Virus record (IMG/VR): IMGVR_UViG_3300030419_004148
Coordinates: 1-64,000 of that record
Strand: one strand, 5' to 3'
DNA from: a virus
DNA: 64,000 nt
In this document: positions 1 to 64,000 of the stretch, piece after piece
How positions within the stretch are numbered: position 1 is the stretch's first letter
Layout of the letters: the number at the start of each line of letters is the position of its first letter
The notes under the pieces: model-generated
What the model was told of the DNA's origin: nothing
The model's input: the letters and a program-made list of their open reading frames with translations, nothing else
The model's database searches: none
Translations under genes and position numbers: made by a program

Positions 1-360
1 GTCCCCCCGCCGATGTGCTGCGTAGGGAGAAAACCGCTGCGTCAGGAGATTGTGCTCTCTTTTGCGGGGTGAATGGTTTGCTGCAGCAAAGTGAGATTGC
101 CGTGCTGCGTCAGCTTGGAGTGCTGCGTTCGCGCTGTTCTGCTGGCATTACGCTGAGATGCCGTCTGCGCGCTGTTATGCTGGCATTGTGCTGTTGTGCT
201 GGCATTGTGCTGTTATGCCGCGACCTATTTTTTTTTGCTCTGCTAAGGATGCTGCGTCAGTCTACTGTAAAGCGCGGTGAGAAACTGTATGCTTCAGCAA
301 AATCGGGCAGCAATAGTCTGTGCTCCCCCGTGAGAAACTGTGCTGCCAAACTAGAATGAT
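1..360. repeat. GC-rich, low-complexity left-end region with TGCTG-based repeats (possible genome terminus)
   Basis: TGCTGGCATTGTGCTGTT occurs at 178-195 and 197-214, GCTGCGTCAG three times and TGCTG more than 10 times; GC is much higher than the rest of the window. Confidence 0.6.
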
Positions 361-404
361 AACAATGTGTGTGCGTTTGCTCTTATTCCAAAGGCATACG
401 TCAG

Positions 405-540
405 AGTGTATATTATAGCTCTATATAGTATAATAGCTCTATAGGGTATTACTATATAGCACTTCTTCTTTTTATTGCTCTATAGGGCTTAGATATAATA
501 TAAGCTTATAATATGCTGTAATGCCTATCGTATAGCATAA
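405..540. other. AT-rich non-coding tract with short repeats (candidate origin or packaging region)
   Basis: TATA-rich, GCTCTATAGGG twice, ATAGCTCTATA twice, no ORF; function inferred. Confidence 0.35.
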
Positions 541-552
541 GAAGCAAACGTA

Positions 553-609
553 GAGCACCCGCGATTTTTTATGCTGGCACGAGGCTTTATATATTCACGG
601 CGTGTTGTA
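553..609 (+). promoter_or_regulatory. Early archaeal promoter, copy 1
   Basis: TTTATATA box inside GAGCAC..ATGCTGGcACGAGGcTTTATATATTCA..TTGTA; near-identical copy at 2553-2607. Confidence 0.75.
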
Positions 610-653
610 GATTTACATTTGCTGGTTATTTATAACTAGCAAGGAGCAATGAA

Positions 654-1010
654 ATGGAGAACGAAGCAATAGACATAAATGCGCTGTCTGATAAAATGCT
701 AGATGCCTTAGAAGCAGCATTGAAATCAAAAACAGCAAAGCAGACGCCGTCTACTGTTCGCCGCAGAAGGCCTAGAAAAGCATACGAACAACTTACGCCG
801 CATCCAACAAACGTATTGGCTGCGATAAAGTTCGAACGTGAGCAGGGCAATAAAAATGCTGTGACGGACGGATATGAACGAGCAAGGAAAGAAATGATAG
901 AGCAAAGGATGGAAACAGAGCAAAACTACCGCCGCCTCTATAAGAATATCGCCGAAGGAAGAATCCGTGGCGGCAATATGCGATTAGCACGCAGCGAGGT
1001 GTTAGATTGA
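654..1010 (+). CDS. hypothetical early protein
   Basis: First ORF after the promoter, AAGGAG RBS. Confidence 0.7.
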   Translation: MENEAIDINALSDKMLDALEAALKSKTAKQTPSTVRRRRPRKAYEQLTPHPTNVLAAIKFEREQGNKNAVTDGYERARKEMIEQRMETEQNYRRLYKNIAEGRIRGGNMRLARSEVLD

Positions 1011-1306
1011 GCAGCAAAGAGTGGTTTGAAATCGGCAGTGTTGAACACGATGAAGCAACACGAATTGAAGTAGCAAAACAAAGATTAGATAGCATAATAT
1101 CTATGTTTGCTGATTCCTGTGACGATATTTGCTCTGATGACCCAGAGCAATATACTCCAAAGGTAGCAAATGTATCACAGCAGACATTTGAAAAATGCTG
1201 GCACGATGCAAGTGATGCTTGGTTGGAATTAAAGTTAGCAATAACTAGAAAGCAAAGAGAAGCGAGGGCTGTGTTAGACATTGAAAAAGCAGTATCAATG
1301 AAATGA
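1007..1306 (+). CDS. hypothetical protein
   Basis: TTGA start/stop overlap, GAGGTG RBS. Confidence 0.65.
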   Translation: MSSKEWFEIGSVEHDEATRIEVAKQRLDSIISMFADSCDDICSDDPEQYTPKVANVSQQTFEKCWHDASDAWLELKLAITRKQREARAVLDIEKAVSMK

Positions 1307-1530
1307 AGCAAAACCGAGTTAAAGACGGCAGAAAGGCACTTGAAGGGGCAGCAGAATCGATGGAACAGCTGGAAGAAATATTTGGCAGCGATTTCTCAGA
1401 GCACTTCGGTGATTTTGACGGCGGTTTGTTTAACCACTTAAAGCATCAGATTTATACTGCTCGCTTTCACTTAAACTGCTATAATACAGATAAAGAGCTG
1501 GAATCGGAGTGTGAATGCTATGAACCTTAA
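1303..1530 (+). CDS. hypothetical protein
   Basis: ATGA overlap with the upstream ORF. Confidence 0.6.
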   Translation: MKQNRVKDGRKALEGAAESMEQLEEIFGSDFSEHFGDFDGGLFNHLKHQIYTARFHLNCYNTDKELESECECYEP

Positions 1531-1879
1531 AGAACTAGCAGAATTAAAAAAGGCGCTGCAATATTTTAGAAGGCTGGAAGGGACTAAACCTTTGCTGAAT
1601 CTGTATCCAACAGACGGCAAATTACATTCAGCACTAAAAGAATGCACTGCTTTGTGGTTTGAAAAAGAAGCAGACGATGTGACCAATACAGCAATTGATG
1701 ATTTCTTAAAAGCAATGTTTACAGTTCTAGCAGAAAAGAAGCTGCAACGTAAATTTATGCTTGAAATTAAAAAACTCGGCGGAGTAGGTTATAAAAGCGG
1801 TGGAGTCCACGGCAAAAATAAATACTCTGCTGATAAGAGTCGTGTAGACGGCAAACTAATACAAAGGAAGCGAAGATAA
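1511..1879 (+). CDS. hypothetical basic protein
   Basis: Part of the coupled early operon. Confidence 0.6.
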   Translation: MNAMNLKELAELKKALQYFRRLEGTKPLLNLYPTDGKLHSALKECTALWFEKEADDVTNTAIDDFLKAMFTVLAEKKLQRKFMLEIKKLGGVGYKSGGVHGKNKYSADKSRVDGKLIQRKRR

Positions 1880-1989
1880 ATGTGCAAGCAATGTAAAAAG
1901 AAAAGAGCAAAAAATAACGAACCTAGCTATGAAGAATTAAAAAGAGCATTTCCAGATAATGCTATGATTAGATTTAAAGAGCGAAGAAA

Positions 1990-2154
1990 ATGATTAGTCG
2001 AGCAGAAATTTGGCTGAAAGAGCTAGGTGTGACGCTGACAGAGCACGCTTGTGACGAGTGCAGCACAAAGTATAAGAGCATTAATCCTGAGCCAAAGCAA
2101 AAGCTCTGCCTTGATTGCTACTTAGATTTACCAGACAGCGAGGTATTTTGTTAG
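1990..2154 (+). CDS. small CxxC-CxxC zinc-finger protein (not in ORF track)
   Basis: Hand translation MISRAEIWLKELGVTLTEHACDECSTKYKSINPEPKQKLCLDCYLDLPDSEVFC; ATGA overlap with the 37-aa ORF 1880-1993. Confidence 0.6.
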   Translation: MISRAEIWLKELGVTLTEHACDECSTKYKSINPEPKQKLCLDCYLDLPDSEVFC

Positions 2155-2464
2155 ACGGCATAGAAACACAACCGCTGAGTATAGAAGAAATACAGCTAAT
2201 TGATGTAGCTGTTGCCGTGAATAAAGCTTTAGAGCCAAACTATATGCCGTCTGTGGTAAAAGTTGGCAGCGGTCAAATGGAGAATAGCTGAGATAATGAT
2301 AGCTGAAAGAGAAGAAGTGAGCAAAGAATGTATTAAAAAGCTGGGTTTTGCGTTTGTTCCCAGCACTGCTTTCGACTCCTGTTCCAAACTTGCTTCTTCT
2401 CCAGCAAATAGAGTCGGGTTGCCGCCGGTCGCCCCGCTCTTTATGAAACCGGCACTGAGAAAAT

Positions 2465-2542
2465 CCTGCCGTAGTGTAGCCCGGCCCATCATTCCGCCGT
2501 CTTGTGGCGGAGACGCTGGTTCAAATCCAGCCGGCAGGGCCA
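2465..2542 (+). tRNA. atypical tRNA: archaeal Glu/Asp-type body, nominal anticodon CTT (Lys), encoded CCA
   Basis: Acceptor CCTGCCG/CGGCAGG, D-arm GTGTAGCCCGGCCCATCAT, anticodon stem CCGCC/GGCGG with loop GTCTTGT, T-arm GCTGG-TTCAAAT-CCAGC, G73, CCA. Confidence 0.85.
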
Positions 2543-2552
2543 TTTCTTATTC

Positions 2553-2607
2553 GAGCACTCTCGGGAGAATGCTGGAACGAGGTTTTATATATTCAGAGCA
2601 CATTGTA
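2553..2607 (+). promoter_or_regulatory. Early archaeal promoter, copy 2
   Basis: GAGCAC..ATGCTGGaACGAGGtTTTATATATTCA..TTGTA upstream of the 563-aa gene. Confidence 0.75.
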
Positions 2608-2642
2608 AAAATAAAAAAAAGCGAGGAGAAAAAAAATAGCAA

Positions 2643-4334
2643 ATGAGTGAAAATGAAGCAGTGAAATGTGATAAATGCCGTGAAGTTATAACTAACGATG
2701 AAGTGCTGTCTACTGACGAATATGAGTCATTATGTCAGGACTGCTACGATAGTTTTATCGAATGTGCCTGTTGCAGCGAAGTATATGAAAATGCTTATAC
2801 TTCTACCTGTCACGGCGACCCTATATGCCGTGATTGTTATAATGGCGGCGATGTAGGTCACTGCACATCCTGTGATGCTCAGATTATTCTTAGTCACGGC
2901 GATTATTATTATGATGACCATAGTGGTGAATACTGCTGTTCAGATACGGCAGATTGCACATACTTAGATTGGAGCTGCGAAAGTTGTGGCTGCGAGATGA
3001 CTTTTGAAGAAGCAAACACAGACCACGCAGAGCAATACTTATGTTATGACTGCTACCACAATCCATCTTCTAGCATACAGAGAATGGCAGACAGCTGGAT
3101 AGATAAAGCAGATGTTCACACTAAAAGCTGGTATAAAGATTTAGATGACGGCGCAAAATTCTTTTTAGCTGAGTTTTATAGAAGCCGTGAAGATGAATTT
3201 AAAACCAGCAATCAAATGATAAAGAAAGGTGCTTTAGGTGCTGGAAGTGACAAAGGCTGGTGGGATGGAGAAATTGAAGTGCAAAGTCCTGCGTTTGCTG
3301 ATATGGCAAAAGTCATAGCAGATATATGTTATAGTGACTTATTCTTTGTCAAGCATAAGAAATACGGCCTTTATCATCCATTTAGACATCTATTTCATCA
3401 ATGCTTGAGTTATAGAGATAGGCAAGGAAGCGACACAGTGTATTATAATAGAGTCGGCAGAGATGATGACCCTCAAATAGCATTCGAAGAAGTTTGCAGA
3501 GATTATCACCGCTGGGAATTATACGCCGTTAGACATAATAAGTTAGCAAATATGTTAGCTGAAAACAAAACTGAAGATGGAGCTAATTTAAGAAAAACAA
3601 CCAGCAATATTATGAATCGCTCTTATGCAGATAGATTTGCGCTGTTATCACAAAGAAATAACACATTAGAACAATCATACCAGCAATACTTAACAAATGC
3701 TGTAAATCAAAAATATAAAATCAAAATAGGATTTGACAGCGAAGTAATGATGGACTTAGCAGATTTTAATCAAGTCGTTGGTTCCTGTCAGGATTCAGCA
3801 AATAGAATGTCTTATGCTTTTGGATTTGCAGATATGCTAGTTAATCCTCATCTGCTTGCTTTAATATATGAAGATAATAAAATTATTGGTCGCTCTGTTA
3901 TAAGATTTTGGAAGCATAGCTGGGATGACAGCAATGAAGTAGTTAAGATTGCTCCTTCACGCCTCTATTTAAGCCGTATAACTAATGCTAAGGCTGATGT
4001 TTATGTTGCTCTATTTAAACAAGTTAATGAATGGGCAAAGACAGTTTACGGCATTGATAATTATGAAATAATCGCTTACTCAGATTCACGGCACGACAGT
4101 CCAGTATATAGCTTTATTAGAGGTCATATAACAGGAAGGGATGCCTCACAGCGATTAAATACACAAGTATGGAACACATTTTGGCACAGCAAACCATCCG
4201 ATGATTGTGCTGACTATACTTATTACAAGGATGAAATGCAAAGAGCAGTATACTTTGGACAGCGAGATGGTGATGACTATTCCTGTAAAGAAACACTGCC
4301 GAATTATGGTTATAAAACATTGGAGTTAGATTAA
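2643..4334 (+). CDS. protein with N-terminal tandem CxxC zinc ribbons and a C-terminal possible GNAT/PcfJ-like domain
   Basis: About 8 CxxC-type pairs in the first 140 aa; C-terminal SCQ...LALIY..IIGRSVIRFW...RLY...LFKQVNEWAK..YG pattern; the fold call is inference. Confidence 0.6.
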   Translation: MSENEAVKCDKCREVITNDEVLSTDEYESLCQDCYDSFIECACCSEVYENAYTSTCHGDPICRDCYNGGDVGHCTSCDAQIILSHGDYYYDDHSGEYCCSDTADCTYLDWSCESCGCEMTFEEANTDHAEQYLCYDCYHNPSSSIQRMADSWIDKADVHTKSWYKDLDDGAKFFLAEFYRSREDEFKTSNQMIKKGALGAGSDKGWWDGEIEVQSPAFADMAKVIADICYSDLFFVKHKKYGLYHPFRHLFHQCLSYRDRQGSDTVYYNRVGRDDDPQIAFEEVCRDYHRWELYAVRHNKLANMLAENKTEDGANLRKTTSNIMNRSYADRFALLSQRNNTLEQSYQQYLTNAVNQKYKIKIGFDSEVMMDLADFNQVVGSCQDSANRMSYAFGFADMLVNPHLLALIYEDNKIIGRSVIRFWKHSWDDSNEVVKIAPSRLYLSRITNAKADVYVALFKQVNEWAKTVYGIDNYEIIAYSDSRHDSPVYSFIRGHITGRDASQRLNTQVWNTFWHSKPSDDCADYTYYKDEMQRAVYFGQRDGDDYSCKETLPNYGYKTLELD

Positions 4335-5687
4335 ATGAGCGAAGAAGAACCAAAAGAAGCCATAGTTAAATCTATGAGCGAAGAAGAAATGGCAAGCAAA
4401 AGTCGTTTAACCGCCGTTTACCCCGCCCCAGCAGAACAAATGAGTGACCAGCAATTATTGTATAGGATGTTTTCAATATTCAGTCCTAGCAGCGATGAAC
4501 ACGCAATGATAGCATTTGTCACAAATTATCTCCGTGATAATGAAATAGAGCACCAAATAGATAGTGCTGGAAATATATATTTTAACAATCACGTTGAAGG
4601 AGACTGCCGGATTTTACTGAATGCACATATGGATACCGTAGCAAGTGCTGTGGCAAATGTCATTCAAGTAGAAGAGGATGGGAAAGCTGTGTTTAAATCA
4701 TCAAACAATCAAGTTATAGGTGGAGACGACAAGTGTGGTGTATTTGCTGTATTAAAATGCATCACAGATAGAACAATAACAACGCCGTTAATGGGTATGT
4801 TGAATGTGTCCGAAGAGATTGGCTTAGTCGGTAGTGACTTTGCTATGGAACATCATTCTGACCTGTTCAAAGACGTTGTGTTCTGTATAACGGTAGACCG
4901 CCGTGGCAATACTGAAATTATCACAAAAAACAGCGATGTAGACTTATGCAGTGATGATATGGAAAAAATGCTTGGTGAGTGGGGCAAAGATTATGGCCTA
5001 CGAACTGCTACAGGTTCCATATCTGACGTAAGTAATGTTGTAAAAGCATTAGAAATTAATGGTATTAATTTATTTGCTGGATATTACAATGCTCACTCTG
5101 GTAGTGAAAAAGTCGTTTATGAAGAACTGCTTGAATCAGTTAGATTTATTAAGTTTTTAGTGCCGGAATTACATAAGTATTTCAGCGATAATCCTGACAA
5201 AGTGAAATATGAACCATCAAAAAGCTGGTCCAACTATCCTCGATACGGCGGATATTACGGATATACCGAATGGGGAAGTGGATACGGCCTTAAATCATAT
5301 GGCGGCGTTAAAGTATATGAAACTGCTAACGATGTAGACCATCACGAAGCATTAGATATGTTAGATATGCTGATTGAGGAAATAGAGGACATACAGGATA
5401 ATTACTTTATGTTCGATGCATTACGGCAAGCTGAGACACGATTAAGCACATCTGGAAAATCGCTAGTTATTGAAGAGGGCTGGAATTTATTCTATACTGA
5501 AATGAAAGAATTAGATGCTCACTTACACGTTTATGACGGCGGTGTATTGAAAGGTGGAAAAGCAGAAGATGCAGTTATCTCAATAAAAGTTTTACAAGCA
5601 TTTGAAGATGCAGTTAGCGCTCGCAAAACAGCCGAGCAGTTTGATGTGACTTGGGATGACTTAGATAATGGAGGAGCGACTGACTAA
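4335..5687 (+). CDS. M28/M20-family zinc exopeptidase
   Basis: Motifs AHMDTV, GGDDKCG, EEIG, DRRG, YNAH. Confidence 0.85.
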   Translation: MSEEEPKEAIVKSMSEEEMASKSRLTAVYPAPAEQMSDQQLLYRMFSIFSPSSDEHAMIAFVTNYLRDNEIEHQIDSAGNIYFNNHVEGDCRILLNAHMDTVASAVANVIQVEEDGKAVFKSSNNQVIGGDDKCGVFAVLKCITDRTITTPLMGMLNVSEEIGLVGSDFAMEHHSDLFKDVVFCITVDRRGNTEIITKNSDVDLCSDDMEKMLGEWGKDYGLRTATGSISDVSNVVKALEINGINLFAGYYNAHSGSEKVVYEELLESVRFIKFLVPELHKYFSDNPDKVKYEPSKSWSNYPRYGGYYGYTEWGSGYGLKSYGGVKVYETANDVDHHEALDMLDMLIEEIEDIQDNYFMFDALRQAETRLSTSGKSLVIEEGWNLFYTEMKELDAHLHVYDGGVLKGGKAEDAVISIKVLQAFEDAVSARKTAEQFDVTWDDLDNGGATD

Positions 5688-6013
5688 TGCCTGCTAAAGA
5701 TAGAGACTTAATGATGTGTCCTGATTGTGATAAAGCAGGAACATTACGTCACGTTGAAGAAGATAACAACCACTTTGAATGTTATAGATGCTCTGATTGT
5801 TCTGGAGAATTCTTCCCAGATGAATTAAAGCGTATACAATATAAGACAGTGAAGTTTACGAATGATAACGGCAAAGAAATATATATACCGCTAACACCTG
5901 ACAGAATTGCTAGGTTAAAAGAAGAGGGTGTATATCAAAGAGCAGCCGAAACCAGAAGAAAGCAAACTCTGAATCGCAGAGATAAAAACTTATTACGGAG
6001 GTTAAGAAAATAG
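5687..6013 (+). CDS. zinc-ribbon protein
   Basis: CPDC...CSDC, basic C-terminus, GGAGG RBS. Confidence 0.7.
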   Translation: MPAKDRDLMMCPDCDKAGTLRHVEEDNNHFECYRCSDCSGEFFPDELKRIQYKTVKFTNDNGKEIYIPLTPDRIARLKEEGVYQRAAETRRKQTLNRRDKNLLRRLRK

Positions 6014-6048
6014 GCGGCGTCCACTCACCCCGCTATATTAACCCACAA

Positions 6049-6214
6049 CCAGCAGATAGGGAAGGAGTGCCGTTTCTTACTCCTTTTTGTTTGTTTCACC
6101 AATTTTGGACAGCAAAGAAGCGTCTGGTCGCTAGCCACGCCGTTTTTATGCTGTTGTCGGTAGTAGTTCGGTTCTTCTACCGGCACAATTTGGTGCTCCT
6201 TCCCCTGCAAATGG
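6049..6214 (+). ncRNA. structured RNA closed by a canonical bulge-helix-bulge (predicted 153-nt excised/circular RNA, 6058-6210)
   Basis: CCA-GCAG-[ATA]-GGGAAGGAGTGCC pairs with GGTGCTCCTTCCC-CTGC-[AAA]-TGG; two internal hairpins. Confidence 0.6.
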
Positions 6215-6221
6215 AGAGAAA

Positions 6222-6380
6222 ATGTATAAAAGAATGACAGTAGATTTAGCAGTAAGCGAAGGCTTTGAGAAAGCGCTCGATAAGATTTTCGAGAAGCTTG
6301 GACATATGAAAATATATAATGTTATACAGCGCCCTGATGGGAGCTATTACTTGGAGAAAATATGCAAACAGCAACAATAA
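6222..6380 (+). CDS. small hypothetical protein (52 aa, not in ORF track)
   Basis: MYKRMTVDLAVSEGFEKALDKIFEKLG...; GGAG RBS at 6213-6216. Confidence 0.55.
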   Translation: MYKRMTVDLAVSEGFEKALDKIFEKLGHMKIYNVIQRPDGSYYLEKICKQQQ

Positions 6381-7141
6381 ATGTAAAAGAATTAGAGAAA
6401 TATACTGAGCTAGACATTCAGGAGATTCTCCGTGATTGGGGTAATCGCTACATTGTTTCTCGAGCAGCACTGAGATTAGGAGCTATTGACCCTGACGATG
6501 ACAGACTTGGTAATAATAGGCCGCAAACGGTAGGTTGGGCTGCTTTATGGCATCGCAACGGCCACGATTATATCCATCGCAGCAAAGCTCAACCATTTAC
6601 GCTAAATGATAGAGGAGTTTTACACGAATATAAACCTGCAGCGGAGAGGCTATTTAAACTGCTGACTACTGAAGGTTTTAGAAAGCAAATGAAGGGAGAG
6701 ATAGTGCTATATAAATCAGGAGCTGGACAACGTGAAATATCCGGCAGTAATTATCCTATACGTTTGACTGACGGAAGATACTGCTTTTACACTGGTAATT
6801 CTCAATTAGTTGATAGATTAGCTATGTCTGATGAGAATCGCTTTACTTCTGATGAAGCTGATTTATTATTCAGATTGTGGATGAATGATAACGTAGTGCT
6901 ACCTACTTGCTTTACAAACAGTCCACGAAACTCGGTTATAAAAAACAGGGCAGAAAAGGAATTTAAGAAGCGATGTTGGAAGATTTTTATGCTACTTAAT
7001 TATTTTGATGAAGATTCTTTTGAAGAATTATTTAATAGATACAGCGACCCCGAAGTCCACCGTGCTGGATTTTTAGTTTGGCAGCGTGGGGAAATAATAA
7101 CTCGCTGGGAAGGAGGTGTTATGCCACATCCCAAGTATTAA
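6362..7141 (+). CDS. hypothetical protein
   Basis: 259-aa ORF, GGAG RBS, no recognised motif. Confidence 0.75.
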   Translation: MQTATINVKELEKYTELDIQEILRDWGNRYIVSRAALRLGAIDPDDDRLGNNRPQTVGWAALWHRNGHDYIHRSKAQPFTLNDRGVLHEYKPAAERLFKLLTTEGFRKQMKGEIVLYKSGAGQREISGSNYPIRLTDGRYCFYTGNSQLVDRLAMSDENRFTSDEADLLFRLWMNDNVVLPTCFTNSPRNSVIKNRAEKEFKKRCWKIFMLLNYFDEDSFEELFNRYSDPEVHRAGFLVWQRGEIITRWEGGVMPHPKY

Positions 7142-7149
7142 ATACTTGG
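7131..7149 (+). promoter_or_regulatory. TATA box embedded in a perfect inverted repeat
   Basis: CCAAGTATT-A-AATACTTGG. Confidence 0.6.
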
Positions 7150-7158
7150 ACAACGATA

Positions 7159-7293
7159 GTGAAAGGTAGGTAGTAGTTTTGCTTGATTGCGACAATCCTC
7201 TGTATCAATCAGGCGGCGTATGAATGATAACCAACTACTTGATTTCTATACTGCTACCTACCCACAAACCTGCTCCGGTCACCCCGCAGCAGA
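7159..7293 (+). ncRNA. structured intergenic RNA
   Basis: GGTAGGTAGTAGT/ACTGCTACCTACC terminal stem, inner GCTTGATTG/CAATCAGGC stem, 3' hairpin CTGCT..AGCAG; about 25 nt downstream of a TATA box. Confidence 0.5.
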
Positions 7294-7312
7294 AACTTAA
7301 AAGGAGACATTT

Positions 7313-7582
7313 ATGCGAGAACACGACAAAAAGATATTCGAACTGCTACTAGCAGAAATATTTAAAAATAAAATAATGCTCGAAGAGATTGAAAAAGATA
7401 TCTTCGGAGAGATGCAATACCTCGCAGATATGCCGGAAGGTATAAGAGGTGAAACAGTGGGAGATTTTGAAGAAAAAGTTGGCCGTAATAGATATAAATA
7501 CGGCCCTATCGTCTTTGATGAGACTATGTTAAGTCCTCCCGCTATAAGAGAAAACGTATTGGAGAGAAAAAAGAAAAAATGA
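7313..7582 (+). CDS. hypothetical protein
   Basis: AGGAG RBS. Confidence 0.7.
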   Translation: MREHDKKIFELLLAEIFKNKIMLEEIEKDIFGEMQYLADMPEGIRGETVGDFEEKVGRNRYKYGPIVFDETMLSPPAIRENVLERKKKK

Positions 7583-7926
7583 GCAAAGAAGAAGAGAAAC
7601 TTGCTAACGATATAGACCCAGAGGAAGTAAAAATTGTAAGCAGTAAGTTTGACGAGAAAATGTATCGTTCAGCAAAAGAAGAATTAGAAGAGAGTGGTAT
7701 TAAATTAGATATAAAGATAGACCACCGTGAAGGAGAAAATACCGGAGAAGTTGTTGTAGGCTATGCTTTGGATGAAGGAGAAGATTACAGTTTCCTTGAC
7801 CCCGAGCCATTGACTGGATATACTTTGCTGGAAGAGATTAAATTTTGTTTGTATGGTTGTCAAGCAGAATTAAAAAGATTGGAGAAACTAATAGAAACAT
7901 ACGAAGATGTCAGCAGATTACAGTGA
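7579..7926 (+). CDS. acidic hypothetical protein
   Basis: ATGA overlap with the upstream ORF. Confidence 0.7.
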   Translation: MSKEEEKLANDIDPEEVKIVSSKFDEKMYRSAKEELEESGIKLDIKIDHREGENTGEVVVGYALDEGEDYSFLDPEPLTGYTLLEEIKFCLYGCQAELKRLEKLIETYEDVSRLQ

Positions 7927-10683
7927 TGAACCTGCTTGTGTTAGACGTGGCACAGGCTGGATTGATTTTTCTACAATAGAAAAGAAACGAATAAAGCGTC
8001 GTAAAGTAAAAATAAGGAGAAAGAGAAATGAAGAGAAACTACATAGTAGAACTTGATATAAGAGATATGCAAATGCTAGAAATGTATAGAATGGGATTAG
8101 AACAACAACATCCTGTTAGTGAAGTTGATACTGCTTTACACGATATTTTATGGCAGATATCAGAGCAATACCACGAGAGAGAAATGGAGAGGAATTATGA
8201 ATCGACTAACTAAAGAAGAGTATGCTGAAAAGTATGAAGCTGATGGTCATACCGGACTACCTAAGTGTAAATGCTGTGGTAGAATAGATACTGATTTTGA
8301 TATGTATAATGAGGTTATAGATGAGTGAAACGTTAGAAGATAAATACCAATATATGTGTGAATTGGTTGAGGACCAAGCACGAGAAATATTTGAATATAA
8401 AAAGATAATTGCTGGTGCTCAAAAGGTAGAAGAAGAATTGGAATACTTTGTTCAAAATATTGCTGCTCTTATTTATTATCAATGTTCTTTAAGAGACCAA
8501 GACCAATGGTTAAAGCGAGTAATGGATAAAGGTATTTGGGAACCTGAAGCCATTGAGGAAGAAGAATGAGATGTGTAAGGTGTGGTAAAGATTATATAGG
8601 TATGAAACAGCATCATAAATTTAATTGCCCTCACTGTGGGGGTGACTAATGGTTTGTGTAGATTGCTCTTGTGAAAGGTGTGAACGAGCAAAAAAGGAAG
8701 AAATGGACCAATTCAAAGAGCAGATGAAAATTGAATACCCTGATTGTGTTAAATGGCAGAATGATGATTACAGTCCGTGCTTTTGTGTGAGGTGTTTAGG
8801 ATGAAAAATTGCCCGAAATGTAAAGAACAAGCAAAGTTCGATGAAGGTAATTTAAAAATGGATATATTAGCACATTACTATTGTAGTGAATGTATGATAT
8901 GGACTGAAAATAGACACACTAGCATTTGGACTGACGGTTGTGATGAATTTTATAGTAATGGAAAGGAAAGGAGTATTTGGAGATAATGTATAGCAACGGC
9001 GATTACGCAAAAACAGGACCGCATTTCAGAAGAGGTGGTTATAAACTTTGGAATTGGTGCGTTAAATGTGAGTGTGTGTGGGAAAAGAAAATTAGCTGGT
9101 GTAGAAAATGTAATTCTCGATTAAGGTTTGGAGGGCGTTATATTAGTAGAAGGGAGAAAGAATTAAAAAATGCTCCTAAAGAACAGGTGGTGTATCAAGG
9201 ATGAAAATATTACCTTATAAATACAGAGTAGCGATAGCTTTTTTACATTTTATAATGAGATTATTAGATAAAATATACGAAGGTGAGGACATCTGGGGTC
9301 CAGAAGAGCCGTGGTGGGATACACAATGAGAATTAAAAGGGCGGTAGAAGAGTTATCTTTTTTTACCCTGCCGTTATGGGAAGTAAAGAAGGTGAAGAAA
9401 AAATGAAAATAGTCACTTGTAATACGTGTAGATGTAAGTTAGTATTTGATTATGTGAGATATAGAGACACAGCAGGTAATCCATATTGTCACATATGTTA
9501 TACGAGGTTGCTAGTATGACATTAACTGAATGGTTGATGTTTGTAGCAATAATAGATGGTCCAATATTAGGATTATTATATATGCTGTGGAGGAAGATAA
9601 GATGAATTTATTAACAGACCACGAATCTGGTTTAATTGCTGGGTTTATGTTTGGGTTAGGTATAGGAATAATTATAGGATATTATATTTTATGAAAGTAG
9701 TAGTAGATAACATAGAGATATTAGATATAACGCTCGGTTTATACGGTAATGTTTTTGTTCGTGTTAGAGATATAGATGGGTATGAATACGCAGGTGAACT
9801 CACGGAAGTGATGGAAGATGAATGAATTATGCTTAATATGTAAACATATTGTCACTCCGTATGGAGGGATGATTAAAATCAAAGGAAAATCAATGCATAT
9901 GGAATGTGCTATGATGGAATTTGAAAGTGAAGTAAGAAAAAGAGAGGAATAAAATGAGAAAAAATCATATATTAGTGAAAGAGACAGGAAGCACAGTTTG
10001 TGGTATAACACAGCTATCTGTGCAGGAAAAATACCATATGAGTAAACCATATTGGAATAAATATATTACTTGCTCTAAGTGTAAGAAGGAGTTAGACAAT
10101 GGCTCGTGTATGGCGTGAAGGTGATAAGTGTCCGATAGGGCCGAGATTTACAACAGGTGGTTATGATAAATGGAATTGGTGCTCAATATGCACTGCAATT
10201 TGGGACAAAAAAACACTGCGTTGTAAAAACTGCAATCAAATGACACGTAGTAGAACAAGGTGGAAGTAATGAAGTATAGTGCTAGTTGTGATTGTGGTTA
10301 TGAGACCCCTTTAGTAGAAAATGAAAAAGATATTGATTGGGAATTATTAGAGATACATCAGGAGTTTTGTAAATGATGGAAGATATATGTGATTTTGTTG
10401 ACGGCAGTGGTATTACTGAATGCCCTGACTGTGGTGAGATTGTAGAACCTGAATTTGATGAAAAAACACAAATGGATAAATGTCCTTACTGTTATAATGG
10501 CAAATATATGTATGGTGATGCGTGAAAGTTTGCTATATTTGTAAGAAAAATAAATGTGAAGAACTTTTAGACATTTATTGTTTAGATTGTCGTTGGGATA
10601 TACATCACAGTAGACGGTGGGATAATAGAGACCTTTCGAAAGAAGAGTGGAAACTATTATATAGAAGGTTGAATAATAGCTAA
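7907..10683 (+). other. array of about 20 coupled micro-ORFs (26-82 aa), many CxxC zinc fingers, two single-TM peptides
   Basis: Chained ATGA/TAATG overlaps, e.g. 8566-8649 MRCVRCG..CPHCGGD, 8649-8804, 8801-8986, 8986-9204, 9403-9519, 9516-9605 (TM), 9602-9694 (TM), 10099-10269. Confidence 0.7.
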
Positions 10684-10758
10684 ATTAAGCCAATTAAGCA
10701 CTTGTTTAGTCAAGCATATGTTTATAGCATATTTGCTTAATTAAGCTGCGAGGAAAGA

Positions 10759-11088
10759 ATGACTGAAGAAGAAATTATAGAAAACGAAGAAGATTTGTTC
10801 GATATGGCAAATGAAGAGAAAGAAGATAATGTAGTTATTAAGAGAGAACTTAAGTTTGCTACATTTGAGTATGATGAGACTGAGAAAACAATTACGATTG
10901 AAACTAAGTCTGATACAATACCTGACCAAAACATACACGAAACTGATGAGCAATATCAAGAAAGACTTGCTCTTCACGAACCTGCGATTAATGGTAGAAT
11001 AAAACTAAATAAAGTTTATAGTTTTGCTTTGCTAAGATTTGTTATAAGAATAGCTCAAAGAAATTGGTTTAGGAAATTAAAGAAATAA
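10759..11088 (+). CDS. hypothetical protein with acidic N-terminus
   Basis: 109-aa ORF after a palindromic intergenic region. Confidence 0.7.
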   Translation: MTEEEIIENEEDLFDMANEEKEDNVVIKRELKFATFEYDETEKTITIETKSDTIPDQNIHETDEQYQERLALHEPAINGRIKLNKVYSFALLRFVIRIAQRNWFRKLKK

Positions 11089-11125
11089 ACCAGCGGGGTG
11101 AACGGCAGCACATAAGGTGATTTAA

Positions 11126-12022
11126 ATGAGAGAAGGAAACATTAAACCTGAACTATTACAAGGAAATGCTTTAGATGTTGTTAAGGAGCTAGATGATGAG
11201 TCAATACAATGTGTTGTCACGTCACCACCTTATTGGGCTTTACGTGATTATGGTAATGAAGGGCAATTTGGTTGTGAACCAACGGTTGAAGAATATGCTA
11301 ACAATTTAGTAAAATTATTTGAAGAGATTAAACCAAAATTAAAAGAGGATGGAACAGTATGGATAAACATAGGAGACAGTTATGCCGGGTTTTCTGGTAA
11401 CACAGGCGGTGCTACAGGCAGTGATAAGAGAGGAACGCGAAACGCTTCCATCATTAAGAAAGGAGCTAACCTCAAAGAACGAGACCTTATTGGTGTGCCG
11501 TGGGTGGCTGCGCTGGCCCTCAGAGAAGCAGGATGGTATTTGCGTTGTGACATTGTATGGGCGAAACCTAACCCCATCCCTGAAAGCGTTAAAAATAGAC
11601 CCACGCGCTCGCACGAGTTTATATTTCTGCTGTCGAAAAATCCCCAATACTACTACGATATGGATGCCATAAGAGAACCACTGAAGAGTAAGATTGGACC
11701 AGCTGTTAATAAGAAAGGAGAAAGACAAATAGTGGGTAATCCTAAAGGAAAGAACTCAAGAGATGTGTGGTGGATAGCACCTAAATCTATTCGTAATTCA
11801 CATATTGCTGTGTTCCCCCCAGAATTACCTAAGAAATGTATATTAGCTGGAACAAAACCCGGCGATATTGTATTAGACCCATTTTCAGGTAGCGGCACTA
11901 CTTGTAGAGTAGCTCGTGAATTAGGGAGAAAGGGAATTGGTATTGAATTGTCAGAAGAGTATCATAAACTAGCAATGAAATTAACATTTGGAGATAACAG
12001 TTCATTAGAGGATTTTCTTTGA
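11126..12022 (+). CDS. beta-class amino-DNA methyltransferase (N4-cytosine/N6-adenine)
   Basis: TSPPY catalytic motif precedes the DPFSGSGTT SAM-binding motif; AAGGTGA RBS. Confidence 0.92.
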   Translation: MREGNIKPELLQGNALDVVKELDDESIQCVVTSPPYWALRDYGNEGQFGCEPTVEEYANNLVKLFEEIKPKLKEDGTVWINIGDSYAGFSGNTGGATGSDKRGTRNASIIKKGANLKERDLIGVPWVAALALREAGWYLRCDIVWAKPNPIPESVKNRPTRSHEFIFLLSKNPQYYYDMDAIREPLKSKIGPAVNKKGERQIVGNPKGKNSRDVWWIAPKSIRNSHIAVFPPELPKKCILAGTKPGDIVLDPFSGSGTTCRVARELGRKGIGIELSEEYHKLAMKLTFGDNSSLEDFL

Positions 12023-12085
12023 AAGAAGTCCTTATATTTTTGTTCTTTTATTTCTTTTGGCAGAAAGTATTTATGGAGATGAAAA

Positions 12086-12589
12086 ATGAAAACTAACAAT
12101 TATACAGGTAAGAATTTTGAGTGGGAAGTGAGAAAATCACTGAAAGATGCTGGATGGTGGTGGTTTAGAATACAAGATACGAATGACGTATCGAGATTCG
12201 TTAAGAAAGCCATATCTGAAAAACAACCCGGCGATTTCTTTGCGGTTGCTGATGGTTTACCCATCTTAATAGAATGTAAAACTAGTAGGAATAAAACTTC
12301 TTTTCCACTTTATTATAATAAAACACCAGCAATTCCAGAACACCAGATACAATACGCATTAGATTTAGTAGATGCTGGTGGTGTTGCTTGGTTTTTAGTG
12401 AGAAGAGATGAACCTCGTAATAAAAGAGTGTTTGCATTAAGTCCTCATCAAGTTAGATTAATGTATGATAGTGCCAGTAGAAAGTCAGTTAAATGGCACG
12501 TTATAGAGACTTTAGGAATAGAATTAGAAAGATTATCTAAACCTGTAAGATACGATATAACAAAACTTTTAAATACTACTTTAGGTTAA
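12086..12589 (+). CDS. Holliday junction resolvase-like PD-(D/E)XK nuclease
   Basis: GKNFEWEV...PGDF...LIECKT. Confidence 0.75.
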   Translation: MKTNNYTGKNFEWEVRKSLKDAGWWWFRIQDTNDVSRFVKKAISEKQPGDFFAVADGLPILIECKTSRNKTSFPLYYNKTPAIPEHQIQYALDLVDAGGVAWFLVRRDEPRNKRVFALSPHQVRLMYDSASRKSVKWHVIETLGIELERLSKPVRYDITKLLNTTLG

Positions 12590-12595
12590 AAAATT

Positions 12596-12686
12596 TGAGG
12601 ATGCGAGGCTACACAACTGGGGTAGTCCAAACCGTTATCCAAGCAGGTGAAATTGATTCCTGTGAGCCGTCGGTAAGCATTCTCAT
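12596..12686 (+). ncRNA. structured intergenic RNA or 5' leader (multi-stem)
   Basis: TGAGGATGC/GCATTCTCA closing stem, GGCTAC/GTAGTC hairpin, ACCG/CGGT and GCAGG/CCTGT stems; TTTTAAATA about 25 nt upstream. Confidence 0.5.
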
Positions 12687-12695
12687 TAGGTAAAT

Positions 12696-13043
12696 ATGTC
12701 ATTAATTAAAGACTTTCTGGGACTCGTCGATGAAGATAGCGAAAACATAACTATAGATTCGTTATTTGATAGCGAAGTAGAAAGGTCTGTCTATGATAAA
12801 TGGATTAAGATATTTACTGATTTAAAGCCAGTGGCTATAGTGCCAATGCTTGCACAAATCACTGAAACCTATAAAATGAGTAAAGAGGAAGAAATAATAG
12901 TCCTTGCTTATGTAAAATATTTTGAGATAAACATAATGAAAATTAACAAGTTTATGCAAGATGGGTTAGATGGATTAGAGGGAGTAGAAGGAAAGGGAAA
13001 TGAAAATAAAAAAACTGAATACAGCGGGTCAATGTTTGGATAA
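12696..13043 (+). CDS. hypothetical protein
   Basis: 115-aa ORF ending MFG. Confidence 0.7.
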   Translation: MSLIKDFLGLVDEDSENITIDSLFDSEVERSVYDKWIKIFTDLKPVAIVPMLAQITETYKMSKEEEIIVLAYVKYFEINIMKINKFMQDGLDGLEGVEGKGNENKKTEYSGSMFG

Positions 13044-13308
13044 ACAATTCGAAAACATCTGGTCTAAGAATGGAAAGACAAAGCAAAAGTTAATGGATAA
13101 ATTAAGAACTCGCAAAATAGAGCAAACTTATGATAATTGCCGAGATTATTTTCTTGGCCGTTACGTGTGGATTGTGGACTCGAGAACTGGAAATGGAGAG
13201 CATATGAATATAAGAACAGAACAAAAAGCATTACGGAGACTAAACTATGGAACCACACGCACAATGGAGAACAAATATAGAAAGAAGAACAGAAAGCCTT
13301 ACAAGTGA
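13000..13308 (+). CDS. basic hypothetical protein (start uncertain)
   Basis: ORF in a coupled series. Confidence 0.55.
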   Translation: MKIKKLNTAGQCLDKQFENIWSKNGKTKQKLMDKLRTRKIEQTYDNCRDYFLGRYVWIVDSRTGNGEHMNIRTEQKALRRLNYGTTRTMENKYRKKNRKPYK

Positions 13309-13555
13309 TTGGTGGCCTTTTGTTGAAAATATAAAGGAAATATTAGATAAAATGGATGAAATGCATCACGAATTTAATATGCTTGAAAACAAAGTAGATG
13401 AAACTATGGGAATGGTTAAGGGCTTGTATAAGTCTTTACATAAAGTCGGTCTATTCGATAAAGAATTTAAACTTAATTGGAAGGCTGTCGAAAAAATTAA
13501 TGAGGTCATAAATGACGAAAGAAATGAAGGAAGAGAAGAATCCACCGAAAACTGA
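13247..13555 (+). CDS. coiled-coil hypothetical protein
   Basis: GGAG RBS, heptad-like pattern. Confidence 0.6.
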   Translation: MEPHAQWRTNIERRTESLTSDWWPFVENIKEILDKMDEMHHEFNMLENKVDETMGMVKGLYKSLHKVGLFDKEFKLNWKAVEKINEVINDERNEGREESTEN

Positions 13556-13820
13556 GCAAGAGAAAAAAGAAAGATATATGTCTTTGTTTTATGATGCCTT
13601 AGAAGAGAACAAACTCTTAAAGGGCGGAAGAACACACAGATTAAGTATAGGCGGCGTATCACTAGAGATTGTTCCTAGTGCTAAACTATCACCCCGTCAA
13701 GTATTTAATATGTATGTTGAGTTTCTAAAAGAGCTAAAAGAGTTACACGGAGATAAACACTTATTTGCTGCAGTTCCGAAGGAAGGCGCAGAAAATCCGT
13801 TTGATGGACTGTTTGGTTAG
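13512..13820 (+). CDS. hypothetical protein
   Basis: GAGGT RBS; ends LFG. Confidence 0.65.
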   Translation: MTKEMKEEKNPPKTEQEKKERYMSLFYDALEENKLLKGGRTHRLSIGGVSLEIVPSAKLSPRQVFNMYVEFLKELKELHGDKHLFAAVPKEGAENPFDGLFG

Positions 13821-14078
13821 ATGCGCGGAGCAAGAGACGGTGTAACACTCGGCAAATGCCAATGGTGTAATCGTAAAATAGTAGAAGGAAATTTAGAATT
13901 ATTTAGTGCGATGGCTAAAATAATCAATACTAAATGGTATTGTGGTGATTGTATATATTCAATCAAACCATTAGTCGATGAAATATCTGAAAGCTATAAA
14001 GCAATGGAAGATATTACTGAAGCTTTTGGAGAGCCAGTGAGACTCGACCCTAAGACGGGTCGTTTAGTAAGAACCTAA
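13821..14078 (+). CDS. zinc-finger protein
   Basis: CQWC...CGDC. Confidence 0.65.
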   Translation: MRGARDGVTLGKCQWCNRKIVEGNLELFSAMAKIINTKWYCGDCIYSIKPLVDEISESYKAMEDITEAFGEPVRLDPKTGRLVRT

Positions 14079-14095
14079 GTTTTATATACTTAGGT
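14073..14095 (+). promoter_or_regulatory. TATA box flanked by an inverted repeat, upstream of the replication operon
   Basis: ACCTAAGT-TTTATAT-ACTTAGGT. Confidence 0.65.
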
Positions 14096-14100
14096 GATTA

Positions 14101-14316
14101 ATGAAAATGGAGGTAATTATGCCACAACAGCAAAATAACAAATTAGATGAAATGGTTGGCCTGTTCCGTAATGAGAGCAAGAAAGGCGAGATTTATTACT
14201 CCGGAAAGACCAAAGATGGTAAAGACGTAGTAATGTTCCGAAACTCTTATTGGGAAGAGGGAAGCAACAAGCCTTATTTCAGACTATATAACAAGGAACC
14301 ACTTAGCCAAGATTGA
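14101..14316 (+). CDS. DUF736-like small putative ssDNA-binding protein
   Basis: GLFRNESKKGEIYYSG...FRN...KPYFRL pattern. Confidence 0.55.
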   Translation: MKMEVIMPQQQNNKLDEMVGLFRNESKKGEIYYSGKTKDGKDVVMFRNSYWEEGSNKPYFRLYNKEPLSQD

Positions 14317-14996
14317 GCTTTAGTGATTGGATAAAGTCTGACAAAAGCGAGAGAGTCTGGTTAGAAGACTCAATGACCGCTTTAGGGCAGTTTGCGTTTG
14401 TTAACCCTTTACACAGAGTAAAACACTATGTGCAGAGCAAAAACAGAAGAGTAGACTGCTGGGCAGAAAGAACAGGTAAGTGCATATACTGTGAAAACGG
14501 TATAATGAAGGTAAATGATTATACTTATGGTATTTTCACCGAGAAAGGAGATAATACAATAAAGTATATGGGAAGTGTAAATTTATCTACTCATACACTT
14601 ATACAGAATATATTTTCAGATTTGTTTGACAATAATATAAATCCTTGTGATTTAGTTTTTGAGATAACCAAAACAAAAATTACTAATCTGAATGGTAATA
14701 AAGTTTCGGGTTATGAAATCAAACGTAGTGATGAAGAAATGTTCGTGAAGGAAGTGTTTAGACCCTCTCCACTAAACGCTTTTCAGAATATAGTGAGAGA
14801 TTTCAGGTGGGTTGTTCCAGAAGAATTGGTTGTTAAGTTAGTCGATTTAGATGGACACCCCATCAGTCTTATTGATTTATTTCTTAAAATAAAAGAGATA
14901 AGCAACATTGAAGATAATACAGCAAAAAAATATGCTATTAGACTATTAGAGAATGGAGTGGTTGACTTGAAAAAAGCTAAGGAGTTTAGAAAATGA
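14313..14996 (+). CDS. putative gp32-like Zn-binding single-stranded DNA-binding protein
   Basis: HYV...C.....KCIYC metal motif; located in the replication module. Confidence 0.45.
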   Translation: MSFSDWIKSDKSERVWLEDSMTALGQFAFVNPLHRVKHYVQSKNRRVDCWAERTGKCIYCENGIMKVNDYTYGIFTEKGDNTIKYMGSVNLSTHTLIQNIFSDLFDNNINPCDLVFEITKTKITNLNGNKVSGYEIKRSDEEMFVKEVFRPSPLNAFQNIVRDFRWVVPEELVVKLVDLDGHPISLIDLFLKIKEISNIEDNTAKKYAIRLLENGVVDLKKAKEFRK

Positions 14997-15250
14997 ATAA
15001 TAATGAAAGAGCAATAGAAATGACACATCACTGTGTTAGAAATAATACTATACTAGAAGATATACACGCCGGTAAGTCATTACCTGACAAATATATGGAA
15101 GGTTATAGTAGGATTACTGACGAAGAGATGAAACAACTTATGCAAGAAATAATAAGTAATATTGAAACGTGTTTGGAGACACCTATTTTAGATATGATAT
15201 TTGATACAGGAATCTTTAAAGCACCAAAGGAATGGACAGGAATTAGATGA
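14993..15250 (+). CDS. hypothetical protein
   Basis: 85-aa ORF, ATGA overlap. Confidence 0.65.
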   Translation: MNNNERAIEMTHHCVRNNTILEDIHAGKSLPDKYMEGYSRITDEEMKQLMQEIISNIETCLETPILDMIFDTGIFKAPKEWTGIR

Positions 15251-16626
15251 GCCAATTTGAATTAACAGATTTAGTTAGATATTTTCATAACGTAAGAAAT
15301 GAAAAAGGAGAGCACGTTCCTATCATAGGAGAAGATAAACTTGCTGTAACAGCTGCTTTATCTTACCTATTAGAAGATACGAATTTTATGATTAACGCTT
15401 ATAGTGGGACTGGTAAAACTGTCATTATGAATGCTGTTTTTAATTTACTGAAGGATACTGGAATACCTTATGTAGTAATAGAGCAAATGTCTGAGACTGC
15501 TTTATGGTATGATATGGACAGAATTAATCAGTCTCGCTTTTTAGCAATACCAGAAGCACAAAAATGTCCAGAAGCTATTATTGAAATTTTAAAGACTTGG
15601 GCAGATGATAGAGAAGCAGTAAGAAAAAGAACTGACGTAACGATACAAGATGTTAGAGAACAAGTATTATTTCCTAAGTATGTTTTTGTATGTAAAGCTG
15701 TAGAAAATAAAAGAGGAGATGCATTTTTAGATGCTGAGTTAGAGAGACGTTATATGGTAACTCATACTAACCCAACAGTTAAACAAACCGAAGACGTTAT
15801 AAAATATAAATTAGATACTTTTGCTAAACCTCACGAAGATTTAGTTACTATGGAAGATAAAGAAATAGATGCACTTAGAAAACATATTGCTGATTGTATA
15901 ATAGAAAGAGATGACACTAGGGGTGTGAAAATAAGGAACCCTTGCGCTCCCTTTTTATATGATTTAATACCTACTTTATTTCCTATAGCTAGAAGTAAAG
16001 TTCATTATTATCTTAAATTAATTAATGCCGTTGCTAGATTTTATCCCGGCGAATTAGTAAGAGTTGAAAGAGATGGTGTTACCTACGGTTTGATAACTCC
16101 TAAACATAATTGGTTAGCTACTCAAATTTATATTGATACGTTTGTAACAGAATGTTTACAAATGCCATCACACGGAGTAGATATTTTAAAATTAATACCT
16201 GATACAGAAATTGATAAGTATGGGATGGTTACAAGCGAAGTAATTAAAATGTCTAAGAAAGAAATACAACAAGCTGCTAGACAAGCAGGGTTACCATTTG
16301 CACAGAAAAATATTAACCCTCTTTTAACATCATTAGTTATGTTAGGATTTTTAGAACAAGATGAGGAAGATAAAAAAATATCATACTTTAAATCTGCATT
16401 AGTTAGAGAACCTAGCACAAAGATAGATTGGTCTAATTTAATGAAAGGCACACAAGCATTAATGAAAGACACTTGGCCTGAAATTGCTGATGAATATAAT
16501 AAGAATTATTGCACTGAAATAGAAGTAGAAGACCCATTTACGAGGGAAAAACAAGTGTTATCTGCTGGTAAAGAAAAAGAAAAGGTGATAGATGACAAAG
16601 TTGACTACGGAGGGTGGTATGCTTAA
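15247..16626 (+). CDS. MCM-like AAA+ ATPase, putative replicative helicase
   Basis: Walker A AYSGTGKT, arginine-finger-like ELERRY, sensor-2-like IARS, C-terminal wHTH-like region. Confidence 0.7.
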   Translation: MSQFELTDLVRYFHNVRNEKGEHVPIIGEDKLAVTAALSYLLEDTNFMINAYSGTGKTVIMNAVFNLLKDTGIPYVVIEQMSETALWYDMDRINQSRFLAIPEAQKCPEAIIEILKTWADDREAVRKRTDVTIQDVREQVLFPKYVFVCKAVENKRGDAFLDAELERRYMVTHTNPTVKQTEDVIKYKLDTFAKPHEDLVTMEDKEIDALRKHIADCIIERDDTRGVKIRNPCAPFLYDLIPTLFPIARSKVHYYLKLINAVARFYPGELVRVERDGVTYGLITPKHNWLATQIYIDTFVTECLQMPSHGVDILKLIPDTEIDKYGMVTSEVIKMSKKEIQQAARQAGLPFAQKNINPLLTSLVMLGFLEQDEEDKKISYFKSALVREPSTKIDWSNLMKGTQALMKDTWPEIADEYNKNYCTEIEVEDPFTREKQVLSAGKEKEKVIDDKVDYGGWYA

Positions 16627-16900
16627 ACCATATAAACCTAAAGGTGAAATGTATGGTGTTGTAAGAGACATTAGCGGTGGTTCAAGATTAAGAGTGTTTT
16701 GTGAAGATGAAAGAAACAGAATGGTTAGAATACCCGGCAAACTAAAGAAAAAGATGTGGGTAAGAGTTGGAGACACAGTTGTTATTAAAAAATGGCCTAT
16801 CCAAGAGAATGAAAAAGCTGATTTAGTTTACAGATACACAAAAACACAAAAGGAAAGATTAATAAGAGATGGAAATATACCAGAGGTGTTACAAATATGA
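16592..16900 (+). CDS. eif1a: archaeal translation initiation factor 1A (aIF-1A/eIF1A)
   Basis: GEMYGVV..ISGGSRLRVFCED...RIPGKLKKKMWVRVGD.V....W..Q.EKADLVYRY signature. Confidence 0.93.
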   Translation: MTKLTTEGGMLKPYKPKGEMYGVVRDISGGSRLRVFCEDERNRMVRIPGKLKKKMWVRVGDTVVIKKWPIQENEKADLVYRYTKTQKERLIRDGNIPEVLQI

Positions 16901-17151
16901 GTAATAGACAAGCGTTAAACAGAGAACAATGGTTAGATTTATTGAGAAGTTGCTCAATGCATCACAGAAAACAAGCGGAAGAAACTGCACCAACAATAAT
17001 AGGACAGCAACCAACAGAAGAGCATATAATGCACAAAGTTTGGTCTATGTCTATAGATGAAGCAGTTGAGTTAATAGCTATTTTACCGACTACTGATGAA
17101 GAAGAGTCTGATGGCGATTTACCACAACATAGGAAGGGACCAATAGGATGA
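16897..17151 (+). CDS. hypothetical protein
   Basis: GAGGTG RBS, ATGA overlap. Confidence 0.65.
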   Translation: MSNRQALNREQWLDLLRSCSMHHRKQAEETAPTIIGQQPTEEHIMHKVWSMSIDEAVELIAILPTTDEEESDGDLPQHRKGPIG

Positions 17152-19376
17152 AAATACCATTAATTGCTATGAGTAGTAATTATACTGTCAATAGAATGAC
17201 AGGTGAACAACAGATAATAGTCTGGACTAATGGTGAGAAAAGAATAATTAAATCTCCCAGAGAGCATTATTATTACGTTCCTAACGAAGAAGGTAATGAA
17301 TATAAAGTATTAGGAAGTAAAAACAGGAAATTTAAAAGACATCAGGTAAACAATGCACAAGAATTACACCCTGATAATATACCACCTTATGCTAAATTAG
17401 ACGGGGTTACTAACAATGAGATAGAAAGAATTTGTATAGAGCACCCTGATTTTTTTAATCAATACCCTCATAAAAACTTAAAGAGTTTGGGATTTGATTT
17501 AGAAGTTACTTCAGCAGACGGTTCTTTTCCTTTAGGTGAGAAGCACCCTATAGTAGCTATAGGATATGTTACTAGTGACGGTCATCGTGAATCTTTATTA
17601 TGGGATGGAGAAACTGATAAAGATATTATCGAGACCTTTGCTGATTTTATTAATGATTATGACCCTGATGTAATATATGGGTATAATTTGATAGGTTACG
17701 ACATACCTCAATTATTTGCTCGTGCTAAAAGGCACGGTATTAATCTTAAACCAAAACTAAACCGAGAAAATAACGCTTCATTTGGTTGGGAAACTGATTT
17801 TTCTTATCATAAAAAGACACGAATCCAAACGTGGGGTCGTGTAATTATTGATGTATATAATTTTACAAGTAGAGATTATGCTCTTGCTGGTATAAGAAAG
17901 AGATTAAAAGATGTAGCTAGGTTCTACGGACACGACCCTATAGAATTAGATTTTAGTGAGAAAGACATTTTAGATTATGATATAGACACAGTAAATGAAT
18001 ATGTTTTGAGTGATTGTGATATTACTAAATGGTTATTTAATCATTATTTTGTACAACATCAATATATTGCTGAAACTCTAGGAGTTCCTTTGGAATTATA
18101 CATTAATTCAGCAGATTCATTTATAACTAAAATATTACAAGGTAGAGATTTATACAAGAAAAAGATACTAACTATAGATAAAAATATAGATAGATACCCT
18201 GAGACTAAAAGTTTTCAAGCAGCACATATTGAATTATATATGCCGGGATTTCACAAAGAAAACTATAAAGTCGATTTTGCTTCTATGTATCCTAGTATAG
18301 CAATGACATTAAATTTAGGACCAGATACTACAAAAATTATAGAATATCAAGATTATGACATTTCTAAATTTAGTTGTAAGTTTAAAAATAATTGTATGTA
18401 TCTTACTATACCTGACAATGTTATAAATAAGAATGTTATAATTGAAGTAGACCAATCGTTTAAATCCGGACTTTATACTATGTGTAAAAACTTTAATCGT
18501 ATGAGAGAACCATTTAAGAAAATTAAAACACACGAAGCTAAAAGTAAATCTAATGGTCTTAAGATAATGGTGAATACATTCTATGGCGCAAATACAAATC
18601 CATATATGACTTACGGAGATATATCTGTAGGAGTTGCTATCACAGGCGTTGCTCGATGGTTAATAATGGGAGCTAAAAAATTAATAGAAATGAAATATGG
18701 TGAGAATTCAGTTGTATACATTCACACAGATGGTATTAATACAAACAAAGATATTGACGTTGATTGGGTTAATAAAGAATTACAAAAGGGTGTTGAAAGT
18801 TTTTTTACTGGAAGTGAACCAGAATGGGTCAAAGTAGATAAAGACGTTTTTAAAGAAGGAGTTTGGCTACAGATAGGTAATTACGTTTTAAGAAATGAAG
18901 ACGGCAGTTTAACAAAACACGGCTCAACATTTAAAGCAAAGACTCGTTCTCAATTTTATTTAAAAGTTTTAAAGAAGATTACTCTTGCTAGATTAGATAA
19001 TATTGTTAATGCAGAATTTGTTGAGGACTTATATGATTTTGATAATTATGTTCTAGAAGATTTTTTACAAACACGTTCTATGAATAGAAATATAGGAGAT
19101 TATGTTGGTGAAAATGAATTAGTTGTTCAATTAGCAAAGCAAGGAGAAGAACTTGGTATGCGAACTGGACCCGGAACTACATTTTATTATTATAAAGCAA
19201 AAGATAAATATTTATTAGAAGAAAGTGTAGAATCTTTAAACCAAATAGATATAAAGTATCATTGGGATATTATTAATAACCTACTAAAGAAATTTGGGTT
19301 AGAAACTTGGATAAGAAAAAAACCCAGCATTACTGTAGTAGATAGAAATCAACAAAGTTTATTGGAGTTTGTATGA
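17148..19376 (+). CDS. polB: family B DNA polymerase with 3'-5' exonuclease and C-terminal PIP box
   Basis: DLE, YNLIGYD and YVLSD exonuclease motifs; DFASMYPS, KIMVNTFYG, YIHTDG; C-terminus QQSLLEFV. Confidence 0.95.
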   Translation: MKIPLIAMSSNYTVNRMTGEQQIIVWTNGEKRIIKSPREHYYYVPNEEGNEYKVLGSKNRKFKRHQVNNAQELHPDNIPPYAKLDGVTNNEIERICIEHPDFFNQYPHKNLKSLGFDLEVTSADGSFPLGEKHPIVAIGYVTSDGHRESLLWDGETDKDIIETFADFINDYDPDVIYGYNLIGYDIPQLFARAKRHGINLKPKLNRENNASFGWETDFSYHKKTRIQTWGRVIIDVYNFTSRDYALAGIRKRLKDVARFYGHDPIELDFSEKDILDYDIDTVNEYVLSDCDITKWLFNHYFVQHQYIAETLGVPLELYINSADSFITKILQGRDLYKKKILTIDKNIDRYPETKSFQAAHIELYMPGFHKENYKVDFASMYPSIAMTLNLGPDTTKIIEYQDYDISKFSCKFKNNCMYLTIPDNVINKNVIIEVDQSFKSGLYTMCKNFNRMREPFKKIKTHEAKSKSNGLKIMVNTFYGANTNPYMTYGDISVGVAITGVARWLIMGAKKLIEMKYGENSVVYIHTDGINTNKDIDVDWVNKELQKGVESFFTGSEPEWVKVDKDVFKEGVWLQIGNYVLRNEDGSLTKHGSTFKAKTRSQFYLKVLKKITLARLDNIVNAEFVEDLYDFDNYVLEDFLQTRSMNRNIGDYVGENELVVQLAKQGEELGMRTGPGTTFYYYKAKDKYLLEESVESLNQIDIKYHWDIINNLLKKFGLETWIRKKPSITVVDRNQQSLLEFV

Positions 19377-19504
19377 AGGAAGTAAAAGCAATACCTGTAT
19401 GCCCTGATTGTAATTGCGTGATGTTTAAAAAAATATATCAATCAGATATACCAATGGAAGGATGGTCTTGCCCCGAATGCTTTATAACGAGGTGGGAACA
19501 ATGA
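19373..19504 (+). CDS. small zinc-ribbon protein (not in ORF track)
   Basis: MKEVKAIPVCPDCNCVMF...WSCPECFITRWEQ. Confidence 0.55.
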   Translation: MKEVKAIPVCPDCNCVMFKKIYQSDIPMEGWSCPECFITRWEQ

Positions 19505-19618
19505 AGAGTATAAAGGATATTTGGAACTACCCTGTAAGAATGAATGAAGCAATGTGGTATATTCTTATATCTTTTTTTATGATGATATGGATGTGGATGT
19601 TTATATGGGCGTGATACT

Positions 19619-20056
19619 ATGGCAAAAGTAAATGTAAAAAAGGACTACGATTGGGGACTAAAAAAAGAGAAGCAAGTGATAGACCATATTGGTGAAGCTT
19701 TAGGAAAAGGATTTGAAAAACTAGGCAAATTCGACCATTTTGATTATCTTGGATATAGAAATGGAAAACAATGTTATGTAGAAATAAAATCTAGAAGGAT
19801 ATCAAAAGATGCTTATGAAGAAACTATAGTTCCAGCCTCTAAAGTAGGTAAAGCGATAGAATTAATCGGTATGGGTCATAAAGTATTTTTTGTGATTTCT
19901 TTTACTAATGGTATAAGTTATTTAGATATGGCTAATGCTGATTTTAAACTAGGATATAATGCAAGAACTGATAGAGGAGCGTTGGAATTAAACCACTATG
20001 CTTTTATTCCGCTGCATCAATTTAAAACAGCAGAACCTTTAAATATAATGGATTAG
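19619..20056 (+). CDS. PD-(D/E)XK nuclease
   Basis: E...FDY...YVEIKSR. Confidence 0.7.
   Translation: MAKVNVKKDYDWGLKKEKQVIDHIGEALGKGFEKLGKFDHFDYLGYRNGKQCYVEIKSRRISKDAYEETIVPASKVGKAIELIGMGHKVFFVISFTNGISYLDMANADFKLGYNARTDRGALELNHYAFIPLHQFKTAEPLNIMD
20034..20049 (+). promoter_or_regulatory. putative late promoter AACCTTTAAATATAAT
   Basis: Exact 16-nt match to the minus-strand element at 42483-42498. Confidence 0.65.
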
Positions 20057-20088
20057 TATATTAATAAGTATACCGAGGTGGTATAAAA

Positions 20089-20283
20089 ATGGAAAATGAA
20101 AATGATAAAAAATTAGCATCCTTTCTTAAAGACGCAGAAGTAAAAGTTGTGTGGCGAGAAGAGGACAAAACAAAGGTCGGACGTGGACGTATAGTGAATG
20201 ACGATGAGAATTTTATTTACCTTACAGGTGAAAAGGGAACAGTCATAGTGAGTAAAAGCGACGTAATCGCAATAAAGCAGTGA
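20089..20283 (+). CDS. Sm/Hfq-like small protein (putative)
   Basis: 64 aa with a V.V......G.I...DENFIYL.....VIVSKSDVIAI beta pattern; GAGGTGG RBS. Confidence 0.5.
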   Translation: MENENDKKLASFLKDAEVKVVWREEDKTKVGRGRIVNDDENFIYLTGEKGTVIVSKSDVIAIKQ

Positions 20284-20293
20284 GAGTAAAATA

Positions 20294-21655
20294 ATGAAGA
20301 TAATGCCAATTAGTGATTCGCCTTGGGCTCCTACAGGATTCGGGACGAATACAAGAAATATAGCGTCAATTTTTGCAGAAGAAGGTCATACAATAGGTTA
20401 TGCTGGGTGTCAAAACGCAGAGCACAATCCTACTTGGGAAACACCGTGGCCTTTAGGTCAGGAAGAAAAAAAGGTATCTTTTGAGATATTACCTTTGATG
20501 TTTCCGGGTCAAGAAAAGTTTGGAGAAAAGTCTTTTCCTAAATGGATGGAAGGTTTCCAACCAGAATTAGTATTTACACACCTCGATATTCAAATGTTTG
20601 ATTATGTTACTAAAGGTAAAGTAATAACTGGAGTTAACATTCCTTTTGAAAACCAAGACGGTGGAGCAATAAACAGAGCAGAATTTATTAAAATAGCTAG
20701 AAAAGCATTTAAAACAGCTAACAAAGATAGATTTAAACTTGCCTCTATTATTCCAATTGATGGGCAACCTTCTATACCAGCGTGGATAGAAACAATTAAA
20801 CACGTTGATTATCCTATAGCAATGTCTTATTATGGTCAAACTGTAATGAGAGAAGATTTTAATGGATATGATTCTACTGTTATTTCCCACGGTGTAGATA
20901 CAGATTTCTTTAAACCAGTAGATATGCCTAAACCAAATGGTGCGTTTGTTGTGGGGTGTGTGGCACGAAATCAACACCGTAAAAACATACCACGTTTAAT
21001 GAGGTCATTTAAAATATTTGTAGAAGAAAATAACATTTCACCTGATGATGCAAAACTATTGTTGCATATGGATTGGACTGACCATATGGGATGGAATATA
21101 CAATATATGGCAAGTGAGCACGTATATGATATTGCTGATTATCTAATACCACCTACGATGGGTAATTTAGAAAAGGGCGAACACCCTGATGACCAAGGGA
21201 TGGTTGACATTTACAATATGATGGATGTTCACGGTTTGCCAACTGGTGGTGAAGGATTTGGTATTCCTACCGTAGAAGCAATGGCTTGTGGTGTTCCTAA
21301 TGTAATATGTAACTACACGACTAGTTATGAATTAGTGGGAGCAGACAAACCAGAATGTCCAACAGAAATGCTTATGCCTCACGGTTGGGATGGTGATGAT
21401 AATTTAATTGAAACTGATAGAGGTTTCCTAGTACCGTATAAAGATATAATGTGGGATACTCCTATTAGAGCAGCACCAAGACGTGCTATGTGGGATGAAC
21501 GAGCAGCAGCAAAAGCTTTTGAGTACTATTATAACAACCGTGATGTATGTAAAGAACACGGAAAGAATGCAAGAAAATATGCAGTTAAACATTATGACTG
21601 GATGAAAGCAATAGGACCGAAATGGAAGAAGTGGTTGAAAACAGTGAGAGTATGA
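20294..21655 (+). CDS. GT4-type (GT-B) glycosyltransferase
   Basis: PTGFG, HGVDTDFF, RNQHRKN, GEGFGIPTVEAMACG. Confidence 0.9.
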   Translation: MKIMPISDSPWAPTGFGTNTRNIASIFAEEGHTIGYAGCQNAEHNPTWETPWPLGQEEKKVSFEILPLMFPGQEKFGEKSFPKWMEGFQPELVFTHLDIQMFDYVTKGKVITGVNIPFENQDGGAINRAEFIKIARKAFKTANKDRFKLASIIPIDGQPSIPAWIETIKHVDYPIAMSYYGQTVMREDFNGYDSTVISHGVDTDFFKPVDMPKPNGAFVVGCVARNQHRKNIPRLMRSFKIFVEENNISPDDAKLLLHMDWTDHMGWNIQYMASEHVYDIADYLIPPTMGNLEKGEHPDDQGMVDIYNMMDVHGLPTGGEGFGIPTVEAMACGVPNVICNYTTSYELVGADKPECPTEMLMPHGWDGDDNLIETDRGFLVPYKDIMWDTPIRAAPRRAMWDERAAAKAFEYYYNNRDVCKEHGKNARKYAVKHYDWMKAIGPKWKKWLKTVRV

Positions 21656-22311
21656 AAACATATATATTCTATCATTGTACCACAATAGGTGATTATCACC
21701 AAAGGTTCTTAAAAACATATTTTAAGGCAAAATTATCAGGACTTGTAGATAGATGCACTCGATTTTTTGTTTGCATAAATGGTACTGAATCAGTTCAAAA
21801 TAATTTATTTGAAATAGATAGTAAAGTAAAAACTATTGTTGTTTCAGAAGAAAAATATCCTAATGAATCTATTACTATAAATACAATAAAAAGATTCTGC
21901 GATGATTTAGAAGATAGAGCAAATATATTATATATACATAATAAAGGAGTAACAAAGCCAAATGTACTCAACGTTCAAGAATGGGTAGATTATATGGAAT
22001 ATTTTGTTATAGAACAATGGGAAGATTGTTTAATGAAATTAAGAATGAATAGTAAATTATGTGTAGGAACTGAAGCAAAACACGGATTTGGTGGTGACCA
22101 ATGGCATTATTCAGGTGGTTTTTGGTGGGCACAATCAGAACATATAAAGACATTACCTTTATGTAGCAGTGGTTACTTTGATGCTGAACAGTGGGTATTG
22201 AAACCTCTAGATAAAAATGATTTCCATAGTTATATGGAATTGAATAAAGAACAAATGGGGTTTTATAACCATAAAATATCAAGGAAGGATTATGAAAATG
22301 TGGTTGAGTGA
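21652..22311 (+). CDS. putative glycosyltransferase
   Basis: ILYIHNKG and HYSGGFWWA motifs; inside the sugar cluster; ATGA-coupled start at 21652. Confidence 0.55.
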   Translation: MKTYIFYHCTTIGDYHQRFLKTYFKAKLSGLVDRCTRFFVCINGTESVQNNLFEIDSKVKTIVVSEEKYPNESITINTIKRFCDDLEDRANILYIHNKGVTKPNVLNVQEWVDYMEYFVIEQWEDCLMKLRMNSKLCVGTEAKHGFGGDQWHYSGGFWWAQSEHIKTLPLCSSGYFDAEQWVLKPLDKNDFHSYMELNKEQMGFYNHKISRKDYENVVE

Positions 22312-22386
22312 ATATGAAAGTCCGAATCATCTAGATGTAATGTTTTTCATTATATTCTTTTACCCTCTAGCTGTAGAATATTTAAA

Positions 22387-22749
22387 ATGGAGATTGGGAA
22401 TATGAATTTTGTGTTTGGATTAGAAGATGTAATATGCACACCTCACGCTGATTTTAATGCGTGTAGACCTATAGCTAATGTAACTCCGTTTATGCAATGG
22501 TTAAAGAAAAAGGGACATCACATTACAATATGGACAAAAAGATTAAACGATTTAGAATCTAAATTAAAAACTGAACAATGGTTACAGGCTCATCAAATAC
22601 CTTACGATAGATTAATATTTGATAGACCTAGAAAAGCTATTTTTGTAGATGAAACACCTTGTAATGCTAAATATTATACACATAGTGAAGATACTTATGT
22701 TGTTGCTGAATTATTTGAGGAATGGAAGTTAGATTTAGATGTTAGGTAA
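22387..22749 (+). CDS. HAD-fold protein with degenerate motif I
   Basis: FGLEDVIC in place of DxDGT; ITIWTKR..TEQWL..IPYDRLIFDRP..FVDE. Confidence 0.65.
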   Translation: MEIGNMNFVFGLEDVICTPHADFNACRPIANVTPFMQWLKKKGHHITIWTKRLNDLESKLKTEQWLQAHQIPYDRLIFDRPRKAIFVDETPCNAKYYTHSEDTYVVAELFEEWKLDLDVR

Positions 22750-23011
22750 AAACGGACCGTTAATGAAAGTGAAATGGCTAGATGCTGTAAATGAAAGAGG
22801 AATGAAAAAGATAAATGTAGAAGACCCAAGTGAACATTTGTGCTATTGTGAAACAATAGGAGAAGTGGTTGCACAAGATGAAAGAGCTATAATAATTACA
22901 TATCATTATACTGATTTTGATGGCGTAGATTTTATATGCATCCCTACTTCTTGGGTTGTTGAAATGGAGGAATTGACTTGTTTAGAGAATTCGGAATCCC
23001 AGCAAGGGTAA
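22739..23011 (+). CDS. small viral protein (VxWxDA...G...IP pattern)
   Basis: KVKWLDA...CETIGEVV...ICIPTSWV. Confidence 0.55.
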   Translation: MLGKNGPLMKVKWLDAVNERGMKKINVEDPSEHLCYCETIGEVVAQDERAIIITYHYTDFDGVDFICIPTSWVVEMEELTCLENSESQQG

Positions 23012-24048
23012 GAAAGTGTTATTCGACTGAAGATATATTAACATCCCTTGATGAATTTAATGGTAAAAGAAATTGTTACATTAGTGTATATGCGTTTTCT
23101 GAAATGGAAGGTAAGAAAACAAATTACGAAAGTGCCATTATCAATACTGTGTGGTTTGATTTTGACCATAATAAAGACGTTAGTAAATGTTTAAAAGATG
23201 TAAGAAAGTTATATAATCGTTTTTGTAAACCACGGAATTTATTACCACGTATATATTATACAGGTGGTAGAGGATTTCAAGTAAATATAGATTTTCCTTA
23301 TCCAATTGATTTACCAGTTAGTATAAAAAGACAAGCTATTAAAGATTTTTTATTCCATCTAAAAAAGAAATATACCTTAACTACTTTAGATGAACACTGT
23401 ATAGGAAATAGTGTATCTTGTTTACGTAGAATGCCTAATAGTGAATATTTAGATAAGAAAACCTTTGAACCAACTGGTAGAAGATGTATTCAAATAAGTG
23501 TTAAAGATTTACTAGAAAGGGATATGGATGACATTATGGAATTATCTACAGGTGATTATAAATGCAAAAGACCTGAAAGAAAAGATAATAAGACTATAAT
23601 AAAAGAATTATTATTTTTTGTATGTGACAATCTAGGAATTACTCACACACCTACTAATAGTGAAGATTATTTAATTAATGAAATAAATAAATCAAAAGGG
23701 TTTCAACCATCAATACAATATGTCGCTAATAACTTTAGATTACACCCTAGAAAATGTGTAATGGATATGATAAATAAAGCAATTGATGATAACAAATCAT
23801 CACATACGCAGAACAATATTATTGCGACTGAATTATTAAACTGTGGATGGAAAGCAGATGACATAGGGTTTATATTTAAATGTATATATAACGAGCCTGC
23901 CGGAGACTGGGGTTGGTATACTGACGATAACAAAGCAGGAATGCATATTAAGAACCTTTCAGCGAAAGGTATAAATAGGTATTCAAAGGATAGATTACTA
24001 GAGTTAAATGTATGTAAGAACAAGATTTGTTCTTGCGGAGGTAAATAA
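22978..24048 (+). CDS. archaeo-eukaryotic primase, PriS fused to a PriL/PriX-like C-terminal domain
   Basis: WFDFD, TGGRGFQV, LRRMPNS; Cys-containing C-terminal domain; GGAGG RBS with TTG start. Confidence 0.8.
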   Translation: MFREFGIPARVRKCYSTEDILTSLDEFNGKRNCYISVYAFSEMEGKKTNYESAIINTVWFDFDHNKDVSKCLKDVRKLYNRFCKPRNLLPRIYYTGGRGFQVNIDFPYPIDLPVSIKRQAIKDFLFHLKKKYTLTTLDEHCIGNSVSCLRRMPNSEYLDKKTFEPTGRRCIQISVKDLLERDMDDIMELSTGDYKCKRPERKDNKTIIKELLFFVCDNLGITHTPTNSEDYLINEINKSKGFQPSIQYVANNFRLHPRKCVMDMINKAIDDNKSSHTQNNIIATELLNCGWKADDIGFIFKCIYNEPAGDWGWYTDDNKAGMHIKNLSAKGINRYSKDRLLELNVCKNKICSCGGK

Positions 24049-24359
24049 TGACAAAAGTAGAGAAAAAAGTAAAAGACATCGAAGCTTGGATAGCAGATTT
24101 TGAGGAATCTAGCAATGAAAAATTAGTATTTAGTAATATTAATTTCTTAGTGAATCAATTAAAAAATATGGGTGACAGACTACAAGCTGTAGAACAATCA
24201 CACATACAACTAGAACAAGCATTACAACAAAATGCAAAAACCGTTCAAGATTTTATTGGCGACAATGAACTCGAAAAAAAGTGGAATAAATATTTAGAAG
24301 ATTTGCAAGAGGACGCTAACGATGCCACTGAAGAAGGGAAAGAGCAAGAAGACAATTAG
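24048..24359 (+). CDS. coiled-coil protein
   Basis: GGAGGT RBS, heptad pattern. Confidence 0.65.
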   Translation: MTKVEKKVKDIEAWIADFEESSNEKLVFSNINFLVNQLKNMGDRLQAVEQSHIQLEQALQQNAKTVQDFIGDNELEKKWNKYLEDLQEDANDATEEGKEQEDN

Positions 24360-24471
24360 TAAAAATATCCGAAAACTTAGAAAAGAAGGATATAAACCTA
24401 AACAAGCAGCAGCAATTGCGTATAATACTGCTGGGAAGAAAAAGCGCAAAACACCAAAAAGGAAACGATAA
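24322..24471 (+). CDS. small, very basic viral protein (not in ORF track)
   Basis: MPLKKGKSKKTISKNIRKLRKEGYKPKQAAAIAYNTAGKKKRKTPKRKR. Confidence 0.7.
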   Translation: MPLKKGKSKKTISKNIRKLRKEGYKPKQAAAIAYNTAGKKKRKTPKRKR

Positions 24472-24473
24472 AT

Positions 24474-24758
24474 ATGGTAAATACAACTGATTACAAGGTG
24501 ACAAGATACGAATGGTATCCTTCTGAAGAGCCTACCGGTATATGCGTAGGTTTTACAGCAACTTGTTCTCCTAATGGAAGAGCACAATACTGGGATACTG
24601 TAGTTGCTAGTGGAGCAACTGACGGAAAAACACAAGATGAAATTGTAGGTTTAGCTTGGGATGCTTTATCTGGAACTTGCGTTCCTTGGGGCGAAGCAAA
24701 CGAATCAAAATCATCATTAATAGGAACAACCTATAAGACAATAACCGGAAGTGCATAA
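24474..24758 (+). CDS. hypothetical protein (possible virion or fibre accessory)
   Basis: 94-aa Thr/Ser/Gly-rich ORF. Confidence 0.6.
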   Translation: MVNTTDYKVTRYEWYPSEEPTGICVGFTATCSPNGRAQYWDTVVASGATDGKTQDEIVGLAWDALSGTCVPWGEANESKSSLIGTTYKTITGSA

Positions 24759-24898
24759 TGGCTAAAGATGATAAAAAAGAAAAATCTGTAGAAGAAAAAA
24801 TTGAAGAAGTAGTGGAGGAAGTGAAAGAAGAAGGTGTAGATGTAGAAGTTACAAAAGAATCTACTGTTAAAAACGCCTCCTCTAACGCTTACGAATAA

Positions 24899-25129
24899 AT
24901 GGTTGCAAGTCCTGAAGAAGGAGCTGGCATAGTCAAAGCAATGCTTAGATACGTAGATGTAGATATGGCATTAGCAATAGTGGAAGATGTCTGGGAAGAA
25001 GTTGGAAAAGAAAGTAGTAATGAATCATTAAGAGATAGTATCTTACTATTAAAAGATTATTTAGAGGGACAATGGGAATACTCACTACCAATTCAAAGCG
25101 ATACCCAGTTTCAGGACAGCGGGTCGTAG
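24899..25129 (+). CDS. hypothetical protein
   Basis: 76-aa ORF. Confidence 0.55.
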   Translation: MVASPEEGAGIVKAMLRYVDVDMALAIVEDVWEEVGKESSNESLRDSILLLKDYLEGQWEYSLPIQSDTQFQDSGS

Positions 25130-25139
25130 TTGATTATAA

Positions 25140-25988
25140 ATGAACATAGCCTTAATATCATTCGATAGAGCAGACTACATTGAGTCAGTTCTTAAATCAT
25201 TAAAGCAACAAACATTTCAAGATTTTAAATTATATTGGTTTAATGACGGGTTAGTTAATAAATATTCTTGGAGAAGAGCAGCTGATTTAGTTAACGTTAC
25301 TAAATGTTGTGACTTAGCAAAGGAATATTTTCCTGACTGTGAAATATTTCTAAGTGATGCTAATATTGGTATCGCAGAAAATTGGAGACGAGCAGAAGTT
25401 CATATGTTCTATGATTTAGGATTGGACGAATGTGTTTTTATGGAAGATGACTTAGAATTAACGTCTCCTTATTATTTAGAAACATTAAACAATATGTTTG
25501 ATGCATTTAGAGATGACGAAGAAATAGGTATGTTTAGTGCATTTGGAGAGACTACCAGCGTTAAAACTCCCGGTGTTATGAAGAATATGGGGCACTTATG
25601 GGCCTTTGGAACTACAAAAAAGGCTTGGGAAAAAAGACAAGAGGTGTTTTATGATGAATATTATAACTTTGTTAAAGGCACAGATTTTGTATATAGAGAC
25701 CGTGATGGAATCAGAAAACTATATGAAAAGTATGGTGGTAAATGGGAAATAGCAGATAGCCAAGACGGTGCTATATGTTTAGCAAGTATGTTAGCAGACC
25801 AAATTCATATTAGTACTGAAGTTAATTTAGCTACATATATAGGGGAAGTTGGAATGCATTTCAATACACAGACCTATAATCATATGGGTTTCAATAGAAC
25901 ACCTTTATATAACGAGGGTGCCATTAAGGAATTTACAGTTGATAAAGAAAATATAAAAAAGATACAACGGAAGGAATTTTTAAAATGA
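25140..25988 (+). CDS. GT-A (GT2-like) glycosyltransferase
   Basis: FDRADY..VL.SL, ANIG, MEDD, WAFGT. Confidence 0.8.
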   Translation: MNIALISFDRADYIESVLKSLKQQTFQDFKLYWFNDGLVNKYSWRRAADLVNVTKCCDLAKEYFPDCEIFLSDANIGIAENWRRAEVHMFYDLGLDECVFMEDDLELTSPYYLETLNNMFDAFRDDEEIGMFSAFGETTSVKTPGVMKNMGHLWAFGTTKKAWEKRQEVFYDEYYNFVKGTDFVYRDRDGIRKLYEKYGGKWEIADSQDGAICLASMLADQIHISTEVNLATYIGEVGMHFNTQTYNHMGFNRTPLYNEGAIKEFTVDKENIKKIQRKEFLK

Positions 25989-27043
25989 GAACAGTCTTAA
26001 TTACAGGTATTGGAGGTTTAATGGGCGCTCGTATGGCTCATTGGATTTTAGAAAATACTAATCATAGAGTTGTTGGTATAGATGATTTATCTGGAGGATA
26101 TAAATCTAATATTCCTAAAAAGGCCAAATTTTACCACTTTGATTTATCCACCAATGCAATAGTATCTGGTGAAAAGGGCAATAATAGATATGGTGATTAT
26201 GGGTTAGAGTGGATTTTTGAACAAGAAAAACCAGATTTTGTATATCATTTTGCAGCTTATGCTGCCGAATGTCTAAGTCCTTTTATTAGAAGGTATAATT
26301 ACAGCAATAACTTACTATCTACAGCAAATGTCATAAATGAATGTATAAGGCACGATGTTAAAAGACTAGTTTTTACATCTTCAATGGCAGTATATGGAGA
26401 AGCTAATGACCCTCCATTCGATGAGTCTTATGAAAGGGCACCTAAAGACCCTTATGGTGTAGCTAAAGCAGGTTGTGAACTCGATATTGAAATTGCGGGA
26501 GTACAACACGGATTAGATTGGTGTATTATTAGACCCCATAACGTTTATGGTATTAAACAAAATATATGGGATAAATATAGGAATGTTTTAGGTATATGGA
26601 TGTATCAATTTTTAAACGATAAACCATTATTAATATATGGAGATGGAAATCAAAAAAGAGCTTTTAGTTACATTGATGATTGTTTGTTTCCTATGTGGAA
26701 GGCAGCAATTAAACCTGAAGCCAGCAAACAGATAATTAATTTAGGTGGAACACAAGAAGTAAGTATAAATGAAGCTTGTGAAACTTTAACAAAGGTATTT
26801 GATAATGATACGAGTGGTTATGCAGATAAACCAGTTAGAATAAAACATATGGAACCTCGACACGAAGTTAGACGTGCTTGGTCTACTTATCAAAAATCTG
26901 TAGATATATTAGATTATTCAGATAATACGAGTTTAGAAAAGGGATTAACTCAAATGTGGAATTGGGCAAAGACTCAACCAATGAAAAAAAGGAAGAAAAT
27001 GAAATATGAAATCGATAAAGAATTGTACTCTTATTGGAATTGA
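25985..27043 (+). CDS. NAD-dependent nucleotide-sugar epimerase/dehydratase
   Basis: ITGIGGLMG, TSSMAVYG, YGVAK, RPHNVYG. Confidence 0.92.
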   Translation: MRTVLITGIGGLMGARMAHWILENTNHRVVGIDDLSGGYKSNIPKKAKFYHFDLSTNAIVSGEKGNNRYGDYGLEWIFEQEKPDFVYHFAAYAAECLSPFIRRYNYSNNLLSTANVINECIRHDVKRLVFTSSMAVYGEANDPPFDESYERAPKDPYGVAKAGCELDIEIAGVQHGLDWCIIRPHNVYGIKQNIWDKYRNVLGIWMYQFLNDKPLLIYGDGNQKRAFSYIDDCLFPMWKAAIKPEASKQIINLGGTQEVSINEACETLTKVFDNDTSGYADKPVRIKHMEPRHEVRRAWSTYQKSVDILDYSDNTSLEKGLTQMWNWAKTQPMKKRKKMKYEIDKELYSYWN

Positions 27044-27749
27044 AGGTGTAGAGAAAAGATTACCGCAGTTCCTTAAGGCTGCTAATATCTGTCAACATTA
27101 TATGAAATTTACAAATGTAAAACTATTATCTCCTTTTAAAATAGATAGTCCAAATTGGGTTCGTATAAAGAAGTTACCAGATAGAGATGCTTATTGTAAA
27201 TTCGTAATAAAAGATTTACACAGATATATAGATACTAAGTATTTTTTATTATTTCAAAATGATGGTTGGATTTTAAACCCTGATGCGTGGGAAGACGACT
27301 TTTTAAATTATGATTATATAGGAGCAGCGTGGGGATGGGATGAATACCCGTGCGGTAATGGAGGTTTTACTTTTAGAAGTAAAGCATTAATGGAAGAATG
27401 TAGTAGGGTGATTATTAATCAATATGAACCAGAGGATTTAGTTATTTGTACTAAATATAAACCTCACTTAGAGTCAAAAGGATTTAAGTTTGCACCTAGA
27501 GAGGTAGCAGAAAAATTCGCTTTAGAAAAGAACTTCAAGTATGAAGACAAATGGAATGGACAGTTTGGATTTCACGATATAGAAAAAACTGACATAAGTG
27601 GATGGAAACCACCTAAACCTGAATATGCCCTTGATTGGGACCAATTTGCTATGCAAATGAGAGGTAAAAATTTAAGATTTAGAGAATACCCACCTACCAT
27701 AGAAGCAAGTGTTTTGAAACTTTCAAAAGACGAGCGGGACAAACTTTAA
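27006..27749 (+). CDS. DUF5672-like putative glycosyltransferase
   Basis: FQNDG, YDYIGAAW, GNGGFTFRSK, PED, FGFH. Confidence 0.7.
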   Translation: MKSIKNCTLIGIEGVEKRLPQFLKAANICQHYMKFTNVKLLSPFKIDSPNWVRIKKLPDRDAYCKFVIKDLHRYIDTKYFLLFQNDGWILNPDAWEDDFLNYDYIGAAWGWDEYPCGNGGFTFRSKALMEECSRVIINQYEPEDLVICTKYKPHLESKGFKFAPREVAEKFALEKNFKYEDKWNGQFGFHDIEKTDISGWKPPKPEYALDWDQFAMQMRGKNLRFREYPPTIEASVLKLSKDERDKL

Positions 27750-27782
27750 TTACTTTGACGTCAGTAAGAAATAAGTGATAAA

Positions 27783-29651
27783 ATGTTTAAAAATGAAGTA
27801 GCAGAATTTATATATAAGAGAACATATTCTCGGTGGATAGAAGAAGAAGGTCGTCGTGAAGAGTGGCCTGAGACTATAGAAAGATTGATTGATTTTCTAA
27901 TTTCAAAAAAGGGTAAAAAAATACCAGAAAAAACAATAAGAAAAATAAGAAAATATATGACCGAGTTTGCAGTAATGCCTTCTATGAGGATGTTGTGGGC
28001 AGCTGGTCCAGCAGCTGAAAAAGATAATACTGTTATTTACAATTGTTCTTTTGCTAAACTTAATTGTGTAGAAGCTTTTGCAGAATGTTTACATATATTA
28101 ATGTGTGGCACTGGATTTGGATTTTCTGTAGAAAAAGAAGAAACTGAAAAATTACCTTCAATCCCTGAAATTAAATCAGGTAAAGATAAAGCTAGAATCA
28201 TTATAGAAGATTCTAGAGAAGGGTGGGCAGATTCAGTAAAAACATTAATGACTAGTTTATATGAAGGACAGAATTTATATTTTGATTATTCTCTATTAAG
28301 ACCGGAGGGGGCTCGTCTGGGGACTATGGGTGGTAGGTCATCCGGTCCTCAGCCGTTAATTAAACTGCACGATTTTATACGTGAAACTATGCATAATGCA
28401 CAGGGTAGAAAACTAACTACTCTAGAATGTCACGATATAGCAAATCAAATAGCAGAAATAGTAGTTGCGGGGGGAGTGAGACGTAGTTCACAAATATCAT
28501 TATCAGATTTAGATGATGAAGAAATGCGTCACGCAAAAGATTGGCCTTTCCCTATTAGAAGAGCTATGGCAAATAATTCTGCTATATATAGAAACAAACC
28601 TTCTGCTGCAGATTTCTTAGTAGAATGGGGTGTATTAGCAAAATCGGGCAGCGGTGAACGTGGGATATTTAATTTATTATCTGCCCAAAATAAAGCACCA
28701 AGTCGTAGATATGCACCACTTATTCAAGGAACTAACCCTTGCGGCGAAATAATGTTACGTGATATGGAATTTTGTAACCTATCTGAAGTTGTAGTTAGGG
28801 AAGATGATGACTTAGATACACTTTTAGACAAAGTAGAAACAGCTACTTGGTTAGGTGTTTTACAATCAACTTTCACTGACTTCCCATATCTTAGAAAAGA
28901 GTGGAAAAAGAATTGTGGCGTAGAACGTCTTTTAGGCGTTAGTTTAACTGGACAGATGGATAGACCCTCCCTAATGAACTCGGAGGTCTTAAAAGCCCTT
29001 AAATCGCGTGTTATACGCATTTCTCGTAAAGCATCGACAGCATTGGGTGTCAATATGCCTGTAGCGACCACTTGTGTTAAGCCTTCAGGCACAGTATCAC
29101 AGTTAGTAGATTCAGCTAGTGGATGTCATCCTAGATACTCTCAATATTATATTAGAAGATATAGGATATCTGCAACTGACCCACTATTCACAATGTTAAA
29201 AGACCAAGGTGTGCCTTGCCATCCAGAAAACGGTCAAGATGAAGAAACAGCAACAACGTGGGTATTAGAATTCCCAGTAAAAGCCCCTGAAGGGTGTCTT
29301 ACTAGAAAGGATGTAACTGCGATGGACCAATTAAGTCATTATAAAAATTTACAACTTAACTGGTGTGAACATAATGCAAGTATGACTGTGTATGTAAGAG
29401 AGGATGAATGGTTTGAAGTAGGCAATTGGGTATACAAAAACTGGGATATTATTAATGGAGTATCATTTTTACCATACGATGGAGGGCATTACGAATTAGC
29501 CCCTTATGAAGAAATAGACCATTATACCTACGAAAGTCTTATAAAGAAATTCCCCAATATTAATTATAGCAAGCTTTCGCAATATGAATTAGAGGACGAA
29601 ACTCAAGGTTCACGAGAGTATGCTTGTACAGGTGATAAATGTGACATTTGA
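27783..29651 (+). CDS. nrdJ: class II (adenosylcobalamin-dependent) ribonucleotide reductase
   Basis: YNC, TNPCGEI, CNLSE, TCVKPSGT, C-terminal CTGDKC; no small subunit nearby. Confidence 0.93.
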   Translation: MFKNEVAEFIYKRTYSRWIEEEGRREEWPETIERLIDFLISKKGKKIPEKTIRKIRKYMTEFAVMPSMRMLWAAGPAAEKDNTVIYNCSFAKLNCVEAFAECLHILMCGTGFGFSVEKEETEKLPSIPEIKSGKDKARIIIEDSREGWADSVKTLMTSLYEGQNLYFDYSLLRPEGARLGTMGGRSSGPQPLIKLHDFIRETMHNAQGRKLTTLECHDIANQIAEIVVAGGVRRSSQISLSDLDDEEMRHAKDWPFPIRRAMANNSAIYRNKPSAADFLVEWGVLAKSGSGERGIFNLLSAQNKAPSRRYAPLIQGTNPCGEIMLRDMEFCNLSEVVVREDDDLDTLLDKVETATWLGVLQSTFTDFPYLRKEWKKNCGVERLLGVSLTGQMDRPSLMNSEVLKALKSRVIRISRKASTALGVNMPVATTCVKPSGTVSQLVDSASGCHPRYSQYYIRRYRISATDPLFTMLKDQGVPCHPENGQDEETATTWVLEFPVKAPEGCLTRKDVTAMDQLSHYKNLQLNWCEHNASMTVYVREDEWFEVGNWVYKNWDIINGVSFLPYDGGHYELAPYEEIDHYTYESLIKKFPNINYSKLSQYELEDETQGSREYACTGDKCDI

Positions 29652-29913
29652 TAAAGATGTAACCGGATATGGACGCAAAATGGGAAGAAACGGTGGAGGT
29701 AACGGGATTAATATGGAAGACCCACACGCTTACACTGATGCTGAGATAGACCAAGACCTTCTCGATGATTATGGTGTCACTATGTACAAATATGGTACTT
29801 ATACACCGGGTGTAGGAATAAGATACAGAACAGAAAACCCTGATAATACAGAAGCTCACGGCTCATCTTTCAAACCTAGAAAGACTGGACAAGGCTTACC
29901 GTGGGACCTTTAA
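29620..29913 (+). CDS. hypothetical protein (start uncertain)
   Basis: ORF after nrdJ; GGTGA RBS at about 29631. Confidence 0.55.
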   Translation: MLVQVINVTFDKDVTGYGRKMGRNGGGNGINMEDPHAYTDAEIDQDLLDDYGVTMYKYGTYTPGVGIRYRTENPDNTEAHGSSFKPRKTGQGLPWDL

Positions 29914-30026
29914 GAAATTATTACGGACAAACTTGCCCTCGTTGTAAGAAAAGAGCCTTTGCTCACACCTACGATGGTAGAGTTTATTGTTGTTTTTGTA
30001 ATAACCCTTACGATACTAAAAATTGA
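29901..30026 (+). CDS. small zinc-ribbon protein (41 aa, not in ORF track)
   Basis: GQTCPRCKKRAFAHTYDGRVYCCFCNNPY; fills the gap between convergent operons. Confidence 0.45.
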   Translation: MGPLRNYYGQTCPRCKKRAFAHTYDGRVYCCFCNNPYDTKN

Positions 30027-31039
30027 GCCAATATAGGCGGAGATTTATTTACTGTTAGAGTTAACTTAAATTTACCTGCACTAAAATCTATTTTCTTACC
30101 TATAACTCTAAAATTACCAGAAATATCAGTGTCATCACTTATTATTTCAATAACATCACCTTCATTTAGATACACACCGTCATCACTTGATATTTGATAT
30201 TCATATTGATTTTTTAAATTTTCATCAAATACTTTACGAGCAAAATCCATACATTCAGCTCTACTTTCTAATAATTGATTTTCAACATTAAGAAAGTTTT
30301 CACCATAAGCTTCTGCTGCCGAAGAATGTCTATAAGTCGCTCGACATTTATTACCTTCAACAGTAATAGTTGTAGGTATTTTTCTATTATTAATTTTAAA
30401 TGATATCAAATTATCGTAACTATATGTTTTAACAGGAATAGTATTGTCTAAATCTGCCATTACCTCAAATTTCAATTGTGTTTTTGTGCCATCATCAAAC
30501 ACACGCATATAATTTTCCCTTGTTAAATCCGAACTTGTGTTAGCAACTTCTTTTAAAATTGTTTTTATTACATTTAATATAACAATTGAACCCCTTAATG
30601 GTTTTACTTGCACGACAGGGTCTGTATCTCCAATATAATCTGTTCCTATTACGTCTGATAAATTAGCTAAAGATATCAGTTTAGTTATAGTACCACCCGG
30701 ACTTAAACCATCTACATTTTTTAAAGTATCTAAGGTAACCGTAGCTTTTTGATGACCAGTAAGAAAACCAAATCCATCTACAGCAGTAAAAGCCATCCCT
30801 ATATTATCTACTATCTTATTATCAATAATTCTTCCTCTAAAAATAGGAGACGAATCTCTAGAATTAATAAAAACTGTAACTTCTTTATTCCAAAATTTAC
30901 GAAAAGAAATACCTTGCCCCGGTATAGTAAATTTTAATTCACTAGCCGTATTAAATCCTCTACTATGTAAAGTTCCATCAAGAAATTCTACTGATTTTCC
31001 TTCAATATGAATTTCAGGAGTATGTATTGGCATTAGCAA
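30008..31039 (-). CDS. baseplate hub/tail-tip protein (putative)
   Basis: Last gene of the tail operon; IFRGRI...L.EGDVI.I...GNFRVI pattern. Confidence 0.6.
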   Translation of the reverse strand: MLMPIHTPEIHIEGKSVEFLDGTLHSRGFNTASELKFTIPGQGISFRKFWNKEVTVFINSRDSSPIFRGRIIDNKIVDNIGMAFTAVDGFGFLTGHQKATVTLDTLKNVDGLSPGGTITKLISLANLSDVIGTDYIGDTDPVVQVKPLRGSIVILNVIKTILKEVANTSSDLTRENYMRVFDDGTKTQLKFEVMADLDNTIPVKTYSYDNLISFKINNRKIPTTITVEGNKCRATYRHSSAAEAYGENFLNVENQLLESRAECMDFARKVFDENLKNQYEYQISSDDGVYLNEGDVIEIISDDTDISGNFRVIGKKIDFSAGKFKLTLTVNKSPPILAQFLVS

Positions 31040-33905
31040 TCCCTCCCAATGGTGTTATTTCAGACATTAAATTACCAACACTATCGAGTAAACATATCTC
31101 TTCTACAACCATTGTAAAGGTATAAGGTTTAGATGCCCTATTTCCACCAACTTGATGAGTTTCTGAAACACCCTCAACAAATCCGAAGAACCTAACATAA
31201 GTTCCATCCTTTTGTTTTTCATCCCACATTACTCTAACAGCCTCAGCTTCTAACCTTCTTAATTTGTGTAACGTATTATAAGATTTATAATTTTCACTGT
31301 AACTAAATGTTGTTTCATCACCCATTGCAGTGCCTCCAAAAGATAAAGTTTGAATAGGAGTACCCGTTCTGATAATTGTAACCTTTCCATTTTTAGATAT
31401 AGCAGAATAATAAGTTCCTGCATATGCAACACTTACATTACTAGTAATTTCCATAAAACTTAAATCAAAAGCAGTGTTATCACGTTGCACAATAATTTGA
31501 GAATTAGCATTATTATACGGTAATACATCCCACATTTCTACACCCGGAGTAGTTCCATCCTCAAAATGACCGCCTGATAATACTACTTTTAGAGGATAAA
31601 CATCTACAAAATCACTTTGTATAGTATTTCTATTAGAATTACCAGACCACATATAAGTATGAGGATAATTACCAGAAGATGCACTTGCCCAAGGAACATC
31701 ACCCCTTATAGGCGGCCCACTATTCACTTTTATTGTACCATCAAAAACCTCATAAGCATTAATTCTACGCATATGCCCATTTAATGCAGTTCCAGAAGTA
31801 TAACTAATAGGATGTGTCTGACCACTTACTAAGAAAATATTATTTGTGGCAGTGTTAGCAGAAGCAACCCAATACATAAGACCATCATTAGCCCCACCCG
31901 TTACTTCATAAGTATACCTAAATTGACCAATATCGTTACTAGTAAAATCACTAAGACCTGAAGAACTGACTATGATACAATCAAAATGTCCAGAACTATC
32001 TGTGTAAGTAGATGCATAGTCACCTGTTATTATTTTAGAATAAGTATTAGTTGGTTCTGTAACTGGTGTACTACTTCTATTAAATATACCACCAGTTAGT
32101 CCTGAAATAGAAACTTTAGACCAATCATCAGGCATATCAAACTCTATTGAACCGGGTTTTGCCATAGAATCATTATATTCTATAAATTTAGCATTACTAG
32201 CATCCCTTATTTCGCGAGTTACCTTTGTTGTATCAGTAAATTCTAAAGGAACCCATTTAGCCCATTGTGTAAAGTTTATAGAACCTCCATCAGGTGCTTC
32301 ATCATACAATGACCCTGTTTTTAAGTAATAAACACCCGCAACAGTCGTTCCTGTAACAGTAGTAAGTCCAGATACACCTATCTTATTATTTAAATCTCTT
32401 GCATATGGACTTGTATTGAAAAATATTTTATTTACTTTTTTACTATCAGCAATCAAAAAGTAATTAGAAGCATCTCTTGGGGCATCATTTGTATCTGAAA
32501 AGTTTTGTGTATTCCAACCACTTACTGGTATTTTTTCAGTTCTTTCATTCTTATAAGTGTTATTACCGACGTTTTGAGTACCGCCCCAAGGTTCATAGGA
32601 ATCTAAAAATTGTGATTGACCACCAGCTGCAGTAGCACTTGTAGATACAGTAGGACATATTCTATAAAAGAAATCAAAAGTATCTAACGAACTACCATAA
32701 CCACCAGATGAAGAAACATTAACTCGTACTAAATGATTCTGGTCAAAAAATTGATTCCAGTCATTTATAGGAAATTGATTTGATATTATTTTGTCAGTAG
32801 ACGAAGTATATAAAAATTTATTACCAGAAGCAAAAGGTTCTTTATCGGCATCTTGTTGTAATCCATCATTTCTAGCCATATAAGTATAAGATAAATCTAT
32901 AGTATTATCTCCTGTTCGTGTTTTATCATCTAACACTCCAGCTGTAGTCATTTGCCACCTATTACCTGATACTTGGAAAAATCCTTTACCATTATCATAA
33001 TAATATTTACTAATAGATTTATTAGAAGCCTTAGCTCTACTTTGTGTAAAATCCAATTTAACCTTTCTATCTTCTTCTTTCTTTATTGGGTCACCATTAC
33101 TGACATAAGTAATAGGATACCAATAATTATCTTCATCAGATTTGGCAATTAAAAAAGTCTTAATTTTATTAAAATCATTTACATCAGATTGTGTATCACT
33201 AACTAACTTGGCATTCTTTTGTTTAACTTCTAAAACACGAGCAACCTGCCCACTAACAGATAATTTTACAGCAGTTCCGGTCACACTAGTTTCTGTCTCA
33301 TTAACAAAATAATTTACACCATAATCAGCATCAGTCGTTGTTGCTGCTGTAGCGTCTGGGTTTTGTAAAAAAGAAGAAACAGCTTCTAAATATTTAACTA
33401 TTAGAGTAACACCCGTACCACCTGCGGTATTTCCCGATTCTAATATAGGTGGCCGATATAAATATACATCTTTTGGTCCTTCTTCAAAAATATCATTATC
33501 TATACCACTTTTAACTATCTTATTATCTACACGCATTATATTAGTGGGTGCACCATCATTTACAGTAACAGGGTTAATATTCGTAACTTGTTCTTTAGGT
33601 TTAGGAATTGTCGCTGAAGATGCCATATTATTATCATAAAAGAATTTAGATAAAAAACCACTACTATTTACAGTTCTTATTACTGGAAAATAAGTTCCAG
33701 CCTTTGTGTAAATGTGTGTCAAAGTAATAGTTTTATCATCTGTTTTTAATCTTTCCCAGTGATAAATAGCATTATCTAAAGAATTATCCTCTCCATCACC
33801 CCAATCAACGTAAACCCAAGATACATCATCATCATTAAATGTAAACGTTGCGGTTGTTTCAGTACCAACCGTCACTGTACTCGGACTCCAACTTACAAAT
33901 ACCAT
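31014..33905 (-). CDS. tail-tip protein with N-terminal PKD-like domain
   Basis: VDWGDG...THIYTKAGTY; downstream of the tape measure gene. Confidence 0.6.
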   Translation of the reverse strand: MVFVSWSPSTVTVGTETTATFTFNDDDVSWVYVDWGDGEDNSLDNAIYHWERLKTDDKTITLTHIYTKAGTYFPVIRTVNSSGFLSKFFYDNNMASSATIPKPKEQVTNINPVTVNDGAPTNIMRVDNKIVKSGIDNDIFEEGPKDVYLYRPPILESGNTAGGTGVTLIVKYLEAVSSFLQNPDATAATTTDADYGVNYFVNETETSVTGTAVKLSVSGQVARVLEVKQKNAKLVSDTQSDVNDFNKIKTFLIAKSDEDNYWYPITYVSNGDPIKKEEDRKVKLDFTQSRAKASNKSISKYYYDNGKGFFQVSGNRWQMTTAGVLDDKTRTGDNTIDLSYTYMARNDGLQQDADKEPFASGNKFLYTSSTDKIISNQFPINDWNQFFDQNHLVRVNVSSSGGYGSSLDTFDFFYRICPTVSTSATAAGGQSQFLDSYEPWGGTQNVGNNTYKNERTEKIPVSGWNTQNFSDTNDAPRDASNYFLIADSKKVNKIFFNTSPYARDLNNKIGVSGLTTVTGTTVAGVYYLKTGSLYDEAPDGGSINFTQWAKWVPLEFTDTTKVTREIRDASNAKFIEYNDSMAKPGSIEFDMPDDWSKVSISGLTGGIFNRSSTPVTEPTNTYSKIITGDYASTYTDSSGHFDCIIVSSSGLSDFTSNDIGQFRYTYEVTGGANDGLMYWVASANTATNNIFLVSGQTHPISYTSGTALNGHMRRINAYEVFDGTIKVNSGPPIRGDVPWASASSGNYPHTYMWSGNSNRNTIQSDFVDVYPLKVVLSGGHFEDGTTPGVEMWDVLPYNNANSQIIVQRDNTAFDLSFMEITSNVSVAYAGTYYSAISKNGKVTIIRTGTPIQTLSFGGTAMGDETTFSYSENYKSYNTLHKLRRLEAEAVRVMWDEKQKDGTYVRFFGFVEGVSETHQVGGNRASKPYTFTMVVEEICLLDSVGNLMSEITPLGGIANANTYS

Positions 33906-33906
33906 A

Positions 33907-36900
33907 TTAACCTCCTGTCACCTTCCACGCTGCTATGTTAGATGTGCCCACTAAATTAGGGTTTCCACCCCTTATATTATGATAATCATAGGCAAACATC
34001 CTTGCATTATAATTATAAGAAACACCATTATTTAAATCAGGTAAATGTGATGTTGAAATACGACAACTCTTTGCATTAGGAGCCATATATGCCATTTTAG
34101 TATGGAATGTACATTCTTCAATAAAACCACCATAATTACTACTAGCAGGAGTGCCACCAAAATAAACAGCACCTGACGTAGTCATAGAAGCAGTATAATC
34201 CGCAGTGTCTTCTAATTTACTATTAACATATAATTTAAGATTATTAGCTTCTAAATTTTTATTATAAGTAAGAACTACAGATAATGGTTCTTGTGAGTCA
34301 CAAGCATAATATGTAGAACTTGAGACTGTAACAGCTCTATTATTAAGTTGAGCCAAAACTGCCTTTGTATCTTCATTAATATATATTCTCATTGCTTCAC
34401 CACTGGCTCCAGAAACACAAACAGCAGTCATATCACTTGAACCTGTTAATTGAGGAACTAAATGTACTACCGCTGTCATTTCATCTGTATCAGCTATAGT
34501 AACTTCTGTTGAACTACTTATAGTCAATGAACCATCAAAATAACTACCATAACCTTGGAAACCTGTTAATTTCGGAACATTAGTACCAGCTAAATTAACC
34601 CAAGATGATGAATCTGAATAATCTGTTTTATATTTCACAGTCGTTGTATTACCACTTAAAGGTGCCCAAAAAGCTAAACTATGATATTTATTAGTTATAT
34701 ATTTGTTATCTACCCAAATTAATCTATACCAAATATCTTTATCTTTTTCTTCCCAAGTAAATAATACATCTGTTGAAGCTTGATTTTCTGAAGCTATATC
34801 CATTCTAACGTTATCATTTAAGAAATTTTGAACCGGATTAACTTCAAAATCAGTAATGACAGGCACATTATCTTTAATTCCATATACTAACTTAGCTCCA
34901 TTAGCCGTGTTATCACCCGTTCTAATATTAACACTGTATTCAGCAAGATTTGTATCATAATCTGGGAAAGATGGTTTTACAATAAAATTAAAAACGTCTC
35001 CTTGTTTTGGGTTTACAGTTAAAGCATAGTTCGATAAATCAAAATAATTATGTCCTGCTCGTAACCAATCTCTTCTTATATAACCTAAATTATTAGGATT
35101 TTTAGTTCTATCCTCCGGTTTACCAAAACCATAATCATTACTTAAATCAACAATAGTAGTTCCATCACTATTATCAAAATCAATTAAATGTCTATTAGCA
35201 TAAATACCATCATTAAATAGGTATTCATTCCAAGTAGTCCCTAAAGTAGAACCAGAATTAGAGGTAGGCAATACAGATTTATATGTTCTACCTTGTAAAA
35301 ACGTAGTTGTATTACCTGTAGCATCTAAATTTTCAAAAGAATGACCATAAGACGCACCAGATGTATTTACTATCGCCAAATTTAACCAATATTTATAAGG
35401 ACTAATAAGTATTTGACTAGCTTCTGTTAAACCAGAAGTAGCATACGCCCAATTACCCCGCATATAAGAATCTGTATTTGCGTCATCTGAATACAATGAC
35501 CTTGTTAAATAAATAGTGTTACCATTTCTAGGTTTAGATTGGGTCATTGCTCTTCCAGATGGTCCAGCATCCTCACTATGAGCTGCATATCCTACAGAAC
35601 CCGTTCCTTGTTTAAATTTACTATAAGAAGCATAACCTCCTTGTCTGTTAGAATCTACTTCAGCAACAAATTGAGTATCATAAGGCACATCAAATATTTC
35701 TGGTTTATCCACAGTAATCGTTTTACCTTCATCACTGATAGTCAACACACGAGCTGCGTGTAATGGATTACCAGTCTTCCTCCATAAATTACTTGCAGAA
35801 TCAGGCACCCAATCTTGTTGGATATAAAAAGAACCTTTCTGTGTAAATCTATCAACACTATTAGAGTAATACCCTAATCGAATGTTATCTGCGGCTCCAG
35901 AACCTACTGTCATATTGTCCCAGAAAACACCTTGTTTACCACCACTTAATGTATATTTTGTATCTGTAAAATAACCACCAGATATAAATTGTATTTGTTT
36001 AATGTCCCTGTCATCCGCAGCTACAAAATCATTAAAGAATAAATAAGAGCCACTAACAGAACCACTACTATCAAACCCAAAAGAAAGATAACTAGAGGTC
36101 ATCGTTTCATTGTGACCAAAATAGTTAGCTCCAGATATAGCGTCACCTAAGCTTACAGTACTATTACTTACTTCTATACCCCTTACTAATGGTGTCGAAG
36201 GTATCATAATAGGCGAAACAGGTGTATTTTCGATACACATTGTTGTGTTAGATGTATTTGTATTCCAACCGTAAAAGGATATATTATCTATATACACTGA
36301 CTGTTCTTTATCATCATTATCATAAGTATCAACTAATGTATAACCATTATTAATATAATTAGTACTATTAATAGCAGTTACTTCGTTAATAGCTCGCATA
36401 TTTGTTTGAAAAAATGTCAGATTTTCTGTCCATAATTTAGCTATATTAGTAGTAGTGGCGACTTTTAGCTCAGAATATTTACCCTCAGTACTACCACTAT
36501 CAGTAAGACCTTCAAAATAAGCTAATACTCGACCTCCACTTGCATTAGTATTCATATCTAATTTAATTCTTAAATTAAACCAAGTATCAAAAGGTATTCG
36601 AGTGTGATAATCACTAGCTATAATATCTGTCCAATTACCACTAACGCATAATTGCCCTGAATCTCCTCCATTCCTATATAAATCGTGAGCGCCAACTCCT
36701 ATGACATCAATCATCCCTGTAGAACGCCTATTACCGGTCACTTCAGGTTGTTGATAAAGAAATGTAATACAAGGGTCAAATGCAGAAGTTCCGTCACGCC
36801 AAGTAGCAAAAGATACTCCGGGTGCAGGAGGTCTTCTAGTTAAAGCTATAGTAAAACTTCTATCTAAACCTACACCCCTATCTGTATCATAATTAGAACC

Positions 36901-38223
36901 AGTATATTGTGTTGTAGCCAAAGGCATTTTTGCAATTTTCATTCTTATCTGAATTTCAGGACCAAATGATAATCTATCCATTCCGGGTTTTGTTACATCT
37001 TGAACATTAGGTCTAGGAATACCAGCGATACACGCTATAGTACTTTGTGGAGCCGGCATAGTATAAGGACTTCCTCCAGTAGCGTCTGCATTTCTACCAA
37101 AAGGATTAGCAACATCAGCGTATACTGCTCCTGAGGTAGCACCGCTGTAATTTTCCCAAAATTGTTTCATATGTAAAACATAACCATCAGTTGAACTATC
37201 ATTTTGTTCTAAATTAGCGTAAGAATAAGCAACGAAATGTTCACTATTTCCAGCTCCTTCTAATGTTTGGTCTTTAATATCACGTTGGTCAGGTGAAGTT
37301 TGTATATAAGAAAACATAGAATTATCACTTGATAATTTAGACATATAATTTTCGTCAAATAAATTAAAAGCATAATTAGATTCAGCTCTCATAGGAGCAT
37401 CTGACCAAGCACCAGCTGCTATCCAATCAGCTCTAGTTCCATAATGGGATAACTGTGCAATATCTTCACCAAAATGTAGTGGTGCTGCAGATTCATCAGC
37501 TCTATAAAACCCATTATCATATTTTCTCAAAATTATAGTAGGGTTTGTATCTATATCTGTCCCAGCAACCATATTAATACTATCAGCAACAATATCAATC
37601 CCTGCATTAGCATATTTATTATTAAATATGCCATTTAATAGCATATTAGTCGGGTCTCGATGTTCATTAGATAAATCACTACCCGGAGTTTCGTGTAATT
37701 TAGAAACAAAAGCCATCCAATCTCTCTTTTTTATTTTAAGCACACCGAATCTAGTATCGTGTGATGGTGCAAGTATAGAATCTGGTCCTTTTCCAAAATA
37801 TTTACCTTGACCATCAAAATCTTCTACTTTCCAAGGCGTACCAAATTGATAATAAGAAGAATAAACAATAGGCGCACCAACTGTTGCTGTAGCATCAGCT
37901 AAATTACCTTCAGTAAGACTTATATTTTTTCTTAAAGCATATACATCAAAAAAAGGTGCTGTTTGTTCATTTTCTACATCAACAGAGTTTGCATAAGTAT
38001 AAAGAAACATCTGCCTAATATCATCTATAGAACCGTATGGCACATCAGCACTTGTTACAACTTGTTCTTTAGCTAAATAATATGTTCTATTAGGACCATT
38101 ACTTAAAGTCCCACTAGTACCAAGCCCAAAAAATGTGTCAGGATATCTAGAATCTATAATAATATCATCTTGGATTGTTTTTTCCCTATAAAATACATTT
38201 GGTTCTACTGTTATATCTTGCAT
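33907..38223 (-). CDS. large tail protein with C-terminal LamG/ConA-like domain
   Basis: VVLTYN..LKLYVN...FGG...GFIEE; directly after the tape measure gene. Confidence 0.65.
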   Translation of the reverse strand: MQDITVEPNVFYREKTIQDDIIIDSRYPDTFFGLGTSGTLSNGPNRTYYLAKEQVVTSADVPYGSIDDIRQMFLYTYANSVDVENEQTAPFFDVYALRKNISLTEGNLADATATVGAPIVYSSYYQFGTPWKVEDFDGQGKYFGKGPDSILAPSHDTRFGVLKIKKRDWMAFVSKLHETPGSDLSNEHRDPTNMLLNGIFNNKYANAGIDIVADSINMVAGTDIDTNPTIILRKYDNGFYRADESAAPLHFGEDIAQLSHYGTRADWIAAGAWSDAPMRAESNYAFNLFDENYMSKLSSDNSMFSYIQTSPDQRDIKDQTLEGAGNSEHFVAYSYANLEQNDSSTDGYVLHMKQFWENYSGATSGAVYADVANPFGRNADATGGSPYTMPAPQSTIACIAGIPRPNVQDVTKPGMDRLSFGPEIQIRMKIAKMPLATTQYTGSNYDTDRGVGLDRSFTIALTRRPPAPGVSFATWRDGTSAFDPCITFLYQQPEVTGNRRSTGMIDVIGVGAHDLYRNGGDSGQLCVSGNWTDIIASDYHTRIPFDTWFNLRIKLDMNTNASGGRVLAYFEGLTDSGSTEGKYSELKVATTTNIAKLWTENLTFFQTNMRAINEVTAINSTNYINNGYTLVDTYDNDDKEQSVYIDNISFYGWNTNTSNTTMCIENTPVSPIMIPSTPLVRGIEVSNSTVSLGDAISGANYFGHNETMTSSYLSFGFDSSGSVSGSYLFFNDFVAADDRDIKQIQFISGGYFTDTKYTLSGGKQGVFWDNMTVGSGAADNIRLGYYSNSVDRFTQKGSFYIQQDWVPDSASNLWRKTGNPLHAARVLTISDEGKTITVDKPEIFDVPYDTQFVAEVDSNRQGGYASYSKFKQGTGSVGYAAHSEDAGPSGRAMTQSKPRNGNTIYLTRSLYSDDANTDSYMRGNWAYATSGLTEASQILISPYKYWLNLAIVNTSGASYGHSFENLDATGNTTTFLQGRTYKSVLPTSNSGSTLGTTWNEYLFNDGIYANRHLIDFDNSDGTTIVDLSNDYGFGKPEDRTKNPNNLGYIRRDWLRAGHNYFDLSNYALTVNPKQGDVFNFIVKPSFPDYDTNLAEYSVNIRTGDNTANGAKLVYGIKDNVPVITDFEVNPVQNFLNDNVRMDIASENQASTDVLFTWEEKDKDIWYRLIWVDNKYITNKYHSLAFWAPLSGNTTTVKYKTDYSDSSSWVNLAGTNVPKLTGFQGYGSYFDGSLTISSSTEVTIADTDEMTAVVHLVPQLTGSSDMTAVCVSGASGEAMRIYINEDTKAVLAQLNNRAVTVSSSTYYACDSQEPLSVVLTYNKNLEANNLKLYVNSKLEDTADYTASMTTSGAVYFGGTPASSNYGGFIEECTFHTKMAYMAPNAKSCRISTSHLPDLNNGVSYNYNARMFAYDYHNIRGGNPNLVGTSNIAAWKVTGG

Positions 38224-38233
38224 TTATTATCCC

Positions 38234-40486
38234 TCACGTTGCAAATTGAGCACTGTTTAGTGCTTCATTTAAATTGTCTGTTCTAAAGTTAGCGGTGTCT
38301 ACATTTAAAGTTGTCGTTCCCATTCCAGTATTTGAAGCGAATGCTGCTCCGCTTTCACTTACAGAATTTAAATAAGCATCATAGCTACTACCACCTTGAC
38401 CTGCATCAGGAGTATATCCTGTTTCTGCTGCACCGACAGTTGTAGCTCCTAAAGCCATCATTCCAAGACCAGCTTTAGCAATTGGGAATCCTAATCCAAT
38501 ACCAAGGATTCCTCCTGCAATCATTACTGGATTCATAGTAGCAATACCAGCTATAAGTGCACCTATTGGAGCAAGTACACCAAGAAGTATTAAACCCGCT
38601 CCAATTAACATTTCAAAATAACCAATTGTTTTCATCATCTCTGTATTTCCACCAACTAAATTATAAGTCCAATCTACTAGAGCAGTAGTAAGCATAACAT
38701 ACATTGCACCTGTTAAACCTACCATTTTAGATAATACAAAGAATTCAAAAGCAACACCTCTAAGAGATTCAGGTAACAAAGTCATTGCACCTACTATTAA
38801 ATTTAAAGGAATGAATAAATAATCTAAAACTCTAGTCAAATTTGTACTCTCTGTACTTAAAGAAGCTATCCAATCTAATAACTTAGATAACAAATCGTTC
38901 AATTTTGTAACAAACCTAGTTGCAATATCTCTTAATTGAAATCCAAATTCAGACAAAATAACAGTTCCATCTTCTAATGTAATAACAAATTTCTCTCTAA
39001 CCATCTGTACTAAATCTAAAAGAGCTTTATGAAAACTATTAGCCCCCATTGTTCCGTCTTTTTGGACTTCTCCGTATAAAAAGGCAGCCATAATAGCATT
39101 TTTAGTAATTATAATTTGATTAGATAAAGATTCCATTTGTTTATCTGCCATTATTGTAGCATCGCCCTGTGCATTAGCAATCTCTTCTGTTATTCGAGCA
39201 TATTCTTCGTGATTTTGTATTAAATGAACAAAAGCAGTAGCACCACGAACGTTTAAATCTTCAATTAAAGTGGTTAATAATGCTGTATCATTTGAGGCTG
39301 CACCAAAATGCTCTGCAAAATTTGCTGCAATTTCAGTTAATTGTAACATATTACCTTCAGCATCAGTAATTGATATGCCCATCTCTTGGAATCTACGTGT
39401 ATTTTCACCCAAACTTTCTGCTAATTCAGCTATACCTTGTCTTAAACCACGACCTGCAATACCAGCTTCCAAAGCACGGTCCGTTAGAATAGCTAAACCT
39501 CCAAACAATTGTTCTACTTCTTGATTAGTAGCAGCAAAGAAAGGCATTGCGAATTTAACAGCTGCTGCTAAATCTTGCCATTCAATCAAAGACTTGTTAA
39601 TTGTAATAGCGAACATATCAGCTAATTTAGCAGATTCACTAAATTCCATATTGTAACCTTTGATAACTTGAATTAACAATTTACCAAGAGTTTCTGAATC
39701 ACCTTGTACAGCCATAGATAATTTCATAACATCCGCAAGGATTTGTTGAGATTCAGCTGCACTTAAACCAGCAGAAGCAAATTGATACAATGCTGAAGAC
39801 ATATTTTCATATGTTAAAGCGTAATTTAAACCAGTATTAACAACTTCATTAGATATACTATATAATTCATCATTACTTACTTGAAAAATAGAATTAGCAT
39901 TAACAAGTTCATTTTCATATTCAATTAAACTGCGTGCTACAGTTTGAACTTGAAATCCAAGTGTTGTTAAACCCATTACAGAGACTGAAACGGATTGATT
40001 AAACATCCGCAAAGCGCCCTCTGTTATCTGTCTTACTCTTGTTTCAAAACGGTCAAAATAATCATCTATAGTAGGTAAACCTTGAGCTTCCATAGCTCCT
40101 AAAACATCTTGGTATTGCTTTAACGATTTTGCGCCCTGTGTTCGACGACTTTGATATATATCAGCATCTAAATCTTTACTAATTTTTTTTAATTTACCAC
40201 CCAACATTTCATCCATAGCTTTTAATTCTTTTTGTAAAGCTTGGATGTCCTCATTAGCGCCCGTTTGATTAGCCTTTCTTGATAATAATTGAGCAGTTAA
40301 TAATCTTTTTCTTAATTCACCTTCTTGTTTTTTATTAGTTTTCTTTGTTTCTTTTAAACCTAATTCACTAATTTTTCTAGCCCCTAACCCAAAATCTCGA
40401 GCCATTTTATTATAAGATGATTTAGGTGGAAGTAAAAGTCTTAATCCTACATTACCCATAAAGAGGGTGCCTAGAAACCCTGCCAT
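38234..40486 (-). CDS. tail tape measure protein
   Basis: ALYQFASAGL, LADMFA, GIAGRGLR, GISITDAEGNM; hydrophobic C-terminal helices. Confidence 0.9.
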   Translation of the reverse strand: MAGFLGTLFMGNVGLRLLLPPKSSYNKMARDFGLGARKISELGLKETKKTNKKQEGELRKRLLTAQLLSRKANQTGANEDIQALQKELKAMDEMLGGKLKKISKDLDADIYQSRRTQGAKSLKQYQDVLGAMEAQGLPTIDDYFDRFETRVRQITEGALRMFNQSVSVSVMGLTTLGFQVQTVARSLIEYENELVNANSIFQVSNDELYSISNEVVNTGLNYALTYENMSSALYQFASAGLSAAESQQILADVMKLSMAVQGDSETLGKLLIQVIKGYNMEFSESAKLADMFAITINKSLIEWQDLAAAVKFAMPFFAATNQEVEQLFGGLAILTDRALEAGIAGRGLRQGIAELAESLGENTRRFQEMGISITDAEGNMLQLTEIAANFAEHFGAASNDTALLTTLIEDLNVRGATAFVHLIQNHEEYARITEEIANAQGDATIMADKQMESLSNQIIITKNAIMAAFLYGEVQKDGTMGANSFHKALLDLVQMVREKFVITLEDGTVILSEFGFQLRDIATRFVTKLNDLLSKLLDWIASLSTESTNLTRVLDYLFIPLNLIVGAMTLLPESLRGVAFEFFVLSKMVGLTGAMYVMLTTALVDWTYNLVGGNTEMMKTIGYFEMLIGAGLILLGVLAPIGALIAGIATMNPVMIAGGILGIGLGFPIAKAGLGMMALGATTVGAAETGYTPDAGQGGSSYDAYLNSVSESGAAFASNTGMGTTTLNVDTANFRTDNLNEALNSAQFAT

Positions 40487-40488
40487 CG

Positions 40489-40779
40489 TTATAATAAATC
40501 TCTAAATGATTTTTTCTTCTCCTTAGCTGTTTTATAATATTTTCGTTTCTTTTCTAGATATCGGGCATACTGACCCCTAATTTCGGGCCTATTTTTTGCC
40601 ATACTACTAATATCTTTTTCATTATAACCATCTAGAGAGTGAAGTTGTTGATATTCAGTATAAGCTATTAGAATACCTTCTAACTCTCTTCGTGGCGTTC
40701 GCTTTATTTCTTCCCAAGATAAACCTAGGTCTTTCATTAATGGGATGTAAAGAAGTACCGGTTCAGGTGCCTCTCTCAT
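40489..40779 (-). CDS. tail assembly chaperone, frameshift extension (gpT-like)
   Basis: Lies between the chaperone and tape measure genes, in the -1 frame after a slippery site. Confidence 0.7.
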   Translation of the reverse strand: MREAPEPVLLYIPLMKDLGLSWEEIKRTPRRELEGILIAYTEYQQLHSLDGYNEKDISSMAKNRPEIRGQYARYLEKKRKYYKTAKEKKKSFRDLL

Positions 40780-41153
40780 CCAGTAATAAAATTTTCAGTC
40801 GCTTCCTGTTGATAAGCTAATATCTCAGATGTTACTAGATATCGTAGAGTTAATGGAATATCAGACCAATTGTCTGAAGTTATGGTTACACCTTCGGGAT
40901 TTTTAGTGTTAGCTTTTCCTATCATAGCTAAAATCCTTTCAGTTCCAGTTTCAGTAGCCCAATCCTGCTGTTCTTGGTCTGTTGCAGTCTTAGGTAATGC
41001 CTTAAGATTAGGTTCTTCCTTTTCTGTTAATTCACAGTACTGAAAGTTAAAATCCTTTCCTCTGTAATTAACTGAACCTGTTTGCACTTCGTCAGTTAAT
41101 TCTACTAGCTCTTCGATTGTCCATACATTTGCTTCTTCGCTCATTATGTTCAC
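40776..41153 (-). CDS. tail assembly chaperone (gpG-like)
   Basis: Position; ends ENFITG with an A-AAT-TTT slippery heptamer. Confidence 0.75.
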   Translation of the reverse strand: MNIMSEEANVWTIEELVELTDEVQTGSVNYRGKDFNFQYCELTEKEEPNLKALPKTATDQEQQDWATETGTERILAMIGKANTKNPEGVTITSDNWSDIPLTLRYLVTSEILAYQQEATENFITG

Positions 41154-41162
41154 CTCTATTCA

Positions 41163-41822
41163 TTAAATCTCTGTAGCAGCCGTTGCTCCAGTACAAGACA
41201 CAGCTGTGCCTGATAGTGAAATTATTGGCTGTACATAAGAATAAAATTCAATTGTTTCCTCTTGAGCATTATTAGGGTCAAGAGTTTTCGTATATGCAGT
41301 AATACAACAATTACGTATTGTTATAACTTCAGTGTCTCCTTTTATTTTCAAATGGAGTCTATAACCAAAGTTTACATTTTTTGATGTGGTAAGTCCGTCG
41401 TGTATCTTTACATCTCCTCCGGTATCTGCACCACTTGTAGCATAAACACCATTACGTGCAGGTGTATTATATAATTGGTCAAAACAGTTGTCAGATATTT
41501 TTCTGGTTATTGTGACAACATATTCTTTTTTGACTTCTGCTGTTAAACCAGTTTTCTTACCCATAAAAGATAATTCTTCAGTGCGGGTACCGGGTGTGAA
41601 ATCTATACCAGTAACATCAGCAATTCGGGCTCCCGGGTTCATTGCATAGGTTCTTACAGGGATTACTGAATAATCATCACCATCTCCACCACCAACACCA
41701 ACTGCTGTACCTGAAAGGGTACCACTAACTGCGGTTGCATTTGCAGCTCCACCACTAACTGATATAGTTGGATGTTCAGTCGTCATATAAATGTCACAAT
41801 CGCTACCTAAGAAATAAGTCAT
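41163..41822 (-). CDS. tail tube protein, paralogue 2
   Basis: Position; shares YFLGS, FGYRL.LK, EVITI.NC and QE.TIEF.S.V.PI with the upstream gene. Confidence 0.7.
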   Translation of the reverse strand: MTYFLGSDCDIYMTTEHPTISVSGGAANATAVSGTLSGTAVGVGGGDGDDYSVIPVRTYAMNPGARIADVTGIDFTPGTRTEELSFMGKKTGLTAEVKKEYVVTITRKISDNCFDQLYNTPARNGVYATSGADTGGDVKIHDGLTTSKNVNFGYRLHLKIKGDTEVITIRNCCITAYTKTLDPNNAQEETIEFYSYVQPIISLSGTAVSCTGATAATEI

Positions 41823-41826
41823 ATTA

Positions 41827-42450
41827 TTACACCCCCGTCGATGCAGTTACATCTGCTGAGGCTCCCATTATTGGGTCAACTGAACTAGTAAATTCAATTG
41901 TCTGTTCTTGTGTGCCGTCTGCATTTAAAGTAACTGTACTGTTTGTCATTTGACAATTTGGTATGGTTATAACTTCAGATGGGTCTGAACCAGCGTGCAA
42001 TTTCAAATATAATCTATAACCAAATGTCGTAGAAGGTTCTTCTAATCCGCTATATAATGCCGTAGTGGATTTCATTCCCCATCGTCCCATATTTCCATCT
42101 GAATCTCCACTGTATAAAACATCAAAAGTTACATTCTTTCTTTTGAATGTTAATGAACAAGTTGTTAATTTATGTACTTCTGCTTTTAATGGAGTTCTAT
42201 GACCTAGATAATCGACATCTTCGTCCATAGCTCCCAGATTTAAATCTATACCTGATATGTCAACTAAGGCATCATCAGGAAATGCTGCGTTAGTCGCTCT
42301 TAAGTCGTTAATACCCAAACCGCCAGTAGGGGTAGCTGCACTTTCAACTTCCAAGTCATAAAGACCTGATGTATCTGAAATCTTAATGCAAGCGCCCGAT
42401 ACTTCAGTCGTGATAGCGACTTCTACTTCAGAACCAAGGAAATATGCCAT
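41827..42450 (-). CDS. tail tube protein, paralogue 1
   Basis: Has its own promoter; paralogue of the downstream gene. Confidence 0.7.
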   Translation of the reverse strand: MAYFLGSEVEVAITTEVSGACIKISDTSGLYDLEVESAATPTGGLGINDLRATNAAFPDDALVDISGIDLNLGAMDEDVDYLGHRTPLKAEVHKLTTCSLTFKRKNVTFDVLYSGDSDGNMGRWGMKSTTALYSGLEEPSTTFGYRLYLKLHAGSDPSEVITIPNCQMTNSTVTLNADGTQEQTIEFTSSVDPIMGASADVTASTGV

Positions 42451-42482
42451 TTTTAAGAACCTCTACATTTATTTACAACTCA

Positions 42483-42498
42483 ATTATATTTAAAGGTT
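42483..42498 (-). promoter_or_regulatory. putative late promoter for the tail tube genes
   Basis: AACCTTTAAATATAAT. Confidence 0.65.
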
Positions 42499-42505
42499 TT
42501 GTTAA

Positions 42506-44254
42506 CTATAGGCTCATTAGAGCTGTTCTGTAGTCTGTGAACCGTCCTTGCGCTGTCATTAGGGAAGCTTGTCTTTGTAATTGACCGCGTTTAGAAGTAA
42601 ATACAAATGGCCTTAATTGTACTGGTGAAGTCCAAGTCCAAGGATTTGTACCGGACTTAACTTTTCTTTGCATCCACGGTTTCCAATTTGTATCATTATC
42701 GGCTAACTCTTGTAAATCCTTAGTAAGAGCTTTTGATTTATTTATCCATTCAGTAGCCCATTGTCTAAAAGCATTATTCTCACTATATTGTGATTGAGGG
42801 TCAAAGAAATTTTGCCAAGTACCTTGATTATAATAAGCACCAAAAGCTTCATTCACTAACGTTGATAAATTACGAGCAAAATCACCTTCTGACATAATAT
42901 TAACAGAATAAGTAGGCGCATAAACATTTTCTGTAACTCTACTTCCCGGATTTCTCATCCATAATAAACGCTCAGCTTCAGTTTCAGTAAAAGACATCAT
43001 ATCATTACCGTATTGAATCGCACTGTCAGTATCTAATTTATTCAATAATCTTTTTGTTACAGCTGTAGTAGCTGCCCCTAACATATGATTAGCAGCAGCA
43101 GTTCCCATATCAGATTCAACATTGGGTATCATTCCTCCAGTAAGATGTATTTCATCATTTTTTTGTGCTACTTTTATTAAAACAAGGTCACCAGCAGCAG
43201 TTGGTATAGTGTAAGTGTACATTTTTTCACTCTTAGCTTCCTTTTTAAATCTTCTTTGTGCTTCTCCACGTAATTCTACTTCTTGTTTATTTTTATTATT
43301 AATATCTTCTTCCATTGTGCTTACTACAGTCATTAAATCAGCAAATCGTGCTTTATTACTCTTTGTTTTATGTTTATTCATATCTATCTTTCTAGTAGCT
43401 TCTTTCCATCTATGTTCTAAGGTTTTTTGAGTAACTTCCGTACCAGCTCCCATATTATTAATAAATGATTCTTTATCAGCAGCACGTGTCATTATATCTT
43501 CTTTTCTAAATTTTATATAAGCTTCTATCATTTCAGACTCAGCAGTCCCTGTTTTAACATCCAATTGTTGAGCTCTCATAGGTGGAAATTTTATTCTACT
43601 TATAATTTTCATTATTTCCTTTTCTTCTGGGTTAGAACTTATAAGCCCTTTTGATTGTGCATTATTTAAATGAGGCGCTAAATATATCAATTGTTCTTCT
43701 TTAGACCTTGCAGCAGCACCGTCAGAACTTCTTATTATTGTTTTATGCGTACTTTTACCTATTTTATTATTACCACTTTGTTTCATCCTACGGAGTAAAT
43801 CATTCACAGCCATACGTGAAAATCGTGGTAAATTCATATCTCTTACATATTTTTGATAAAACCTAGCGAATCTTTTTATTGCTTCATCAGCATCTTCTGT
43901 TTCTGCCTCCATCCTTCTTTCGAATTCCGATGTTCTATAACTCCAAAAATAATGTGCAGCTCTCCAATCTGGGTTATTTCTATGTGATTTAGGCCAATTT
44001 TTTGATGTAGTAGACTCAGGTAATTCACCTCTGTCACTTCTACGTTTAGTAATCCAACTGAATATACGTTTTTTCATATACTCTGGGTCTGTATTATTAT
44101 TTGGAACAAATTGAGGTTGCCATCTAAAACTATACTTTTCTTTAGCACTTCCACCGACACGCCTATAAAGATATTTAATACTGTTATTAGCTTTTCTATT
44201 ATATAATGAAGCTAATCCTATTTGAATTAGTCTCTTACCTTTCGGAGTTGCCAT
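42506..44254 (-). CDS. large basic hypothetical protein in the neck/tail-completion position
   Basis: 582-aa ORF, no recognised motif. Confidence 0.7.
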   Translation of the reverse strand: MATPKGKRLIQIGLASLYNRKANNSIKYLYRRVGGSAKEKYSFRWQPQFVPNNNTDPEYMKKRIFSWITKRRSDRGELPESTTSKNWPKSHRNNPDWRAAHYFWSYRTSEFERRMEAETEDADEAIKRFARFYQKYVRDMNLPRFSRMAVNDLLRRMKQSGNNKIGKSTHKTIIRSSDGAAARSKEEQLIYLAPHLNNAQSKGLISSNPEEKEIMKIISRIKFPPMRAQQLDVKTGTAESEMIEAYIKFRKEDIMTRAADKESFINNMGAGTEVTQKTLEHRWKEATRKIDMNKHKTKSNKARFADLMTVVSTMEEDINNKNKQEVELRGEAQRRFKKEAKSEKMYTYTIPTAAGDLVLIKVAQKNDEIHLTGGMIPNVESDMGTAAANHMLGAATTAVTKRLLNKLDTDSAIQYGNDMMSFTETEAERLLWMRNPGSRVTENVYAPTYSVNIMSEGDFARNLSTLVNEAFGAYYNQGTWQNFFDPQSQYSENNAFRQWATEWINKSKALTKDLQELADNDTNWKPWMQRKVKSGTNPWTWTSPVQLRPFVFTSKRGQLQRQASLMTAQGRFTDYRTALMSL

Positions 44255-44734
44255 CTATCTATAATTCTTGAATACTACAGAATAAACGCAACTTGCACCA
44301 TACAACTCCAGTTCTGGGTCATATCCTATATCAACCCAATTACCCAGTGTTCTTTCTACTATCTCGGTAGTTGCAGCAGCAAAACTCATATCAGTTATAC
44401 TATTAGCAACGTTTAATAATAAGTAATTCAACAACCTCCTCTGTTTATATGTTTCTGCGGGGTCTCCTATAGACATAGAAGATTCTTTGTCTACAATAAT
44501 ATGAAATGTAAATACTAACCCGACCAATTCACCAGTTTTTGTTTGACCACCAAAATCAACCTTTTGTCCCATAAATCTATCAAATTCACCAGAACTGGTT
44601 AACTCAACTATGATAGCGGGGTAGGTGGCATCTACAGCCTCAGGGTATTGTCCATAAACTTTAACTCCTGAATGGTTTGTGCGTAACGTATCTATTATTT
44701 TTCTTTCAATAATATTAATGTGGTCGTCTGCCAT
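44255..44734 (-). CDS. tail terminator/completion protein (putative)
   Basis: Size, position, VY...P....YPAIIV pattern. Confidence 0.6.
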   Translation of the reverse strand: MADDHINIIERKIIDTLRTNHSGVKVYGQYPEAVDATYPAIIVELTSSGEFDRFMGQKVDFGGQTKTGELVGLVFTFHIIVDKESSMSIGDPAETYKQRRLLNYLLLNVANSITDMSFAAATTEIVERTLGNWVDIGYDPELELYGASCVYSVVFKNYR

Positions 44735-45075
44735 TACTTCTTCTTCCTTCTAGTTTTTCTTTTAGTACCTTTACGTTTTCTTGCAGCAGCAGCCTTTCTT
44801 CCTTTCTCAGGGTGTAACTTGTTATGCTGTGCGGGTGTTACTTTCTTTAAATTAGAACGTTTAGCATTCTTTGCAGTATGCTTACCTTTATTCTTATGAT
44901 GAACTACTTCGTTTTTACCTGCATTAGCCTTTCTTCTATAATAGTGTGCAGATTTACCACCTTTCCAAGCACCATTCTGTTTACCAGTACGTGCCATAGG
45001 TGATTTCTTATTCCATCGCTTTTTGCGATTAGCTGATGTATCTTTCCATTTTTTCTTCTTAGTACGACGTGCCAT
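44734..45075 (-). CDS. highly basic HNH-motif protein
   Basis: NGAWKGG...EVVHHKN...N...NL...QHNKLH, Lys/Arg-rich ends. Confidence 0.65.
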   Translation of the reverse strand: MARRTKKKKWKDTSANRKKRWNKKSPMARTGKQNGAWKGGKSAHYYRRKANAGKNEVVHHKNKGKHTAKNAKRSNLKKVTPAQHNKLHPEKGRKAAAARKRKGTKRKTRRKKK

Positions 45076-46033
45076 AAGCTCTCCTCCTACTGTCTCTCTT
45101 ACCAGATGTTCTCACACAACTGAGTGACATATATTCATCATTATAATCATTAATAGAATGTATACTCCATTCTGATGCTTTGTAAAACTTAACATTTCTC
45201 AAGTAATAAGTTTTTCCAACAGTTGCACTTGAAAATATAATTTCAAAATTAGATAATTTTAATGTATCAGTAAAACTTGCACCTGATACAATATTGTTAA
45301 TACCATATCTAGTGCCATTAATATAAATGTTACCACTAGTAGGAACCGGAAATCGCGGGACATCAATAGTTGCAAAATCAGGATGTGCAGGAACTTCAAA
45401 ATCAACGTTATCATAAATAAGACTATAATTACTATCTCTCATATAATTATTACCTGAACTAGCATAATATCCAAATCTCCTTATAGTAACTGCGTCGCTA
45501 CCAGAAGCAGCAATTTGAAATGTAAGTCTATCTGATTCTAACACATTTAAAGCAGTACTACTAGAATAATTTAAATCACCGTCTGAAATTACTGTTATAG
45601 TTTCTCCATCAGAAGTAGGTGCTGGACCTATACCAAAATCATTTAACCATCCAGTCGCCCCACTAGTAGGTACTTGTAAGACCGTGCTTTCGTAATCTAT
45701 TATCTTATCAAACCCTTCAGGTTCATAAAAAACTGAGTTACCACTAAAGTTAGGAAAGTTCTTTAATGTTTTTAAGTTAGGTAAATAAATATCTGCCTTT
45801 CCTGTAGTATTATGCCCTGCTCGTTGTTGAACAAAATTTTTATCTGTTTTATTTCTAATGTATGCAGGGACTTGTGGAATTGTAATATCGTGTGCGTCAA
45901 CACTACCGTCTTCTACTCCATAGTTATCTTTACCGAATATTGTCGGTCTATAATATGTAACTTTGCGAGCCTGCCCAGTCTGAAAACTTAGGCGTTTCAA
46001 AAGCCCTGACATATTGATTCCTATTTTGCCCAT
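45059..46033 (-). CDS. head closure (stopper) protein with inserted domain (putative)
   Basis: Position after the adaptor; VTYYR...DNYG pattern. Confidence 0.5.
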   Translation of the reverse strand: MGKIGINMSGLLKRLSFQTGQARKVTYYRPTIFGKDNYGVEDGSVDAHDITIPQVPAYIRNKTDKNFVQQRAGHNTTGKADIYLPNLKTLKNFPNFSGNSVFYEPEGFDKIIDYESTVLQVPTSGATGWLNDFGIGPAPTSDGETITVISDGDLNYSSSTALNVLESDRLTFQIAASGSDAVTIRRFGYYASSGNNYMRDSNYSLIYDNVDFEVPAHPDFATIDVPRFPVPTSGNIYINGTRYGINNIVSGASFTDTLKLSNFEIIFSSATVGKTYYLRNVKFYKASEWSIHSINDYNDEYMSLSCVRTSGKRDSRRRAYGTSY

Positions 46034-46035
46034 AC

Positions 46036-46500
46036 TTAATCTCCATAATTAATACCACGCGGTTTCTTACGAATATTCTTTGTGCTATCCTCACCAGTAA
46101 CATTTTTATTCCAGTTAACATTACCTAGGTGTGGGTCAGCATTATAAGTAGTCCTCTTAATACTTACGCCCAACTGGAATCTTATCATTTCTAATGCAAG
46201 GTCTATAAAGTATCTAAATTCCTCAGAGTTATAATAAACTTCAACATCAGCTAATTTTATTCTATCAATACCTAATCCGTTCTCTACTACAGAACCTAAA
46301 AAACAAGTATAATAAACGACAGCTTGGTCATAAGAATTGTTACCACCTAAAGTATATGTTAATCCAGTTTCTGCTTGAAACCAATCAACTGCCATATTAC
46401 CAAGAATATCTAAATTAGCATTATCTAATTCTTCTGAAGATATACCTGATAGTAATCGTACTTTGTTGCGAAAGGTTGCTGTCCAAGTTATATCTGCCAT
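46036..46500 (-). CDS. head-tail adaptor protein (putative)
   Basis: VRLLSGISSEELD..L helical pattern; position. Confidence 0.55.
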   Translation of the reverse strand: MADITWTATFRNKVRLLSGISSEELDNANLDILGNMAVDWFQAETGLTYTLGGNNSYDQAVVYYTCFLGSVVENGLGIDRIKLADVEVYYNSEEFRYFIDLALEMIRFQLGVSIKRTTYNADPHLGNVNWNKNVTGEDSTKNIRKKPRGINYGD

Positions 46501-46715
46501 TATACTACTCCCATTAACATTGCGCCACTACCTGTAGCTGCTGTGACTACTACACCTATCCACCAACGCATATGAGTCTTAATATCATTTTCCCACATCT
46601 CGTGGTGATGTAAGTGATTAGTGAAAAGAGTTTCAAAACTTTCCATTCTATTGAATATAGTCTTTACTCGTTCGTCCATTCGAACCAATAACTCTTCTCG
46701 TTCCCAGTCATCCAT
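46500..46715 (-). CDS. small coiled-coil plus C-terminal TM protein
   Basis: LLVRMDERVKTI..NHLHH..WWIGVVV; own promoter at 46733-46748. Confidence 0.6.
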   Translation of the reverse strand: MDDWEREELLVRMDERVKTIFNRMESFETLFTNHLHHHEMWENDIKTHMRWWIGVVVTAATGSGAMLMGVV

Positions 46716-46752
46716 ATTTAAATATCACCATCATTTATATTAAAGGTTTTGT

Positions 46753-49700
46753 CTAATCTATTAGTTCCTCCCTATCGAAAGGCGAATCTATATCATCTAT
46801 TATATCTATCGGTTCATACTCGTGTGGTGTTGAACCGTCATCGTGTATTGTACCACCATAAGTTGAATCTCTAACCCAAACACCTTGACTATTATCAAAG
46901 TCTTGAGTATAGAAATCAGAATTGTTAACTATACGAACATAACCAGCATTAACTAATGTATGGCACTGTTCGTTATTTGCAGTAGAATCAAAATTAAAGT
47001 AAGACCGTTTAGAGCCAGTTGCTAAAACTTTAACTTCACTTGTTGCTCCTATTGGTGCACCACTTAATTTTGTGTAGTTTAAGTAGTCATTAGCACCACT
47101 TGTAGCAATATAGTACTCATCGGTACCTTTATGAGCTTTCGAAGCAAACTTTGACCCTGAAATAAGTTCTCTATTTGATAATTCAAAAGTAGAATTACTA
47201 AATATTGTTGGGTCTGCCCCAGTTCCTATGTATAATTTACCTGTATGTGCAGCACCACTCAAAGTATTGGCATTCCAATTACCTGCGGTTGCCCACGCAC
47301 TTGCATCATTCAAGGTACCAGTATTTCCAGAACCACTCATATCAGATATACTTGTTCCTTCTCCTTCATTAAATTGATACCATCCACAACATTTTGTATC
47401 ATCTATACCACTTGCATCAACAGCATCCCAGTCGTAAAACATCATTTCTCTAATCTCAGCTGCTGTAAGCGCTGTTTTCCAAAAAGAACCTCTAGCTATA
47501 TTACCTTCCCAAGGCCAAGATGCTGAACCTGTATTTAAACTTCCTATAGCAGCCTTAGTTAAATTATAAGCAGTTCCAGATAAAGCCCATTCTTTAAGTA
47601 ATTTTCCATCTGCATAAGCTTTACCAGTAGTACCATCCCACGTAAAACACATATGTTGCCATTTGTCTACTACCCAATTATAATCAACATCAGTATAACC
47701 TGAGTTTACTGATTCGTGTTTAATCCTAAATTTATTAGGGCTATTAGAAGATAATATACCTCCCTTTGAACCATCAGTACCAAGCATTGTATTTTCGTGA
47801 GGTGCCTCAGAAGGTTTTACCCAAGCTTCAAGAGTAACAGCGGTAGCCGTAGTCATCCCATCTCCTAAAGCAACATAATCAGTACCATCTAAATCTAATG
47901 CAGACGAACTTGTAAAGAATCCACCACGCGTATTAAAAGTACCAGTGTTTTGTATTCTAAATGTATTAGTACTACTTGAAAGTAAACCACCATTTGTAAT
48001 TTTGATAGATTTTAACATCTGTGTTTCAGATGTAGAACCTATTGGCCTATTACTTGCATTAAATGTTTTACCAACTATTAAATTACTGTTACGGAAAACT
48101 GCATCTTGATTGATACGAGCATCTGCATTCCAGAATACATTTTCCCAACCATTATTCAAATAACCACCATTTGGACTATAATACCCTGTTGAATTCCACC
48201 ATAGTGTTGCAGAATTACGACCATAGTTTGTAGCTGCGTTATCTTGTAAATAATTACCTGCACCTTCAAATATAACAGTAGCACCACTAACTATTTCCTT
48301 AGTACCATTACCCGGTGCAAAATTACCACCGTATTTAACCCACGTTCCACTTGTAACTGTTAAGGTTTGTGTTGTACTATCATTAGTTGTTAAACCACCA
48401 GAAAAGTCTACATTACTTAAAACGAGAGTAGCGTCATCATCAGATGTCTGTGCATCAGTAAAGTCAACATTGTTTAAAGTATTTGTTCTAGTATGGAAAT
48501 CATATTTAGTACCAGATACTACAGCAGGGTAAGCTTCAGAAGCTCCTGATACAGTAGCGTTCAGAGCAGCCTTAACCCCCGTTCCTACATTTGTAACCAA
48601 ATATCCTGTACCAGATGTAGTTCCAATTACCCAATTATCTGATGCATCGTAGAAATTTGTAGCCCCTCCACCATCACCAGTAGTAGCCCAAGTGTCTTCT
48701 ACATTAAAACCAATATGCATATATGAAAATCCAGTATTTAACTTGTGAAAAGTAGTTCTAGCTGAACCTGTAATCTTAGTGTCACCACCTGAACCATATT
48801 CTAGAGTAACAGTTCCATCATTATGTGTAAATGTATCACTGTTAGAAAAAATAGCAGGAATTCCAGCACTTCCAACTAGAGTAGTTGGTCCGGCATCATA
48901 CCATCCTTTTGTTCCAATTGTAAGTGCTCCAAAAGTACCATTTTGAATAGACCTACCTAATTTAGCACCGCTAATTACAGTAGCAGTTCCAGACGCTGTA
49001 ATATCTCCATCACCACCGTTATAGAACCCAACATCCCAAGATGCAGCAGTGCTTCCTCCACCACTTACAATTAAATTATTAGCAATTGTAACTCCATATA
49101 AGTGTTGAACAGCACGTGCTGAAGTAGTATCGTTTTTAACCGTAAGATTGTATAACCATTTACCATTACTTCCAGTATTTATATAACTACCACCATTTGT
49201 TGAAGCGTCTAAAACTATAGTACCATCATTATGCACAAAAGTACCATTATCTGCTATCTTAAATTTATAACCATCACTTGTTTGATTATTAATCGTTAAA
49301 GAACCAGTAGGAGCCTTAAAGTAATTACCACCATTAGCCATAGACAAAGCACCAATAGTTTTAGTACCACCTTGTGTAGTATAATCACCCCAATAAGCGT
49401 CTTTATCTAAAAAGACAGTGCCACTTACTGTAATATGATATGTTGAACTATCTATAGAAGCTCCAGACATTAAGCTATAATTGTTAGCTACTTTCATTGT
49501 AGTACTACCTACAACTTGAACACCTAAGTGTCTATCACCAGCGCCTTGGTCACGGAATCCACCACTTACATTATAAAACCAACCTTCATCTCCCCTAGAA
49601 GTTTGAGCATCTGAATCAGCAGGTCTATCTATGTTTTTCCAATTCATATAAGAATCATATTCTGAAGTTTCTCCGGGACCATACACAGTTCCACCACCAA

Positions 49701-50412
49701 ATTGAATGGTTCCATTATTGTGATAGTAGGTTCCTAAAGTAGGGTTTTCCCAAACGTAATGGTCACTGTCGTTACCAGCATAAGGACCAGTTAAAGTAAT
49801 AGTACCACCATTTCCAACAAAAACACTATTGGTACCACTAAAAATAACAGTTTTCATAAAAATAGAACCAGAAGAATCCCAATTATTCCAACCGGATTTA
49901 TTTACATCAGTGACATCTCCAGCTGAAAAAGTTCCACTAGCTCCTATAAACACGTGCCCAAATTTTGTGTAGTTAGTAACATCAGTATCTCCTATACGAG
50001 CTGTACCTGATATAATATGTAACGAATTTTCAATAACGGTATAGAAACCTGACGAATCAACTGTATTAATATAAACAGGGTCAGTTCCACGAGGGTTTGA
50101 ATTTTGATTAATTATAAGATTATATAGTTGTCCATCTCTACCTGTAACTTCAGCCGCTGCACCACCAATATCTACTGTGGTTCCACCTCCGTGTGTAATT
50201 TTGACAGTACCGTTTTGGTGTTGCCAATTATCAGAAGAACCACACCAAGAACTTTTAAGGGCAAAATTAGATTTTTCACCCGTTAAAGTTAAAGTCCCAT
50301 CAGGGAGCCATACCTTTTGTGTGCCAGCAGAGTGATATTCCAGATAAAGATAATCAGCGGTTACATCCCCACTACCAGAATAAACACCACCAGAAACGTG
50401 AATACCTGCCAT
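46753..50412 (-). CDS. large beta-rich virion protein with LamG domain
   Basis: TLEAWVKP...WQHMCFTWDG...YADG...ALTAAEI. Confidence 0.8.
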   Translation of the reverse strand: MAGIHVSGGVYSGSGDVTADYLYLEYHSAGTQKVWLPDGTLTLTGEKSNFALKSSWCGSSDNWQHQNGTVKITHGGGTTVDIGGAAAEVTGRDGQLYNLIINQNSNPRGTDPVYINTVDSSGFYTVIENSLHIISGTARIGDTDVTNYTKFGHVFIGASGTFSAGDVTDVNKSGWNNWDSSGSIFMKTVIFSGTNSVFVGNGGTITLTGPYAGNDSDHYVWENPTLGTYYHNNGTIQFGGGTVYGPGETSEYDSYMNWKNIDRPADSDAQTSRGDEGWFYNVSGGFRDQGAGDRHLGVQVVGSTTMKVANNYSLMSGASIDSSTYHITVSGTVFLDKDAYWGDYTTQGGTKTIGALSMANGGNYFKAPTGSLTINNQTSDGYKFKIADNGTFVHNDGTIVLDASTNGGSYINTGSNGKWLYNLTVKNDTTSARAVQHLYGVTIANNLIVSGGGSTAASWDVGFYNGGDGDITASGTATVISGAKLGRSIQNGTFGALTIGTKGWYDAGPTTLVGSAGIPAIFSNSDTFTHNDGTVTLEYGSGGDTKITGSARTTFHKLNTGFSYMHIGFNVEDTWATTGDGGGATNFYDASDNWVIGTTSGTGYLVTNVGTGVKAALNATVSGASEAYPAVVSGTKYDFHTRTNTLNNVDFTDAQTSDDDATLVLSNVDFSGGLTTNDSTTQTLTVTSGTWVKYGGNFAPGNGTKEIVSGATVIFEGAGNYLQDNAATNYGRNSATLWWNSTGYYSPNGGYLNNGWENVFWNADARINQDAVFRNSNLIVGKTFNASNRPIGSTSETQMLKSIKITNGGLLSSSTNTFRIQNTGTFNTRGGFFTSSSALDLDGTDYVALGDGMTTATAVTLEAWVKPSEAPHENTMLGTDGSKGGILSSNSPNKFRIKHESVNSGYTDVDYNWVVDKWQHMCFTWDGTTGKAYADGKLLKEWALSGTAYNLTKAAIGSLNTGSASWPWEGNIARGSFWKTALTAAEIREMMFYDWDAVDASGIDDTKCCGWYQFNEGEGTSISDMSGSGNTGTLNDASAWATAGNWNANTLSGAAHTGKLYIGTGADPTIFSNSTFELSNRELISGSKFASKAHKGTDEYYIATSGANDYLNYTKLSGAPIGATSEVKVLATGSKRSYFNFDSTANNEQCHTLVNAGYVRIVNNSDFYTQDFDNSQGVWVRDSTYGGTIHDDGSTPHEYEPIDIIDDIDSPFDREELID

Positions 50413-53400
50413 TAGTCGAACCTCACTGTTCCTTTTGTTATTAAATTACCGGGCCATTTGTTTCCATCAGCGTCAGAAGTGCCTGATGCTGCAACTATTA
50501 TATCTTTTGACCCACTTGAATAAAAGTTAGTTAAATCTCTATCACCTATACCTTCGTTTATATCCCAATTAGTGGTTGTACCAGAAGGCATTATTCGAAC
50601 AACACCAGATTTACCTAAACGTGGAGGTGAGCCTGATGTAACCCAAGTTCCATCATTAGCACTACCACTAGTACCATAATTTTTAAGGTCCATAGTACCA
50701 CTAGTAGTAATACCTAACTTTAACCAGACTGTTGCTGATAAAGCATTGTCAGGGTCAGCATATGCACCACTTACACTAGTAGCTGGATTTTCTGAAGATA
50801 ATGTTGTTATATTAGCAGCAGATAAAGCTGATTTATAAAATCTAATATCTGCTAAAGAACCATTAAAACTTTGAACGTCACCTGTATAAGCTCCTCCTAT
50901 TTTAATAGTTTTATCATTATTTAAAGAAGCATAAGTACCTAAACTTTGACCAGCAACAGGGATAGAACCATCTACATAACAAACCATATCTCCTCCACTT
51001 CCAGAAGCTACTATTGCAATATGTTTCCAAGTACCAGTAGCTATATTTGTATTATATCGGTTTTCTACTCCACCACCAGAATTATCATTTATTTGATTAT
51101 TTAAATCACCGTGTTTCAAACCAAATCTAAATCCGGGCCAAGCACTGTCTGAACTATTCATATTACTAATCATATATTCTTCATCAGCATCATCACCAAG
51201 CTTAGCCCAAAATGTCATAGTAAATGCACTATTACCAAAATCTAATGCAGATGTTTTAGGAATTGTTATATAATTACCGTAACCATCATTATCGTCCCCA
51301 TAAAATTGAACACAAGCTTCACCACTTGCGTGAATTTGCATTAAACTTGTAGAAGTACCTTTAAAACCATCGTTGTCATTAACAAAATAAACAGTAGTAC
51401 CAGCATCTAACTGAGCTTTACCGTGTGAACCTCCATAAATATACCATTGAGGCATTATTAAATCGTGACCTTGTGTTTCTAAAAAGACATCGTGACTACT
51501 TACAGAAGGCATCATCTGACTTGCCATAGTAAGGTCGCCAGCTAAAACCATTCTACTTGTAGGTAAACAATGATTAATTTTAACTTCCGGTTGACCACCA
51601 ATACCTGATGTTAACCCATTAGTTGCTGATAAAGAACCACTAGATGACCAATAAGATTGCCAGTCAGCAAATGGTACCTGAGTATCACCACCTAAAGGTT
51701 CTATATAACCGATACTAGTAACTGTATTCCAAGGACTACTGTTTCTACCAAATGTAGCAAAACTATTTTGGTTTATTGTTCCCGGACCCCATTTCATAGC
51801 CCCATAAAGTTGTAGACATTGTTCACCAGACCATCGAGTCATCTGTAACTTTTTACCAGAAGTAGCTCCACCGCTTACATTACCAAGTCTAAGTGAATTA
51901 GCCTGAAGATAAATATCATTTGTTGATGTTAAATATAGTCTATTGTTAGCACTTGCTAATTCAGCAGCACTACCTGTACTACCTAACCAATTACCGTAAC
52001 CGTAAGGTAAGTCCCAAGCACTAGAGTTTGCTAAAGTTCCTGCACTACTTGATGCACTTAAATTATAAACATTAGTTGAAGCAGAGTTACCATCAAACTG
52101 GAACCAAGCCATACACTTAGTTTCGTCCATAGCAGCAGCCATCTCAGTGTAATTCATTAAATACATCTCTCTTAATTGTGCGTGTGTTAATTCAGTCTTC
52201 CATACAGACATTCTACCAAGACTGCCGAAAGCATATGCACTCGGTGAACCTGCATCATATCTGCCTATGTTTAAAGCAGGGGAACCACTAATGGTGCCTA
52301 TATCAGAGGCAGTCCCACTAGCTTCTAAATGTCCGTCTACATATAATTTCATAGATGTAGATTTATAAGTAGCAGCTAAATGATGCCAATTACCATCAGT
52401 GATATTACTAGTACCTGTAATCATTTGATTACTGCTACCGTCATAAATATTAAATTTAGCTTTATATTCTCCATCTGCATCATCAGAATCTGTACCACCA
52501 AGCCATACAATAGTATTCATATCCATCCAACGGAACTCTGTATTACTTGCTGTATTTTCTGGTTTTACCCAACATTCCCAAGTAAATTCGTCAGTAGTAG
52601 TTGGGTCAATGTTTGCTGAATGTGTTACAGTCATATAATCAGTTTCACCATCTCTAAAGTTTACTCTAGAATATCCAATTATACCACCTACTGTGGTAAT
52701 AGTACTACCGCTTAATGTAACCGTGTTATGGTTTTGTTGAAAAATACCATTATTACCGTGTCCACCAAGATATAAACTACCAGCTTGTAAATGTGTACCA
52801 TCTCCGTCACTTCCTACAACAAATTGGTTTCCTCCCAACTCTCCGATTATTAAATCAGAACCAATGTTAGTGTTAGCTGTTATTGTTGAACCATATTGTG
52901 AATTTTTCATTTGTTTACTACTACCTACTAATTCAGGCATTAAACAAGAAGTATTAGCTGCTGTTGCATTTTGATAAATGATTTTACTTCCTGCATTACT
53001 AGTCCAAGTTTTAGCATTTACAGAAGAAAATTTATTAACACGAAGAATTGCGTCTGAAACATCACAGTTACCAGACATATAAAAGAGAGGTACTTCAATA
53101 TTAACAGAAGCTCCACTTACGTCAAGAGTCTGCCCAGTATCTTGCGGAGTTGGTGATTGATTGTCTGTTAGTGGGAATTTTATTTCCGCTCCACCACCAG
53201 CTTTATCACCCCATACAACATCTCCTATTAATTTTAATGTAGCTGTGTTTTCAAAACCATTATTACCAGTTTTACAAGAACCTTTTAAAATTACATCTTC
53301 AACTTGAATGCTACGATAAGGAGATATCATACAACCATATTCACTATGAGTTCCACTTAGTGTAGCTGGAAACAATGGATTTGCTGATTTGATTTTAGAA

Positions 53401-55337
53401 CCTTGATTATTAGTAGTCATTGCTTGTATGTAAGCACTACCAGAAATAGTTCCTGCTGCACCAGTAGTTCCTAAAGTTAAAGTATATCCTTCAGTATGAC
53501 CTGCGTGAGCATAAGCCCTCATATTACCTTGTAAATTTATTGAATCTTCTACAGTCCAATTTCCACGATGCCATTGTGGTTTTGTACCGGCTTGTTTAAT
53601 TTTATAAAATGTATTAGTGTTATCTGCTGCATTGGCAGGATACCAATCAGTAGTAGTAGTACCACTAAATGTCAATGTACCACTATTGTGTATATAAGAC
53701 CCATTTATTCTAAAAGCTGGAGTAGAAACAGCACTCAGTGCTCTAAGCATAAACTCTCCTCTTGGAGCGTCAAGGGTAGTGCCACTAGTAACATTAAGAA
53801 GATTACCACCGTTATTTCCACTAGACCTTATTTCATATGGAGGATTAACCCACGTTGCATTAGCAATTGTACCATCTGGTTCTTCGTTCACACCACTATC
53901 TGTCACCGCTGCGCCCGTACCTTCATTAAATTTCCACCATCCAACAGGAGCTCCGTCCCATTGTCCTTTGTAAAGAAGGTCAACTTGTGCAGCAGTTAGT
54001 GCTGTATTATAAACACGTATATCACGGCCACTTACGTCTGCATTATGGTCACCAACTGAGGTCATTGCACCAAAAAGAAATGAACCTGCTTGAGTGCTGG
54101 GACCCTCTGCAAATACATCAGAATTAGTTGCTACAGACTTTCCATTTACATATAATTCCGCAGCACTACCAGTATTACACACTACTACTATATGTGCCCA
54201 TTCATCTACAGTTAACTGACTAGAAGCTCCAACCCAAGCGTGAGCGCTACCTGTAGTTCGATATACAGCAGAAAGCGCTCCGGCTTCTTCAGAACCATCC
54301 GAAGGTTTACTATTTAAAGATATAGAAATCCAACTCGAAGTACTACCACCAGCATCTCTCCACATAGAAGTCGCATATCCTTTAGATGTATTTTGAGGTT
54401 TACACCAAAGACTTATAGACGCATTACCAGAAGCAGTACTTCCCATAATATCAGATGCTTTTCCCATATTAACATAATTTCCGGTATCATTAGTTGAATC
54501 TATATACGTCGAGTCCAGCAGGTTCCAAGTACCACCACTTACATCAATTGTAACTTTAGAAGTATCAGAACCAATACTTCCAGAACCCACTTGATTAAGA
54601 TGATATTTAGATTTATCTTGTACAGTGTTAGTTAAAGTCAAATCACTATCTGTTGCACTACCATCATCGTTTGTAGCACCGTCATCACAGGTCCACCAGT
54701 GAATTGGAGTACCGTGTGGTAACTCGCCCTTCATAATTTGACCGAGTTGAGCAGTAGAACTTGATACATTGTAAACTTGAACATCACGTATGTATCCGGG
54801 GAAATACCTTCCATCTGAAAAAGCAGCCCTTCCTAAATGAGGGTTTGCAATAGCATAACTGTGTGTGCCAGCAGATGCATAAGAACCATCTGAATATAGT
54901 TCACCATCAACATATAAACCTACATTATTACCGTCAGTTACTATAGCAAAATGTTGCCAAGTTCCGCTTGTTAATACACCAGCAGACCCACCTGTATCTT
55001 TTGTAGCTAAACCTCCTCCAGCAGAATCAACATATCCAAATCTGAATGAGACACCGTGACTACTGTGATTTCTAGTTTGCATTAAAATCTTTCTAGATTC
55101 AGAACTAGAATCAGAAAAGAGTACTTTTTCACCTTGATTAGTTTGTGACCCTGTATAGTAAACCCACATAGCTATGGTAGCTGTAGTTCCTGTAACTGTT
55201 GACATAGTAGTAGAACCACTAGCGTAAGCGTCAGTACCATTCAACTGCATAGCAGAAGGCATATCTAATACTACAGAACCACTACTTAATGAACCAATTA
55301 CATTACTACCGTGCCCTACAAAGTTGATTCTAGCCAC
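50412..55337 (-). CDS. large virion protein with four LamG/ConA-like domains
   Basis: Repeated W.H.....YVDG...G...D.R.Y..AL motifs. Confidence 0.85.
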   Translation of the reverse strand: MARINFVGHGSNVIGSLSSGSVVLDMPSAMQLNGTDAYASGSTTMSTVTGTTATIAMWVYYTGSQTNQGEKVLFSDSSSESRKILMQTRNHSSHGVSFRFGYVDSAGGGLATKDTGGSAGVLTSGTWQHFAIVTDGNNVGLYVDGELYSDGSYASAGTHSYAIANPHLGRAAFSDGRYFPGYIRDVQVYNVSSSTAQLGQIMKGELPHGTPIHWWTCDDGATNDDGSATDSDLTLTNTVQDKSKYHLNQVGSGSIGSDTSKVTIDVSGGTWNLLDSTYIDSTNDTGNYVNMGKASDIMGSTASGNASISLWCKPQNTSKGYATSMWRDAGGSTSSWISISLNSKPSDGSEEAGALSAVYRTTGSAHAWVGASSQLTVDEWAHIVVVCNTGSAAELYVNGKSVATNSDVFAEGPSTQAGSFLFGAMTSVGDHNADVSGRDIRVYNTALTAAQVDLLYKGQWDGAPVGWWKFNEGTGAAVTDSGVNEEPDGTIANATWVNPPYEIRSSGNNGGNLLNVTSGTTLDAPRGEFMLRALSAVSTPAFRINGSYIHNSGTLTFSGTTTTDWYPANAADNTNTFYKIKQAGTKPQWHRGNWTVEDSINLQGNMRAYAHAGHTEGYTLTLGTTGAAGTISGSAYIQAMTTNNQGSKIKSANPLFPATLSGTHSEYGCMISPYRSIQVEDVILKGSCKTGNNGFENTATLKLIGDVVWGDKAGGGAEIKFPLTDNQSPTPQDTGQTLDVSGASVNIEVPLFYMSGNCDVSDAILRVNKFSSVNAKTWTSNAGSKIIYQNATAANTSCLMPELVGSSKQMKNSQYGSTITANTNIGSDLIIGELGGNQFVVGSDGDGTHLQAGSLYLGGHGNNGIFQQNHNTVTLSGSTITTVGGIIGYSRVNFRDGETDYMTVTHSANIDPTTTDEFTWECWVKPENTASNTEFRWMDMNTIVWLGGTDSDDADGEYKAKFNIYDGSSNQMITGTSNITDGNWHHLAATYKSTSMKLYVDGHLEASGTASDIGTISGSPALNIGRYDAGSPSAYAFGSLGRMSVWKTELTHAQLREMYLMNYTEMAAAMDETKCMAWFQFDGNSASTNVYNLSASSSAGTLANSSAWDLPYGYGNWLGSTGSAAELASANNRLYLTSTNDIYLQANSLRLGNVSGGATSGKKLQMTRWSGEQCLQLYGAMKWGPGTINQNSFATFGRNSSPWNTVTSIGYIEPLGGDTQVPFADWQSYWSSSGSLSATNGLTSGIGGQPEVKINHCLPTSRMVLAGDLTMASQMMPSVSSHDVFLETQGHDLIMPQWYIYGGSHGKAQLDAGTTVYFVNDNDGFKGTSTSLMQIHASGEACVQFYGDDNDGYGNYITIPKTSALDFGNSAFTMTFWAKLGDDADEEYMISNMNSSDSAWPGFRFGLKHGDLNNQINDNSGGGVENRYNTNIATGTWKHIAIVASGSGGDMVCYVDGSIPVAGQSLGTYASLNNDKTIKIGGAYTGDVQSFNGSLADIRFYKSALSAANITTLSSENPATSVSGAYADPDNALSATVWLKLGITTSGTMDLKNYGTSGSANDGTWVTSGSPPRLGKSGVVRIMPSGTTTNWDINEGIGDRDLTNFYSSGSKDIIVAASGTSDADGNKWPGNLITKGTVRFD

Positions 55338-57711
55338 TGTTTATCTTTCCTCCTTTATTAATTAAATTACCGTGTAACTTGAAATAACGATTTGTGGTAC
55401 CCATATCATTAATATCTAATAAAGCATTTGCACCACCAAGTGTTAAATTACCTGATACTTCTATACTTATATTTGAAGAACTACTTAAAAGGTACCAATT
55501 TTTAAATTGACCACTTTCAATATTTAAATTACGACCTATATGCCACACATCTGTAGTACCTGCGCCTTGTGGTGTCATATAATTAGTATCAACACCGTTG
55601 TATGTAAAATCTCTAATAACCGATATATCCCTATTAGGAGCACAATTGCCTCCAGATATAATTAAATTATAAAATGCGTCATCTCCAGTAAAACCGTCTG
55701 CGTGTTCGTGTTCTATACCTTCACCCCAAGTAACACCAGACACCATCAAACTACCACTGTTATGATGCATCTCTCCACCATTATACATATAGAAACAAGC
55801 ATTATTATGTTCAGTACTTCCATTATTCCTAATCACAGCGCCTTCATAAAACTCATCACCAGCAGCCTGTGCTAATGATTCAGTATTTCCAGAATAAGGC
55901 CAATATATTTTACCACTAGGACCAAGAACAATAGAACCAAATTCAAACCGAGGCCACGCACCATTGCGAGTCCAACTACTTGTCGTAGATTGTGTTGTTA
56001 CCATATCTTGATAATTAGCTGCACCATACTCTCTTAAATCTAACGTACCAGATATATAAGATACAACCCCCCTTTCTGCAAAGAAACCACCAGCATACGG
56101 TTCAATATCAGTTGAACCACCTCTAAGTTCTATATGTGAACCAGTAGCTACCTTAAACTCATTGTGTAAATGCCAAGGAGCCCCTGAATATGTAGGGTTG
56201 TTTACTTGTACCCCATTAGCACCAGAAATGTGAACATTATACCAATGAAATCTTCGGCCATAACCCGTTACAGCACTACCACTTGCGGGGTCACCGGCAA
56301 TAGTCACATTCTTATAATCATTCTGATTTGCTTGGACAATAGAAGCACTATAACCATTCTGCATCAGTACAGTCCCACTATTGTGATAAAAACCGACCTT
56401 TATAGTATTTTCCGTAAAAGCATCTTCGTGGTTACCCAAATGAGTTCCCATATTAGTATAAATACTTGAGTAACTATTATATCCTTTAGAATTAAATGTA
56501 GTTGTATCACTGCTAAATTCAATATATGGGTATTGTGTACCACCGCCAGTTAAAGTACAGTCTCCATACTGTGCTTTTAAAGAACCTATTATAAGATTAG
56601 AATCTTCACCTACTATAGAAGAAGCTCCTTGCATTTGTACTGATTGGAAAGAACCTTCGTTACTTCCGTCAGTTTGTTTATCATATTCACCAGCATTTCC
56701 TTTAGCTGGGTATGCTCCTAAAGAAACATCATTTCCACCCTGACAATCTAAAATAGCTCTACTATATTTAGAATATTTACGGTCAACATTCTGTTCAGCA
56801 GGTTGATTTCCACCCATCCACGCACTTTTCATAGCGTGGTCTTTAGCAATCATCCAAGTCATACCACTGACTGTAAGGTCTACGCCAGTACCACCATAAT
56901 TACAATAAAATTTACCTTTGTATAAATAAAAATAATGACATACTATCAACTTTGAACGAGGTCTAATAGTGTATTGTGCATAAGTAGGACTAGCTCTAGC
57001 ATCCCAAGGTAAATCAATTACTAAATCCCAAGGGCCATCATTTCCTGTTGTGTTTAATCCGTCCCATTGAACATACTGATTATTATCCCAACCAGTTAAA
57101 CTATCTCCTTCTGCATCATCAGGCACTTTGATATAAATCATACCTTTATTGTGATAAATCTTACCAGCAGTTAATTCAAAGTAACGGTCTTCATCTGTAT
57201 TTGAACCTACAAGATAACAAACACCACTTGTAAGATAAGTTTCAGCATTTGCACTGGTTTGTTTCATACCTCTTCCGACATACCACACACCAGTAGCACC
57301 ATCTAATATTTTACCACTGTCTGAAACAACTAATCCATAAGTAGTAGCGTTACTTCCAGAAGAAACTTTTAAAGTAGAACCTGATAAATCGAGTTGACCC
57401 TCGTGTTTCATTTCTAGTTTACCATCTACAATTGTTAAATCATTATCATCTGTTTTAAACGTTCCACTTAATATAGTCATATCGCCGTAAACAGTTAATG
57501 AGTTTTGTTGTGCAACACTCCAATCACCTTGACTACTACTTACAGTTAAACTACTACAAGCTGAAGCAGCATTAATATAACACTTATCAACCGTCCCTGT
57601 AATGATAGCTGTGTCTCCCGAAACAGGGTATCCACTACCTTGGTCCCAATTTGCGGGTGCAGTCCAATCACCGGGACTGCCTGAATTTCGTGTCCACGTA
57701 AACGTTGTCAT
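55330..57711 (-). CDS. beta-helix-like virion/adhesin protein
   Basis: W..PANWD...P.SGDTA.I N-terminus; HNSG repeats shared with neighbouring genes. Confidence 0.7.
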   Translation of the reverse strand: MTTFTWTRNSGSPGDWTAPANWDQGSGYPVSGDTAIITGTVDKCYINAASACSSLTVSSSQGDWSVAQQNSLTVYGDMTILSGTFKTDDNDLTIVDGKLEMKHEGQLDLSGSTLKVSSGSNATTYGLVVSDSGKILDGATGVWYVGRGMKQTSANAETYLTSGVCYLVGSNTDEDRYFELTAGKIYHNKGMIYIKVPDDAEGDSLTGWDNNQYVQWDGLNTTGNDGPWDLVIDLPWDARASPTYAQYTIRPRSKLIVCHYFYLYKGKFYCNYGGTGVDLTVSGMTWMIAKDHAMKSAWMGGNQPAEQNVDRKYSKYSRAILDCQGGNDVSLGAYPAKGNAGEYDKQTDGSNEGSFQSVQMQGASSIVGEDSNLIIGSLKAQYGDCTLTGGGTQYPYIEFSSDTTTFNSKGYNSYSSIYTNMGTHLGNHEDAFTENTIKVGFYHNSGTVLMQNGYSASIVQANQNDYKNVTIAGDPASGSAVTGYGRRFHWYNVHISGANGVQVNNPTYSGAPWHLHNEFKVATGSHIELRGGSTDIEPYAGGFFAERGVVSYISGTLDLREYGAANYQDMVTTQSTTSSWTRNGAWPRFEFGSIVLGPSGKIYWPYSGNTESLAQAAGDEFYEGAVIRNNGSTEHNNACFYMYNGGEMHHNSGSLMVSGVTWGEGIEHEHADGFTGDDAFYNLIISGGNCAPNRDISVIRDFTYNGVDTNYMTPQGAGTTDVWHIGRNLNIESGQFKNWYLLSSSSNISIEVSGNLTLGGANALLDINDMGTTNRYFKLHGNLINKGGKINSG

Positions 57712-57724
57712 CTACTTAAGCTCC

Positions 57725-58177
57725 TTAATTTGAGGCGTATAAGTAAGCTACGACACCAGAAGTAGTACTAGAATCTGTATAACCAACTAGAGCTACATAT
57801 CGGTATCTATTATTAAAAGGTATATGTTTAGTCTCTGTAGCTGCAACACTAATAGTAGAACCAACTTTATCCCAAACTTTTGCTCCTTCTCCTGTTGCTG
57901 ACCAATCTACAGCACCAGATGCGTATGCGGCATACATTTCTAAGTTCAAAGCTTGACTTCCAGAATTATAAACGAACCAAGAACCTGTTTTACCATTTAG
58001 TTCTGTTTTTTCTACCAAAGCAGTTGCAGAAGTTCCTACAGAAGCAGTGGTCCCACTAGAATAAGTTAAACCAGCCTCTGAGTCATCGAAAGCAGTTACT
58101 ACTCTTGTGGCAGTACCTTCGGAAGTTTCTAAGAAACTATCCATACGTCTACCAGATAAACTATCTTTTAGGGCCAT
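57725..58177 (-). CDS. small virion protein (likely start MALKDS at 58177)
   Basis: GAGGTGA RBS and promoter-like AATCTTTATATATAAT (58208-58223) upstream. Confidence 0.65.
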   Translation of the reverse strand: MALKDSLSGRRMDSFLETSEGTATRVVTAFDDSEAGLTYSSGTTASVGTSATALVEKTELNGKTGSWFVYNSGSQALNLEMYAAYASGAVDWSATGEGAKVWDKVGSTISVAATETKHIPFNNRYRYVALVGYTDSSTTSGVVAYLYASN

Positions 58178-58227
58178 AATAATCACCTCAAAGATAATAA
58201 TGTTGAAATTATATATAAAGATTGTCC

Positions 58228-61200
58228 TTAATCTTTCACAACCCAAACACCAGAAGCAACCTTACAAAATGTCTTATTAGCGCCCCTATATCCTGCAATT
58301 GTAACTGTAGCGGATGCACTATTACTATTACCCTCATATATAACATCTCCACTTCCGGGGTCTACTACTACTGACAGAGCAGCTTGAGGGTTAGAAGAAG
58401 TTCTTTGGAAAAGTGTAACAAATCCACCAACATTTAAACCATTAGTATTAGGTAATTGTGTTGTAATTGTGGTAGGAGTACCAACACTAGCAGCGGGTTC
58501 AGGTAGTATTTCAAAATAATTAGTCTCTGTACCCACTACAGCGTTTTGAATTTGTGTATTTGTAGCGTCAACAATGTATGTTGCCTGAGTTAATGAATAC
58601 TCTAATCGACTAGTTACGTGAGCTGTACTTAATGTACTCTCCTTTATCATATCATTTAAATTCCAATCACCAGCTACGTGTAATTTTGTAGAAGGATTAG
58701 TTATGCCTATACCTACTTTACCGTCACTACTAACATTTAAATTACCAGCATTTAAACTAGAGTTTGTTCCCATTGAAAGATATCCACCATCACTATTAAT
58801 GAATTGTGTAGAAGAAGGGTCTTTTATTCTTAAAGATGCAATATTATCTCCAGACTCAAGTAAAAGTAATGAATTTGTAGATGCGTGTTTAATATGAACG
58901 AACTCAGAAGGATTAGTTAAACCTATACCTACTTTACCATCTTGAGTGATAGCCATTCTATCATCAAGAGTAGTTGTGCTATTATCTACTGTACTAAATA
59001 TTAAATCTGTACCTCTAGCTGCAGCACCAAAATCTTGAGTAGCTTGACCTCTAATTTGAGCTCCAATTTCAAAAGAATCTCCATCACTACCTCTGAAAGC
59101 TAATAAACCTAAGTAGTCACCATTTGCAACAGTAGTGTGTGAACCAGCTGTACTATTAGCAGATTTATTTAAAAATATTTTAGCGGTCTTGTCATCAGTG
59201 GCAGAATAAGCATATATACCTAATTGTGTACTTGAATTATCATCACCTGCAACTGTCAATAAATCTGAAGGTGAAGTTGTATTTATAGCAAAAAGACCAT
59301 CACCATCTATCAGGGCTCTAGTAGTGCCATTTGTTCCAAACGTCATAGCACCATTTTCTCTATTTTTAAAATTAATATCGGCTGAATCTTGTATTATTTC
59401 AAAACCATCAGAACCACCTTCACCTGTGTTTCCGTTACTCATTTTGAAATATGTAGTACTTGCACCGTGTATATGAAGAAGTCTATCTGGTGCAGTTGTG
59501 CCTAGACCTAACCTACCTCCAGAAGTTAATATCATCAAATCAGTAGTATTGTCTTTAAATTGAATATCACCATCAGCTTCAAACTCCATAGATGCGTGTG
59601 AACCACTTCTAATCGTAATTGGTGCAGCCGTTCCTTGGTCGTTATATATATTAAATTCACCATCATAACTAACGGTCATATTAGCATTAGCGTCCAAATA
59701 AAGATTTTCCGCAGAAGCTAAAGTAACGTGACGAGTTGCATACAAATATGCATCTTTCTGATAGTTAGTGCCAGTTGGTTTAATTCTAAAGAACTCAGTG
59801 GAAGTTGCAGCACCCGAAATATGAGTCATTGCTCCATCCGTAGTAGAACCTGTGGCGTGTCTAAATCTGGTATATCTACCTTCTGTGTTCCAAATGTCTA
59901 CATAAGAATCTCCTGTAGTTCCTAACATTAAACCTGCGGAACCGAAAATTGATGAATAAGTGTCATTACCCGGAACTGAATTAGTAGGTTTAATCATCAC
60001 TTCACGAGTACCATCATATCCTCTAATACTTCCCCCTGATACATCCAATAATTGAGCAGGTGCGGTTGTGCCTATACCTACATTACCACCTGTGTCATTT
60101 AAAAGTACATCTGCCGTAGCTCTTATATATAAATCATTAGAATTTCTAAATAATTTAGTATCGGAATCACCTAAGTATAGAGTACTTTGAACGTTTGCGT
60201 CTCCATTAACATCTAATTTATAATTAGGTCCATTTGTACCTATACCTAATCTTTGTGTAGAACCTTTAAATGTAGCATATTCTGTCCCTCCTCTGTAATT
60301 GTAAATTTTAATGTCACCACCAGTTTGGTCTGCCTCATCAGGTTCAAATGAAATTGCATCTGCTGAATTGAAGTGAAAATTGTCTCCAGCATACAGATAG
60401 AAAGAACCTGTTGTAGCAATTTTAGCATTATTTGTCCCTGTAGTTTCATACAATAATTTTGAACCTCCAAATGAAGAAGAACTATTAAATTGAATTTCTT
60501 TATTAGAACCACCGGGCGTTCCTCCTCCTCCAGCGATAGAACCGTTGTTAGTTAATGCAATGTCATTACCATCATCATCTGTATAATATAAATTAGCAGG
60601 GTCATCATTTTTAACCCAAAGTTTTCCGAAGGTGTCTGTATGATTAGGTGCTGATGAACGTTCTTTGATTTCTATTGTAGGGTCAGAACCGTGTAATCCT
60701 ACAAGACCATCGTCGTGAACTGTAAATAACCAATTCTGGGAACTGTCAACTACTTTAAATAAATAAGTACCTGCTGAACCTCCTAAATCAGCTTGTACAT
60801 TTCCCTTACTATCTAATCTAATATTTTTACCACCGGTATCTGTTTTTAAAGTAAGGTGACCTTCTTTTGCTTGTAGTTGAGTGTCTCCATCATTGGCTAC
60901 AGTCATATCAGTATAATAAGTAGTATCATAAGACCAACGTTGTTGTGTTGATGTATTAAGTAAGTCTAGTGGTGCATTAGGTGCAGTTGTGCCTATACCT
61001 ACGTCACCATCTGATTTTACAACTAATCTTTTATTAGCAAATCCGTTAGTAGAAATAAATACATCATTATCTCCTTCTGTTACTAAACCAAGGTATCCAT
61101 CGTTCTTTGCTCGTATACCAAGCGAAGATTCATAAGTCATATCATAATCATAAAATTTAAAGTCTCTAGTTCCACCAGTTCTAATAACGAATTTTTTATC

Positions 61201-63999
61201 AGGTGAATCTGTACCTATACCTACTCTTTGACTACTATCTACTGTTAATCCAGTAGTTCCGGATGTCATTAAAATAAGTGTATCTGCACCACTTCTATCC
61301 AGACCAGTGTCATCATCACCATAAAATCCGTAAGTAGCTGTACTTGAATCTGGATATAAATCTATTGAAGGTGCACCAGTAGCATTTGATGCAAATAACG
61401 TACTTGAATTTAAGTGTATACGAGGTTGACTTGCAGCATAAAAATCCATTCTATTACCATATCTATACAAACCTAATGTTGAATCTGCACCAAGAAATAA
61501 CTTACTATAACTACCATCGTTAGCCATACGCACTGTTTCATAACCACCAACAAAGAAACGCATTGTTTCTAAAGCGTGATTATAACCTATGTGCCCTATA
61601 GCATTACTTGAAGTATCTCCGAATAACAACCTACCTTCGTGTGCGTCATCACCTACATCAATAAGTATACCTTTGTCATTAGCAGAAGTTAAAACGTGTA
61701 AGTTACCATTTGTATAAGTCAAATTAGCAATACCTTCAATAGTGTTAGCACCTGTCCATATAGCTAGTTGATTATCTACAGGTGTTCCCGATTTAGAAAC
61801 GTCACCGGCTGCTGCAACAGCAGTAGTTACATAAGCAGTAGAAGCTGCTTTAGTACTGTTATCACTTGAAGTCATTGTTCCAACAACCGGAGTAGTGTTG
61901 AAAGTAGCAAGACCTGCTTCTGACATATCAAAAGATAATGCAGTTACTTGACCTGTATCATTATCAACACCTGTGATGTTTAAGTCTTTATCTGTGCCTT
62001 TAGCTTGTAACCAGACATTATCATTAGTATCCATATAAACACTAAACTTGTTACCACCAGCTTTACTAAATTTAACATCTCCACCAGCGGCATCAAGTGT
62101 AATGTCATCAGCGACATCTAAAAGAAAATCTCCACTAGACACATCATATTCATTGTCTGATATAGTAGTGTAAGAACTTGAACCAGCTGTTATACTTCCT
62201 TTAACATCTAATTTAGTAGCAGGTCCAGTTGTGCCTATACCTACATTACCACCACCAGCAATAGCTACTCTATTAGTTCCAGCTTCTTGGATAGATAATT
62301 TCCCAGCACCGTGCCCTGAACCACTAGCAGTGGATTGGAATTTCCAATTAGTACCACCAGCAGCTGTAGCATCAATCTTTAAAGAAGCACCTGCACTATG
62401 GTCGCCTTCAATTTTAACAACTTCGTGGTCATTACCAGATACGTGTAATGGCATAGAAGGATTAGTTATGCCTATACCTACATTACCAGCAGTAGCTCCT
62501 GAACCTTTGACCATCAAAGCTGTATTAGCTTCATTATCGTTGTAAAATAATCTTATATCTGATTCAGTTTTAGAAGCAAGAGCTATGTAATTATCTCCTT
62601 GGTCAGTTCGAAGTGCTCCTGTTACATCTTCAGCTGCATTTGTAAACCCAATCGGCCATCCACTATCACTACTTAATTGTACACTAAATACATCACTAAA
62701 ACTTTGTGGATTAGTCAAACCTATTCCCACGTGGCCTAGAGAATCCATATGTAGTTTTTGTACACCATCTATAAAGAACTTCATATCATTTTTAGCGTTA
62801 AGTTCAATGTTACCGTTACTTTCACTGTTACGAATAAGTAAATTATCTCCACTTTCTTCTATATATCTAAGTGAATCACCAAATTTTAACTTACTTCCCG
62901 TGGCAATAGTCATATCAGTTCCATCAAACGTAAGTTTAGCACTACCTGTAATAGAAGAAGAACCGTCAAAATAAGTCATTTGGCCTGAACTGCCGCCACC
63001 CGTTATTTCTGAAGTGCCGGGTGCGTTAGTATATACTTCTTCGTCTCCCCAATAAAGTCCACTACCCGATGCCCATAAAGATTTGTAACCGGGCGCAGAA
63101 GTAGTACTACCACTTAAAAATGATAATGCACCTCTCAAAGTCATTTCTGTCTTAGGGCTTGATGTTCCTACACCGAATTTCTGACCAGATGTCCTTATAT
63201 ACCAATTTCTATTATCATTACCTAAATGCATATGATATGAAGAAATAATATGGTCAGTTTGGAAATCTAAAGTAGAATCAGAAGCTTCTAAACGCATTAT
63301 ATAAGCGTTAGTAGATTCATTCTTAAATCTAGCAACGAAACCTGTGCCAGCGTCATATGCATCTATTTTATAACTGGGGTTAGTAGTACCTATACCTAAA
63401 TTACCAGCAGCATCTATACGAACTCTTTCTGAACCACTAGTAAAAAACGATGTTATACCGTGGTCATAAGTGGTTGCATTTTTCTGTGTCTGTCCTACTT
63501 TGAATTCAGACAAACCTACATTTGGAGTAGCATTTTTAATATATTCTAAAGAAACTGCATAATTCCAATTGTGTGAATATCCTAATGTCAATTTAGGATT
63601 ACCACTGTTACCCATCACCCAAAGATTACCTTGACCATAACCTAACAACTGAACGTTAGTACCATCTAATTCGATACCATCCTCAAATCGAGCTGCGTAT
63701 CCATTAGAGCCTTCTACAACGTGTAGTTTTCTAGAAGGTGTAACAGTTCCTATGCCTATATTACCAGTAGCACTGATACGCATTCTCTCAGTACCACTTG
63801 TTGCAAATTTAAGAGGAATGTCTCCAGTTCCCCATACATAATTTTCATCAGTGTTATTATTGTGTCCTATCTGGAACACTTGAGAACTCTGATTATATAC
63901 CTCAAGTCCACTTGCTGTAGAATCTGCTTGTGTATTTTTTAATTGTAAAGAAGCATTACCTGCTTGAGTAGAAGTTAAAACTAGTTTTTCACTAGAAGA
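58228..63999 (-). CDS. long fibre protein with about 13 GxVGIGTxxP repeats, 5'-truncated by the window edge
   Basis: Frame is open to the end of the window; repeated GNVGIGTTAP-type units. Confidence 0.85.
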   Translation of the reverse strand, partial: SSSEKLVLTSTQAGNASLQLKNTQADSTASGLEVYNQSSQVFQIGHNNNTDENYVWGTGDIPLKFATSGTERMRISATGNIGIGTVTPSRKLHVVEGSNGYAARFEDGIELDGTNVQLLGYGQGNLWVMGNSGNPKLTLGYSHNWNYAVSLEYIKNATPNVGLSEFKVGQTQKNATTYDHGITSFFTSGSERVRIDAAGNLGIGTTNPSYKIDAYDAGTGFVARFKNESTNAYIMRLEASDSTLDFQTDHIISSYHMHLGNDNRNWYIRTSGQKFGVGTSSPKTEMTLRGALSFLSGSTTSAPGYKSLWASGSGLYWGDEEVYTNAPGTSEITGGGSSGQMTYFDGSSSITGSAKLTFDGTDMTIATGSKLKFGDSLRYIEESGDNLLIRNSESNGNIELNAKNDMKFFIDGVQKLHMDSLGHVGIGLTNPQSFSDVFSVQLSSDSGWPIGFTNAAEDVTGALRTDQGDNYIALASKTESDIRLFYNDNEANTALMVKGSGATAGNVGIGITNPSMPLHVSGNDHEVVKIEGDHSAGASLKIDATAAGGTNWKFQSTASGSGHGAGKLSIQEAGTNRVAIAGGGNVGIGTTGPATKLDVKGSITAGSSSYTTISDNEYDVSSGDFLLDVADDITLDAAGGDVKFSKAGGNKFSVYMDTNDNVWLQAKGTDKDLNITGVDNDTGQVTALSFDMSEAGLATFNTTPVVGTMTSSDNSTKAASTAYVTTAVAAAGDVSKSGTPVDNQLAIWTGANTIEGIANLTYTNGNLHVLTSANDKGILIDVGDDAHEGRLLFGDTSSNAIGHIGYNHALETMRFFVGGYETVRMANDGSYSKLFLGADSTLGLYRYGNRMDFYAASQPRIHLNSSTLFASNATGAPSIDLYPDSSTATYGFYGDDDTGLDRSGADTLILMTSGTTGLTVDSSQRVGIGTDSPDKKFVIRTGGTRDFKFYDYDMTYESSLGIRAKNDGYLGLVTEGDNDVFISTNGFANKRLVVKSDGDVGIGTTAPNAPLDLLNTSTQQRWSYDTTYYTDMTVANDGDTQLQAKEGHLTLKTDTGGKNIRLDSKGNVQADLGGSAGTYLFKVVDSSQNWLFTVHDDGLVGLHGSDPTIEIKERSSAPNHTDTFGKLWVKNDDPANLYYTDDDGNDIALTNNGSIAGGGGTPGGSNKEIQFNSSSSFGGSKLLYETTGTNNAKIATTGSFYLYAGDNFHFNSADAISFEPDEADQTGGDIKIYNYRGGTEYATFKGSTQRLGIGTNGPNYKLDVNGDANVQSTLYLGDSDTKLFRNSNDLYIRATADVLLNDTGGNVGIGTTAPAQLLDVSGGSIRGYDGTREVMIKPTNSVPGNDTYSSIFGSAGLMLGTTGDSYVDIWNTEGRYTRFRHATGSTTDGAMTHISGAATSTEFFRIKPTGTNYQKDAYLYATRHVTLASAENLYLDANANMTVSYDGEFNIYNDQGTAAPITIRSGSHASMEFEADGDIQFKDNTTDLMILTSGGRLGLGTTAPDRLLHIHGASTTYFKMSNGNTGEGGSDGFEIIQDSADINFKNRENGAMTFGTNGTTRALIDGDGLFAINTTSPSDLLTVAGDDNSSTQLGIYAYSATDDKTAKIFLNKSANSTAGSHTTVANGDYLGLLAFRGSDGDSFEIGAQIRGQATQDFGAAARGTDLIFSTVDNSTTTLDDRMAITQDGKVGIGLTNPSEFVHIKHASTNSLLLLESGDNIASLRIKDPSSTQFINSDGGYLSMGTNSSLNAGNLNVSSDGKVGIGITNPSTKLHVAGDWNLNDMIKESTLSTAHVTSRLEYSLTQATYIVDATNTQIQNAVVGTETNYFEILPEPAASVGTPTTITTQLPNTNGLNVGGFVTLFQRTSSNPQAALSVVVDPGSGDVIYEGNSNSASATVTIAGYRGANKTFCKVASGVWVVKD

Positions 64000-64000
64000 A

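Follow-up and report, generated by a model that had tools for sequence, protein, structure and literature searches.

A ~19-bp lattice of AGC/GGC sites at the left end of an uncultured marine virus genome, a possible docking array for a DNA-coating protein

What kind of signal makes a few short words so frequent at the left end of this viral DNA, and what might read it? The window analyzed here is a stretch of 64,000 nucleotides (positions 1-64000) of a 75,525-bp contig from an uncultured marine virus. The initial annotation had estimated about 39 ACGGC/GCCGT sites in its left part against about 20 in the remainder, and the exact counts bear this out: 39 (21 ACGGC and 18 GCCGT) in 1-7510 and 23 (7 and 16) in the other 56.5 kb (7511-64000), i.e. 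5.2/kb versus 0.41/kb, an about 12.7-fold difference. CAGCA/TGCTG, which had likewise been described as dense at the left, occurs 61 times in 1-7510 and 185 times in 7511-64000 (8.1/kb versus 3.3/kb, about 2.5-fold).

Such words might simply mark an ordinary compositional island, either a recent or host-like module or a set of early genes codon-adapted for fast translation, in which they follow the GC content and the GGC, AGC and CTG codons. Consistent with this, the left region has a GC content of 40% as against 34% elsewhere, NGC and CTG codons are much more frequent in it, and 16 of the 19 coding ACGGC sites are the codon pair NAC GGC. Plasmid leading regions are likewise reported to be GC-rich and codon-adapted, and similar codon adaptation of early genes could contribute to the shift in GC3 and codons (PMC13478746). 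The initial annotation had named loss of the enrichment under control for GC, amino-acid content and codon usage as the outcome that would undo its observation, yet the excess persists. Markov models fitted on the left region expect 7.4 (order 0), 6.6 (order 1) and 9.9 (order 2) ACGGC/GCCGT sites against the 39 observed. Synonymous-codon shuffles of the left genes (n=500) leave the encoded proteins and the codon usage of the region unchanged; they yield 7.3±2.4 sites with codons pooled and 7.8±2.4 with each gene shuffled separately, whereas left coding DNA has 29, a ~4-fold excess reached in 0/500 shuffles; in the genes of the remaining genome the count (15) equals the shuffle expectation (15.3). 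AGCA/TGCT (138 versus 77.6±6.8) and CAGCA/TGCTG (38 versus 19.2±3.9) also exceed synonymous shuffles in the left genes. The density of ACGGC/GCCGT in non-coding left DNA is at least that in coding DNA (10 sites in about 1.5 kb), and the GpC excess is present both in codon phase 2-3, where NGC codons are 5-8x higher (GGC.33/.06, AGC.31/.04, TGC.52/.12), and in phase 3-1, where G3 stands before C1 in 11/23, 7/11 and 8/22 as against about 15% otherwise. Given that the excess is equal in non-coding DNA, extends across codon boundaries and survives shuffling, the signal acts at the DNA level and is not translational. Furthermore, the domain is conserved down to 27% identity of its marker gene, which indicates that it is not recent, and its spacing follows a non-codon period. 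As the shuffles reproduced neither counts nor spacing, we consider a compositional island extremely unlikely.

ACGGC and CAGCA turn out to be mere sub-words of a wider periodic motif, RGCR/YGCY (consensus aCRGCR, core AGC or GGC), which occurs about 380 times over ~8 kb, on either strand, at a density of 46.8/kb in the domain versus 17.7/kb elsewhere. Of the ACGGC sites, 32/39 are ACGGCR, and the GpC odds ratio in the domain is 1.2-1.9. The sites are spaced at ~19.3 bp, roughly one per 19-21 bp: GC-to-GC lags peak at 20, 38, 57, 76, 95 and 115, on to about 190, and lags of 4-12 reach only 0.5-0.7 of the chance level, which matches what steric exclusion would give. The periodicity is independent of protein sequence and codon usage, with z=10.6 against synonymous shuffles (0/400) for the domain and 4.3-4.8 for single large genes, versus 2.0 and -1.0 for the remaining genome; the codon rhythm of 3 bp, which prevails elsewhere, does not dominate in the lattice domain. 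The rhythm is carried by RGCR/YGCY only, and RGCY and YGCR (AGCT, TGCA etc.) are neither enriched nor periodic. Within genes, the sites are encoded via synonymous codon choice and codon-boundary bases. The ~19-bp periodicity, which the initial annotation did not contain, is the decisive feature of the region.

The signal is a gradient rather than a block. The left-end excess stands as described, but its confinement to the left ~7.5 kb does not: the domain starts at ~75,000 of the contig, where density rises sharply, crosses the contig junction, reaches its maximum in the leader, and falls back to background by about 7.6-8 kb (Table 1). This profile looks like nucleation and spreading. Contigs of relatives and other sequencing runs continue through the junction.

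Table 1. Features of the lattice domain and its surroundings, in window positions unless the contig is named
Feature	Positions	Strand	Remarks
Lattice domain	1..7600, continuing left into contig 75,000-75,525	.	density falls with distance from leader
Zone of region-specific site avoidance	1..14000	.	GTAC, GTAAC/GTTAC, CAAGA/TCTTG missing
Non-coding leader, densest array	1..360	+	contains 19-bp tandem array
Tandem repeat, 19-bp unit GCGCTGTTATGCTGGCATT, 4.6 copies	131..218	+	in leader
AT-rich spacer with TATAGCTCTATAG repeats	361..653	+	ahead of first gene
Five small fast-evolving early ORFs	654..2154 (654-1010, 1007-1306, 1303-1530, 1511-1879, 1990-2154)	+	
tRNA gene, Lys, anticodon CTT	2465..2542	+	ARAGORN; Rfam tRNA 47 bits
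563-aa protein, marker gene of domain	2643..4334	+	N-terminal CxxC zinc ribbon array and GNAT-like fold
M28/M42-like peptidase gene	4335..5687	+	old conserved fold
Zinc-ribbon protein with basic tail	5687-6013	+	
259-aa ORF	6362-7141	+	periodicity z=4.7
89-aa ORF	7313-7582	+	
N6/N4 DNA methyltransferase (PF01555)	11126..12022	+	just outside lattice; candidate writer if the sites were modification targets

The leader is strand-biased, with GCTG/TGCTG on the top strand every 8-11 bp (17 GCTG versus 4 CAGC in the junction bin), and contains GCGGGGTGA boxes at position 64 and at contig 75,486. In two other sequencing runs exactly 19 nt are missing at about position 200, a strain difference of one 19-nt unit of the tandem repeat. 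A TTTATATA box lies at 586-593, within GAGGCTTTATATATTCA, upstream of the first gene, and the same box precedes the marker gene. In the five early ORFs NGC/(NGC+NGT) is 55-82%, and the tRNA gene itself contains two GCCGT sites. The marker gene, whose product looks like a zinc-ribbon/GNAT enzyme, has an internal periodicity of z=4.8 against synonymous shuffles, and the lattice is also overprinted on the peptidase gene (z=4.3); the part from 5687 to 7582 is distal and weaker. Pfam and PHROGs searches with the domain's small proteins recovered nothing DNA-binding except a weak zinc ribbon, and no Rep/initiator family in the domain; the predicted model of a conserved 122-aa domain protein was poor.

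The initial annotation had asked whether relatives show the same gradient with the same or different motifs. The domain is present in about 40 related marine contigs, which share the core AGC/GCT but differ in period and in preferred words (CRGCR, CAGCA, CGGCA or (T)GAGC). The period is 19-20 bp in the present lineage and in L016-18, L038 and L055, and 23.5 bp in L058/59/62/63/67 (peaks 23, 47, 70), in all cases significant against shuffles (z 4.3-7.3); the L009/L049/L050 group has the GpC excess but only slight periodicity. Period and word thus co-vary by lineage, as expected of a protein and its sites. The tandem repeats follow the same rule, the unit length matching the local lattice period: L059 and L058 have 24-bp and 23-bp units directly upstream of the marker gene. 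Compared with a relative at 78% nucleotide identity, synonymous G/C in RGCR cores is kept at 80%, versus 57-65% elsewhere (p=0.0015), and at 58% identity individual sites turn over and the array persists; judged from these comparisons of sequence, the lattice sites are under selection. The genes themselves are only 22-60% identical to those of relatives inside the domain, as against 75-92% in the flanks, and cassette replacements and indels separate near-identical strains.

The left stretch is further distinguished by site avoidance. GTAC is absent from contig 73,506 to beyond 14,000 and GTAAC/GTTAC between contig 73,836 and 11,396, and CAAGA/TCTTG has a single copy between contig 73,584 and 8,497; observed versus expected numbers in the domain are 0 versus 21 (GTAC), 0 versus 17.7 (GTAAC) and 1 versus 16.9 (CAAGA). 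All three are common in the remaining genome, so that the gap is limited to the left zone. Relatives show the GTAC gap as well, with 0-2 sites in the domain versus 6-23 in flanks. GATC, CATG and CCWGG are purged genome-wide, which together with the avoidance in the left stretch indicates strong restriction pressure. The region-limited loss fits early-exposed, possibly first-entering DNA, a role paralleled by the early-injected regions of Autographiviridae phages (PMC12455610). Of the earlier proposal of a DNA-level signal overlaid on early DNA, the overlay on both strands and over coding sequence is upheld, and early exposure gains independent support from the GTAC/GTAAC/CAAGA gap. Among the functions it named, protein loading and methyl marking stay plausible, and the Chi-like and decoy functions gain no support (see below).

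Taken together, these observations lead us to favor, tentatively and with somewhat less than even confidence, a reading of the AGC/GGC lattice as docking sites for a DNA-coating protein. The left ~8 kb would be the early region of the circularly permuted ~75 kb genome of a tailed virus, beginning at the non-coding leader. A DNA-binding protein that covers about 19 bp (23.5 bp in the other lineage) would dock on the duplex motifs, nucleate at the leader tandem array and then polymerize rightwards, coating the early genes, and the coat might shield or regulate the first-exposed DNA. We infer from the patterns above that a protein, whichever it may be, reads the lattice, that this DNA enters first, and that the effect is protective or regulatory. 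Several points sit uneasily with a coat: the searches of domain proteins brought up no clear candidate for it, the L009/L049/L050 group has hardly any of the rhythm, codon adaptation could explain some of the codon shift, a core of 3-4 bp holds little information for a sequence-specific protein, and as neither 19.3 nor 23.5 bp is a multiple of the helical repeat, there is no simple same-face geometry.

An unlikely alternative is that the sites are substrates of a DNA-modifying enzyme, namely the viral N6/N4 methyltransferase, a host enzyme or a glycosyl-type hypermodification system, the even spacing giving uniform chemical shielding to DNA exposed before anti-defence proteins are made. A duplex-DNA signal that is orientation-blind and evenly spaced would suit such an enzyme, as would the additional restriction-site avoidance, the genome-wide purge, the virus-encoded methyltransferase and several glycosyltransferases, and the lack of enrichment of palindromic AGCT and TGCA flanks at the GC core. 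However, genomes with different lattice words have methyltransferases that are about 85% identical, a modification target needs density and not a preferred 19.3/23.5-bp spacing with exclusion at 4-12 bp, and the matching period of the nearby tandem repeats is left unexplained. Quite improbable is the view that the lattice is a by-product of mutation, repair or recombination. In that case a nick or break fixed at the leader, due to a packaging cut, an origin or replication that depends on recombination, would start a rightward process that biases substitutions. GC-biased gene conversion is one example and a pairing of context-specific deaminase and repair another; GC and GpC would rise and divergence would speed up. 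In a variant, AGC words could be hotspots that direct mutation to genes in an arms race, much as AGC/AGY serine codons do in antibody genes. The one-way gradient from a point source with its sharp upstream edge, a GC3 of 32% versus 19%, the low identity of domain genes relative to flanks, and the cassette replacements and indels would all follow, but we know of no mutational process that sets motifs at a fixed 19.3/23.5-bp spacing with lineage-specific words. Moreover, the signal favors neither strand, even though the domain genes all lie on one strand, and synonymous G/C in the cores is more, not less, conserved against the close relative. Unselected hotspots would erode.

Intrinsic DNA mechanics, which we hold to be very improbable, would need no dedicated reader: evenly placed GC 'clamps' in AT-rich DNA would tune melting, bending or supercoiling of a segment packaged last and ejected first, or transcribed early, or the clamps could disfavor wrapping by host chromatin proteins. 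In keeping with this, G+C rises and falls in step with the sites (0.47-0.51 at ±19-21 bp versus 0.33-0.37 at ±5-11 bp), GC steps 10 bp apart are depleted, opposite to histone-favoring phasing, and promoter boxes of the form TTTATATA are suggestive of an archaeal host. A physical constant should nonetheless be equal in sister lineages, which differ (19.3 versus 23.5 bp); the bases flanking the GC core make a difference (RGCR versus RGCY), preferred words vary by lineage, and the domain periodicity has no power at 10-11 bp. There is also scarcely any likelihood of Chi-like sites that stop an end-processing nuclease or of decoys that soak up restriction enzymes (BceAI, ACGGC; BbvI, GCAGC), both put forward in the initial annotation, even though the domain adjoins a probable genome end or leader and the leader bears strand-biased GCTGG-like words. 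Chi function is polar, whereas orientation across the domain is random (ACGGC 21 versus GCCGT 18; RGCR 207 versus YGCY 173; 183 runs versus 189.6±9.7 in shuffles), leaving the Chi-like reading unsupported. As for decoys, the remaining genome shows no avoidance of ACGGC (24 versus 25.6 expected), and several relatives have lattices without this word, with CAGCA or TGAGC in the same role. GCAGC/GCTGC in the left genes exceeds synonymous shuffles only weakly (19 versus 12.0±2.4).

In the literature searched, the lattice has no precedent and matches no described signal, and each known system resembles it in part. Chi, BceAI and BbvI sites are short asymmetric words of the same letters; the lattice differs in lacking polarity, avoidance elsewhere and conservation of words in relatives. 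Stoperators, the L5 gp71 sites of cluster A mycobacteriophages, are 13 bp long and number about 24-30 genome-wide, oriented with transcription. They are likewise many short asymmetric protein-binding sites dispersed across genes, but are without fixed spacing, unlike the ~19 bp seen here. The iterons of plasmid and lambdoid phage origins are 19-22-bp repeats, those of lambda lying inside the O gene, and typically comprise 4 to about 15 near-identical 17-22-mers in one orientation. They show that protein-binding repeats can sit within coding sequence, and the leader's 19-bp tandem unit, with its strain-variable copy number, resembles them: it consists of near-identical direct repeats of iteron length in non-coding DNA, and L059 and L058 have comparable units of 24 and 23 bp. 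The lattice itself differs in having, instead of few sites beside a recognizable initiator gene, ~380 degenerate ones in either orientation, spread over 8 kb and with only a 3-5-bp core in common.

An analogy for a coat is phi29 p6, a DNA-coating protein with a fixed ~24-bp period that nucleates near the genome end, spreads inward, and controls early transcription and replication. The two are alike in length scale (19-24 bp) and would be alike in their location at an end or early region. A p6-type signal would be periodic at about two helical turns close to the end of the genome; the periodicity is present in the domain, and contigs read through the junction. Pfam and PHROGs found no p6-family protein among the domain proteins. 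What marks p6 binding is a pattern of bendability that extends for a few hundred bp and not a sequence word, whereas the lattice is a word overprinted on 8 kb of genes via synonymous sites. Finally, T7-like early-injected regions and the leading regions of conjugative plasmids are variable, of anti-defence type and the first to meet defences; restriction motifs matter there only, and they are GC-richer with different codon usage (PMC12455610, PMC11541004, PMC13478746). Such regions are known for site depletion and codon adaptation; the periodic motif enrichment present in the lattice is undescribed there. The lattice domain is also variable, GC-richer and codon-shifted, and shares with them the region-specific depletion of restriction-type motifs.

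The left part of the window had been singled out by eye in the initial annotation for its density of ACGGC/GCCGT and CAGCA/TGCTG words, and exact counts bear this out for both (39 ACGGC/GCCGT sites in 1-7510 versus 23 in 7511-64000, and 61 CAGCA/TGCTG sites versus 185 in the same intervals); three further ACGGC/GCCGT sites lie within 1.2 kb of the contig's right end. The region also differs from the rest of the genome in GC content (40% versus 34%) and in the odds ratios of GpC (1.56, reaching 1.9, versus 0.99), CC/GG (0.81 versus 1.12) and AC/GT (0.79 versus 1.00). With Markov models (order 0-2) fitted to the left region itself, only 7-10 of the 39 ACGGC/GCCGT sites are predicted. Within genes, 16 of 19 ACGGC sites fall on the codon pair NAC GGC, and NGC codons are used 5-8 times as often as in the rest of the genome. 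Nevertheless, in synonymous-codon shuffles that alter neither the protein sequences nor the codon usage of the region, the coding sequences are expected to contain 7.3±2.4 ACGGC/GCCGT, 77.6±6.8 AGCA/TGCT and 20.6±3.8 CGGC/GCCG words, versus 29, 138 and 47 observed, whereas outside the region the identical test gives expectations equal to the observed counts. The excess therefore outlasts control for local GC, amino-acid content and codon usage. As the shuffles fail to reproduce it, the sites are equally dense in the non-coding DNA of the region and the GpC excess is also present across codon boundaries, the enrichment is a DNA-level signal, of which codon usage is the vehicle and not the cause. 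The tape-measure gene (window 37,500-40,500) also has high GpC odds (1.3-1.6), without a CGGC excess or a 19-bp rhythm, and this is probably an alanine-codon effect.

The signal takes the form of a regular lattice across an early domain of about 8 kb, which runs from contig position ~75,000 across the contig junction to window position ~7,600. GC dinucleotides in this domain show lag peaks at 20, 38, 57, 76, 95 and 115, continuing to ~190, which corresponds to a period of ~19.2-19.5 bp, and GC-to-GC lags of 4-12 are under-represented. Outside the domain, the 3-bp codon rhythm is the only one seen. The spacing statistic reaches z=10.6 against synonymous shuffles (0/400), with each of three large genes, including the conserved M28/M42-like peptidase, giving z values of 4.3-4.8, versus 2.0 and -1.0 in controls. 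RGCR/YGCY words (AGCA, GGCA, AGCG, GGCG) carry the rhythm, which RGCY and YGCR words such as AGCT or TGCA lack; flanking preferences yield the consensus aCRGCR. About 380 such cores are found in 8.1 kb (46.8/kb versus 17.7/kb elsewhere), approximately one per period, and ACGGCR accounts for 32 of the 39 ACGGC sites. Their orientation is random across the domain; their density rises steeply at ~75.0 kb, is maximal in the non-coding leader, where GCTG is arrayed on the top strand and a 19-bp unit is repeated in tandem, and returns to background by 7.6-8 kb. A helical periodicity of 10-11 bp was sought in the domain and is absent. An origin in hairpins or mRNA structure is excluded by the fact that the sharpest 19-20-bp peak comes from same-orientation pairs, and one in amino-acid repeats by the synonymous shuffles; a rigid long-range lattice is likewise rejected, as coherence is lost beyond ~200 bp.

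Homologues of the 563-aa marker protein, with identity down to 27%, define related marine loci, and the domain recurs in the ~40 of these with enough sequence, in the form of GpC odds of 1.1-1.55, short-lag exclusion and a preferred spacing. The period is 19-20 bp in the studied genome and in loci L012, L016-18, L038 and L055, and 23.5 bp (peaks at 23, 47 and 70) in L058, L059, L062, L063 and L067; a double 15+24-bp pattern is seen in L003-6 and L008, and periodicity is almost nil in L009, L049 and L050. Every lineage tested is significant against synonymous shuffles (z 4.3-7.3). The question of whether relatives carry the same or other motifs, raised in the initial annotation, is answered by words that differ by lineage: CRGCR with ACGGC in the studied genome, CAGCA in L038, CGGCA in L055 and (T)GAGC in the 23.5-bp lineages, with ACGGC itself at 5/kb here versus less than 1/kb in many relatives. 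Since the best periodic carrier nonetheless includes AGC/GCT in every lineage, the ACGGC enrichment is lineage-specific while the lattice is conserved. Tandem units match the local period (19 bp in the leader of the studied genome, 24 bp in L059 and 23 bp in L058, the latter two directly 5' of the marker gene), and in two strains the array differs in length from that of the studied genome by exactly 19 nt. The observation is solid, and independent assemblies replicate it. The highest motif density (~51-55 RGCR/kb, GC 44-45%) occurs in L029-L035 and L043-44, where periodicity is weak; their lattice may be near saturation or organised differently.

Genes of the domain diverge rapidly, with amino-acid identities between relatives of 22-60% versus 75-92% for flanking genes. 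Alignment to the closest relative available, at 78% nucleotide identity, places 70% of RGCR sites at the same position, and synonymous G/C is kept at 80% inside cores versus 57-65% elsewhere (p=0.0015). At 58% nucleotide identity this synonymous-position advantage has fallen to background and the periodic array is still there. Such a pattern would be expected from stabilising selection on the array with turnover of single sites. Among near-identical strains, 3 of the 40 SNPs listed (from 111) fall in cores versus 4.3 expected, an underpowered comparison. Unpolarised + strand differences between closely similar strains in window 1-8000 are more often G>A (13-18) than C>T (5-7). Near-identical strains from other runs have 83 different letters in place of the 112-bp spacer at 1877-1990, and a minor contig has 518 letters in place of window 617-1630; these early-region replacements represent cassette-like variation.

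The marker protein looks like an array of zinc ribbons joined to a GNAT-like fold. About eight conserved CxxC pairs lie within residues 1-140, and Foldseek matches for the remainder are weak but consistently to GNAT acetyltransferases (pLDDT 84.8). A second protein, of 122 residues, is conserved in all lineages and ends in a near-invariant Gly-rich basic tail (GGVGYxSGGVHGKNxYSxDKSRVDGRLIQRKRR); its model (pLDDT 68) is too poor for structure searches. Relaxed Pfam searches assigned the small domain proteins to no informative family, and no reader protein for the lattice could be named.

Coordinates of features in and around the early domain
Feature	Position	Remarks
Marker gene (563 aa)	window 2643-4334	directly 5' of M28/M42-like peptidase, 3' of tRNA
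122-aa protein	window 1511-1879	homologues in L001-L009, L015
Promoter-like box GAGG(C/T)TTTATATATTCA	window 581-597 and ~2575-2592	ahead of first early gene and 563-aa gene
GCGGGGTGA(A/G)(T/C)GG boxes	window 64, 6025(-), 7279(-), 11093; contig 75,477, 75,486	intergenic, early region
GTAC gap	contig 73,506 to beyond window 14,000	0 copies; 176 elsewhere
GTAAC/GTTAC gap	contig 73,836 to window 11,396	0 copies
CAAGA/TCTTG gap	contig 73,584 to window 8,497	1 copy

A single contig of 75,525 bp contains the window as its first 64 kb. The genes include those for a tape-measure protein, tail fibres, ribonucleotide reductase, a family-B DNA polymerase, glycosyltransferases and a methyltransferase, a set that identifies a tailed virus. 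As the cultured-phage collection contains no DNA match or close relative and the polymerase gene has distant matches only, the virus is unclassified; the magrovirus replication gene set was not found among its genes as far as checked, and single-protein locus scans gave no match. No host is assigned, because the prokaryote genomes searched hold no relative; the relatives come from marine metagenomes, including Tara Oceans. TTTATATA boxes recur ~55-70 nt 5' of start codons, a hint that the host may be archaeal, and these and the GAGG(C/T)TTTATATATTCA boxes appear compatible with archaeal TATA/BRE promoters. Beyond the first early gene and the 563-aa gene, similar TTTATATA boxes are found ahead of several more genes. 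Scans for bacterial promoters and terminators gave counts no higher than shuffles, the tRNA is the sole Rfam match, and the 20 sequencing runs listed as containing the virus, which come from at least three studies, include no RNA. In related contigs the right-end genes (68-74 kb) lie directly 5' of the left-end genes, and a contig from another run reaches 1,961 nt past window position 1. These arrangements show a circular or circularly permuted genome in which the early domain crosses the contig junction, itself flanked by two GCGGGGTGA(A/G)(T/C)GG copies ~103 bp apart.

GATC, CATG and CCWGG are missing from the whole 75.5-kb genome, where Markov models predict 203 GATC and 238 CATG; CTAG, TGCA and GTAC are moderately low genome-wide. 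Other restriction-type words are lost specifically around the domain (see table). The GTAC gap is repeated in the domains of relatives (0-2 versus 6-23 in flanks), and the GTAAC/GTTAC and CAAGA/TCTTG gaps are lineage-specific. The 8-kb domain also lacks TACTAA/TTAGTA and ACCACC/GGTGGT. Region-limited loss of such words has been reported for early-injected phage DNA (PMC12455610), and plasmid leading regions have been discussed in the same connection (PMC13478746, PMC11541004). The match with early-injected phage DNA lends support to the earlier guess that the domain might be early, possibly first-entering, DNA.

With regard to the mechanism behind the lattice, we infer, tentatively, that it is best explained by a protein close-packed on weak anchor sites and nucleating in the leader. 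Such docking is preferred because the motif acts at the duplex level, is orientation-blind and shows short-range exclusion with a preferred neighbour distance, because the gradient starts at a dense non-coding array, and because period and word are lineage-specific and the tandem repeats match the period. Evenly spaced modification targets would be a rather unlikely alternative. A bias of mutation, repair or recombination that runs in one direction, or the targeting of mutational hotspots, has a distinctly lower probability, and intrinsic DNA mechanics is slightly more improbable again. A plain compositional or codon-adaptation island is hardly credible, having failed against the shuffles and Markov models. 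The Chi-like or decoy function proposed in the initial annotation deserves equally little credence, as the sites have random orientation, and hence lack polarity, and ACGGC is not conserved among relatives.

Extending the docking explanation, a marine, probably archaeal, family of tailed viruses might possess a synonymous-site "chromatin code" in its first-exposed 8 kb, coated by a virus-specific protein that serves as a shield or timer, a scenario we regard as possible and rather doubtful. AGC/GGC anchors would be set every 19.3 bp (23.5 bp in the sister lineage) by means of synonymous sites; a virus-specific protein, possibly virion-borne, would polymerise from the leader array with one protomer per anchor and cover the early genes, and the coat could then act as a cis-encoded shield or timer versus host defences.

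The literature searched contains no precedent for a kilobase-scale motif lattice of non-codon period overprinted on genes, and the "chromatin code", if true, would represent a new type of overprinted signal at genome scale. That such a lattice runs through conserved genes means that selection acting on the DNA itself is able to set the bases at several hundred synonymous sites and codon boundaries within a single viral region. It makes two questions directly testable: by what means viral DNA is protected or organised while it is exposed and viral proteins have yet to be made, and how early regions are distinguished from late ones. That the period differs between lineages (19.3 versus 23.5 bp) provides a natural experiment toward the reader protein. 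Regular spacing relative to synonymous shuffles, combined with region-specific loss of restriction sites, provides a signature for screening viromes. Among known systems, we take the p6 complex of phi29 to be a functional analogue of the proposed docking.

Follow-up and report, generated by a model that had tools for sequence, protein, structure and literature searches.

The window (the whole stretch of 64,000 nucleotides that we analyzed) is part of a complete viral record of 75.5 kb that encodes one tRNA in total. The virus is marine and head-tailed, and its host is probably a member of the Poseidoniales archaea. In the non-structural arm of this genome, with all features on the plus strand, a tRNA gene (2465-2542, identified by ARAGORN and Rfam) lies directly 5' of two abutting open reading frames, as an earlier note on this sequence had described. 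The first frame (2643-4334) encodes P0001, a protein of 563 amino acids, and the second (4335-5687), which begins one base past the TAA stop of the first, encodes P0002, a protein of 450 amino acids. The start of a third gene in this block (5687-6013) overlaps the stop of P0002 by one base; it encodes P0183, a zinc-ribbon protein of 108 amino acids with a basic C-terminal tail, which we identified by homologue searches and by comparing loci. Between the tRNA and P0001, about 50 nt 5' of the start of P0001, a TATA-like box can be read from the sequence (TTTATATA, 2584-2591), followed by a Shine-Dalgarno-like element (GAGGAG). The box is a putative archaeal promoter for the gene block. Scans of the region for sigma-70 promoters and terminators gave chance-level results only, and the sigma-70 scan is uninformative because the virus is archaeal.

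P0001 has three parts. First, residues 1-145 (2643-3077) form four acidic Cys4 zinc-ribbon repeats, recognizable from their CxxC pairs (four CxxC...CxxC units) and their pI of 4.05. Across 32 homologues of P0001, no change is seen at C9, C12, C31, C34, C41, C44, C62, C65, C134, or C137, and almost none at C74, C99, C112, or C115. The ribbons have weak matches to DUF7685 and LIM-like domains, and their type is shared with the family of ORF6 of phage VP93 (hhalign E 2e-4). Second, residues 150-354 (3090-3704) form a conserved alpha/beta domain with the motif HKKYGLYHP, as delineated by alignment and a structure model; a search of the ESM Atlas found no named relative for it. Third, residues 355-563 (3705-4334) form a GNAT-fold domain, according to AF2 models, fold searches, and conservation. 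The family of P0001 has few members, with 32 representatives out of 1.84 billion, and neither a tblastn search with P0001 nor a DNA search with the region found any match among cultured phages.

The earlier note had remarked on the tandem zinc ribbons and on SC, GR, IRFW, RLY, and WAK motifs, all of which are present, and had proposed from these patterns that the C-terminal domain is GNAT-like. Our structure models and fold searches bear this out. In the AF2 models, the domain has the GNAT-superfamily order of elements (beta1-alpha1-alpha2-beta2-beta3-beta4-alpha3-beta5-alpha4-beta6(-beta7)), and it resembles solved GNATs. C382-Q383 lies in the alpha1-alpha2 loop of the model, R417 in beta3, R440-x-Y442 in beta4, SRHD (482-485) just after beta5, and Y527-Y528-x-D530 in the beta6-beta7 loop. 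C382, Q383, R417, R440, and Y442 are unchanged even in remote relatives, which argues that the domain is catalytic.

The GNAT fold alone does not show the donor. Among the best 50 matches listed in each fold search, the structural neighbors of P0001 were acyl-CoA GNATs throughout, and FemX, L/F-transferase, ATE1, and MprF were absent; likewise, Pfam's FemAB, Leu_Phe_trans, and ATE families did not match P0001 or its 32 family members. The CoA pyrophosphate-binding motif Q/RxxGxG/A (motif A, beta4-alpha3) is also absent from the GNAT domain: residues 439-450, which span beta4-alpha3, are SRLYLSRITNAK, and the consensus of the 32 homologues has no glycine there. Pfam's Acetyltransf_* models did not match P0001 or any of the 32 members, even at E ≤ 1, and no acetyltransferase match was found in NCBIfam or PHROGs. 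More broadly, Pfam, PHROGs, NCBIfam, and a PDB sequence profile gave only weak zinc-finger matches for P0001. The ESM Atlas search gave PcfJ as a lead (scores of 0.80-0.82), which we rejected at the sequence level: PF14284 found nothing at E ≤ 1 in the genome of the window, Calle_1, VP93, a Klebsiella phage, or a huge phage. DruA and "amidoligase" look-alikes turned up in the searches as well.

We also considered whether P0001 acts on tRNA or aminoacyl-tRNA, either by acetylating the charged amino acid, like TacT and AtaT, or by modifying a base. Host translation would then be shut off or reprogrammed, with the viral Glu-type tRNA serving as a resistant substitute and the peptidase dealing with a by-product. 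This seems very improbable. Dozens of other GNATs match P0001 at least as well as TacT and AtaT do, and P0001 is acidic (pI 4.9 overall and 5.5 for the GNAT domain), which is atypical for a tRNA binder. A fusion is present in only 2 of 39 members, and no role would be left for the tightly coupled metallopeptidase.

P0002 (4335-5687) is predicted to be an intact MH-clan metallopeptidase, that is, a di-metal exopeptidase or deacylase, from matches in Pfam, PHROGs, and PDB and from the conservation of its motifs. After its catalytic domain (approximately residues 36-290) come a linker rich in Gly and Tyr and then an extension at the C terminus. All five metal ligands are present, along with a catalytic glutamate beside the ligand glutamate, and the metal-site motifs HxD, GxDD, EE, DR, and H (H98/D100, D131-D132, E160-E161, D188, and H254) are invariant in 17 sequences, including those from cultured phages. 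P0002 matches phrog_4191, "peptidase" (7e-41). The Pfam M42 family (PF05343) matches above its cut-off (27.3 versus 23.2 bits), with only residues 131-181 aligning. Sequence matches in PDB were to M20 and M42 enzymes only, among them a PepT-like one at 1e-5. NCBIfam gave weak matches to glutamyl aminopeptidase (TIGR03107, 20.9 versus a cut-off of 469.7) and [LysW]-lysine hydrolase; the named NCBIfam models all scored far under their cut-offs. Pfam's M28 family did not match at E ≤ 0.1. The spacing of the metal ligands presumably resembles that of M28, but by HMM comparison P0002 is nearer to M20 and M42. Thus, of the earlier description of P0002 as an M28/M20 zinc exopeptidase, the metal site and the M20 affinity stand, whereas no M28 model or structure matched.

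P0001 and P0002 very likely form a functional pair. Their homologues are adjacent in 10 of 10 related loci with enough flanking sequence, and a homologue of P0183, the third conserved gene, lies 3' of the peptidase in 10 of 10 related loci with flank. Synteny retained between related viruses is weak support for coupling. The pair also occurs in viruses of bacteria. In particular, the Calle gp50-like family is probably homologous to P0001, as judged by a domain-limited hhalign comparison with the P0001 family (83%, E 9e-6) with the motifs in register. This family is found in at least 300 viral contigs and in cultured Cellulophaga phages; huge phages have it too, with as many as 14 copies. Among 80 Calle gp50-like loci, 43 have a peptidase homologue within 8 kb, and in 38 the two genes directly adjoin each other on one strand, in either order. 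These 38 pairs span at least 16 clusters at 60% identity, while the peptidase is present anywhere in just 151 of 50,697 phage records. Across distant viruses, the two genes behave as a conserved module, as had been proposed. Every member of the pair families is annotated as hypothetical.

Pairs in which a peptidase homologue adjoins a large protein include gp49-gp50 of Cellulophaga phage Calle_1, those of phi38:1 and phi40:1, ORF6-ORF7 of VP93, and pairs from KP34-like Klebsiella phages. Their large proteins have Cys- or Tyr-rich repeats and carry SC[QM]...GR...[DSV]R.Y...[YP]Y.D in the same order as P0001. Unlike the window pair, they come from viruses of bacteria and have C-terminal rather than N-terminal ribbons, and the gene order in Calle is the opposite of that in the window. 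Vibrio and Klebsiella phages of the VP93 and KP34 types may also carry the family, but homology is weak: the VP93 family aligns to the Calle family at a probability of 19% (E 1e-3), its only link to the window family is the ribbon, and it has R-x-Y-G-x-A where P0001 has no glycine. Not every peptidase has such a partner beside it. The huge phage LR756504 has 14 genes from the SCM family and 6 peptidase genes, none of them adjacent (the closest are 5-7 kb apart), and no SC[QM] neighbor was detectable beside the peptidases of Lactococcus phage P087 or Bacillus phage Tsamsa. In Brevibacillus phage SecTim467, a protein of 466 amino acids that contains TSCQ and zinc ribbons is encoded 1.7 kb away from the peptidase; hhalign gives no support for kinship. 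This protein is probably the 466-amino-acid match in BFVD at E 4e-3, although the two were paired by length only.

ARAGORN calls the tRNA at 2465-2542 a tRNA-Lys(CTT), and its Rfam score (RF00005) is 47.4 bits, compared to a gathering score of 29. Alignments show that its body is of the archaeal tRNA-Glu type, with anticodon CUU, C1-G72, G73, and an encoded CCA. It shares 56 of 75 positions with the tRNA-Glu and tRNA-Gln of Poseidoniales but only 43-45 of 75 with their tRNA-Lys(UUU) genes. The D-arms of the viral tRNAs are nearly identical to that of Poseidoniales tRNA-Glu (the window copy differs by one base), and a scan with the D-arm pattern matched archaeal sequences almost exclusively. 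We took a host-like D-arm, T-arm, and variable region, a CUC or UUC anticodon, G1-C72, and A73 as the hallmarks of archaeal tRNA-Glu; the window tRNA departs from them in its anticodon, at the 1-72 pair, and at position 73, whereas the tRNA of a relative (L012) keeps these three. Compared to an elongator tRNA-Lys, the cloverleaf, U33, CUU, and G73 agree, while G32, G37, U38, and the body differ. The earlier note considered the decoding loop to be poor. In this loop (G-U-CUU-G-U), G32 and U38 are unusual and U33 is normal; G37 (where the host tRNA-Lys has A37) and the encoded CCA are also present in Poseidoniia tRNA-Glu, so they are inherited and are not signs of decay.

Five contigs of archaeal viruses have exactly one tRNA each. 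Its body is of Glu type in every case, and its distance from the pair is 0.03-4 kb, on the upstream side in three contigs and on the downstream side in two. All four archaeal-virus tRNAs that we compared have stems preserved by compensatory changes and abnormal anticodon loops, in which G32 or A32 could pair with U38; a change from CUC to CUU is seen among them, and that of L012 carries C33. In viruses of bacteria, 9 of the 38 adjacent pairs have a tRNA nearby, and in 7 of these 9 (from 4 clusters) it is a canonical tRNA-Glu(UUC) 0.7-5 kb upstream; in a complete genome of 60.9 kb, it is the sole tRNA. The tRNAs are specific to the domain of the host (archaeal type or bacterial type), so they were captured independently. 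Because a Glu-type tRNA, often the sole tRNA, adjoins the pair in viruses of both domains, chance placement is unlikely. On the other hand, 29 of the 38 adjacent bacterial-virus pairs have no tRNA within 8 kb, and a complete (100%) relative of the window virus has the pair and no tRNA. The tRNA is therefore dispensable, and it is optional for the pair. Thus, the proposed association with an atypical tRNA holds in that the recurring tRNA is always of Glu type and often the only one in the virus, but the association is not obligatory and extends to tRNAs that are not aberrant.

A second candidate donor, which makes the model of the earlier note specific, is Glu-tRNA. P0001 might be a Glu-tRNA-dependent transferase, similar to FemX, L/F-transferase, or ATE1, that puts glutamate on a target amine; P0002 would remove the glutamate, and the viral tRNA would boost or privatize the donor, with the odd anticodon loop in the lineage of the window keeping the tRNA out of translation. 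The recurrence and independent capture of Glu-type tRNAs, the abnormal loops on preserved stems, and the missing CoA glycine motif are consistent with this, as is the top Pfam match of P0002 to M42 glutamyl aminopeptidase, together with the weak NCBIfam matches. However, aside from the short M42 stretch, the Glu-specific matches are far under their cut-offs, and P0001 is acidic. Most pairs lack a viral tRNA, although a host tRNA could serve. G73, as in the host tRNA-Lys, is found in two of the three archaeal-virus tRNAs with CUU, which fits a tRNA that has truly gone over to reading lysine codons and not one that has left decoding, and the tRNA-Glu genes of the bacterial viruses resemble ordinary decoders. 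Also, the bacterial lineages with a tRNA may share ancestral synteny, which would leave perhaps only two independent events. Overall, we consider Glu-tRNA-dependent transfer to be possible but doubtful. We are similarly skeptical of a more general form, a widespread viral system in which a new family of GNAT-fold transferases would attach glutamate, or a different amino acid, from aminoacyl-tRNA to proteins and a dedicated exopeptidase would remove or process it. Archaeal and bacterial viruses would each have recruited a host-type tRNA-Glu gene independently to supply this system, and the tRNA of the archaeal viruses would have drifted away from normal decoding to become a private donor.

Alternatively, the tRNA and the pair might be mechanistically unlinked and merely cluster as accessory genes, with the tRNA being either a supplement for rare AAG codons or a loop-mutated copy that escapes the anticodon nucleases of the host; it is even conceivable that the GNAT-like domain is a scaffold without catalytic activity. 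Of the lysine codons of the virus, 23% are AAG, which a CUU tRNA could read, and G73 is also that of the host tRNA-Lys. The tRNA has no fixed position relative to the block, and in many cases there is none. Furthermore, published studies describe phage tRNAs that escape tRNA-targeting defenses by anticodon-loop mutations and a viral tRNA-Lys that counters PARIS (PMC10264068, PMC12409363, PMC11555353). We think that this alternative is unlikely: the same type of tRNA by the same pair in archaeal and bacterial viruses is not expected by chance, and the residues that are invariant in very distant relatives argue against a scaffold.

Among known systems, some of the closest to P0001 are the GNAT N-terminal and protein acetyltransferases (archaeal Ard1/Naa10, RimI, RimJ, RimL, and NatD). 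P0001 lies outside their sequence families and lacks Q/RxxGxG/A; the invariant Cys-Gln is a feature of P0001 and not of theirs, and P0001 adds the 145-amino-acid ribbon array, the middle domain of 200 amino acids, and a metallopeptidase partner gene. FemX/FemABX, L/F-transferase, and ATE1 have, like P0001, a catalytic fold that is GNAT-like but lacks the glycine loop for CoA, and the adjoining tRNA gene is another point of likeness. ATE1 has a Cys-rich metal-binding region at its N terminus. P0001 differs from this group in being acidic and in having no sequence match to it, nor any structural match among the best 50 listed. P0002 shares its five metal ligands and catalytic glutamate with M42 TET/PepA, M20 PepT/ArgE/DapE/LysK, and M28 aminopeptidases. 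Unlike M20 and M42 enzymes, it has no room between the ligands for a lid domain (M20) or a PDZ-like domain (M42), and the linker and C-terminal extension set it apart from its MH-clan relatives. A possible functional parallel is Rac (gp28) of phiKMV-like phages, a GNAT whose activity leads to cleavage of the alpha subunit of RNA polymerase during takeover, by a protease that has not been identified (PMC7552054); a review suggested that phage peptidases act together with Rac-like GNATs (PMC7824862). In contrast to P0001, Rac is a small GNAT of the canonical kind that has a pocket for acetyl-CoA; its gene lies elsewhere in the phage genome, with no peptidase gene next to it.

Our tentative preference, over Glu-tRNA-dependent transfer, is for an acyl-CoA-type GNAT transferase and an abutting exopeptidase that act on proteins. 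For the module, we observe a GNAT fold, an intact metal site, conserved adjacency, and an optional tRNA. P0001 and P0002 would be a two-enzyme module, accompanied by the small zinc-ribbon protein P0183. The first enzyme, P0001, would be a GNAT-fold transferase whose conserved residues, in the model, line beta4, beta5, and the pair of loops that make up the acceptor site of N-terminal acetyltransferases. The four very acidic ribbons would probably dock the catalytic domain on a basic protein target, and P0001 would most likely use an acyl-CoA-type donor to acylate an amino group on a protein of the host or the virus. P0002 would work on the same substrate, either by cutting back residues so that the modified end is exposed or lost or by taking off the group itself; we infer the donor, the target, the order of action of the two enzymes, and the timing of their expression. 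The enzymes would not need the Glu-type tRNA, which would be an optional accessory, probably a translation or anti-defense tRNA kept in the same region. This preference is weakened by the absence of Q/RxxGxG/A and of Pfam acetyltransferase matches, and also because recurrent Glu-type tRNAs in viruses of two host domains are hard to explain if they are irrelevant. The earlier interpretation, a writer, an eraser, and a dedicated donor tRNA for reversible modification, is thus supported in part: the GNAT fold, the metallopeptidase, and the module agree with it, and the link to the tRNA does so only partially.

The pair is not confined to one contig: it recurs in hundreds of viral contigs and is always annotated as hypothetical. 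A transferase-plus-peptidase module in the non-structural regions of so many viruses points to a common and unstudied protein modification during infection, and cultured, non-pathogenic systems like the Cellulophaga phages make the module directly testable. Should Glu-tRNA prove to be the donor, the module would be the first system known from viruses for tRNA-dependent tagging of proteins, and it would provide a concrete, non-translational reason for single viral tRNA genes, which is a long-standing question.

P0001 (563 amino acids; window positions 2643 to 4334, plus strand) has no family match in Pfam, PHROG, or NCBIfam. It has homologues in 34 clusters from a collection of 5.8 billion proteins, encoded on marine contigs as long as 81 kb, and a full profile search over 1.84 billion representatives found only 32. 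Residues 1 to 145 carry four CxxC...CxxC ribbons and are extremely acidic, with a pI of 4.05 and 32 Asp/Glu versus 5 Lys/Arg; residues 150 to 354 are a conserved domain. Residues 355 to 563 adopt a GNAT fold in the full-length predicted model (pLDDT 86.5) and also in a separate prediction of this segment from 44 sequences (pLDDT 89, pTM 0.88), and the Foldseek matches listed for both models are GNAT acetyltransferases. The earlier note had guessed at a GNAT domain from sequence patterns, and at the level of the fold it was correct. In the widest alignment, C382, Q383, R417, R440, Y442, Y527, and Y528 are invariant and P518 and D530 nearly so; in the predicted model, these residues map to the alpha1-alpha2 loop, beta3, beta4, and the beta6-beta7 loop. 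This invariance favours an enzyme over a scaffold.

The adjacent peptidase, P0002 (450 amino acids; 4335 to 5687, plus strand), has an intact MH-clan site in a motif alignment. It matches M42 from Pfam (above the cut-off, across a short stretch), phrog_4191, and PepT-like proteins in PDB. Its similarity to the M20 deacylases is weak, and it has no space for the M20 lid. A Gly/Tyr-rich low-complexity linker, YPRYGGYYGYTEWGSGYGLKSYGG (window 5220 to 5310, residues about 296 to 325), joins the catalytic domain to a C-terminal extension of about 125 amino acids. Among cultured phages, 151 with many different hosts carry a homologue, which is just 0.3% of the records.

In the window, the P0001 and P0002 genes abut, and a third gene, P0183 (5687 to 6013, plus strand), overlaps the peptidase stop codon. 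P0183 is 108 amino acids long, has a TFIIB-type zinc ribbon (CPDC...CYRCSDC, E = 4.5e-4) at its N-terminus, and ends in a strongly basic tail. All 10 relatives with flanking sequence carry a homologue downstream of the pair, and P0183 is possibly a third component of the block that binds nucleic acid. A 122-amino-acid ORF with no family match (1511 to 1879, plus strand) recurs immediately upstream of the pair, or of the tRNA, in 10 of 11 related loci, with 35 to 66% identity. Gene order is the same in all of the related loci, which are relatives of each other.

Stronger evidence for coupling comes from bacterial viruses. The peptidase of Cellulophaga phage Calle_1, gp49, precedes gp50, whose motifs (SCM ... 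NP ... GRALVW ... DRIY ... YPYMD) match in order those of P0001 (SCQ ... NPH ... GRSVIR ... SRLY ... YYKDE). Profile comparison of P0001 to the gp50 family gave a probability of 57% over the whole length and 83% (E = 9e-6) when limited to the domain. The gp50 family is found on at least 300 viral contigs. Of the 80 loci retrieved, 43 carry a peptidase homologue no more than 8 kb away, and in 38 the two genes lie side by side on one strand, in either order and across at least 16 clusters. Adjacency that is kept while order varies is a classic mark of functional coupling, so the two genes are very likely functionally coupled. Vibrio phage VP93 and a KP34-like Klebsiella phage encode, directly upstream of the peptidase, a protein of 650 to 710 amino acids with GPSSCM ... 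GRA ... VR.YG ... LMPYLD and a matching zinc ribbon; because the statistics are weak, we treat this possible relative of P0001 as a lead. There are also counter-examples. No partner was detected for the peptidases of Tsamsa and P087. The 636-kb huge phage LR756504.1 encodes, between 154 and 533 kb, 14 gp50-like (SCM) paralogues and 6 peptidase paralogues, none of them adjacent, which is a striking lineage-specific expansion. Separately, the gp50-like protein P0122 (746 amino acids) has a C-terminal pol-beta-type nucleotidyltransferase fusion (PF01909 at residues 554 to 609, 25.5 bits versus a cut-off of 21), which recurs in one other of 39 gp50-like members. P0141 (713 amino acids, on a 43-kb contig) is 94% identical to ORF6 of VP93, and NCBI lists it as a hypothetical protein of Streptococcus agalactiae; the contig is probably of phage origin and mislabelled within an assembly.

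The IMG/VR record of the virus is 75.5 kb and rated 100% complete, with the window as its first 64 kb. It encodes a tape-measure protein, DNA polymerase, ribonucleotide reductase, DNA methyltransferase, and glycosyltransferase, and this gene content indicates a head-tailed virus. The region shares no DNA with cultured phages, and near-identical DNA is present in marine and marine-plankton metagenomes from at least three studies. G+C content is about 40% at positions 1 to 8000 versus 30 to 38% elsewhere, and GC skew and coding strand both flip at about 30 kb. When we scanned 185,579 species genomes with the D-arm pattern of the viral tRNA, matches were almost only archaeal; the tRNA-Glu of Poseidoniales/Poseidoniia (marine group II) has a near-identical D-arm, and thaumarchaeal versions differ. 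The tRNA thus points to Poseidoniales/Poseidoniia as the likely host. Metagenomes have already revealed viruses of Poseidoniales, among them magroviruses, and host-like tRNAs are present in some of these (PMC5434244).

This tRNA (2465 to 2542, plus strand) is called by both ARAGORN and Rfam and is the only one in the genome. Homologous tRNAs are present in four related contigs, and their differences in the acceptor, anticodon, and T stems are compensatory, so the cloverleaf is under selection. Its body is Glu-type: it is identical to the host tRNA-Glu(UUC) at 56 of 75 positions. The host tRNA-Gln is equally close (56/75) but has a D-loop two bases shorter, and tRNA-Lys(UUU) genes share just 43 to 45 of 75 positions. 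The tRNA of contig L012 (11647 to 11724), with every stem intact, resembles the host tRNA-Glu in its CUC anticodon, G1-C72, and A73 but has C33; U33 is almost universal in decoding tRNAs. The tRNAs of the window, L006/L011, and L008 have CUU, C1-G72, and G73 or U73. Since G73 is the discriminator of the host tRNA-Lys, CUU with G73 could signal a real switch to lysine identity. Alternatively, the loop anomalies (a G or A at position 32 that can pair with U38, and, in one relative, C33) could reflect relaxed decoding. AAG accounts for 23% of Lys codons in the virus. G37, part of the decoding loop that the earlier note called poor, is the native base in Poseidoniia tRNA-Glu(CUC).

The proposed association of tRNA and gene pair first looked refuted: a tRNA is nearby, at varying positions, in only 4 of 11 related loci, and one relative, rated 100% complete, carries the pair without any tRNA. 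The wider survey supports a recurrent Glu-type tRNA, although not an obligate one. In the archaeal-virus family, each tRNA-bearing contig has exactly one tRNA, Glu-bodied and near the pair. In bacterial viruses, a tRNA lies within 8 kb of 9 of 38 adjacent pairs, and in 7 of these 9 (four clusters) it is an ordinary bacterial tRNA-Glu(UUC), 0.7 to 5 kb upstream; a complete 60.9-kb genome with terminal repeats and two partial genomes have this tRNA-Glu and no other tRNA. Calle_1 has an array of about 20 tRNAs on the opposite strand and two identical, separate tRNA-Glu copies nearer to the pair. (The stretch of Calle_1 with the pair, 39.6 to 50.4 kb, also contains tRNA-Glu, an annotated tmRNA, a phosphoribosyltransferase, and the RNA ligase RtcB.) The tRNAs differ in type, archaeal in one family and bacterial in the other, and were therefore acquired separately; because the bacterial lineages may share ancestral synteny, there may be as few as two independent events. 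Overall, Glu-type tRNA genes are more likely than not linked non-randomly to the pair. This optional link may stem from donor supply, a tRNA target, a shared role in counter-defence, or clustering of accessory genes.

We propose that the two proteins form a module of transferase and exopeptidase that acts on protein amino groups. For such a module, we consider an acyl-CoA-type donor the likeliest chemistry, with a little less than an even chance of being right, because almost all GNATs and every structural neighbour among the matches listed use it. A serious, less likely rival is transfer from Glu-tRNA: P0001 lacks the canonical CoA-binding loop (Q/RxxGxG/A), and the linkage to tRNA-Glu otherwise has no explanation. 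We doubt that the system is something categorically new, and the GNAT fold and the peptidase clan are already known. What appear to be undescribed in the searchable literature are the P0001 family, its invariant set of Cys-Gln, Arg, Arg-x-Tyr, and Tyr-Tyr, the zinc-ribbon tether, the conserved pairing with a peptidase, and the recurrent Glu-type tRNA.

Follow-up and report, generated by a model that had tools for sequence, protein, structure and literature searches.

Processing at bulge-helix-bulge (BHB) motifs is known for tRNA, for rRNA, and for two cellular mRNAs. The strict form of the motif, in which helices h and h′ flank it on both sides (hBHBh′), is needed by the α4 and α2 enzymes of the splicing endonuclease EndA. 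Archaeal tRNA introns, including the tRNA-Trp intron with its C/D box sRNA, and the processing stems of 16S and 23S rRNA share this geometry and polarity; the part excised from such substrates is circularised and can itself function as a structured RNA. The permuted SRP RNA of Thermoproteus is likewise structured, its ends form a BHB, and it matures as a circle; that RNA, however, is essential to the cell and has a gene to itself, in contrast to the dispensable viral intergenic cassette described here. As defined previously, the archaeal splice motif is a 4-bp helix between two 3-nt bulges, with the splice sites in the bulges and the helix taking in the first two bases of the anticodon (PMC4090602). 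Among messages that code for protein, the cbf5 pre-mRNA of Crenarchaeota contains a BHB intron (Watanabe 2002; Yokobori 2009, PMC2738675), and HVO_1309 of Haloferax volcanii has a 46-nt BHB intron in the 5′ untranslated region (UTR) of its mRNA, which was found by circRNA-seq and is cut by recombinant EndA (Schwarz et al. 2020, PMC7714728).

The element that we analysed, at positions 6049 to 6214 of a virus genome, has the same hBHBh′ geometry and polarity as the tRNA and rRNA substrates; unlike them, it would belong to a viral mRNA, and its interior shows no C/D box, H/ACA, or K-turn features on reading of the sequence and no Rfam match. Like that of HVO_1309, its BHB belongs to an mRNA leader and not to a tRNA or rRNA; removal of the intron shortens the leader of the downstream gene in Haloferax (PMC7714728) and is predicted to do so here as well. 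The HVO_1309 intron is cellular, short, conserved in haloarchaea, and experimentally verified, whereas the one described here is a prediction from a virus, is missing from the nearest relative, and has hairpins of its own within its 153 nt. Its motif energy of −30.7 kcal/mol is far stronger than the −9 to −15 kcal/mol given for the Haloferax substrates (PMC7714728), although the two were computed by different methods. As with cbf5, a protein-gene transcript is the predicted substrate of the tRNA-splicing machinery, and relatives appear to differ by intron gain or loss; the cbf5 intron, however, interrupts coding sequence and its removal restores the reading frame (PMC2738675), while the present element lies between genes, so that its removal is not required for coding. 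Full-text literature searches that combined BHB, splicing endonuclease, and circular RNA with archaeal viruses turned up no BHB element described from a virus. If the reading given below is true, a viral message that passes through the tRNA-splicing machinery of the host would add a third party to the pathway, and the product would rank as the first circular RNA candidate from an archaeal virus.

The window analysed comprises the first 64 kb (64,000 nt) of the 75,525-bp IMG/VR record IMGVR_UViG_3300030419_004148, which is rated complete. The virus was found in marine plankton metagenomes of at least three studies and is of the HK97-type tailed kind, encoding a terminase large subunit, portal, capsid protein, and tape measure; further genes specify a family B polymerase (PolB), a class II ribonucleotide reductase, a methylase, and a sugar-modification cluster. 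The element sits in a 208-nt spacer between two plus-strand genes, one for a 108-amino-acid zinc-ribbon protein (5687 to 6013), which is 87% identical in a related contig (L003), and a 52-amino-acid open reading frame (ORF) at 6222 to 6380, which is conserved in L003 and in a second contig (L002). The Shine-Dalgarno (SD) sequence of this small ORF is supplied by the cassette in the virus under study, and in L003 the ORF has none. A sequence-only reading had placed the element in an intergenic region of mRNA and not in a tRNA or rRNA, a placement borne out by the gene map and by Rfam, in which no match was found. The zinc-ribbon gene is the last of its block, and read-through from that block would supply the 5′ arm of the element.

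The host of the virus is very probably an archaeon. An archaeal host is essential to any EndA reading, since EndA (PF01974) was found only in four archaeal control genomes. A protein search of the virus genome showed that it encodes neither EndA nor RtcB; given the very probable archaeal host, both enzymes would be present there. Several features point to archaea. At 16592 to 16900 (plus strand) the virus carries a gene for a 102-amino-acid translation initiation factor 1A of the archaeal/eukaryotic type (aIF-1A), which matched Pfam eIF-1a (6e-18) and NCBIfam NF003084 (108.8 bits; cut-off, 91) and no bacterial IF-1 model. In the protein atlas this factor falls with viral clusters of 89 and 148 members and with one mostly archaeal cluster, so that it looks like a recurrent viral gene; no paper on a viral aIF-1A gene was found in the literature searched. 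BRE/TATA-like boxes of the form AAAACC-TTTAWATA lie 29 to 31 nt upstream of the ATGs of first genes that are without an SD. Those of one divergent pair, at 72551 and 72630 (within genome positions 72522 to 72659), each stand exactly 30 nt before such an ATG, and further boxes occur on the minus strand of the window at 42451 to 42505 and at 46716 to 46752, where the box at 46752 precedes an SD-less ATG. Internal genes of the virus carry the SD motifs GGTGAT or GGAGG. Leaderless first genes combined with SD-led internal genes are the archaeal pattern.

A tRNA gene at 2465 to 2542 (plus strand), with anticodon CUU and an encoded CCA, was identified by ARAGORN and by Rfam (47.4 bits), and we take its D-arm to resemble that of archaeal tRNA-Glu/Asp. 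Comparison with GenBank phages gave no blastn match for this tRNA, and tblastn of PolB, the terminase large subunit (TerL), and the major capsid protein gave distant matches or none. The protein atlas places PolB only as "Viruses/Uroviricota".

Folding of the plus strand from 6040 to 6225 with RNAfold gave the same BHB structure as minimum free energy (MFE) and as centroid, the structure that had been drawn before any folding. The MFE was −65.1 kcal/mol (z = −4.1), and none of 200 shuffles folded as well. Reading of the sequence confirmed the two arms originally marked (6049 to 6071 and 6192 to 6214). The 5′ strand runs from the outer helix h (CCA, 6049 to 6051) through the central helix H (GCAG, 6052 to 6055) and a bulge (AUA, 6056 to 6058) into the inner stem h′ (6059 to 6072), which is purine-rich and SD-like. 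On the 3′ side, the inner stem strand (6191 to 6204), which contains CUCC, is followed by CUGC (6205 to 6208), which pairs with GCAG, a second bulge (AAA, 6209 to 6211), and UGG (6212 to 6214), which pairs with CCA. The inner stem is 13 to 14 bp long and includes two G·U pairs; the outer helix, with two G-C pairs and one A-U pair, is marginal at 3 bp.

Two 3-nt bulges thus flank a helix of exactly 4 bp, with further helices on both sides, and the order is h-H-B-h′ on the 5′ strand and h′-H-B-h on the 3′ strand. Read 5′ to 3′, each strand enters the central helix before the bulge, the arrangement of pre-tRNA, where anticodon bases 34 and 35 sit in the helix. The claim of an archaeal EndA-type geometry therefore held: this is a canonical hBHBh′ motif in tRNA polarity, matching the published definition (PMC4090602). 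A canonical intron at 37/38 implies the order outer helix, central helix, bulge, and a cut after the second base of the bulge, and by this tRNA rule EndA is predicted to cut after 6057 and after 6210 (PMC4090602).

In sequence contexts of 186 to 650 nt the pair probability was 0.90 to 0.99 for the central helix and 0.64 to 0.83 for the outer helix; a 1-kb context lowered these values to ~0.6 and ~0.45, respectively. The minus strand folded worse (−53.2 kcal/mol, z = −2.0), because the two G·U pairs become A·C mismatches there, and its bulge order is mirrored. The element is a feature of plus-strand RNA.

The interior, which had been described as two hairpins and a U-rich single strand, folded in that way. 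A U-rich tract (6073 to 6098) that is mostly single-stranded and holds a T5 run (6084 to 6088) is followed by a mini-hairpin (6099 to 6108), by hairpin 1 (6109 to 6154), with a second T5 run at 6143 to 6147, and by hairpin 2 (6155 to 6185). The interior is structured even when folded alone (z = −3.7). Together with its immediate flanks the element forms a cassette of 178 nt (6043 to 6220) that stands out as a GC island, at about 48 to 48.8% GC compared with 38 to 40% in the flanking sequence.

We searched both strands of the 75.5-kb genome with a strict hBHBh′ scanner, which required 3 bp or more in the outer helix, a 4-bp helix with two 3-nt bulges in tRNA polarity, and 5 bp or more in the inner helix, and we scored the matches by arm energy. 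The element at 6049 to 6214 ranked first at −30.7 kcal/mol, with all other sites at about −12 kcal/mol or weaker, and the best site in 249 dinucleotide shuffles of the whole genome reached −22.5 kcal/mol. Arm energy mostly measures the long stem, and we therefore ran a second test in which the stem was fixed and the flanks were drawn at random from the genome. A 4-bp central helix plus 3 outer base pairs then arose at a frequency of 1.3e-3 when G·U pairs were allowed and of 1.2e-4 when pairs were restricted to Watson-Crick; the observed 4 + 3 extra pairs are all Watson-Crick.

The reading that we favour, at a probability of roughly one half, is that host EndA excises the element and host RtcB ligates the products, which yields a spliced leader and a circle of 153 nt. 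The cassette would be transcribed within a polycistronic plus-strand message, and its ends would pair into the hBHBh′ motif. EndA would cut at 6057|6058 and 6210|6211, after the second nucleotide of each bulge. RtcB would then join the exons into a short leader with a free GGAG before the ORF at 6222, and would close the interior from 6058 to 6210, with its two hairpins and U-rich strand, into a circle; this interval is 153 nt long, as the sequence-only reading had put it. The prediction is sharp, with two cut sites, two junction sequences, and a product of defined length: the back-splice junction would join CCCCUGCAA (...CUGCAA) to AGGGAAGG, and the exon junction would join GCAGAU to AUGGAG. 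The points that speak against this reading are that no homologue carries the element, that the outer helix has only 3 bp, that L003 is missing the whole motif, and that a TATA-like box and a competing hairpin lie at the 5′ arm.

For an excised element, the simplest functional interpretation is an intron-like insert, selfish or neutral, that can be tolerated since it is removed by the host. It had also been proposed that splicing gates translation of the downstream ORF. The 3′ strand of the outer helix does overlap the first two G residues of its GGAG SD (6213 to 6216), as claimed; the gating itself appears weak, since only two SD bases sit in a 3-bp helix, and the ORF would have the same AUG and SD before and after splicing. 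A trans-acting role of the predicted stable circle is possible. More generally, archaeal tailed viruses might carry portable BHB-closed cassettes from which EndA and RtcB release circular RNAs, with the present circle acting in trans during infection, a proposal that we regard as speculative and rather improbable. Such a circle could, for example, bind Sm-like proteins or SD sequences through its U-rich strand, which contains CUCCU and UCACC, and would then count as a functional circRNA of the virus and not as a neutral intron. No stretch of 12 nt or more in the circle was complementary to sequence elsewhere in the genome, and reading of the interior sequence revealed no convincing C/D box, H/ACA, or K-turn features. 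The predicted circle corresponds to 51 codons, and one of its frames, which includes an AUG, has no stop and would run on endlessly around the circle; we give this frame no weight because it is expected by chance in roughly 1 of 12 cases.

The strongest rival reading takes the element for a structured leader or insulator that stays unprocessed, its BHB shape being incidental and not used by EndA; we hold this to be unlikely, if still a serious contender. The 5′ arm and the U-rich tract would end the upstream operon, a TATA-like box would start a long leader, and CUCC would mask the GGAG of the ORF at 6222. The 5′ arm and the U-rich tract can indeed pair with each other in an alternative, terminator-like local hairpin (6051 to 6095; −16.9 kcal/mol, z = −2.5), which on folding grounds may form first during transcription, and a terminator consensus scan matched 6059 to 6088 plus the T-run, with a stem rich in G·U and A-U pairs. 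A TATA-like box lies at 6032 to 6041 (plus strand) and is conserved in L003, where its spacing would allow the small ORF to be translated without a leader from its second in-frame ATG. By the 30-nt spacing rule derived from the SD-less first genes of the virus itself, this box would place a start at ~6062 to 6066, inside the 5′ arm. A transcript from 6063 cannot form the motif; its predicted fold has a local hairpin and, separately, pairs the 3′-arm CUCC with GGAG. That the cassette brings an SD absent from L003 also fits such an arrangement.

Other evidence speaks against the insulator. It leaves seven extra Watson-Crick pairs in exact 3-4-3 register unexplained (P ~1e-4). The TATA-like box is without the A-rich BRE of the strong promoters of the virus and may therefore be weak or inactive, and a terminator placed 20 nt past the promoter of the same transcript would make little sense. 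Hairpins are not required for archaeal termination, and the T5 runs of the virus give no sign of hairpin dependence. Sense-strand T5 runs occur 42 times inside virus genes, compared with 35 expected, and the polymerase gene contains T7 runs; since T5 runs are not avoided in genes, the two inside the element are poor evidence for a block to read-through, and we rejected them as strong evidence of one. The stretch from the stop of the upstream gene to the 5′ arm contains no T-run, which, with the tolerance of T5 runs inside genes, makes read-through into the element plausible.

A stable linear noncoding RNA of unknown class, with paired ends and trimmed by nucleases other than EndA, seems improbable to us. 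The structured interior and the GC-rich island would suit it, and long terminal stems are common among stable RNAs. Rfam 15, however, gave no match at gathering thresholds and noise alone at E values up to 10; no terminator follows the 3′ arm, where an SD and an ATG lie within 10 nt; no other copy was found in IMG/VR or among GTDB genomes; and the bulge register is explained no better than by an insulator.

Relatives of the virus are scarce. A 259-amino-acid protein encoded downstream had four homologues among 5.8 billion proteins, and scans of IMG/VR with this protein, a peptidase, and the zinc-ribbon protein, as single sequences or alignments, returned no relative. A metagenome scan recovered L002, which is short upstream, L003, which is without the element, and a contig of the same virus (L004). 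L003 is a 32-kb marine contig collinear with the window at 72 to 88% DNA identity, and the proteins upstream of the element are 85 to 87% identical between the two. The blastn alignment breaks between window positions 6042|6221 and L003 positions 3377|3389, so that 178 nt (6043 to 6220) stand against 11 nt. Since L003 is without the whole element, the cassette is dispensable, and this comparison suggests that it was gained or lost recently. L003 is not simply an intron-less allele, because the whole motif is absent, including its "exonic" halves and the GGAG. The difference in presence nevertheless suits an intron-like cassette, and if the element is processed as predicted, the two collinear genomes would form a natural intron-plus/intron-minus pair that bears on the spread of BHB introns.

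Near-identical strains from four marine runs keep the element with one change in 166 nt. This sole variant among strains at least 99% alike, C6180T, turns the G6160-C6180 pair of hairpin 2 into G·U and so keeps a pair. The DNA contigs of these runs showed no splice joints, and none of the 22 runs listed for the virus was of RNA. The element is single-copy, with no second copy in the genome. An arm pattern gave 22 matches in IMG/VR, all unrelated and mostly from a giant-virus repeat; a stricter arm pattern found only unrelated Burkholderiales repeats in GTDB (one genome per species), and a hairpin-2 pattern found no match in IMG/VR. As the searches of the genome, IMG/VR, GTDB, and Rfam yielded no diverged copy, the structure is without covariation support.

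Other small, gene-sized indels also separate the window from L003: an extra 55-amino-acid ORF at L003 positions 3530 to 3697, and about 430 extra nt in the window, whose differing stretches lie at 9516 to 9950 and 10212 to 10521. The early region thus appears, from this alignment, to be mosaic in a cassette-wise manner between the two.

An element acting at the DNA level, as a miniature inverted-repeat transposon, a recombination site, or a replication or packaging signal, could account for the 13-nt terminal inverted repeats, for the presence/absence polymorphism relative to L003, and for the other small cassettes that differ there. We consider it very unlikely, as the element occurs once in the genome, searches of IMG/VR and GTDB genomes gave no further copies, the two positions at which the arms differ preserve pairing in plus-strand RNA only, and offset 3-nt bulges would be meaningless for DNA repeats. 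Membership in the miniature inverted-repeat transposable element (MITE) class was rejected, the inverted repeats being present without a target-site duplication or multiple copies. A functionless chance inverted repeat has nothing specific in its favour beyond the element being a singleton whose conservation is known only among near-identical strains, and it is hardly credible given that none of the 249 whole-genome shuffles reached the energy of the element, that its fold has z = −4.1, and that only one change occurred across the four marine runs, a weak point since those strains are at least 99% alike.

Contigs of two runs (X5 and X20) end at 6174 and pick up again at 6214 or 6239, around the 3′ arm; these breaks may reflect strain heterogeneity or an effect of assembly and prove nothing by themselves. 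The Burkholderiales matches (L028, 170 to 787, from a metagenome-assembled genome, MAG; L027, 5864 to 6012) are tandem units of ~150 nt spaced 233 nt apart. At the borders of each unit lies a 13-nt inverted repeat with the same sequence as the viral stem arms, flanked by CCTTCCCCC/GGGGGAAGG; the units are a bacterial repeat family and no kin of the viral cassette. The giant-virus MAG GVMAG-S-1035145-40 holds at least seven copies of an element of ~130 nt (L005, L009, L011, L012, L014, L020, and L023) that looks MITE-like, with long and perfect inverted repeats at its ends, where AAACGAAGATTTGGGAAGGAGGAACAAA faces its complement.
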